A stretch of DNA of 36,830 nt from Candidatus Altimarinota bacterium (lineage in GTDB: Bacteria > Patescibacteriota > Gracilibacteria > BD1-5 > UBA2023): NCBI GenBank assembly GCA_043731405.1, contig JAYTJD010000025.1:1-36830 (forward strand), given 5' to 3'. The translations under genes and the position numbers were made by a program. Below the pieces are notes generated by a model. It was given only the letters and a program-made list of their open reading frames with translations. It had not been told where the DNA came from and made no database searches. Shown piece by piece: positions 1-36,830 of the stretch (its first letter is position 1; each line of letters starts with the position of its first letter).

Positions 1-1122
1 ACTCCGTTCAAGACGATATATCTCCATGGTCTCATACTCGATGAGACAGGTCGCAAGATGTCGAAGAGCTGGGGCAATGTCATCGATCCGCTCACGGTGA
101 TCGAGGCTCACTCTACCGATGCACTCCGTCTCGCGGTCACCCTCGGCAATACTCCTGGGAACAATATGAACTTCTCGATGCGGTCTGTCGAGGAGAACTC
201 ACTCTTTCTGAATAAGTTCTGGAATATTATCAGATTCGCTTGGATGAATGTGGGATATATCACCGAGTTACGGGAAGATATCATCAAAAAGATAACAGAA
301 AATAGAGCTGATCTCCTCCCCTATGAGGTATGGATCCTCTCTCGTCTCACCGCCATCACGGAGCGAGTCACCGAGGGGATGGAGAACTATGGATTCGCAG
401 CAGTTGGCACTGAGCTGATCGCGTTCGTCCGAGACGAGTTCGCAGATATAGCCATCGAGGCATACAAGGTGGAGAAGGATACTACGAGATATGGCAAAGA
501 GGTCATATCACTCTGTGTCCTCGATATCATCACGCTCATGCACCCATATATCCCACATATCACCGAGACACTCTATGGATACATCACAGAGGGTCAGGTA
601 CTCGCCACAGCATCCTGGCCAACTCGAGCAATAGAGCGAGATATGGCGAGTGAGAAAAATCTGGAACAGATCTGGGAAGTGGTACGTACCATCCGCAATA
701 TCAGGGCTGAGTCCGGCATCAAGCCAGGAGAGTATCATGATACGATCATCCAGGCAAAATCAGATATGATAAGCAATCTCGAATCAAATATCAATCTCAT
801 CTCTGGCCTCGGACGTGTCAATATCACCCTCAATCCAGCGGGTCGAGATCCTCAGGGATACGCCTATGGTATCTGTGGGTCTGTCGAGATCTATATCCAC
901 AATGAGATCGATGTCGCAGGGATAGAACTCGAGAAAACAAGAATCATGGGACTCATCGAGGAGAAGCGAGAATATATCAGAGCCCTGGAGGCGAAGCTAT
1001 CCAATACAGCATTCACGAGTCGAGCTCCTGAGAAGATCATCAGAGTCGAGATGGATAAGAAAAATCTCGCAAGAGAACAACTCGAGAAACTGGAGGAGAA
1101 ATATGGGAAGATAGGGGGATAA
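1..1122 (+). CDS. valS: Valyl-tRNA synthetase, C-terminal part (5' end lies outside the window)
   Basis: Frame 1 is open from base 1 and reads TPFKTIYLHGLILDETGRKMSKSWGNVIDP (class I KMSKS loop). An anticodon-binding region and a C-terminal coiled coil follow (EKREYIRALEAKLSN...LEKLEEKYGK). TAA stop at 1120-1122. Confidence 0.9.
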   Translation, partial: TPFKTIYLHGLILDETGRKMSKSWGNVIDPLTVIEAHSTDALRLAVTLGNTPGNNMNFSMRSVEENSLFLNKFWNIIRFAWMNVGYITELREDIIKKITENRADLLPYEVWILSRLTAITERVTEGMENYGFAAVGTELIAFVRDEFADIAIEAYKVEKDTTRYGKEVISLCVLDIITLMHPYIPHITETLYGYITEGQVLATASWPTRAIERDMASEKNLEQIWEVVRTIRNIRAESGIKPGEYHDTIIQAKSDMISNLESNINLISGLGRVNITLNPAGRDPQGYAYGICGSVEIYIHNEIDVAGIELEKTRIMGLIEEKREYIRALEAKLSNTAFTSRAPEKIIRVEMDKKNLAREQLEKLEEKYGKIGG

Positions 1123-1134
1123 AGCTATGTAAAA

Positions 1135-1170
1135 TGAAATTGAAAGAAATTACTTCTCTTTTCGTATAAG
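1135..1170 (+). promoter_or_regulatory. ECF-type promoter candidate in front of the sigma factor gene (TGAAAG-N16-CGTA)
   Basis: TGAAAG at 1141-1146 and CGTA at 1163-1166 are spaced 16 nt apart, matching the SigW-type TGAAAC-N16-CGTA pattern. The block AAATTGAAAGAAAT...TTCGTA...GTGAG recurs at 3534-3580. Confidence 0.45.
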
Positions 1171-1195
1171 GTGAGTAGGATATCATAAAATATCT

Positions 1196-1768
1196 ATGCC
1201 TATAGAACTCTTGGATTCAGAGATCATTTCACTCACCCTTGCAGATAGCGATCAATTCGCTCTTATTATCGATCGATACGAACAAAAAATATTTCGCTAT
1301 GTTATGCGACTTGGGGATTTTTCTATCCAAGAATGAGAGGATATACTCCAAGACATCTTTATCAAAATATATACTCATCTTAACGAATATGATGAGCGTT
1401 TCGCTTTTTCATCATGGATATATCGTATAGCACATAATACAACCATCGATACATATCGAAAAAATAACAAAAAATGAGTCATAAGTCTCGATGATGAACT
1501 ATATGAGTGACTCAAGGAAACTCTCTCTAGTGATGAAGATATCGCCAGCAATCTCAAGGAAAAAGATATGCGACTGCTCGTACAAGACTCTTTTGGATCA
1601 CTCACACCTGAGCAAAAAGAGGTCATCATCCTCAAATATATCGAATGACGCGACTATGAAGAGATCAGTGATATACTCAAAATCCCTATAGGCACTGTCG
1701 GCACTCTTATCCACAGAGCCAAAAAACAACTCCAATGAAGCCTCACCCCTATCCATAATCATCTCTAG
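1196..1768 (+). CDS. RNA polymerase sigma-70 factor, ECF subfamily (190 aa, five in-frame UGA)
   Basis: ATG at 1196, TAG at 1766-1768. Region 2: DILQDIFIKIYTHLNEYDERFAFSSWIYRIAHNTTIDTYRK. Region 4 HTH: LTPEQKEVIILKYIE-G-RDYEEISDILKIPIGTVGTLIHRAKKQL, where the G of the classic EG..YEEI motif is a TGA codon. The standard code leaves no ORF in this frame. Confidence 0.85.
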
Positions 1769-1769
1769 T

Positions 1770-2438
1770 ATGTCTCTCAAGAAAAACATCCTTGCCACAA
1801 TCAAAAAAGAGCATATCGAGCCTATATCACTCTGAGCTGTGAAAAGGAAAAAATATCTTATCCTCACTTTTTTCGCACTCCTTATCTGACTGGGAATCTT
1901 TATAGTTTCATTTTTTATATCAGATACAAGTGGAGTGATCGAGTTCGTAGAGATGGATACCCTCTATATCCTCCTCGCTTGGATAGTGGTGATCCTCGGA
2001 CTCGGAGTCTTCATCTATCGAGATTCGAAAAATATTGGCACACTATATCGCTATAGTATGGGACGAATGACTTCTGCTATTTTTTTCACTCTGATACTCG
2101 GATGACTCCTTGTCCGCTTCTCTGGAGTAGATACATATATCCAGAAATACCTCATCAAATATACGGGATATGAGAATATTATGAGTACCTATGTCAATTG
2201 GGAGAAACCTGAACAATGAAGACTGATCTGAGAAATCACAAAAATCTGAAGTGGATGAGTAAGTATAGTGGACACAAGTGAAAAGGTCTGGGAAATCATC
2301 ATATCGAAAGAGATACTCTCTTCTCGAAGTACAGATAATGAGGAGATAATCGAAGTAGGAAATACTATCAAAATAACATGAACACTCAACTCGGATGTTC
2401 TATTTACAGCTTCAGGCATAACTCTTTTATTCGAATAA
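1770..2438 (+). CDS. Membrane protein in anti-sigma position (222 aa)
   Basis: ATG lies 2 nt after the sigma stop, TAA at 2436-2438, seven in-frame TGA. It has a short N-terminal segment, hydrophobic helices (YLILTFFALLIGLGIFIVSFFI, LYILLAWIVVILGLGVFIY, AIFFTLILGGLLV) and a C-terminal soluble domain. The anti-sigma call rests on position and architecture only; no HxxxCxxC motif is present. Confidence 0.55.
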
Positions 2439-2447
2439 ATCTACCAT

Positions 2448-2927
2448 ATGAATTTTTTGAAGTCTTCACATCGACTTTTTATCGTAATGATAATAATCAA
2501 AGGTCTTGAATGAATCACGCAACTTATGATCTGAATTATAGCACTCTTTATTACGAGAGAGAGTCTCTATTCGCTCATATGATGATACTTACAAGAGGAA
2601 CTTATCGAGGATCAGCATGCTATAGTCTCTCGATTTCTCTTGGACTCTCTTCAGTGACTCACGATCTCGACTCAGCATTTTATTGCCTTTTATTTTATTT
2701 CTCATGGGTTGATCAAGTTCTTTATCGGATATAATATCCTGAAGAAACGATACTGGGCATACCCATTTGCGTTGATCGTATTTTCGTTTTTCACATTCTA
2801 TCAAGTGTATCTCTATATACAATCATGATCTCTCTGGATGATCTGACTCATCATCATAGACATAGTAGTCGCCGTACTCACCTATGTCGAATATCAGGGC
2901 GTGAAGAAGACTCATATCCATCAATAA
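2448..2927 (+). CDS. Small polytopic membrane protein, DUF2127-like (159 aa)
   Basis: ATG at 2448, TAA at 2925-2927, seven in-frame TGA. Four hydrophobic segments are present, including HRLFIVMIIIKGLEGITQLMIGIIALFI. The family assignment is from memory of DUF2127 architecture and is tentative. Confidence 0.55.
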
Positions 2928-2937
2928 TCTACATCGC

Positions 2938-3531
2938 ATGATCGAAAATATCCTCTACTGGAATCAAAACACATCCCTCATTCTCAGTTCTCTTACTGAA
3001 AATAATATTGTCAAAATCGTACTGCCTTACTTTGCAGATCTTCCTATTTTCACTATTCCAATTTTTCTCGTAGGATACTGGATATTCGCTACTCTACAAA
3101 ATAATGATAGTATAAAGCAGAAGCTCCTTTTAATATTCTATGCGGAGATATTCGCTTGAATAATAGCTACTTTAATACAGCAATTCGTCTATGTAGCGAG
3201 ACCTCTCTCATTTCTCCAAAACAAATGAATGTTCATACTCTCACATATTCCAGATAATAGCTTCCCTTCCGATCATGCAACGATAGGAGCTGCTTTTCTT
3301 GTAGCATTATTCCTTTTTGGATACAGGAAGATTTTTTACTATCTTCTTCCATTTTTTATCCTTATGCTGATTGCTCGCATCATCGGAGGGATTCACTACC
3401 CACTCGATATATTATGAGGCTTAGCGGTTGGTATATTATCAGGATACATCGTCTATACAATAAGAGATACTGTCCTATGCAGAAAAATCAATCAAGTTAT
3501 CATAAAATTGATGAAGAAAATATTTCTTTAA
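2938..3531 (+). CDS. PAP2-family phosphatase, undecaprenyl-diphosphatase (BcrC)-like (197 aa)
   Basis: Joins ORFs 2938..3159 and 3229..3417 in one frame. PAP2 signature motifs are present: ...RP (VYVARPLSF), PSDH (SFPSDHATIGAA) and SRxxxxxHxxxD (ARIIGGIHYPLD). TAA at 3529-3531. Confidence 0.8.
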
Positions 3532-3533
3532 AA

Positions 3534-3570
3534 GAAAATTGAAAGAAATATTTCATATAGTTCGTAATAG
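3534..3570 (+). promoter_or_regulatory. Second ECF-type promoter candidate (TGAAAG-N17-CGTA) upstream of the PepSY gene
   Basis: TGAAAG at 3540-3545 and CGTA at 3563-3566. The 14-nt block AAATTGAAAGAAAT is identical to 1136-1150, and TTCGTA plus a downstream GTGAG are also shared. Confidence 0.4.
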
Positions 3571-3572
3571 AA

Positions 3573-3588
3573 AGTGAGGATCCTCACT
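3573..3588 (+). promoter_or_regulatory. Perfect 16-nt palindrome AGTGAGGATCCTCACT in the PepSY leader
   Basis: Read directly. A T-rich stretch follows (ttaattttatttttt). It could be a leader hairpin/attenuator or an operator. Confidence 0.3.
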
Positions 3589-3621
3589 CTTCGTTAATTT
3601 TATTTTTTGACCCACACACAT

Positions 3622-4164
3622 ATGCGAAAAGAATTCGTTTACTCCGCTCTCACTGGTCTTGCAGTAGCAGGATCGATCGGACTCACATCGTTTGCCGCTA
3701 CCAGCAACCCCGCAATCCCTCACATGATCCCATCATCTCAAGATCCACAGGTGCAAACAGTGAATACAGAGAGAAGTGCTCCTGACAAAGAAACTCCAGA
3801 TGCTCAGGAAAATACTAAAGAAGTCGCTGATGCCCCAAATACTGGCACATCTGACGAAGGAAAGACTGAAACTCAGGACGATACTATTGCACTCCCAGCA
3901 GGATCTATAACGGAGGCTATGGCTACCAAGATCGCTCTCACTGCAAATGCAGGCACTACCGTCACAGGATTCGAAACTGAAGATGAAAATGGCATAGCCA
4001 TCTATAATGTCTCTCTCAGTAATGGAACTGATGTCAAAATCGATCCAGTAAAAGGAACTATCCTCAAAACTGAGACAGAAGCCAATGATACAAATGAAGC
4101 TAATGATACAGAAGCTCCAGATAATGAAAACGATCCAAATGATCGAGATCAAGATGGAAAATAA
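3622..4164 (+). CDS. Secreted PepSY-domain protein with acidic low-complexity flanks (180 aa)
   Basis: ATG at 3622, in frame with track ORF 3607..4164. Signal peptide MRKEFVYSALTGLAVAGSIGLTSFAA. PepSY-like core ITEAMATKIALTANAGTTVTGFETEDENGIAIYNVSLSNGTDVKIDPVKGTILK. D/E/N/T-rich tails. Confidence 0.75.
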   Translation: MRKEFVYSALTGLAVAGSIGLTSFAATSNPAIPHMIPSSQDPQVQTVNTERSAPDKETPDAQENTKEVADAPNTGTSDEGKTETQDDTIALPAGSITEAMATKIALTANAGTTVTGFETEDENGIAIYNVSLSNGTDVKIDPVKGTILKTETEANDTNEANDTEAPDNENDPNDRDQDGK

Positions 4165-4316
4165 TACCTCTTCACTCGTCGGAATATAGATCAGTCTTCT
4201 CATATTCTCTACATCCTCGGCACCCATAATACCTACTCCTACTGAGCAATAGAATATTGTGGGTGTAAAGGATAGATAGAATTTTTTTATTTACCATTTC
4301 TTTATCTTTCTTATTT

Positions 4317-5099
4317 ATGACTCTAACTTCTCAAGCAGAGAATACCCTCTGGAACAAAATCCCAGAAGTACTTCTCTCATTCTGGACTATTAAGATAATG
4401 GCAACGACTGTCGGTGAGACAGCGGCCGACTATCTCAACACAACCCTGGATATAGGTCTGACCAATACCTCTCTCATCATGGGAGGATTGCTCATAGTAT
4501 TCGTGACATTCCAAATACTCTCGAAAAAGTATATTCCCTGGCTCTACTGGTTGACCGTCGTATTTATGAGTATATTCGGAACACTCTTTACAGATAACCT
4601 TATCGATAATTTCGGGATATCACTAGAGACTACGACTATTATTTTCAGCATCATTCTTGCTCTTATATTTGGAATTTGGTATATGAAAGAGAGGACACTC
4701 TCTATTCATACTATCTTTACCCGAAAACGAGAGATATTTTATTGGATCGCTATCTTATTTACCTTCGCACTAGGTACAGCTGTGTGAGATCTCTTCGCGG
4801 AGTGACTCTCGCTCGGGTATCTCACATCTGCTCTCATATTCGCAGGAGTCATCGCACTGATCGCAGGAGCATACTATGTACTCAGAGTCAATGCTATTCT
4901 CTGTTTTTGGTTAGCTTATATCCTCACACGTCCACTCGGAGCATCATTCTGAGACTATCTCTCACAGCCCATCGAGAATGGGTGACTCTGACTTGGCACA
5001 ACGAGTACGAGTATATTGTTTCTCACTATCATCGCTATTCTGATCGGATATATGACTCTCCAAAAATCCAAAATCCCAGAGTATAGAGAAATATCCTAA
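4317..5099 (+). CDS. Polytopic membrane protein of unknown function (260 aa)
   Basis: ORF 4317..4787 continues in the same frame across five TGA (GTAV-G-DLFAE-G-LSLGY...GASF-G-DYLSQPIENG-G-L-G-LGTT) to TAA at 5097-5099. It has six or more hydrophobic helices and resembles the COG4705-type membrane proteins, though that recognition is weak. Confidence 0.65.
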
Positions 5100-5147
5100 A
5101 AAGTGAAGATATTTAGAATCTAGATAGAGACTATTCTAATAATACTA

Positions 5148-7130
5148 TTACTTCAATCTGAACTCAAAATCATCCTTCACAAATTCTCACTTCAGAGCCG
5201 ATAGACATCTCACAGTATTGCTATGCCAGTTCGAGTTCGACGAGGCGTAGATAGATCCATCTGGATTGCCCCATCGAGAGAGCTCTGAGAGATGAGTATA
5301 CTTGCCGAGATATCGGTTGTTGAACGTAGCAGTCATCCACTCCAGTCACTCTCTCGCCGATGCGAACGAGTAGGTAGATCCACTATCCGTATTGCCGATG
5401 TTGCCGATGTTGTATGGGGTCTTGAGATGATTGCCGAGAGTGGACTCGGCCAGTCAGATACAGATCATGAAGCTCGGATCGATGTTGGCATCCAGTGCGA
5501 TATCCACCCACATCTGCCACTTGTTGAAGTCTGAGGTCGCATATGTCTTGAGGAGATATTTTTGTCGCTCAGTTTCGTCCTTCCCTACAAGGTTGAATTT
5601 CTTTTTATACCGGGTCATATCGGCTCCAGTCCCGGAGAGCTCGACGATATCCGTGAGGAACTTGTCCTGATAGAGTGGGAGGAGTTTGGCATAGTCCATA
5701 GTCGCGATCGAGAGATAGCGGAGTGGATCGACGGATTCTCGATTGTTCCATACCTCGAAGTGGAGATGAGCCCCACTCGTCATCGGACCCGCTCCTGGCG
5801 TCCCGACAGCTCCACCGCTCTTGGCGATTGGTTGTCCCCTTTTGACGAATTCGTACTTGGATACGAGTACCTCCGAGAGATGTCCGTAGACCGTGAGGAG
5901 TCCATCGGCGTGCTTGACTGCCATATAGGAGTATCCACCGGGAACGGGTGGGAGGATATAGGTCACGTATCCATCCGCTGGAGCGAGGATCTCAGTCCCC
6001 TGCTCTGCTGCGATATCGATAGCATCGTGATGAGATCTGAGTGCCTGATAGTAGTCGGCATCGTGATAGTATGATGTGACTCGGCGACTCTCGATCGGCC
6101 AGTCGAGGAGATTGGGCGTATCGATTCTTTTTTCTCACTTGGCGAGCTCTTTTTCATTGATGAAGTACTGGCGAATACGAGCACACTCGACGATCTGAGT
6201 ATTGGTTTTCTTCGTTTTGTTGCAGCTATACTTGGCAAGGAGGAGGTCAAACGACTCACTATAGCGATCACTCGCCTCTTGCCAGAGGCTCTCGACCTGG
6301 GCCTGAGCTGTCTGCTGAGATGCTATATACTGGACATAGAGTGCCTCTTGTCACTGAGTGATTTCGAGGAGTTTTTCTCGCTCATTTTTTTGAGCCTCTA
6401 GGGTCGTACTCTGACTCTGGAGTCCTGATCGGAGTGTCTCGAGTGCGGATTGCTCATTTTGAGTTTGTATATTCGACAGGTAGTAGGCTCTCACGAGAGA
6501 GCGATACTCATCGACGAACTGTTGTCCCATCTGCGTGATCAGCGTCTTGTAGGTGATATCCGAGAGAGTGAAGTCACTATCCTCAGTCGTGAGAATCATA
6601 TTCTTGATGAGGTCGATATTGCCCCCAGCATCGAGGACAGTATTCCCTTGTGAATAAATATTGCGGAGATAGGCAAGTATGATCTGACGGTGTTCTCGGA
6701 TACGAGACCTGAGTGCGAGGCCATCTGATTGTAGCTGTTGGATTTTGGTTTGTTTGATCTTGATATCGAGATTGGTCTGTGTGATCGACTCAGTAGTCAC
6801 GCGGATCGACTCAGCGAGGACAGCGAGTGCCTGTTCGAGTGATACTCGGACTTCTCCGATGGCATCTTTTTTGACCTGATAGGCGGTCTGTATCGTCTGG
6901 AGTCGTATCTTGAGTGACTCGAGTCCGTTCATCGCGTACTCATCCTCGAGGATCTTGCTCGCATCCTGGAGCTCAAACGGTGCCGACTCGAATAGGATAT
7001 CAGATTGTTGAGCCTTGAAGTTGTCGAGGATACGACCCGAGGTCGTCGTGTCTATCGCACTCCCGATCGTTGGCGAGAGATAGGATATGACGAATAATAT
7101 AGTGAATGCAGTGGAGAGAGTCTTGTTCAT
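5148..7130 (-). CDS. Secreted bifunctional cell-wall hydrolase: coiled-coil N-domain + M23 metallopeptidase + glucosaminidase/lysozyme-like C-domain (660 aa)
   Basis: ORFs 6351..7130 and 5454..5966 are in the same frame (7130-5966=1164). I translated the gaps and found only TGA, no TAA or TAG. Signal peptide MNKTLSTAFTILFVISYLSPTIGSA. M23 motifs HDAIDIAAEQGTEILAPADGYV and GAHLHFEV. C-terminal FMICIGLAESTLGNHLKTPYNIGNIGN...WGNPDGSIYASS. TAA at 5148-5150. Confidence 0.8.
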
Positions 7131-7154
7131 ACAGCTATGCTAGCACATAAGAAG

Positions 7155-7184
7155 CAAAAATACCCAACAATGAGGGTATTTTTG
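7155..7184 (-). terminator. Rho-independent terminator-like hairpin downstream of murF
   Basis: CAAAAATACCC (7155-7165) pairs with GGGTATTTTTG (7174-7184) around an 8-nt loop, with a U-run on the minus-strand transcript. It lies 45 nt after the murF stop but only 24 nt before the ATG at 7130. Confidence 0.5.
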
Positions 7185-7207
7185 CTCTGAAATTGAGTAG
7201 ATTTTGT

Positions 7208-7260
7208 CTAAAAAATATTTCTTATATACTATTTCTCCAAACTCCTAAAAAATATTTCTT
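7208..7260. repeat. Two perfect 16-nt direct repeats CTAAAAAATATTTCTT (7208-7223 and 7245-7260)
   Basis: Read directly. One copy lies inside the murF 3' extension and the other just downstream of its TAG stop. The minus-strand form AAGAAATATTTTTTAG shares AAGAAATATTT with the promoter block at 3543-3553. Confidence 0.6.
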
Positions 7261-8518
7261 TTTTTGACATCCAACGCTCAGTTTGCCGTGGCAGCTTGCC
7301 AACATCCAGGAGATCTGAGAGGAGTGACTTGATTCCCTCTTCGATGAAAATCGTGTTCTGGCTTCATTTTGCGTAGACGATGGTATCAGTTTTATTTTTT
7401 GCTAAATCCTGAGCGATCCTTTTGCCCATATCTCGGGATGAGAGACTCGATAGAGTATCAAAATGAGACGAGAGAATCGGAGCAACATAGTCCCGCATCA
7501 TCGGACCAACGAGATAAAATGATACACGACTCTCATGTGGAATGATATCACAGATCTCACGGGCGAGTTGCTCGTGGATATCTCTCGATGCCCCACCGAG
7601 CTCTCGCATATCGCCTATGAGGAATATGATACGATGTGAGTGGAGGAACGATCTCATCGAGACTATCCCCTCACGCAAGGATATATATCCACCGTTGTAG
7701 CTCCCATCGATGATCATCGAGTCATGGATACCTGAGAGGATAGAAGATCGCCCAGACTCAGGCGAGCCATGTGACGCATATCTCGCAATATGAGCTGGAT
7801 CGATATGGAGGATATCTGCGATCGCATAGAGTGGGAGGAGGTTCTCTATCTGGAACGTGCCGATCGCTGGGAGCGATATCGGGTATTCCTTTTTGTTATA
7901 TTGTACGACCGCTCGAGTGCCTGATATATCCATCTCGATATGTGCCGCATCGATATCTGAGAGGGCTCCGAGGGAGTAGTAGAGGGCGTCGAGATCGACG
8001 TATTGGCGGAGTGACTCATGGATGATACGATGTTTCGCATGTTCGAGGATCATCAGCTTGTGGGCTCGATATACCCCCAGTGATCCGAATTGTTCGAGAT
8101 GATTGGGCTCGACCGGTGTGATGATAGCGATATCTGGAGTCGCGATATCGAGGAGTCCCGCCATCTCTCCGGGATGATCGATACCGTATTCGAGGACGAG
8201 ATATCTCGGATAGGGACGGATCAGCCGAGACAGTGCGAGGACAAATACCCAAATCCAGAGAAACGGATTGCGACCTGGAGTCCGACATCCAATAATAGTA
8301 AGAGGTAGACCATATTCGCCGTTGTAGTGATGGAGCGAGTATCCGACTTGATGACTCCCGAGTTCCTGGGTGAGAAACCGAGCAATATGAGTCGTGATGG
8401 TGGTCTTGCCGACTGTACCCGTGACACCGATGATGTATGGCTGATGCCTCGAGATGATGAGTCGAGCAAAAAATGCGAGAACTGGGAGGAGGATATGTTG
8501 CATATAGGAGCAAATCAT
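7229..8518 (-). CDS. murF: Mur ligase, UDP-MurNAc-tripeptide--D-Ala-D-Ala ligase (MurF)-like (429 aa)
   Basis: ATP-binding loop IIGVTGTVGKTT, IIDGSYNGGYISL (the DxSYNANP region of MurF) and a Mur ligase middle/C-domain layout. The standard code stops at 7364, but reading TGA as G gives IVYAK-G-SQNTIFIEEG (the conserved KGSR motif) and extends to TAG at 7229-7231. The start may be ATG 8518 or ATG 8503. Confidence 0.75.
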
Positions 8519-8692
8519 AGGGAATAGAGAGAGAAAATCAAGTCAAAGCGATTTGTCTATCATATTTTTATTTGCGAAATGATAAACATTGTATACAATT
8601 CAGATCAATTACAGTGACTATTTCTGATATAGGATTATTTCTATACTGTATCTCCCTTCTTGGCTGTATCTTTTAGTTTTTATATATTATCT

Positions 8693-9070
8693 ATGGCTCA
8701 AGTCACTCGTGATAACTTCACATTCACTATCCTCGATGAGATCCAACTCCAATATACTGAGCTTGTAGAGCTCGTACTCGGGAGCGAGTCGATCGACAAC
8801 AATGAAAAACAATACTGGTTCGATATCCTCCCATCGATGACGGATGAGCAGGTAGATAGACTCTTCAATATCCTCATGACAGAGCGACGACAACTCGAAG
8901 AACTCAATCTCAAGTACCAAGAAGAGATCAAGACCCTCAACGAAAAACACCTTATCGAGTGGCAATCGCTCCAGTCACAAAAGGCAAAACAACAGGTACA
9001 GAATGCCGAAAAATCTGACACATCCAAATCCGATGCCGCCGATACTCTCGGACTCCTCGGGAATCTTTAG
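8693..9070 (+). CDS. Hypothetical protein (125 aa), coiled-coil C-terminus
   Basis: ATG at 8693, in frame with track ORF 8660..9070. Reads MAQVTRDNFTFTILDE...EKQYWFDILPSMTDEQVDRLFNILMTERRQLEELNLKY. No catalytic motif recognised. Confidence 0.55.
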   Translation: MAQVTRDNFTFTILDEIQLQYTELVELVLGSESIDNNEKQYWFDILPSMTDEQVDRLFNILMTERRQLEELNLKYQEEIKTLNEKHLIEWQSLQSQKAKQQVQNAEKSDTSKSDAADTLGLLGNL

Positions 9071-9096
9071 TATTTTTGCAATCAATATAGTATAGT

Positions 9097-10989
9097 ATGA
9101 TACAGATCAGTGGACTCCATCACAATCATCCGACAAGCACCAGGGCAACTCGTTCACATATTCTCACCCCACACGATGCGGTGAGTATTTTTTGTATTAT
9201 CGATGGTGAGAGTGAGTCAATAGTATCGATACTCGAGGATCATATTCTCGAGAGCATCTCATCGACTGAGTGGAATATGAGAGAGACGAGTCAAGACTTC
9301 AGCTATATCACCGAGCACTACAACAGCTTTGTGACCAATTTTCCACGAGAGGACATCTCAGATGTCCGTATCCTCCTCGGTATGCTCCAGGGTGAAGATC
9401 TGACCCTCTCGACCGTCTGAGGGACACATGGCGTATTCATCGAGGAGAGTGGCGAGTTCATCGATATCACAGTACACGAGAACAGATCCCACGAGTTCCA
9501 CTCGATCACCACTGGCAAGATCCCAGTTTGAGCAACGGTATATCTGGCTAATGACGATATTGAACACATCCTCGGGTATGATGTACTCGCAGAGCTCGCG
9601 AGTCTACCACCTGATATCTGGAGCGAGACGAGCAAGCGTACGATAGAGAGAGAGATCTGGGTCAATCTCCATATCATCCGCCTCTCTCGTCGTATCTATA
9701 CTACTCCGACTCCAGTATCAACTCGCGGACGCAAACAGGCAGACATACTCCGTGATCGTGGGGTAGTGTTGGTTGAGTACATCAGGAGCAAGAGAATGTG
9801 GGAAAGAACCAGATGACTCATCCAAAAAATCCCGACACTATCCAATACTCGATACCAATTTGCATTCCTCGCTATCGGTGTGGTACTCCTTTTTGCACTC
9901 GCCTATTCCCTGGTGTCGAGTATCCTCTGAGTCCTCTCGAGCAATACATCCGATACCAAAAATCTCCTCATCCAAGCAAATATCCTCATCGATGATGGAC
10001 AAAAACTCTCTGGAAACCCTACAGCATTCAATGCCAAAATCACTCAAGCAGAGAAAATACTATTTGATTTGAGGAAGGAACAGTCCCATATGGTAGATAC
10101 GCAAAAGCTCTTCGATCGTATAACAAGTATGAAAAAGGAGGTTTATGATATCCAGTCGGTTGATATGACACAACTGACATCTGTTATCCCATTCAACCCA
10201 GCAGAGTTCAGTCCAGTAGGCATGATAGAAAAAGATAAAAAACTCATACTGCTCGGGGAATGAGGAGCTATTCTTAACTACGTAACAGGGGATAAAGTCA
10301 TAAAAATAGTTCCCTATCCTGGATGAGAACGGATCAAGAGTTTTGATGCGGGAGAAGATGGATCAATATACATCCTCACGACCCAGAATCATATTCTCTC
10401 TCCGCTTCGTGATGAGTTCTCCTATGTGAACGTCACAGGACAGAACTCATGGGAAGATGCTCTCTCGATCAAGACATTCAATGGGAATATCTATCTCCTT
10501 GAGGCTTCAAAAAACCAAATACAAAGACACAAACCAGGACTAAATGGCTTTTCACAAAAGTCAGGACTCATGGAAAAAGTCCAACCTTGAATATTTGATA
10601 TGAGTATCGATGGCGGTATATATCTCTATATGGAAGATGGAAAGATACTAAGATATCTCTGAGATAGGAATACACTCACATCGATCATCCTCAACAAGAT
10701 CCCAGGTGAATGGGGTATCGATACAAGTAAAACAAGCTCATTCATCACACGGAGTTATCTCTCTTATACTTATATACTCAATGGGAATAGGATATGGATA
10801 TTCCAACCTGACTCCAAGAGATTCCAGGATATCAAGGCATGGAACTATATCGGACAGTTCGAACTCAATACAGAGTCAACCGTCAAGAGTATCAATGTAC
10901 CACGAGATGGACTAATCTATGTAACAACGTCTACAGGGGTATATGGTCTCAATTTTGAGTTCGTAGATGGCAAGATCATATTCAAATAA
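9097..10989 (+). CDS. Hypothetical single-pass membrane protein with C-terminal beta-propeller-like repeats (630 aa)
   Basis: ORFs 9097..9420 and 10069..10263 share frame 1, and the intervening sequence has only TGA (eight in total). TM helix YQFAFLAIGVVLLFALAYSLVSSIL near residue 250. Recurring strand motifs DGSIYILT, NGNIYLLEA, DGGIYLYMEDGKILRY, NRIWIFQPD and DGLIYVTTSTGVYGL. TAA at 10987-10989. Confidence 0.6.
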
Positions 10990-10998
10990 ACCCACACT

Positions 10999-11577
10999 GT
11001 GTACAAAACAAATGCCGTCATCCTCAGTATATCGAGAATCCGTGACAATCAGACGCGTATTGTCATGATCTCTCAGGAATATGGCAAGATCACAGGATGG
11101 TGGAGCAAGAAAAATATAAGTGGGATAGATCTCGGGGACATCATCGAAGTCCTCATATCACGTGATGGCGGCAAGAATCAGGTCAAAAATATCGATATCA
11201 AAACACCGGGCTGGAGTCGCACCTGGAACTATGTACGCATAGTAGCATTTCTCGAAACTCTCCGAATCGTGAACCAGATGAGTAGGGAGTGATCAGAGTG
11301 TCGCTCTCTCTACGAGGATACTGCCGGCTTCATCACATATGGTAGATCCCAAGATATGACTCTATGACACCATACAATATTCCAGATGCGGATACTGAAG
11401 TCCCTTGGATCTATGGATAGATCCATCCTCGGAGAAGATCCTATTCTCGGATATATCTATGACCATGTATCTCACACTCCTCTCGATCGGATCCTCTCAT
11501 CGTCCAATGTCAGAACAGAACATATAGACAAGATACAACAGGCCAATCTCCACTCCCTCTATATGCTTGAACGATAA
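10999..11577 (+). CDS. recO: RecO-like DNA repair protein (192 aa), tentative
   Basis: GTG start at 10999. ORFs 10999..11292 and 11386..11577 share a frame and are joined by two TGA. The N-terminal OB-fold-like part MYKTNAVILSISRIRDNQTRIVMISQEYGKITGW resembles RecO N-termini, but the protein is short for RecO. Confidence 0.45.
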
Positions 11578-11581
11578 ATAT

Positions 11582-12541
11582 ATGATTTTTCTCCTTTTCA
11601 TTTTCTGAACTCTCGGACTCATATTCGGGAGCTTCTCGACAGTGCTCATCGAGAGATGGCAAAGTGGTAAGTGAGGTATCATGATGGGACGGAGTGAGTG
11701 TCCACACTGTCATCATATACTCTGATGGAGAGATCTCTTCCCTCTTATATCATACCTCTGGAGTCGAGGCAAGTGCTCCCACTGTGACATACCTATACCA
11801 GGTTTTTATCCGATAGCAGAGATCCTGATGGGATCTATTTTTGCTATAGTCGCATATGCGGGTATGCGTATCGGTATAGATCCCATTAGTATGGAGATGC
11901 TCCTACTCCTCTTATTCGCATTCACCACTGGTGTCTATATCCTCTATGACATGCGATACATGGAGATCCCCGACCAGATTATGGTACCCGTGATCTATCT
12001 GCTTCTGGCGATTCCATTTTTTTCACTTTTGTTCAGTTCATACACAGGGTATACTTTTCATACTTTTCATATACCTATCACAGATCGACTTTATGGGGCA
12101 TTTTTTCTCTATACGTTTTTCTATCTACAGATACTCATACCAGGCGGATATCATCTAGCAAAAAATAAAGACTGGAAGCATCTCTGAGAGCTCATACTAA
12201 GCTATATCACATTCCCTATAGTGATGCTCGTCGATATATGGAGAACACCGAAACAAGAAGAGACTCTCGAGATACCCACATGGATCGGTGGGGGTGATCT
12301 GCGTATTGCGATATTCGCCTGACTCACGCTCGGTGTAGTCCATGGGATCGCGAGTTTTGCATTTGCATATATCATCGGGAGTATCATATGAATCGCCATA
12401 CTTCTATACAATGCGATACAACGCAAAAAAACAGAATCCCAGATTCCATTTTGACCATTTCTTGGGATAGGCTGGATACTGAGTATCCTCTACTATCCGG
12501 AGATAATAGATCTATATCATATATTAGCTACAGGTCAATAA
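11582..12541 (+). CDS. pilD: Prepilin peptidase (type IV leader peptidase / N-methyltransferase, A24 family), 319 aa
   Basis: N-terminal zinc-binding region CPHCHHILGWRDLFPLISYLWSRGKCSHCDIPIPGFYPIAE. Catalytic regions DMRYMEIPD and IGGGDLRIAIFAG. Near-invariant PF-G-PFLGIG, where the G is a TGA. Seven in-frame TGA; TAA at 12539-12541. Confidence 0.9.
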
Positions 12542-12607
12542 AAATATCTCGACAATCCATACAAAACCCATATACTCTCTATCAAATCCATAACCCATAT
12601 ATATAGT

Positions 12608-13138
12608 ATGTCACAAGATAAACAAATAAAAGCACTCAGGGATCTCGTACAGGCCGCAGAGAACTCTATCAGATCAGCTCGCAAGATCCTCGATAGCCTC
12701 CTCGGAGATACCCCTCGAGACGAGTTCGATACTGCTGGAGTAGAGCTCTCGAGCTACCAGTCATGAGATGACAAGGTCGTAGAGTGAGTGTTCACCGGCG
12801 ACTCTATGCTCGGTCCTGATAGTGCGGTATATCCTGTACCACAGAACTACTCATCCAAATCACTCCTCGTACAAGGGAGTAGACTCAAGGCAACTATCGA
12901 GAGTCATGGTGGGATCAAATATAAAATTATAGAAGAGATCCCTTTTGAGACTAGTGTGGGTATAGTAACGAAAAATGGGGACAAATATGAAATCACTACA
13001 GATACGAAAACTTATAGAGTGCTCATGGCTGCTATAACATTCCATAAGTGTAGTGTCGGCGACACGGTCAGTATTCGAACACCAAAAGGGAAAGATGCTA
13101 CATACGCCGTCATAGAGAGTATCATACCCAAGATATAA
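12608..13138 (+). CDS. Hypothetical protein (176 aa)
   Basis: ATG at 12608, same frame as ORF 12788..13138, with two TGA between (YQS-G-DDKVVE-G-VFTGDSMLGPD). Reads ...YPVPQNYSSKSLLVQGSRLKATIESHGGIKYKIIEE. No function recognised. Confidence 0.6.
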
Positions 13139-13164
13139 AACCTACCCACTAACACATCCAAACA

Positions 13165-14559
13165 ATGTGAAACGAATACTCTCGATCTCGATCAGCAACA
13201 GCGAATATTCCCTGGCTCTGGGTAGCAATACTCGCAGGTATCATTTTGCTCATTATCATAGCGAGCTCGTTCTGAGGGAGTGCAAGCGTAGATAATGATA
13301 GGGCTCATCTCATAGTAACTCCTCAGACGAGTGGAAGTACTGTGTTCATCGCGATGACTGAGTCATCCAAAAATCGCATCACAGGAACAGGAGGACAACC
13401 ACTCTACGTCGGTGACAAATCGATAACAGTCGAGACTGGTTGAGCTAGTGCAACAAATAGTGATATATCTCTCGATCTGGATGAGCGAACTGAGCTCATC
13501 TATCTCTCTCATACCAACACAGGAGATACGATCAAGCTCACCAAGTGAAGAGTGTGGATCAAACAGCTCTCCAATACAACTACTACAGAAACTAAAAACC
13601 TCAGTGTCACCACAGATGCTGGCAATGTTGCTATGATCGAGCAAAATAATCAGATATATAGTAGTGTATACTCTATAGTGTGAGATACCCGTATCCGTAC
13701 CTCAGTAGGAGAATATGTACTCAAGGCAGGCAACAGGATCATGGTATCTGCCTCTGATCTCGCAAATCCTGGACTGCAACTCGCGAGTCTCGTATGAGGT
13801 ATCGATGAGGGTATAATGTCAAATCCTCTTTTCATCCGCAATGATGGAAAACAACTCCTCAGTAGTCTCTCTGTATGACTATCGAATACTGGATCGAGCC
13901 TGGTCAATACTGGATCCACAGGGCCAGTGACTCAACCCATATCGATCCTCGAGCCACTCGATGGATCTCTTGCTACCAAGGCAACTGTAGTAGTACGAGG
14001 ATCTATCAACTCTCCAGATATAGTGAGGGTCACACTCAATGATCTCGATACTGTAGTGAGTCCCGTGAATCGTACATTCACCTTTGCAGAATTCCCTCTC
14101 ACCGCTCAGATCAACAATATCGTATACAAAGCATATATAGCAGATGGAACACAAGTAGCGAAATGAGTAGTCACAGTACTCGGATCCAAGCAGGCTCTCG
14201 ATCAGAGTGTGAATCGACTCCTCACCAATGCATCACCTATATCGAGCAAGGACTTCCGGATTGTCAGTCCAGCGAGCAATCCATATGTGATGACCGATAG
14301 TGCTATCAAGGTGCAATGAACTGTCACCAAGGATGCAGTGAACTATATCCTCGTCAATGGATACCGTCTCCAGAAATATATCCCTGGATCGACTACTTGG
14401 TACTATTTTGCCAATATGGCATCGAGCACACTCAAGGATGGTATCAATCTCTATACCATAGAGTTCTATGGAAACAAAGATGATATCCTCTATACACAAC
14501 TCTTCACGATAATCAAAGAATCAAAAAATGCAACTCTCTCTGGTGAGGCATCTCGATAA
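13165..14559 (+). CDS. Membrane-anchored protein with FecR-like and Ig-like beta domains (464 aa)
   Basis: ATG at 13165. ORFs 13927..14166 and 14338..14559 share frame 1, and the upstream part has only TGA stops (ten in total). N-terminal anchor IPWLWVAILAGIILLIIIASSF. FecR-like stretch YVGDKSITVETG-G-ASATNSDISLDLDERTELIYLSH...IKLTK-G-RVWI. TAA at 14557-14559. Confidence 0.6.
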
Positions 14560-15148
14560 AAATGGAGCCTCTCTCATAGAAATCATGGCTATGATAGCAG
14601 TGCTCGGACTCGCTGTGACGGCGATGTTCTCCACTGTGATCGGCGGGATCTACTTTGCTCGTGACTCTGAAAATAGGATCAAGGCAATCAATCTCGCCCG
14701 AGAGGGTATCGAATGAGTGACCAATCTGAGAAATACGAATTGGCTCAGATTCTCGAGTGATCAGACGAATTGCTGGAAGGTACAGTGATATCTTGCAGGC
14801 TGTATCGGTAACACTACTTCACTGGATAAGCTGGCAGATTACTCATATGTACTCACCAATTCCAATGGAGCGTGGTATCTCACGGGTGCCACCACAACAT
14901 CATCAGGGCTCTGGGTAGATGCAAATTGATACTATATGGCGAGTGGTGCCACCACCCCAAAATGTACTATTACCCTCGCAACGAACTGTAGGTCTCCCTT
15001 TACTCGTGAGATACGTATTACGAATGCGAGTAATATTGGTATTGGTAGTGGTAGCATAACGGTGACTGCCGTAGTCGACTGGTATGAGAAGCGAGCACAG
15101 AACGTGACCCTCAAAACGACGCTCACCAACTGGAAGAGCAAATTTTAG
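14528..15148 (+). CDS. Type IV pilin / pseudopilin-like protein (206 aa)
   Basis: Class III signal peptide MQLSLVRHLDKNG/ASLIEIMAMIAVLGLAVTAMFSTVIGG, with Gly at -1, Glu at +5 and a hydrophobic alpha-1 helix. Joined to ORF 14936..15148 across three TGA. Overlaps the preceding gene by 32 nt. TAG at 15146-15148. Confidence 0.75.
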
Positions 15149-15174
15149 AAAAAAAGATGTATCAGTATTAAATT

Positions 15175-15200
15175 CTCTCAACTTCTTGAGGGATTTTTTT
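15175..15200 (+). terminator. Rho-independent terminator after the pilin gene
   Basis: CTCTCAA (15175-15181) and TTGAGGG (15186-15192) flank the loop CTTC, followed by a T7 run at 15194-15200. Confidence 0.6.
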
Positions 15201-15270
15201 ATTTTGTTATATCAGGAATTTGCATAATCAGAAATCATATGATACGATACTAGCAATACCAAAATAAATC

Positions 15271-16848
15271 ATGCAACTTCCTATCATAAAACATATATAT
15301 GCGCAGTACGCCATCATCGGTATATGGCTAGCGAATTGTGTACTTGGTGGCATGATAGCAATACAGCAGTCATGGATGCCTTATATGAGTGCCGGTACGG
15401 CTACTTATATAAATATCAAAGCTGATCCATTCGATGGGATGATGATGCCGATACGATATATCCCTGACTGGAGCAAGACCGCATACCAGAACAAGACTAC
15501 CCGATTCTCAGATATCCCTATCAGTGACTATATCCCTCTGCCAGCCTACGATCCACAATCACTCAGAGATACGACGAGTACGACCAAGGCATCACTCATC
15601 GAACACTATACCTATATCACGACCTATATGGGGAGCTACAGACTCAACTACAAGGAGCATGATGGGAGTCACAACGCCATCGATATCCGAGCTCCTATAG
15701 GCACTCCAGTACTTTCTATTGCCAACGGTGTCGTGGTGAGAACTGTAGAGGCAGATGCCACAGGGAATAAATTCGTGGTCGTGAGACATGAGGGGATCAC
15801 TCTCGCCTGACGCAAGCAGGATCTCTATTCTGGCTATCTCCACCTCTCCGAGATCAATGTGAGAGAAGGGAGCAAGATCCGCAAGTGAGATATGCTCGGT
15901 CGTGTAGGAATCAGTGGTATCACGACAACTCCTCATCTCCATCTCCAGGTAGATACACAGGATGCTCCATTTCACCCGTATTGGCCATTTACCTCTACGG
16001 AGTCTCGATGAGCTGGGCTATCGATATTTGAGTCAGTCAATGTTGGTCTCGGTAGAGACAACGCTATGAGATATAGTCTCCATCCGATGAGTCTGATACA
16101 GATGTTTGCAGTTGGCGTCACGCCGACTCCATGAGTAGATAGTCCTGTCAATTCCCTATCGGATCTCCAGAGTGCTCCACAGATACCGAGAGAACAGCAA
16201 GAATACATACCAGTCAATGCATCAGTCGAGAGTATCATAGCGAGTATGAATAGTTCTACTATTCCAACAGCTCCTGTAGGTATCAAGGCGACCCTATCTG
16301 ATGCTACCAGCAAAAAATGTGAGAAAAAACGATTCTCAGATATCAGCTCTACGAGTAAAATAGGAAAGACTCTCTATGAACTCATCGATAGGAAGTGTAT
16401 GTTCCAATATATTCCTACATTTGATGGATCTGCCACGATCACGCAGCGGGATGCCATCGTGATGTTGATGCAGTACTATGGTATGAGTCCAGCAACGGGG
16501 ACGAGTCATTTTCTCGATATTTCGATCGGTGACCCATTCCAGGGATATGCGATCGGAGCATACCGCAAGGGAGCTATCGATGGTAACTACTCACTTCCTA
16601 GCAAGCTCCTTTCTCGGGAGGACTTCATAGAGCTCTTGGTCAAAATTGGTAAACTCGAAAAAAATCCAAGTCAAATCAAAATATATCGAGATACGAGTGC
16701 AATGAACTTCAAATTTCAGTATATTCAAGACTATGCATTCAAAGTACGAGCACGTGGTGGCAATTTTTATCCACAGTCACTCCTCACGAGACAATGAGCT
16801 ATAGAAATCATGTGAAGTATCCTCGCTCAAGATAAGATAAAAAAATAG
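15271..16848 (+). CDS. M23 metallopeptidase with C-terminal SLH-like repeats (525 aa)
   Basis: ORFs 15271..15810 and 16246..16797 share frame 1 and are bridged by TGA only. M23 motifs HNAIDIRAPIGTPVLSIANGVVV and TTPHLHLQV. The C-terminal repeats RFSDIS...TITQRDAIVMLMQYYG and FLDISIGDPFQGYAIGAYRKGAIDGNY...LSREDFIELLVKI resemble S-layer homology domains (tentative). TAG at 16846-16848. Confidence 0.8.
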
Positions 16849-16981
16849 TAGATTTTTTCGACTAAATAGATATGATAAAATGTATTATTTTGACATAATG
16901 TGGGACTCCTGGATTCAGGATATTCACCTATATACCTCAGGGTACATACTACGATAACTATTCACTTTTAACTACTTATTC

Positions 16982-18367
16982 ATGTCCCAAAAGAAAATCA
17001 TATTTTTTGTTATAGTCGGCCTCATTCTCGTGAGTCTCATTGCCACGGTAGCATATATATCCAGACAAAAGAAAACTACAAATACAGTACCAGCATCTCT
17101 CAAAATCTGGATCACAGATGGTACGACTGACTCGTACAAGTCCCTGATCGAGGGCTTCAAAAAATATGCCCCAGAATATAGTAAAACTGATATTATACTA
17201 GAGAAGCAAACAAATGATGCTGACAGATACCGTACCCTCCTACTCTCTACTCTCACTCAGTGAAGTGGACCAGATATATTCATGCTCCATAGTGGCGAAG
17301 ACGCTATACTCGAATCCCAGATCGAACCTATACCAAGTGATATACTGGATTTCTCTGATTTCGACAAGCGATATGATGACATCTTCCAGGGACTCCTCAC
17401 GTCTACTGGATCAAACAAGGATATGACAACCACACTCAAGTGAGTACCACTTGCTTATGAGACTCTCGGCGTGTTCTATAACAAGTCACTCATCCGCGAG
17501 GTCCCGAAGACATGGAATGAGCTCGAAGTCCTCTATAACGAATCAGTCCCTGGTAGATATCCGAGCAATATCGGACTCGGACCTACCTATACACCGAATA
17601 TGGGAGATATCCTACCGCTCTGGCTCATGGATGCAGGTGCTACCGGCTATAGTGATATATCTGATGGGCAATCAGGACTCATTTCATATCTAGACTATGG
17701 CGACCTCAAAACAGCAGCACCAGTAGACTCTGAGATATCGACTACCCCAGATACGCTCAGACGTGAGCAACCGAATATGCTCGCCAACAAAAATAATACA
17801 CTCGATATGTTTATGCAATGAGATATTGCGATGGTCATAGGCTATCCGAGTCTGATACTCGATCTAGAAAAATCGAGCAAACGAGTAGGATCTACGAGTT
17901 CAGCGGCTGTCATCCTGACCGAGAGGGTTCCAAAAAATAACTCACAGTCACATACCAATATAGGGAGATATTCTTACTTTGCTATTTCAAAACTCAGTAA
18001 CAAATGACTCATAGGAGTGAAGTTGCTCGAATATCTCATGACACCAGAGGCACAGCGACTCTACATCAATGAGTATCCGTATCTCATCCCCGCACAGAGT
18101 GAGTTTTATGCAAGTGTAGAGGATGTATCGCTCTCTGATACACTCTCAAGAACAAAACTTGCCCCTTTTATTCCCAGTATCGGTGATACACTCTCTGTGT
18201 TTCAGTATGGACTCAGGTCTCGATTTGATCAATACCTCAGAGAGGGTATCGATACATCGAGTACACCAGATATAGAGTCCATCACAGCCAAAATATCAAG
18301 AGATATAGGCTGTGATATAGGCATGTTGAGTCAATGAGAGTCATCGGGAGATTGCTCAAATCAATAA
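16982..18367 (+). CDS. Extracellular solute-binding protein (ABC type, family 1-like), membrane anchored, 461 aa
   Basis: ORFs 16982..17263, 17471..17821 and 18017..18337 share frame 2 and are joined across TGA. N-terminal anchor IIFFVIVGLILVSLIATVAYI. Reads LKIWITDGTTDSYKSLIEGFKKYAPEY...-G-SGPDIFMLHSG...-G-VPLAYETLGVFYNKSL. No permease or ATPase gene is adjacent. TAA at 18365-18367. Confidence 0.7.
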
Positions 18368-18376
18368 AACATTCAT

Positions 18377-18404
18377 AAAAATGCAACGAAAAGTTGCATT
18401 TTTT
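18377..18404 (+). terminator. Rho-independent terminator after the solute-binding protein gene
   Basis: AAAAATGCAAC and GTTGCATTTTT flank the loop GAAAA (stem 18381-18387 / 18393-18399), followed by a T-run. Confidence 0.65.
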
Positions 18405-18444
18405 GCTTTTTTATGGTAATGTAAAGGTATATAAATTCTCTCCC

Positions 18445-21400
18445 ATGCGAAAAAACTCACTCATCATACTCATTCTCACGAGTCTTACTCTCTTTTTTGG
18501 ACTCTCGGTATCAGATACATTCGCGAGTTGTGGCGGATCATGGTTCTCGACGAGTTGTCCCGTGTCACCCTATTGTGCGGATGGCAAGTGTAGCATAGAC
18601 GAAGGGGTCAAAGCAGTAGAGAAAGCGGTAGATGGACAGATCACGAACAAATGAATTGCAGTATACGCTCAACAGATCGTGACGTATTTGATGACTTTTA
18701 TCTCCATCATAGCCGTGATATATATCATATATGCTGGATTCCAGCTCATGATCGGGGCTGGAGACGAAGAGAAGATGAAAAAAACTCGACAAATCATACT
18801 CTATGTCGTTCTCGGTATTCTCATAATGTGGCTTGCCTATCCGATCGTCAAATGGACAATCGGCATCGTCGCACCTGGTGGCCAAGTAGCCTATGAGTGG
18901 TCGATGATCCCAGGAGCTCAGGCATATACTGAGAGTGACTCTAATACCTATGCTGAGTATAAAAATAAGATCAAAGAGTGAATCAATCAAATGGAGAGCG
19001 AACTCCTCCTGAATAGATCAGTGAAAGTGAGTACCATGCAAAATGTCAAAAACCTCGTGCAATGAGGTTTTGATAGGTTACCAGACTATGGGGAAGCTGC
19101 CAGTATCAATAGAGAAGCCAAACAGGTCGTCGATACATATCTCGACCTCGCTATCAAAAATCCAGATAATTCTAATCATGTCGGCAACGCGATCTCTCGG
19201 GTAGCAAGTTTTGTAGATAGGGTCAGTATTTCTCGTATCACTGGTGATATCAGTGCTGGTCCTATCGAGGGCAACGCTCCCCTATCTGCTTCATTTCGAG
19301 CGGACAATATCCGTGATCCTTCAGGAACAACTCCAGCAGATGGCAATTATATATGGTGGACTCGTGAGAATGGTGGAATACGTCGTGAGCTCAGTCGTGG
19401 ACCTAGCCTTTCATATACATTCACCAAAGAGGGTACCTATACCGTATTTCTTGATGTGATATCAGGGAGCCGTAACAGTAAAGGAAAAACTGACGTCCTC
19501 CCACTCTCTGTATCCAAGCAGATACTCGTGAAACCAAAACTCGGGGAAATCATACTCCTCATCAATGGGGTCAATGTGAGCAATATGACGAGTCTCAAGC
19601 TCTCTCCTACGATCGGTAAGATGGGAGTAGTTCTCGATGCCTCAGCATCCCGAGCTATTGGGAATGGTACAATTGCCGAGACGACATGGGAGTTTGGTAA
19701 TGGCAATGACTCTACCAATCGTGGATGACCTATAGTAGAGAGACAACTCTATACGAATCAAGGGGGCTATATACTCAAACTCTCGATGAAAACTAATGAC
19801 GGGCAAACTATCTCAAAAGAAATACAACTCCTTGTACGTGATCCTGCTGCGATCATCAAACTCGACTCTGATACTGGCAAGATTGGAGAAGATATATCTA
19901 TGTCCGCTACTTCGTATTTTGCAGATACCAAAAATGTAGAATACTCATGGCAGATACAAGATGATAATGGCAAAAAAATAGTAAAAGTCTGAGAAGGTAC
20001 CAATTTCAGATACAAATTCGACACAGTAGGATCATATATCGTATCACTCACTGCTAAGAGTCCAAATGGCACTATTGATACCGACTCCAGGGTTATCACT
20101 ATAGAATCTCGTGATCCAGTGGTCACGATAGATTCACCACGACCCATCAGTAGTGAAAAACCGAATGTGATCACATTCGATGCATCCAAGAGCTATGATC
20201 CAGATACCAGTTCTCGCAAGAATCTCAGCTATACTTGGAGACTCGATGGAGAGAAAATATCCCTCAATAATACCGAAAATGATGGAGCAAAATGAAGCTA
20301 TACATTTGACGAAAAAGGAATACATACAATATCAGTCACCGTAGCCAATACCTATGGTAAGATCACCACCGTAGAAAAAGAATTCGAAGTAGTGTCGACA
20401 CTCGCAGTCAATATGATCATCACGCCCAAAGTAGTACAACGTGGATCCAATGTTACGGTGATTGGACAGTCTGCGAATGCTGAGTTTTTTGAGTGGAATA
20501 TGGGAGATGGGACTCCGATGATAAGTGGGACGAATCGATCCATACAACACACCTACAAACAATCAGGCGTCTACAACATCGTGATGAGTGTCAATCGCAA
20601 CTGAGGTACCGAGACAAATAGTATAACTCGCAAGATCTATGTATCTGATACAGATAGTCCATTTGCCATCATAGATTCAACGAACTCGTCCAATAGTATC
20701 ATCGAAGAAAAATGAGCTTGTAATGGCCTCGATGCCCTTGTGATAAATCGAGCTGATACAACTACGTTCAGTAGTAGTAATTCGGTGAATGTAGATGGTA
20801 CAACAAGTGGACTCACCTATACTTGGAAATATTTTGGTAAGGCTCGTACCACTCCCCAAATCTCTGAGAAATTCAACGAACTCGGATGCTTCCCTATCGA
20901 GCTCACAGTCAGATCCAACAAAAATGGGGCTAGTCATACTACAACTCAATACGTCAAGCTCGCGAATCATCCTCCAGAGCTCACAAGTCTCACGAGTAGT
21001 GTGGATGCAGCCAAAAAAGATAGCCAAAAAATCCTCGTAAAAGTACAAGCAAACGGAGCCACAGATGCTGATGGTGTCATCACATCATATATCTGGTACT
21101 ATACCACTGAGTCTGATCCAGAGCCACAAAATGTCCAAATCACACAAAGCAATAGCATTACTTTTGTACTTCCGAATATTACTGAAAAATACTTTTTTGG
21201 TGTGATACTCGAGGACAATGATGGAGCCAAGATGAACACAATGGAATCAGGACAGAGCCCCACTCCATTTATCATCGATAATTCAAATGGCAATATCAAT
21301 CTCCCACTCATCAATCTCTCGGTATCAAAATCAACGATAAATGTCGGGGAGAAGGTGCTATTCTCAGCAGATGTGAAGACCATCATACCAGGAGTCAATA

Positions 21401-23631
21401 TAACCAATAAGTCAGAATATGCGTGGGACTGGGATGGGGATGGCCGTATCGATGAGAAGAGTACTACATCGAGCATAGAGCATATCTATACACGAGCAGG
21501 TGACTACAATATGAAAATCCGTGTCACCAACAATGGGGTATCCAATAGTAAATATCAAAAAATACAAGTAAAAAATAAGCTCAAAGCTGGGGTCTACGGA
21601 TACAAGCTCCCGGATAATAGGATCTACCTGATGAATGCATCAGAAGGTGCCTACGAAACATCCCGATGGGAAGTAGGATCTACTGTATCTGATTCACCTA
21701 CATGAGTCATACTCGACAGTACGAATCTCCCTACAACTGGTAAACTCACGATATCGAGCAATACCAGTGATACATCTACCACAGATATAGACCTCTCAGT
21801 GCTCGAAACGATCTCAGGAACAGGTGTACTGTACCAATCATATCCAAGAGCAGTCGATGATACCATCACAGTGAAAAATCCGGGTGATACTCTACTCATC
21901 TCGATGTATGGAAATACAGCAACAAACTACGCTATCGATACGGATACCCTGATCGATACAAGTCTCGATGGTACTCCAGATAATGATGCAGATAACAAGC
22001 TCGATACATCATATACTGACGGCTCTACATATACATTCCATGATCTCTCGGGTACGAACAAGCGTGAACGCAAAATAGTGCTCTCTCTCATATCGAGTGG
22101 ATCGGTAGTGGCAAGCCGTACGATCACTGTCATCCTCGACTATATCGCAAGTACGAGCGAGGCGGATATATCACTCACAGGGAGCACAGCAGGACTCAGT
22201 ACAGCTGATAGGACCAAGCTCGAGGAGCTCTCAAAACTCATCCGAGAACTCACAGATAGTGATCGTATCATCCTCATGCAGCGATACAATACCCTAGTCG
22301 AGAACTGGAACAATACATTCGACAAGGCAAAATCACTCATCGACATCCAAGAAGGTATCGAGAGCGGAGCTATGACTAGTGACCAAAAGACGAAACTCTC
22401 AAAAGTAGTAGACGACCTACTCATCGGTGACTCACAAGTCACGGATGAGATAGCTATTGCGGTACGTCTCATCCGAGACCTCATCCCTGCAGAGAGTCCG
22501 AACCACGATGTACTCATATCGAAGTTGTCAGAAATCGAGTCACACCCGACACTCCTCACCGAGAACAAAAAACTCGGTAAAGAGATGCTCGTGCTCATCG
22601 AGACGGATACTACTATTCCTGATAAATACAAAGTCCATATCAAAAATCAACTCTCTATCATAGTAAATGGTGGATCTAGTGGTGTGACAACTGATAGTAC
22701 TGGATCAGTCATAGCAGAAGAGACTCCATCAACATGAGGTGGGATACTCGGATTTATCAGTGGATTTATCAAAATATTCTTTATCATAGTTGGTATCATT
22801 CTCCTGATTGGGGTTATTGGATTCATTTTTTATCGCCTCTCACGCAAAGATGATAATATCTGATTCCAGGACTTCCTGATTGACTCAGTATTCCATAGTC
22901 GCAAGGCGACACCTATCACCGTCGATACGAGTAGCAGTAGCGTAGTGGTCAACTGAGCACCTCCGCTCCCAAAAGAGGATCCTCTCGTCAGTTATACCCC
23001 AGCTCCTCCGATTGTGTCAACTCCATCCCCTGCCATAGATCCACTCACGACTGTTACACCTATTGTAATAAATACACAGCCTATATCAGCAGCCCTATTA
23101 ACAAGCGACAGTGTACCTGATTGGCTCAAGGCACCGTCGAGCATAGAAAAAGAGATGCCAAAAATAGAATCTACTCCAATAGCACAAACTATAGACTCCA
23201 TGTCTCCATTGTTTGAGGTCAATACACCAGAACCACCACCCATAGCTCCGACTCCGACGACGACTCTCTCCGATGATGGTATCCCTGACTGGATCAAAAA
23301 TAGTCCTGCAAATACCGATATACCCGTAGCGATAGACCCACTCGCGGCACCAAGTAACACTCTCGTTGATGGAGATAGCTTATCAAAAATAACTCCTACG
23401 ACAGAGCAACTCCCCGATTGGCTGATGAGCTCTGTCCAATCGGATACAACCCCTATATCTACATCTGATACTATAGATCCTCTCGTATCGCCATCATCAG
23501 AGACGCCGGTAGACACCGCACCGGTACAGGCTGTCAAAAAACCAGTCAAAAAATCCAAGAAAATAGAAGAAGTAGATACAACCTCTACACCACCAGCCCC
23601 TACAAGCGATATACCGAGTTGGTTGAAATAA
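18445..23631 (+). CDS. Giant surface protein (1728 aa): signal peptide, Cys-rich stretch, T4SS-pilin (TrbC/VirB2)-like two-helix domain, about eight PKD/Ig-like domains, helical domain, TM anchor, Pro/Thr-rich tail with PDWL repeats
   Basis: Nine track ORFs (18394.., 18679.., 19456.., 19786.., 20392.., 20740.., 21799.., 23014.. and others) are all in frame 1. I translated every gap and found 12 TGA but no TAA or TAG. ATG at 18445, TAA at 23629-23631. Pilin-like segment IVTYLMTFISIIAVIYIIYAGFQLMIGAGDEEKMKKTRQIILYVVLGILIMWLAYPI. PKD signatures include WEFGNGN, YTWRLDG, FEWNMGDGT...HTYKQSGVYNIVMSV and WDWDGDGRID...HIYTRAGDYNMKIRV. TM helix ILGFISGFIKIFFIIVGIILLIGVIGFIFY. Confidence 0.85.
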
Positions 23632-23664
23632 AAAAAAGGATAGTAAACATACTATCCTTTTTTT
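23631..23664 (+). terminator. Rho-independent terminator after the giant gene
   Basis: AAAAAAAGGATAGTA (23631-23645) and TACTATCCTTTTTTT (23650-23664) flank the loop AACA. Confidence 0.7.
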
Positions 23665-23731
23665 GAAAACCGTTTCTTTTTGACGAAAAAGATGTATTTT
23701 GGTATACTGATTCTATAATTTCTTTTTTCCT

Positions 23732-26044
23732 ATGGATACTCTCCCAAACAATACGAGTGCAGTAGCTCCAACCACATCTCCATCGCTTCTCGATCAGATC
23801 ATCCAGACTTCGCATGAGTCATCTCTCTCGGGAGTTATACCCACGGTAGTGGTAGGGCCTGATACTGCTAGTACGAGTCAAATAACTCCAATACGCAAGC
23901 CACGTGACCCTATGACCGCAGGAACAGTACTCAAGCTTATAGCATCACTACTTCTTGTTACGGTTATATTTTTTGGGAGCTTTTTAGCGTATGTTGTATT
24001 CAACCCAGATCAAGCGGCCTTTTTTGTCAATATATTTGGGATCGATCCGAATACTATACAGAATCTGTTGAAGTGATTGATCAATGGCAGTTTTGGTATC
24101 ACAGTGCTTATTTTTTCTATCGTGTGGATCACGAGTCTGTTTCGAGCGATATGGACACCTCGAGATCAAAAAAGACGCCGACTCATCAGTTGGCTCACAG
24201 CTGGTACGTTGGGTATTTTTCTCTTTAGTATTCTTGCCTTTTGGGCGTATCTTTTTAATATTATCAATGCAACCGACTATGCCAATCTCGGTGGTGATGT
24301 GAGTATATATGACAATGATCTCTATACGTATGCAGAGTCACTCCCCTTTGCTCGTGTAGGCTCTACTACGAGTCTCGTGGGTCCAATCAGTCTCAGATAT
24401 GATATATCGACCAATGCCCGTACCGTGGCCAAAAAAAATCTGATCACTATAACTGGATATGAGATCAATTTCGATGGAGCAAAGTGTGCCAATGATAAAT
24501 CTATCATGAATGGGTCTGATCCAACCACAGAAAAATGACTCATTTGTACATTCGACCAGGTGCGTACCTACAATATCCGAGGATCGTATACTGCTAGGAA
24601 CAAACTCGGTGAAACAGTACAGATCGATATACCGCTCTCAACTGTAGAGATCAAGTGACTCATCGAGAGCAATATCAATACCAACAAAGATGGCAAGAAA
24701 ATCATGACTATCTCTGCTGCCAAGGTTAAAAATCTCTGAAATCCCCGATGGAGGTATGCAACTATAGGGAGCTCTGATGAAGCAAAACCATCCATCACTG
24801 AGATTATATCGTCAACACCACTCCTGGTATGTCTGAAATTATTTGATACAGCGTGTGATAGATATTTTCTTATCAGTGATATCAGCGAGCATCGTATCGA
24901 GTGATCACTTTCATTCGTACAAGACTCTTTCAAGCCCCTATCAATAGTTGTATCACTCACTGGCACTACACTCCCAATCAATGAGATTGTCAGTATAGAC
25001 TGGATAGCCGATGACGGTACTCGTATGTGCCAATGAACATCTGAGAGTTGTGGGTATTCATTTTTGACCTATGGATCCAAGACTGTGACTGCTACGATAC
25101 GTCTCGCGAACAAAACAAGCTACCCTATAGAATGAACTGTAGTCATCAATGAGCCCCTCATCATCGCAAGACATGCACAGATACAAGATATAGATGGAAA
25201 ACTTCTTAATACACCTGAAACCTATGACCCTACGGTAAATGGCTATATCATACAGGGTCTCATCGCCCCCACTCGTATCACACTCGATGCTCGGGATGTC
25301 GTGAGTGAGAATCTCGGATATAGAGTGACAAATATCATCTGGAAAATAACAGATGGTAAAAACACTACAGAACTCGTCGGTGAACAGGTCTCATATGAGG
25401 TGAATCGCACCGATCGATATACAATAGAGGCTATGTATACTCTCGAAAAAAATATAGTCACGAGTAGCTCAGATACACGCACTGCTCGGGATCTCATCAT
25501 CCTCGATCTCGAACGCAAATCACTCGAACCAATACTGAAGATACAACAGTCGAGCGACTATACTCCAGCGAAGGTAACTGTCGATGCATCGACCTCCCGT
25601 AGCAAAAATGGAACGATCCAAAAATTCATTTTTGATTTTGGTGAGTGAAAACCCCAAACAGAGGGGGATGCTATCCAGACCTACGAATATCGTACACCAG
25701 GTGAGAAAAAAGTCACCCTCACCATCATCGATAATAACAATGAGCAAGTAACGATCAGCAAATATATCATTCTCAAAGATACTCCGAAAAATCTTGCATT
25801 TACTACGAGTATGTCACCATGAATTATTGGCTCTGCTGTAACATTCACCGCTGATGGTACTACTGGACAGATCGATGAATATATCTGGAATTTTTGAGAT
25901 AATACGCCTATTAGCAAATGATATGAGATAGATCATATCTTCAGTAAAGCTGAGAACTACAGTATCACCTTGACAGTACGATACACTGATGGAACAGAGC
26001 GAACAACGACTCAGGTATTCCGAGTCGATACGTCTCTCGAATAA
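23732..26044 (+). CDS. Polytopic membrane protein with large extracytoplasmic region ending in two PKD domains (770 aa)
   Basis: ORFs 23732..24076, 24077..24538 and 25301..25648 share frame 2, and the gaps contain only TGA. Three TM helices (VLKLIASLLLVTVIFFGSFLAYVVF, SFGITVLIFSIVWITSLF, LTAGTLGIFLFSILAFWAYLF). PKD signatures FIFDFGE-G-KPQTEGDAIQTYEYRTPGEKKVTLTIID and YIWNF-G-DNTPISK-G-YEIDHIFSKAENYSITLTV. TAA at 26042-26044. Confidence 0.8.
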
Positions 26045-26060
26045 ATATAGTAGTTTAAAC

Positions 26061-26092
26061 AAAAAAAAATCTGATTAATCAGATTTTTTTTT
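26061..26092. terminator. Bidirectional terminator between convergent genes
   Basis: Perfect 32-nt palindrome AAAAAAAAATCTGATT/AATCAGATTTTTTTTT. It overlaps the last codons of pyrH. Confidence 0.65.
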
Positions 26093-26815
26093 GTTGTGTT
26101 TTTTGGTATGGACATATGTACCTCGTATCTCCTCAGATCAGATCAGGTGCGTATCCTCGATCCGACAGACGAATATCGGCATATCCTCATCATGAGCCAG
26201 TGCGATAGCAGTCTGATCCATGATTCTCAGGTTCTTATGGAGAGCCTCCTCGAGCGAAAGGATCTCATAGTGCACTGCATCTGTGTGTTTCTTTGGGTCT
26301 TTATCATATATGCCATCTACCTTGGTTGCCTTCACTACACAGTCACACTGGAGCTCGAGGGCCCTGAGTACTGATGCTGAGTCAGTAGTAGCATACGGGT
26401 TGCCTGTACCGCCTACACAGATCACGACTCTCCCTTTCTCCATATGACGGAGTGCTCGCCTCGCTATGAAGTCCTCAGCTACTCGATGTGTCGGTACTGC
26501 TGACATCACTCGTACATCGACTCCAGCTGCCTCGATCGCTTCTCCTATAGCGAGTCAATTGATGATGGTAGCAAGCATCCCCATCTGATCTCCGATCACT
26601 CGATCAAATCCACCCTCCTCGAGTTGAATCCCACGGAAAATATTCCCACCACCGATCACTATCGCAATCTCGAGATGGCGGACCTGTACGAGATATACGA
26701 TCTTCTCAGCAATATAGGCGAGGAACACTGGATCGATCCCATATCACTGTTTTCATTGCAGGGCTTCACCAGAGAGTTTGAGGAGTATTCGTTTTGGGTT
26801 GTGATATTTTTTCAT
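26075..26815 (-). CDS. pyrH: UMP kinase (246 aa)
   Basis: ATG at 26815 reads [29 protein letters not shown] (both G are TGA; compare the conserved [13 protein letters not shown]). Further motifs [10 protein letters not shown] and [25 protein letters not shown]. The standard-code ORF 26138..26509 is only the middle part. TAA at 26075-26077. Confidence 0.9.
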
Positions 26816-26817
26816 AC

Positions 26818-27426
26818 CTAGAGTGAGATGTTGTTACCGAACAGGACAAATATAACAGAAAATCAGAGCACGAGGATAAAGAGGATAACGAGTGTGATGA
26901 TCGCTGAGTTGCGTTTGCCTACCTCGGATTCGAGCGTGGTGATCCGCCTCCCGAGAGCATCGGCATCATTATCCGATTTGGATTTTGCTGATTCAAGGAG
27001 GAATGCATTTTTTTTGTATTCGAGTACTGGCACAGAGCTCGCGAGCTCTGTCTCGGCCTTTCCGAGCTTGTATGAGAGCTCTTGAATGGTAGTATCCTTG
27101 CGGGCAATCTGATCACGAGCATCCTCATAGATACGTACGATTTCTGCTAGGGCTATATTCGACTGCTTGGGATCTGCGATATGTCTCCCTTTTGTCACGA
27201 TCTCTGGGATCTCACGCTCCGGTAGATCATCATGGATGACAATATAATCCTCTTCACGACGAGCTGGATCTGCCATACGGAGCGTCTCAATGTCATCTTC
27301 TTCGAGGTACATCTTTTTGCCAATACGGCGAGTACGGATACGCTCCGCCTGGATATGTCTATCTATCGTACGAGATGAGACTCCGAGACGACGCGATGCC
27401 TGATCTCTATCGAGGGAAAAAGCCAT
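26818..27426 (-). CDS. HTH (excisionase/MerR-like) - coiled-coil - C-terminal TM protein (202 aa)
   Basis: ATG at 27426 reads MAFSLDRDQASRRLGVSSRTIDRHIQAERIRTRRIGKKMYLEEDDIETL (helix-turn-helix). A coiled coil follows (IQELSYKLGKAETELAS...RRITTLESEVGK), then a hydrophobic tail AIITLVILFILVL-G-FSVIFVLFG. The TAG at 26818-26820 lies 2 nt before the pyrH start. Confidence 0.65.
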
Positions 27427-27542
27427 ACAAAAAATAGTAAAATATGAATGCAATGAGTGTATAAAAAACCTGAGAAAAATCAAACAAAAAACTACTCCAA
27501 GTGTATAAGTTAGTTAGATTATCTAGCTTCTGTTTTCTATAG

Positions 27543-28598
27543 TTACAATTCGGATGATCTCTCTTTGAAATTCTGGATTACAGTGTTGTAGGCTCGAAGA
27601 TAATCAAGGGTCATGTTCTTATAATTGAAAAAACTTTTTGTTCTACTCGATATATACGTCCTATCCATATCAAAGCAATCTTGAATTTTGTGGTATCATT
27701 CTTCAAAGTCTTCGACCAATATTCCAGTTTTTCACTCTTCGATGAGTTCTGGCATAGATCATTTTTTGATTGCTAGTGTAGGAGTACCGCAATATGCAGA
27801 CTCTAATACAGTCAGACCAAAAGGTTCTCTAAATCCGGTAGGATGTATATTGCATTTTGCATTACTTATAAGCTCTATTTTATCCTTCATTTCCAATTCT
27901 CATAGATATTCTATAAGAGGATTATTCAGATATGGCTTGATCTCTTCAATAAAGTATTCAAACCCAAAAAAATCTATTTTTCATCACATTTTTAATTTTA
28001 TTCACAATTGTAGTGCCAACTGTATAGCAAGATGGGGATTTTTCGTTTCATCAAATCTACCAATAAAGCAAATATAGTCCTCTGGTGTTTCATTAAAAGG
28101 AAATTCATCCGGATCTATTCAATTATAACAATTTCAACAATACCGTAATCCTGGGAATGCTTCTTGTTGGTTTTTAGAAATACTTGCATAAAAAAGCTCT
28201 CGTCTTTCTTCATAATATTGCATATTTTCCATAATGATTGGACCATGCAAAGTTGTGATATTCGGTACATCACGAAAATCTAGGAGATCGAATCCATGAG
28301 AATGTATGATATCAACATCTCACTTTATACTATGTAAAATTTTTTTTGTTGTGTCAAGAATTCATTTAATTTTGATTTCTACTTCAATATTTTCTTCTGG
28401 TGTCTTTCAGAAATTTATTGACTTTTCGCAAGTTGGTATGACTTCACAGCTCACATCACTGTCTCCGGGTCAGATAAGAATCGGTTCATGCCCGAGTTCT
28501 TGTAACCCTTTAATCAGATAAAAAATAACTCGCTCTGTTCACCCATACTTCTTAGGGGGCACTGGGAGATATGGAGAAGAAATTATGGCTATTTTCAT
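27543..28598 (-). CDS. Glycosyltransferase family 4 (GT-B, group 1), 351 aa, 14 in-frame UGA
   Basis: This gene is absent from the standard-code track. ATG at 28598 reads MKIAIISSPYLPVPPKKYG-G-TERVIFYLIKGLQELGHE. C-terminal nucleotide-sugar motif EPFGLTVLESAYCGTPTLAIKK-G-SMPELIEE-G-KTGILV. TAA at 27543-27545. Confidence 0.85.
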
Positions 28599-28612
28599 AG
28601 TTTTTAAGTTTA

Positions 28613-28684
28613 GAATTAAACCAAAAAAAATCACGATTTAATATAGAAAATCCCATCCATTATAACAAGTTTTTGGTTTAATTC
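28613..28684. repeat. 15-nt perfect inverted repeat GAATTAAACCAAAAA / TTTTTGGTTTAATTC with 42-nt spacer
   Basis: Arms at 28613-28627 and 28670-28684, starting 15 nt upstream of the GT4 start codon. Confidence 0.6.
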
Positions 28685-28806
28685 AATATTTGATGCTCAT
28701 AAATACTCCTCACACTATCTGAATCTTTATCAGAAGAAGAATAGATCGATACTACTAGGAATAAGGTTAGTAATTTTACTTTTCAGTGTGGATTTACTCG
28801 AGAAAT

Positions 28807-28824
28807 TTGTCTTCTTTTTGTCTT
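28807..28824 (+). promoter_or_regulatory. Direct repeat TTGTCTT-N4-TTGTCTT (11-nt period), copy A
   Basis: Repeats at 28807-28813 and 28818-28824, with TATACT 21 nt downstream (28846-28851). A near-identical block occurs at 33631-33648. Confidence 0.4.
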
Positions 28825-29498
28825 TTCATCTTGAACTTTATTTTCTATACTAAAAAAGCGTCTTTAAAACTTTGAATTAAATGGTAATCATTCACTCATT
28901 GAGATTGTTCAATAAGTAGAGGATAAAAGTTTATAGAAAACAAAGTAAATAAATAAAAAAACTATCAGATTTATTCTTCATGTGTTATTTATTATATTGT
29001 ATCAATTACATCATACAATGTCACAGAGGAACGATGAATAATAACCTAACTCAAGGATATTTTAGTGGATATGATTAGCTATGGACACTATCGTAGTATT
29101 GTCCCGTTGCGAATTGGGAAGCTCATAGATTGAAGAGTATTATCTCTCTTGTTGTTATTCCTGAATTAATTCATTGTTAATTTCCTTTCCTATAATAATT
29201 ATACATGGTAGATATTTTTAATCTTTTAAGTATTAAGCATATGTTTTGTTGATATAAAAATATACATCACGTATGAATCCGATCACCGACAACAATGGGT
29301 ACATTTTTATATATTGTTTGAATATAATCTAAAAAATAATTTACATGTATATTCACTCAGTTATGAAAAGTTAAAATAATTTATTGATAATTGCAATGGC
29401 AGTTACGATAGTAGTAATAAATATATTTTTCTAATATAAAAAAATCTAAATAGAAAATCGAATTATGATTAACGCAATAACATTAACACTATGAACAC

Positions 29499-31277
29499 AT
29501 GAAACAATTGCATAAAAAAATTATCAGTTGAGCAGTAGTAACAACACTACTCCTCTTAACCAACATCAACGCATTTGCATCGAGTCACCGTGAAGCTCCT
29601 ATAATTAGTGGAGATCCAAGGGTAGATGCAACTGATCTATACGCATTCGTGAGTCCTGACCAGACGGATACAGTGACACTGATTGCGAACTATATACCAT
29701 TCGAGGAACCAGCAGGTGGGCCCAATTTTGACACATTCGATGACAATGCTCTCTATGAGATCAATATTGATAATAATGGTGATGCCATACCTGACACCAT
29801 TTATCAGTTCAGATTCAAGACTACTGTCGGTAACCCGAATACATTCCTCTACAATGTTGGGGCGATAGAGTCACTGACGGATCCTGACTGGAACGTTCGT
29901 CAGACATATACTCTCACGAAAATAGAGAATGAAGTATCTACAGTACTCGGTACTGATCTGATGTCTCCCCCAGTCAATATCGGACCCAAGTCAACACCTA
30001 ACTATGCAGCTCTGCAAGCATCTGCAATCCACACTCTACCAAGCGGTATAAAAGTATTTGCTGGACAAAGTGCTGATCCATTTTTCGTAGACCTTGGATC
30101 TACTTTTGATCTCCTATCAATACGTAATTTACCAGGTAATGCTGGTGGAGGAATCAATACAACAAAAGGGTTCAACGTGCACTCTCTCGCACTCCAGATC
30201 CCTAAAGTTCAGTTAACTAAAAACAAAGTAATACCTACAGACGCCACTAGTGGTGACGCTGTGATCGGAGTATGGACAACAGCCTCTCGTATGAGTACTC
30301 GTGTACTCAACACCAATGGAACTCAAGATAACTCGGGTCCATGGGTACAAGTATCTCGTCTCGGTGCTCCTCTCGTGAATGAGGTAGTTGTTCCTCTCGG
30401 AGCAAAAGATCTCTTCAATAGATCTAAGCCAAAGAATGATGCTCAGTTCGCAAATGGAGTAGCTGATCCAGAGGTAGGCAAACTCCTCTATGCTCTCTAT
30501 AATATACAAGTCCCTCCTCAGTGACCATTTGGCTCTGGAAATGCACGAGATGATCTTGTAGCAATATTTCTCACAGGAATACCTCAGCTCACTCAACCTA
30601 CAAATGTAGTAGCATCTGAACAGCTCCGTCTCAATCTAGCCATAGCACCTACTGCTAGTCCTAATAGACTCGGTGTACTCGGTGGTGATACTGCAGGATA
30701 TCCAAATGGGCGTAGGCTCACTGATGATGTGATAGATATATCACTCCAAGCAGTAGCAGGAGCTGCGTATCCTCTATTTCATACAGGATTCGTTGCTGAT
30801 CCTACATGACTCAAGCTCGGTGATGGAGTAGATGCAACTGACTCAGTTCTACGTACTACCTTCCCATACATGGGTCTCCCAAATCGTGGATTCGAGAGCG
30901 TACCACATGGTAACTACTCAATGGGTAATAGTGGAACTGGAGTCACTGGAACTGGAGTCACTGGAACTGGTACAACTGGAACTGGAGTCACTGGGACTGG
31001 ATACACAGGAACTGGAATGACAGGGACTGGATACACAGGAACTGGAATGACAGGGACTGGAAACTGAAATGGTTCAGTATTTGTTATATGTAATATAACA
31101 GATCGTCTTGAGTACAAATCTAGAGGACAAGTAGTCAAATGTCTGCAACAATATCTCAAGGATAATTGATACATCAGTATCAAGAATCCAACAGAATTCT
31201 TCGGAATAGTCACTAGAGAAGGCCTGAAAAAATGGCAGAGAAATAACAGACAAGAAGCAACAGGATATCTCAATTAA
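29499..31277 (+). CDS. DUF4331-family secreted protein fused to a GTGxT repeat linker and a C-terminal peptidoglycan-binding-like domain (592 aa)
   Basis: ATG at 29499 reads MKQLHKKIIS-G-AVVTTLLLLTNINAFA/SSHREAPIISGDPRVDATDLYAFVSPD (the DUF4331 N-terminal signature). It is in frame with ORFs 29649..30524 and 30870..31067. The tail ICNITDRLEYKSRGQVVKCLQQYLKDN-G-YISIKNPTEFFGIVTREGLKKWQ resembles PG_binding_1. TAA at 31275-31277. Confidence 0.8.
30933..31064 (+). repeat. Tandem 15-nt repeat (about 8.8 units) encoding GTG(V/T/Y/M)T pentapeptides
   Basis: GGAACTGGAGTCACT and variants. The 30-nt unit GGGACTGGATACACAGGAACTGGAATGACA is duplicated exactly (30993-31022 and 31023-31052). The repeat is in frame within the DUF4331 gene. 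Confidence 0.9.
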
Positions 31278-31315
31278 ATCTTATATCTAAGTATCTCTTT
31301 AGTGGTTCTTTCATA

Positions 31316-31344
31316 GTAACATCACGATTCTATCGTGATGTTAC
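31316..31344 (+). promoter_or_regulatory. 13-bp perfect stem hairpin/palindrome GTAACATCACGAT-TCT-ATCGTGATGTTAC
   Basis: Lies between the DUF4331 stop (31277) and the TPR gene start (31376). No U-run follows it. Confidence 0.5.
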
Positions 31345-31375
31345 ACTTGAGTGAATCTTCATAAATATCAACACT

Positions 31376-32677
31376 ATGAATAATTTTTTTACAAGTAAAA
31401 CGGTTTTGATCATTCCGATTGCTCTCGCACTCATCTGATTGAGTGGGTGTGATATGGTGAGCATAAACACATCCATAAACACTCCAACAGATGAAATCAA
31501 TACCTTGAAATCTAGTGTCGATGAGCAGATAAAATGACTTGAAAAAAATATAAATGATGATCCAAAAAATATAGCCAACTATATCACATTGAGCTCTCTC
31601 TATCTGCAGAGAATACGAGAAACGGCTGATGTATCTGCCTATGAGCAGATAGCTAGTTTGATGCGTGAGGCTGAGAAAATAGATCCAAAAAATAGTGATA
31701 TACTCTCATTACAATCACAGATAGAACTGGGTCGACACAATTTCTGAAGTGGCAAAATACTGATACAACGAGCAATTGATATAAATCCAAATCGAGCTGC
31801 ATACTATGGCATATTGGGTGATACACAGATAGAGCTGGGTGAATATACTGGAGCGGTTGACTCATTCCAGAAGATGATTGATATGAGGCCTGATTATAAT
31901 TCATATATACGGATTGGCTATATTCGCGAACTCTACTGAGATATTCCTGGTGCCATCAATAGCCTCAAGCTCGCGATCGATGCAGGCAGCAAGTATCCAG
32001 AGAATATCGCATATGCATATGTTGAACTCTGAAAGTTGGAATTAAGAGAAAATCTCGAAAATGCAAAGCAATATTTTGAATCATCAATACGCCTCGTACC
32101 AGAGTATCCACCAGCTCTAGAGTGATTGGGCAAAGTTGCCTACTATAATCAGGATCTCACGCTGGCTCGATCATATTTCGAGAAGGCCTATGCGAGACTT
32201 CCTATTGTCCAATACCTCATCAATCTGGCTGACCTCGATATCGTCATGGGCCAAGTAGTCGAGGCCAATCAAAAGCTGACACTGGCCGAGATCACTTTTG
32301 ATACAACACAAAAATCAGGTATCAATACTGATCTCGAAGAGTCGTTGTTTCTCAGTGACCATGACCTCAGGCTGCCAGATGCACTCACGATGGCAAAACG
32401 AGCCTACCTGGTACGACCAAACATATTCGCAGCCGATAATCTCTCATGGGCACTCTACAAAAATAAGGAGTATTCAGAAGCAGCCAAATACACTACATGA
32501 GCACCCATACAAGGAGAACATGATCCATTCATATTATATCATCAAGGTATGATCGCTCTAAAAAACAATAATACTACAGAAGCCCAAAGATACCTGAATG
32601 GGGCCCTTGAACTACACCCACGATTCTCGATTCTCGATTCCCGGCAGGCAGCCGAAATACTCAATTCAATTAAATAA
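31376..32677 (+). CDS. Tetratricopeptide-repeat lipoprotein (433 aa)
   Basis: ATG at 31376 with lipobox IALALI-G-LSGC. Repeated TPR-like helices (AAYYGILGDTQIELGEYTGAVDSFQKMIDMRPDY, IAYAYVEL-G-KLELRENLENAKQYFESSIRLVPEYPPALE). In frame with ORF 32126..32500. TAA at 32675-32677. Confidence 0.75.
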
Positions 32678-32684
32678 AATTTGT

Positions 32685-33500
32685 ATGAAACATACCATCA
32701 AAGTCTTGATTCGTACGCTAGTTTTATTTTGAGTAGTATTTTTTTTTGTATGTAACCCTATGGAGGCTCACGAGCTCATACCTCGAGCATTGCAGGAATA
32801 TATCCAAGCCAACCCTGATGCGACTCCTGATGAGATACAACAATTTGCATACAGTCAAACTCCCGAGTTCGCAAACAGGTTCCAGAACTGAGCAGCCATA
32901 CTCAAGATTGTCAGAAACCAAAATACTTCAATTTTAGACAACATATTTGATTTTTTCCGGATTGGCGTGTGACACATACTCAGTGGTCCAGATCATATCT
33001 TATTTGTACTTTCACTCCTTTTGGTATTCATATCATGGAAGGACATCTTGAGATTGACTGGGATTTTTACAATTGCCCATAGTATAACACTGCTACTCGC
33101 AGGAACTGGCATACTGGTGTTGAGTTCTCGTATCGTAGAACCTATGATTGCCCTCTCTATTGCATATGTAGCTTTTACATCAGTATTTTTATGAGACAAA
33201 CTATTTATTTGAGGGAGCCGATCCAAGATGATAGCAATATTTTTCTTTGGATTATTCCATGGTCTTGGATTCGCAGGACTACTCAGAGAGATCAATATTC
33301 CATCAGACAAATTTGTTTCATCGTTGCTTGCGTTCAATCTAGGGATTGAGTGATGACAGCTGGTAATAGTGTGAATAGCATTTCCTATCATATATGCAGT
33401 TCGCCACAAGAGATGGTATCCGAGATTCATACGATTATTCTCAGTACTGATTATCAGTATAGCTATCTACTGGTTCATAGAAAGAGTCATGCAGATATAG
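32685..33500 (+). CDS. HupE/UreJ-family membrane protein (predicted Ni/Co-type metal transporter family), 271 aa
   Basis: This gene is absent from the standard-code track. Reads FFRIGV-G-HILSGPDHILFVLSLLL (GxxHIxxGxDHxLF signature), FFGLFHGLGFAG and FNLGIE-G-G-QL. Eight in-frame TGA; TAG at 33498-33500. Confidence 0.8.
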
Positions 33501-33630
33501 CTCGTATTACATATATAGTCTAGAAGCTAGGTCTCGTATGCAGTCGTGAATGATATGTTGATAATTCTAGATATTGAGTTCATTTTTAATGACTATATTA
33601 GTGCATCATTCTGACAATATATTCGTGAAT

Positions 33631-33648
33631 TTGTCTTCCTTTTGTCTT
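33631..33648 (+). promoter_or_regulatory. Direct repeat TTGTCTT-N4-TTGTCTT (11-nt period), copy B
   Basis: Repeats at 33631-33637 and 33642-33648, with TATATA 19 nt downstream (33668-33673). Matches copy A at 28807-28824. Confidence 0.4.
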
Positions 33649-34146
33649 TTTAACTGAGTAAAAATCGTATATAATTCATTCACTCTTTCGATCAACGTGC
33701 ATCTATCCTTACTTTTTCTCTGCGAATTTATGCGACATTAGCAACAGCTTTTATGAAACAGGGATCTTATCTCTGATACACACAGCTCGCTATACAATAA
33801 TCGATATAATCAATCATTATTGACTACCGCACCAAGAGATATTTAATCAAGGACAATAACGTATTTGAAGGATATATTTTTTCTGAGCTACAATCAGCTG
33901 TCACATCAACTTCACTCCTGATACTGAGATTTTCATAGACTCATGTGTAATTCCTGAGTTCTAATCATTCAGTTAGTAATCTGTGAACGGACTTATCCGT
34001 TATGTATTCATTTTTATAACTATGTATTAGAACGTTGGATGATAGTGACATCTATGCATGATTCGTGTAAGTATTAGAATTTGTGGTTTGCATGCTATTG
34101 GTTTGGGAAAAATAATGTAGATTATTATATACTAATTTTTTTTCAT

Positions 34147-34350
34147 ATGACTACGCATAATACAGGATCTCAAGGGAATGATAATAAACCTAAGAAAGGA
34201 TTCATGAATATGGCCAGTAATGATGGTAAGGACTCAAAAAATTCTTCTGGATCTGACGGTAGAAAGTCTAGCGGGGGCAATAATCCCGATTGAAAGAATG
34301 GTAGTTCTGGATCTGACGGTAGAAAAGCGTCTACTAGTAACAAGAAATAA
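34147..34350 (+). CDS. Small hydrophilic Gly/Ser/Asn/Lys-rich protein (67 aa)
   Basis: ATG at 34147 reads MTTHNTGSQGNDNKPKKGFMNMASNDGKDSKNSSGSDGRKSSGGNNPD-G-KNGSSGSDGRKASTSNKK. Internal 21-nt direct repeat TTCTGGATCTGACGGTAGAAA at 34245-34265 and 34305-34325. TAA at 34348-34350. Confidence 0.5.
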
Positions 34351-34373
34351 ATTATATCATTAACTTTCTATAT

Positions 34374-34565
34374 ATGAATACTTGAAACAACTTTGATGAT
34401 GACATGGATAATAATGGTAAAGCTGGAATGAGTTGAGGTGGAATGAATTCCCCTGGACAATCTGGTTGAGGCATGAATACACCAGGTCAATCTGGGAATC
34501 CAGATGAGATGCCAGAAACTAGCGGTAACCCATCACGCAAGTCCAATGAGCAGATGGGGCGATAA
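34374..34565 (+). CDS. Small hydrophilic Gly/Asn/Met/Pro-rich protein (63 aa)
   Basis: ATG at 34374 reads MNT-G-NNFDDDMDNNGKAGMS-G-GGMNSPGQSG-G-GMNTPGQSGNPDEMPETSGNPSRKSNEQMGR. TAA at 34563-34565, followed by a strong terminator. Confidence 0.45.
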
Positions 34566-34579
34566 GTATCTCAGATTAT

Positions 34580-34617
34580 AAAAAAAACACCTCTCAAGAT
34601 TGAGAGGTGTTTTTTTG
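34580..34617. terminator. Bidirectional rho-independent terminator
   Basis: A-run, then ACACCTCTC (34587-34595), a 6-nt loop and GAGAGGTGT (34602-34610), then T7. It serves the small-protein genes (+) and the DKNYY gene (-). Confidence 0.7.
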
Positions 34618-34693
34618 TATTTGTAAGCAGAGTGTATACGACACATATATAGAAAAAGAGGAGAGAGAAAATATAGTTTTTCATAAGCAATAA

Positions 34694-36460
34694 TTATTCG
34701 TTACAGGCTGGGTAAGTACTTGACTTTTTTGATGCAAAACACCAATACGGCCGTGTTTTCCCATTGTAGCCTAGAGAGTCTCGACTGATGATCTTTACAG
34801 CTTTAGGATTTTTGATTTGCTGGAGCGATATACCTGCAAAATAAAAGTGATTCCTGTCTCGAGCAAAACTCCATCTGAGGGGTGTATACGTTTTATAATC
34901 GGCTCATTCAACTTTCCATCAAGCATAGTAGATATTTTTCTTGTCCTTCGCATGGAGATCCTTCATGAGAACAAAAGTATTTGGATCAGAGTTTTTGATA
35001 ACACGATCATCATAATAGATCCTATTCTTATCTCGCATATAGTGGTCTGTCTCGATCCAATTAAGGCCCCCAGTATCAATACCAGTGAAGCTCTTTGGAT
35101 CCGCTCCAATGATTTTTTTGCTTTGATAATAGACATTCATTGCGTCGAGTGCACGCCATGGCTCTATCACTCGAAATGTCTTGGAACTACAAGGAAATCG
35201 GGATCCCTCAAACCAACAAAATCCCGAGTCTGTTGCATACAATGTGCCTGAAAATGCAACAAAACCCTGTATCGTCGCACCAGTCAAGACACTATATTCG
35301 TCTCCCCATCATCGGAGAAATACATTCTCTGAGTTATGAAAATAATTGGCTGAGCCTGCGTAAGGTAGGATTTCGATTTGTGGATTTTTGGTAGAGTTTA
35401 TTATTTTTGGATTCTTGGTAGGATTGAAATAGGGGTCATAGTATCCATTTTTGTCTGCAAATCCTGATAAGGTTTTCTGAAATGTAGAAACATCGAATCC
35501 TGTCAGCTCATATCCATCACATCCGACTTCAGATCTACATCATACAAAAAGTTTTCATCGACTGCGGATCACACCATTTCAGATGTATGCATACTTTCAT
35601 ATATCCACTCCAGAGAGAGTCTTCCCTGTTGGGGTATAGATATTATTCTGATCTCGTGCGAGTTGCTCATCAGGAAATAATCAAAATGTTGATATATCTA
35701 CCAGTACCGTTATCACTGGTGAGTATACATTTTTTGAATCAAATACAAATGCACCTGATTCAGTCAGGGTCTGGAAATCATGTGTTGGATATGATTTGAG
35801 TTCTTTCATATTCATATATGCGATATGACGATCATCCTCAGTTCTATGTTTTGTTGCCACGAATCTATCATTGTATACTCCATGTTTGTCATAGAGAAAT
35901 CGTTGTCCCATAGGACTCACAAAAACTCAGAAACTTGCTATATCTATACCCTCAATCCGCAGTATACTCCCATCTACAGAACCAATGAAATATAGTTCTT
36001 TACCATCAGTCATATACTCATTTGGGAGATACTTAATTTTTGTGATATCAAACCCTGTTGGGATATCTAGGGCGACATTCCCATGAAAAATATAGTTTTT
36101 ATCCAATCAGAGAAACACTCCGCTCTGAAATTTTACTACCTGAAAGGTAGAGTTATCAGGAGTGACGGTGATTGTCTCATTTTTGCTATGATCCCAATAG
36201 CCAAAATACTGACCAGCAAAGAGGATCTGATTCCCAATTTTTGCAAAACAACCATCTTCAAGAATTTTTATATTTTTCCAGTTTTTCCAGTCTCCGAGTA
36301 TGCCACCTCTAGATGTATAAAATGTGATATCATCACGAGCATAGCACTCAGAAATTTTCTGATACGTCTTTGGATTGGCTGACTCGGGCAGATATATCTC
36401 TTCGGCAAAAATCGGAACAAACAGAAAACAAAGCAAGAAGACAGCGAAAAGAAAACGCAT
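34694..36460 (-). CDS. Secreted DKNYY-repeat family protein (588 aa)
   Basis: ORFs 36107..36460, 35681..35920 and 34919..35287 are in one frame (offsets 540 and 1173), and the gaps translate with TGA only. Signal peptide MRFLFAVFLLCFLFVPIFA. Recurring DKNYIFHG, DKHGVYNDRFV, DQNNIYTP, DKNGYYDP, DKNRIYYDDRVIKNSDPNTF, DKKNIYYA-G and DRNHFYFAG. TAA at 34694-34696. Confidence 0.8.
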
Positions 36461-36513
36461 AGAGAAGAAAATTTAAATTTTATTTAAGTATATGAAGAAA
36501 TGATATTTCTCAA

Positions 36514-36545
36514 ACAAAAAAATAACCCCGATTGCTCAGGGTTAT
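36514..36545 (-). terminator. Terminator downstream of the tmRNA gene
   Basis: On the minus strand, ATAACCC and GGGTTAT flank a 10-nt loop (plus-strand arms 36522-36528 / 36539-36545), followed by U7. Confidence 0.55.
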
Positions 36546-36566
36546 GTTTTATTTTTGATCAAAAAC

Positions 36567-36830
36567 TGGTGGAGATGGCGGGCACCGCCCCCGCGTCGAA
36601 AAAGGTATGTCGTATAATTCTACTGTGTATAGCCCAATTCTGATATATCTGAGAATAGAGAATGAGCAAAAAGCTCTCAAATAAACACGATCTCCATATG
36701 AACTCTTTGCGAGAATTGTGTCAACGAGGCAAAGGTAAAACTAATAAGTATGATATCTCTCTATCAGTTTCGAGAGATAAAAGTTGTAGCAGGCCATCCG
36801 GCACTCATCCGCCTAAGCGGAGGCTACACT
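36567..36830 (-). ncRNA. ssrA: tmRNA (SsrA), 3' portion; 5' end and probably the tag ORF lie beyond the window
   Basis: The minus strand ends ...UUUUCGACGCGGG-GGCGGUG-CCCGCCAUCUCCACCA. This aligns with the E. coli tmRNA 3' end UUUCGGACGCGGG-UUCAACU-CCCGCCAGCUCCACCA (T-arm, acceptor 3' strand, discriminator A, encoded CCA). The matching 5' acceptor strand is not found within tRNA distance, so this is not a tRNA. Confidence 0.75.

Follow-up and report, generated by a model that had tools for sequence, protein, structure and literature searches.

A pilin-family hairpin encoded in a single open reading frame with a giant PKD-domain protein in Gracilibacteria

The analysed stretch of DNA (36,830 nt, hereafter the window) harbours a gene for a protein of 1728 amino acids (aa), in which a two-helix hairpin of the pilin family PF18895 is fused to an array of PKD domains, a third transmembrane (TM) helix and a predicted cytoplasmic tail. 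In a survey of 80 species-representative Gracilibacteria/Peregrinibacteria loci (GTDB), 31 carried the fusion as a single ORF, as did three metagenome loci. Judged from these sequences, the fusion of pilin and giant is real and old. We give a slight preference to the interpretation that a T4SS-type pilin hairpin and the giant are made as one continuous Sec-exported precursor, and that both would act in one contact apparatus. The original prediction did not recognise the architecture as a described one, and in the literature we found no published description of a fusion between a pilin hairpin and a PKD giant; in databases, the giants are named 'hypothetical protein'. The gene and the parts of its product are as follows.

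18445-23631 (+): giant gene, 1728 codons, code 25, TAA stop at 23629-23631
18445-18525 (+): Sec-type signal peptide, aa 1-27, ending in T-F-A before S28, hydrophobic segment aa 4-26
18526-18654 (+): extracellular Cys-rich segment, aa 28-70, Cys at 29, 38, 44 and 49
18655-18873 (+): VirB2-like/T4SS_pilin two-helix hairpin, aa 71-143, with the predicted cytoplasmic loop GAGDEEKMKKTRQ
18874-18924 (+): junction, aa 144-160, ending in I-P-G-A-Q-A, candidate signal-peptidase I site A160/Y161 (nt 18924/18925)
18925-19254 (+): four-helix bundle, aa 161-270, with the conserved YTESD as its first residues, from the AlphaFold model of orthologue P0004
19258-21576 (+): eight PKD/Ig-like domains, aa 272-352, 375-466, 468-555, 573-647, 646-735, 765-841, 846-932 and 956-1044
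21826-22149 (+): beta-sandwich, aa ~1128-1235, with the Asp-rich motif DTDTLIDTSLDGTPDNDADN at aa 1165-1184 (nt 21937-21996)
22192-22674 (+): membrane-proximal eight-helix bundle, aa ~1250-1410 (AlphaFold model)
22741-22836 (+): third TM helix, aa 1433-1464, followed by the basic R-LSRK, Kyte-Doolittle value 3.26
22837-23628 (+): predicted cytoplasmic Pro/Ser/Thr-rich tail, aa 1465-1728, 264 aa
23113-23130, 23281-23298, 23410-23427 and 23611-23628 (+): four copies of the tail motif (V/I/L)-P-(D/S)-W-(L/I)-(K/M)

The predicted signal peptide is present, as is the two-helix hairpin, which contains the sequence originally quoted for it, while the supposed five-Cys stretch between them has only four cysteines. 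Fused and stand-alone family members alike keep C29, C38, C44 and C49 with few or no exceptions. In the AlphaFold model of orthologue P0004, the signal peptide region forms a helix (2-21), the Cys-rich segment has low model confidence, and the hairpin helices are modelled at positions 73-105 and 110-147 with a pLDDT of about 80. The A-x-A rule suggests that the signal peptide is cleaved after aa 27.

When aa 1-272 were analysed alone, the T4SS_pilin model PF18895 scored 29.0 bits (cut-off 26.6) and matched aa 69-137 with model positions 3-70 of 71, whereas its score of 23.0 bits for the whole protein falls below the cut-off. The TrbC model yielded 21.5 bits for aa 1-272, which is below its cut-off of 27.9. 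The expectation that the hairpin scores with pilin models thus holds for PF18895 but not for TrbC; PKD models match the protein as well. Orthologues pass the PF18895 cut-off with 28.5-52.6 bits, and one of them (P0143) also passes that of TrbC. The top NCBIfam match of the hairpin is NF045849, a Mycoplasma ICE pilin-like conjugal transfer protein (E 4.7e-6), and homologues are labelled 'VirB2 component (pilin)' by JGI. A profile search with the hairpin retrieved 33,560 cluster representatives, most of which are stand-alone proteins around 140 aa long; tandem proteins with 3-8 hairpins also belong to this family. No solved conjugative pilin was detectable from the hairpin by sequence search, and a fold search with a helical hairpin carries no information on pilin identity. 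The profile matches place the N-terminal hairpin in the pilin family PF18895. Its mean identity of 0.53-0.65 is the highest in the protein (signal peptide 0.23, third TM helix 0.43) and all family-invariant residues are retained, indicating that the hairpin is more than a membrane anchor.

The VirB2-like pilins of Patescibacteria (PF18895; related TrbC/VirB2 PF04956; PMC12102498) share with the giant a signal peptide, a two-helix hydrophobic hairpin and a short charged cytoplasmic loop. Known PF18895 members, however, comprise about 100-150 aa and are often encoded in gene arrays, whereas the hairpin makes up the first 8% of the 1728 aa here. Paralogues in genomes encoding the giant lie beside T4SS ATPases: at least 10 of these MAGs carry tandem triple-hairpin paralogues between two VirD4/TraG-type ATPases, which links paralogous hairpins to T4SS genes. 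The locus of the giant differs in this respect, with no T4SS genes in the 36,830-nt window. Neither a 2025 survey nor a 2025 review mentions a fused or modular VirB2.

In one nested clade (8 GTDB loci and L004), a 150-aa pilin gene lies adjacent to a gene for a giant with its own signal peptide. As adjacent separate genes are confined to this clade, the split arrangement is a derived fission; separate orthologues occur there only, and the fusion of the window stands. The separate genes show that hairpin and giant can work as separate polypeptides. At the same time, a single ORF in the 31 GTDB and three metagenome loci and the adjacency of both genes in the split clade point to a functional coupling of pilin and giant.

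In the preferred model, the N-terminal signal peptide would be removed first. The first hairpin helix would then cross the membrane from outside to inside, the conserved GDEEKxKK loop would remain in the cytoplasm, and the second helix would cross back out, acting as an export signal for the ectodomain of about 1,290 residues, which consists of the four-helix bundle, the eight PKD domains, the beta-sandwich and the helical bundle. The third helix would be the C-terminal anchor. Pilin module and giant would be parts of one cell-surface contact apparatus, in which the PKD giant acts as an adhesin-like receptor, stoichiometric with and beside a T4SS-type pilin assembly whose ATPases would be encoded elsewhere in the genome.

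Whether the two parts stay connected depends on the junction, which is poorly conserved (mean identity 0.20) and predicted to be disordered (pLDDT 40-54 in the P0004 model). Within it, an (A/T)-x-A motif directly precedes the conserved YTESD: position -1 of the candidate site is Ala in 30 of 35 orthologues, position -3 is A/T/V/S in 27, and a Pro is usually found near -5. The signal peptide of the split-clade giants ends in the same A-x-A motif. Such a conserved motif in a disordered junction suggests that the product may be cleaved instead of being anchored at both ends, and we put cleavage of the precursor by signal peptidase at (A/T)-x-A|YTESD at roughly even odds. Cutting there would set free a pilin of about 130 aa and leave the giant as a type I membrane protein, an arrangement that is directly encoded in the split clade. 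During maturation of RP4 TrbC and Agrobacterium VirB2, an N-terminal leader is removed, and TrbC additionally loses a C-terminal extension before cyclisation. TrbC hence provides a precedent for a VirB2-family precursor whose C-terminal extension is cut off after membrane insertion. In the giant, the extension is a conserved functional protein in its own right, some 1,570 residues long, and its cleavage is suggested by the A-x-A motif.

Less probable, but still a serious alternative, is that the surface protein stays uncleaved and forms a loop with an anchor at either end, the hairpin being the N-terminal anchor of a handle-like 1,290-aa ectodomain. In such a loop, the hairpin could possibly dock sideways onto other hairpin proteins. 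The single ORF in 31 species is compatible with this topology, and the tandem proteins with 3-8 hairpins demonstrate that covalently linked hairpins are tolerated in the family. Furthermore, the candidate site lies 17 residues past the end of the second hairpin helix; since the c-region of a typical signal peptide is shorter, the A-x-A motif could merely be part of the ectodomain. However, conservation of this motif, with its Pro, in an otherwise variable junction argues against an uncleaved loop, as do the split-clade giants, which work without a covalent hairpin. In addition, the hairpin would not have to be conserved more strongly than any other segment if it were a mere anchor. Anchoring at both ends, as in the originally proposed topology with about 1300 aa outside the cell, is doubtful.

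The third TM helix is the strongest hydrophobic segment of the protein and precedes a tail with 17% Pro and 25% Ser + Thr, matching the predicted 260-aa Pro/Thr-rich tail. All 35 orthologues have this helix and a tail with conserved terminal peptides. Most of the orthologues carry 4-6 tail copies of a D-(I/L)-P-x-W-L-K motif, and 31 of the 35 terminate in (I/L)P(D/S/N/E)WLK; in the window protein, the fourth copy forms the C-terminus. The last 8 aa have a mean identity of 0.60, compared to 0.19 for the remainder of the tail, and across 1.14 Mb of related DNA, none of the other ~5,970 ORFs contains the motif. We assume that the disordered tail would offer its 4-6 peptides, one of them C-terminal, to a putative cytoplasmic partner. 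The C-terminal peptide of FtsZ, D-I/V-P-x-F-L-R/K, is a docking peptide for FtsA, ZipA, SepF and others. Its residues are of the same kinds in the same order (acidic, hydrophobic, Pro, any, aromatic, Leu, basic), and it, too, forms the very end of a disordered linker; FtsZ of a related MAG ends in DDLDVPAFLRKKI. The giant differs in having Trp instead of Phe, 4-6 copies and a membrane location, and we regard the similarity as a resemblance only.

The conserved helix and tail also weigh on the idea of a modular pilin, in which the hairpin would polymerise with stand-alone pilins in an extracellular VirB2-type filament and the PKD array would be displayed on a minor, tip or base subunit. Pilin-family membership and the retained invariant residues fit this idea. 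In the F-pilus structure, both termini of the pilins are on the outside, which would allow the display of a C-terminal module. Modular pilins are known from type IV pili (PMC8179133). Such type IV pilins, for example Streptococcus sanguinis PilB, and two-domain adhesins such as FimH share with the giant the covalent joining of a pilin module to an adhesive module, but pilin fold and assembly machinery are unrelated. The giant also has a classical signal peptide instead of a class III prepilin leader, plus a C-terminal TM helix and tail that PilB/FimH-type adhesins lack. These would tether the C-terminus to the membrane, and for steric reasons, a 70-aa subunit with 1,590 aa attached could be incorporated only rarely. 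We know of no demonstration of pilus formation by PF18895 proteins and consider a modular pilin unlikely.

The weakest alternative, an artefact in which several standard-code genes, a pseudogene or a chimeric assembly appear continuous only through TGA read-through, is already effectively refuted: the standard code splits the region into many short ORFs and database gene callers broke homologues likewise, but the 1728 codons contain no TAA or TAG, orthologues carry Gly in the TGA columns, PKD domains continue without a break over TGA positions, and the whole architecture recurs in 31 species, including an orthologue (L060) with the same end-to-end organisation and no TGA at all. Frame 1 of 18445-23631 (+) has exactly 12 internal stops, each of them TGA, which confirms that nine standard-code ORFs form a single gene. 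TAA and TAG account for 2.27% of trinucleotides in the window, and the chance of a frame of this length staying open is about 6e-18. The ATG at 18445 is the same start as in the orthologues (MRKN...), and in-frame TGA is present in all long neighbouring ORFs, too. Opposite the TGA codons, the alignment of the 35 orthologues has Gly in 8101 cells, followed by Ser in 1943, with Trp outside the top eight. Where database homologues were translated with TGA as Trp, the W residues coincide exactly with invariant Gly positions (YAWF vs YAGF; IGWGDEEK vs IGAGDEEK). On both grounds, TGA encodes Gly in the giant gene.

In the ectodomain, the expected eight or so PKD/Ig domains were found between aa 272 and 1044, comprising seven clear PKD domains and one K319L-like PKD (aa 846-932), with boundaries taken from a family-built profile. 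The Pfam matches are PKD_4 (1e-46 over seven stretches), PKD (5e-42) and K319L-like_PKD (30.2 bits). PKD domains are of a generic kind, and the array gives no clue to a ligand. The confident four-helix bundle between hairpin and PKD array (helices 168-258, pLDDT 91-96 in the P0004 model) did not feature in the original prediction; Foldseek returned only generic four-helix bundles for it, all with E > 0.1. In place of the supposed helical domain of roughly 300 aa, there is a beta-sandwich and, behind it, a bundle of helices spanning about 155 aa (aa 1253-1407). Modelling of aa 1088-1430 of the window protein placed the strands at positions 41-144 of this piece (pLDDT ~60-80) and the helices at 166-320 (pLDDT 70-89). 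With Foldseek, the beta-sandwich gave only weak cadherin/Ig-like matches (all E > 0.1) and the membrane-proximal bundle no significant fold match; homologues of the latter were found only inside the giant-protein family.

The following features surround the giant gene.

11567-12541: prepilin peptidase of the type IV pilus kind
14528-15148: pseudopilin-like gene of the type IV pilus kind
16982-18367 (+): membrane-anchored solute-binding-protein (SBP)-like protein, 461 aa, upstream partner (SBP_bac_8 2e-16, SBP_bac_1 6e-13)
18377-18403 (+): terminator-like hairpin, 11-bp stem and T-run, between SBP gene and giant
23632-23666 (+): A-tract/8-bp stem/T-tract hairpin directly after the stop of the giant, read from the sequence
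23732-26044 (+): polytopic membrane protein with two PKD domains at the end of a large ectodomain (TM-PKD), downstream partner (PKD_4 3e-24)
26058-26095: terminator-like hairpin in the region of the end of the TM-PKD gene

The hairpin at 23632-23666 was not called by the scanner, as its stem has too few G-C pairs. The TM-PKD gene probably starts at ATG 23732, behind a promoter-like site at 23680-23708. The neighbours conserved throughout are the SBP-like gene, directly upstream in 30 of 34 orthologous loci, and the TM-PKD gene, directly downstream in 31 of 34. The proposed proximity to a second PKD membrane protein is thereby borne out, whereas the pilus genes are of the type IV kind and not T4SS genes, lie 3-7 kb upstream and remain close to the giant gene only in the nearer clade, which makes them a weak link.

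In the related predator Vampirococcus lugosii, giant PKD membrane proteins were proposed to function in host recognition and attachment (PMC8080830). Compared by description, the giant resembles the very large PKD membrane proteins of this and other predatory or episymbiotic CPR bacteria, but no pilin-like module, conserved tail peptides or fusion/fission history were reported in that study (PMC8080830). Together with the PKD array and the SBP-like and TM-PKD neighbours, these proteins point to a surface-exposed, adhesin-like character. We infer that the giant may be an adhesin coupled to a T4SS-type pilin and involved in host attachment. The fusion is conserved across a lineage of likely parasitic bacteria and is probably part of their cell-contact machinery.

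The gene at 18445-23631 (+) is open in frame 1 for 1728 codons, which are interrupted solely by 12 TGA codons and closed by TAA. In-frame TGA is also present in every long ORF adjoining this gene, which encodes the giant protein. The product was aligned with 35 orthologues taken from other assemblies. Opposite TGA codons, Gly occupied 8101 cells, followed by Ser (1943) and Ala (1177), and Trp was outside the top eight residues. Codon 617 of the window gene faces Gly in 21/21 orthologues and codon 1473 in 27/29. Homologues in databases that were translated with TGA as Trp carry W at invariant Gly sites (YAWF vs YAGF; IGWGDEEK vs IGAGDEEK). Judging from the Gly columns and these misplaced Trp residues, the genome uses code 25, with TGA read as Gly. 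The original prediction of a single recoded gene was thus borne out by the 12 TGA codons, the TAA-only end and the Gly columns. A tRNA scan of the window, aimed at tRNA-Gly(UCA), yielded zero tRNA genes of any kind. The nearest relatives are MAGs of Gracilibacteria, led by JANNYQ01 with 92% identity across the pilin segment.

The N-terminal module was modelled on the orthologous protein P0004 and the C-terminal ectodomain on the exact TGA-free stretch of the window. The segments of the giant are as follows.

aa 1-27: signal peptide, ending TFA before S28 (hydrophobicity and model)
aa 28-70: Cys-rich segment with four Cys
aa 71-143: two-helix hairpin with loop GAGDEEKMKKTRQ (hydrophobicity and model)
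aa 144-160: junction, predicted to be disordered (model)
aa 161-270: four-helix bundle (pLDDT 91-96, orthologue model)
aa 272-1044: eight PKD-type domains (Pfam and mapped units)
aa 1045-1127: low-confidence stretch (model)
aa ~1128-1235: beta-sandwich with Asp-rich motif DTDTLIDTSLDGTPDNDADN, the motif at nt 21937-21996 (model)
aa ~1253-1407: eight-helix bundle (model)
aa 1433-1464: third TM helix, TM3 (hydrophobicity)
aa 1465-1728: Pro/Ser/Thr-rich tail

Hydrophobic segments in the N-terminal part lie at aa 4-26, 73-106 and 114-143, and the modelled helices at 73-105 and 110-147. The five Cys residues initially counted in the N-terminal stretch proved to be four. About eight PKD domains had been expected, and this number stands: PKD_4 (154.6 bits) and PKD (142.1 bits) matched in seven stretches, K319L-like_PKD added 30.2 bits, all passing their Pfam cutoffs, and eight units could be mapped. 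Basic residues come after both the hairpin loop and TM3, a placement that fits the predicted topology with anchors at both ends of the ectodomain. Foldseek searches of both models against the PDB gave nothing at E ≤ 0.001, with generic four-helix bundles and weak cadherin/Ig-like sandwiches as the hits; the non-PKD ectodomain folds (four-helix bundle, beta-sandwich/helical bundle) are thus without a significant PDB match. The C-terminal half had no NCBIfam match at cutoff. The Asp-rich motif appears similar to the D-x-D-x-D-G repeats with which thrombospondin type 3 or cadherin-like domains bind calcium.

At its N-terminus the protein has a signal peptide of the classical kind, with the end T-F-A↓S, and no class III prepilin leader (G↓F/M-x-x-x-E). 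Such a leader is present in the neighbouring gene 14528-15148 (..GASLIEIMAMIAVLGLAV). A lipoprotein reading of F-A-S-C was ruled out, position -1 being D, L or N in family members. With a signal peptide followed by two hydrophobic helices and a short charged loop, the window protein has the T4SS_pilin layout. The expectation that the hairpin scores with pilin HMMs held for PF18895 (T4SS_pilin) when aa 1-272 were searched alone (29.0 bits, E 1.1e-6, model positions 3-70 of 71; Pfam gathering cutoff 26.6 bits). It failed for the whole 1728-aa protein, which reached only 23.0 bits with the same model, and for PF04956 (TrbC/VirB2), with which the N-terminus scored 21.5 bits (cutoff 27.9 bits). Orthologous giants scored 28.5, 31.4, 31.7, 37.3 and 52.6 bits with PF18895, and the TrbC cutoff was passed by the orthologue P0143 (28.9 bits) and the 8-hairpin protein P0051 (51.2 bits). 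The top NCBIfam match was NF045849, a Mycoplasma ICE 'pilin-like conjugal transfer protein' (E 4.7e-6, under its cutoff). A PDB-sequence profile search for solved conjugative pilins returned GPCR helices alone (E ≥ 0.026), and Foldseek of the N-terminal model generic helical bundles alone. The Patescibacteria T4SS literature (PMC12102498, PMC12857230) yielded no structure or experiment for any PF18895 protein. The 1369-aa variant giant P0185 carries two pilin-like hairpins before its PKD array (PF18895, 52.6 bits in two stretches).

A profile of the hairpin matched 33,560 cluster representatives at E ≤ 1e-3, the best 150 of which are mostly stand-alone proteins of 135-160 aa. With 1728 aa, the window protein exceeds the size norm of the T4SS_pilin family, whose members are small and stand-alone (~100-160 aa). 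Processing at the putative cleavage site A160/Y161 would result in a family-typical size. The hairpin is the best-conserved part of the giant (mean identity 0.53-0.65), which argues that it does more than anchor the protein.

Gene calling with the standard code has left all N-terminal homologues in databases short. When their contigs were re-read with TGA as sense, L001 and L002 turned out to be 1731-aa fusions and L003 a fusion of at least 1750 aa. A survey of related genomes for the same fusion had been suggested. When GTDB species were scanned with one genome each, 80 loci were obtained: hairpin, bundle, PKD array and C-terminal domains lie in one ORF in 31/80 loci, and the fusion is cut by a contig end in one more. 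Separate orthologous genes, named beforehand as a refutation, do occur, in 8/80 loci that form one nested clade; there a ~150-aa pilin gene ends with TAA or TAG and the giant starts ~130-150 nt later. Two loci are interrupted (L019, L039), and the remaining 38 hold stand-alone or multi-hairpin genes. The ORF ends 377 aa past the hairpin in L019 and 229 aa past it in L039, with PKD-coding sequence continuing downstream; candidate explanations are a frameshift, a pseudogene and an assembly error.

When the ectodomain common to both forms was placed in a neighbour-joining tree, the split giants grouped as one clade nested among fused ones. Because of this nesting, the fused state is ancestral and the split state a derived fission. 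The split giant of L004 has its own hydrophobic signal sequence and aligns to the window protein from YTESD, the conserved start of the four-helix bundle, to the C-terminus. The orthologue in L060 has zero TGA in 1819 codons, and those in L048 and L053 have one each, so the fusion is independent of recoding. Some fusion carriers are labelled Peribacteria, a member group of Peregrinibacteriota.

Standard-code calling cuts the giant at its first TGA, and the N-terminal piece is annotated as a free-standing 'VirB2 component (pilin)' (P0003, P0013, P0019 and similar). Pilin counts in recoded lineages can be inflated in this way, and surveys can be misled by fragmentary calls.

The residue before YTE(S/N)D is Ala in 30/35 orthologues, position -3 is A, T, V or S in 27/35, and Pro is usually found near -5. 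Small residues at -1 and -3 with this spacing are the classical signal-peptidase I pattern. The junction is the least conserved part of the protein (mean identity 0.20; pLDDT 40-54), and in the split clade the same A-x-A-type motif closes the N-terminal signal peptide of the giant. On the simplest reading, which we consider about evenly balanced, cleavage takes place at this site in fused and split forms alike. The window gene product would then be a precursor, giving rise upon cleavage to a ~130-aa pilin and a giant of type I membrane topology. What speaks most against processing is the position of the candidate site, 17 residues past the second hairpin helix; an uncleaved loop anchored at both ends is a possible but less probable outcome. 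That the protein is a modular pilin built into a filament is improbable, since the C-terminal TM helix and the tail are universally conserved. An artefactual long ORF can be dismissed almost outright, the chance of such an open frame being ~6e-18 (TAA and TAG make up 2.27% of trinucleotides), a value that likewise speaks for a single recoded gene.

In this lineage the hairpin family has a link to the T4SS, because two VirD4/TraG-type ATPases flank genes for proteins with three hairpins in tandem in the same genomes as the giant. These ATPases matched T4SS-DNA_transf with 34.2 bits (cutoff 20.1), TrwB_AAD_bind with 24-26 (20.5) and TraG-D_C with 29 (22). The giant's own locus is not T4SS-linked: none of the 28 window ORFs belongs to a T4SS family, the giant is not placed near VirB4 or VirD4/TrsD, and its hairpin is the sole copy in the window. 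The flanking ATPases are ~810-1000 aa long. Such tandem 'polypilins', with three pilin-like hairpins per polypeptide, were observed in L079 (7224-8201) and also in L064, L074, L080, L081 and L083; P0047 and P0051 have up to 6-8 in one polypeptide. Each polypilin hairpin bears a G-x-G-D-E-E-K-x-K-K loop. No description of covalently tandem VirB2-like pilins was found in the Patescibacteria T4SS literature.

The predicted cytoplasmic tail has a mean identity of 0.19, and its last eight residues reach 0.60. Most of the 35 orthologues contain 4-6 copies of (I/L/V)-P-x-W-(L/I)-(K/M), usually with an acidic residue before, and (I/L)P(D/S/N/E)WLK forms the C-terminal end in 31/35. The copies in the window are:

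nt 23113-23130 (+): tail motif
nt 23281-23298 (+): tail motif
nt 23410-23427 (+): tail motif
nt 23611-23628 (+): tail motif, forming the C-terminus

The motif is carried by 38 giant ORFs and by none of ~5,970 other ORFs in 1.14 Mb of related DNA. As there are no carriers besides the giants, its partner is not guessable from co-occurrence. From its pattern, the tail resembles a series of short peptides on which a cytoplasmic partner could dock. The C-terminal docking peptide of FtsZ has a pattern like the D-(I/L)-P-x-W-L-K of the giant, which likewise ends on its motif. The only FtsZ among the fetched loci, from a related MAG (L058, + strand, ORF from 6590), ends ...DDLDVPAFLRKKI. Mimicry of the FtsZ peptide may be regarded as a lead.

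The neighbourhood of the giant contains the following features.

16982-18367: solute-binding-protein-like gene, directly upstream of the giant in 30/34 orthologous loci
18377-18403: terminator-like hairpin after the solute-binding-protein-like gene
within 23632-23740: small hairpin right after the stop of the giant
23680-23708: promoter-like site TTGACG-17-TATACT, before ATG 23732
directly downstream of the giant: polytopic TM-PKD membrane protein gene, in this position in 31/34 loci, even at ~30% identity
26058-26095: terminator-like hairpin after the TM-PKD gene

The giant was originally placed beside pilus genes and a second PKD membrane protein. The latter part was upheld by the TM-PKD gene; the former applies to the nearer clade, in which alone the prepilin peptidase, the pseudopilin-like gene and the M23 peptidase farther upstream are kept. 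The true start of the TM-PKD gene is probably ATG 23732, not 23663. A bicistronic operon of both genes was considered and is weakened by the hairpin after the giant's stop and the promoter-like site before ATG 23732. The conserved membrane proteins encoded at 9097-10989 and 13165-14559 (630 and 464 aa) had no Pfam family and no NCBIfam match at cutoff; the 464-aa protein is syntenic with the prepilin peptidase and pseudopilin-like gene in 20/34 loci. The G + C content is 0.32-0.34 over 27000-30000 compared to ~0.43 elsewhere in the window. This stretch holds a group-1 glycosyltransferase gene (27543-28634, -) with 14 in-frame TGA codons and a ~860-nt gap without a long ORF before 29499. A secreted-looking DUF4331 protein (29499-31277, E 6e-154) has a (T-G-T-G-x)n repeat and a C-terminal peptidoglycan-binding domain, and 34694-36460 (-) encodes a secreted-looking 588-aa DKNYY-family protein.

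The evidence supports a coupling of pilin and adhesin; adhesion, cleavage and partner binding are inferred. The fusion/fission history argues that hairpin and giant act together, and the tail peptides suggest that the giant is connected to something in the cell interior. A possible role in host contact is indicated by the PKD array, by the conserved membrane neighbours and, by analogy, by the lifestyle of related bacteria (PMC8080830). A more far-reaching reading, rather unlikely as a whole, is that VirB2-type pilin and giant adhesin form one precursor and one transmembrane linkage: the PKD array would grip the host or prey, the pilin would seed or dock a T4SS-type pilus or channel there, and an FtsA/SepF-like or ATPase partner would bind to the tail peptides, so that contact is coupled to the cytoskeletal or secretion machinery.

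VirB2-like pilins of Patescibacteria are described as small proteins encoded in arrays of 2-11 genes, and no pilin fusion is reported in these T4SS papers (PMC12102498; PMC12857230). Searches for literature on PF18895 and on modular VirB2 pilins found nothing relevant. Full-length giants have been public since 2012 as 'hypothetical protein' (EKE26220.1, PID83779.1), and with no fusion in the T4SS literature, the assumption that the architecture was previously undescribed appears justified. The fusion is new; the kinds of components, a VirB2-like pilin and a PKD surface protein, are already known. In the one genetically tractable lineage, both the T4SS and the array of VirB2-like pilins belonging to it are essential (Wang et al. 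2023, as summarised in PMC12857230).

If the one-linkage reading is true, the giant would be a modular or polyprotein VirB2 pilin without precedent, and it would offer the first structural hint as to how Patescibacteria point their essential T4SS at the host. Patescibacteria (CPR) account for much of bacterial diversity, and most of them live attached to other cells. The conserved pilin-giant gene ties a T4SS-type pilin physically to an adhesin-like, putative host-contact protein; the two parts are separate in one clade yet still adjacent. The fusion, conserved across a lineage, makes a link between pilin and host testable.
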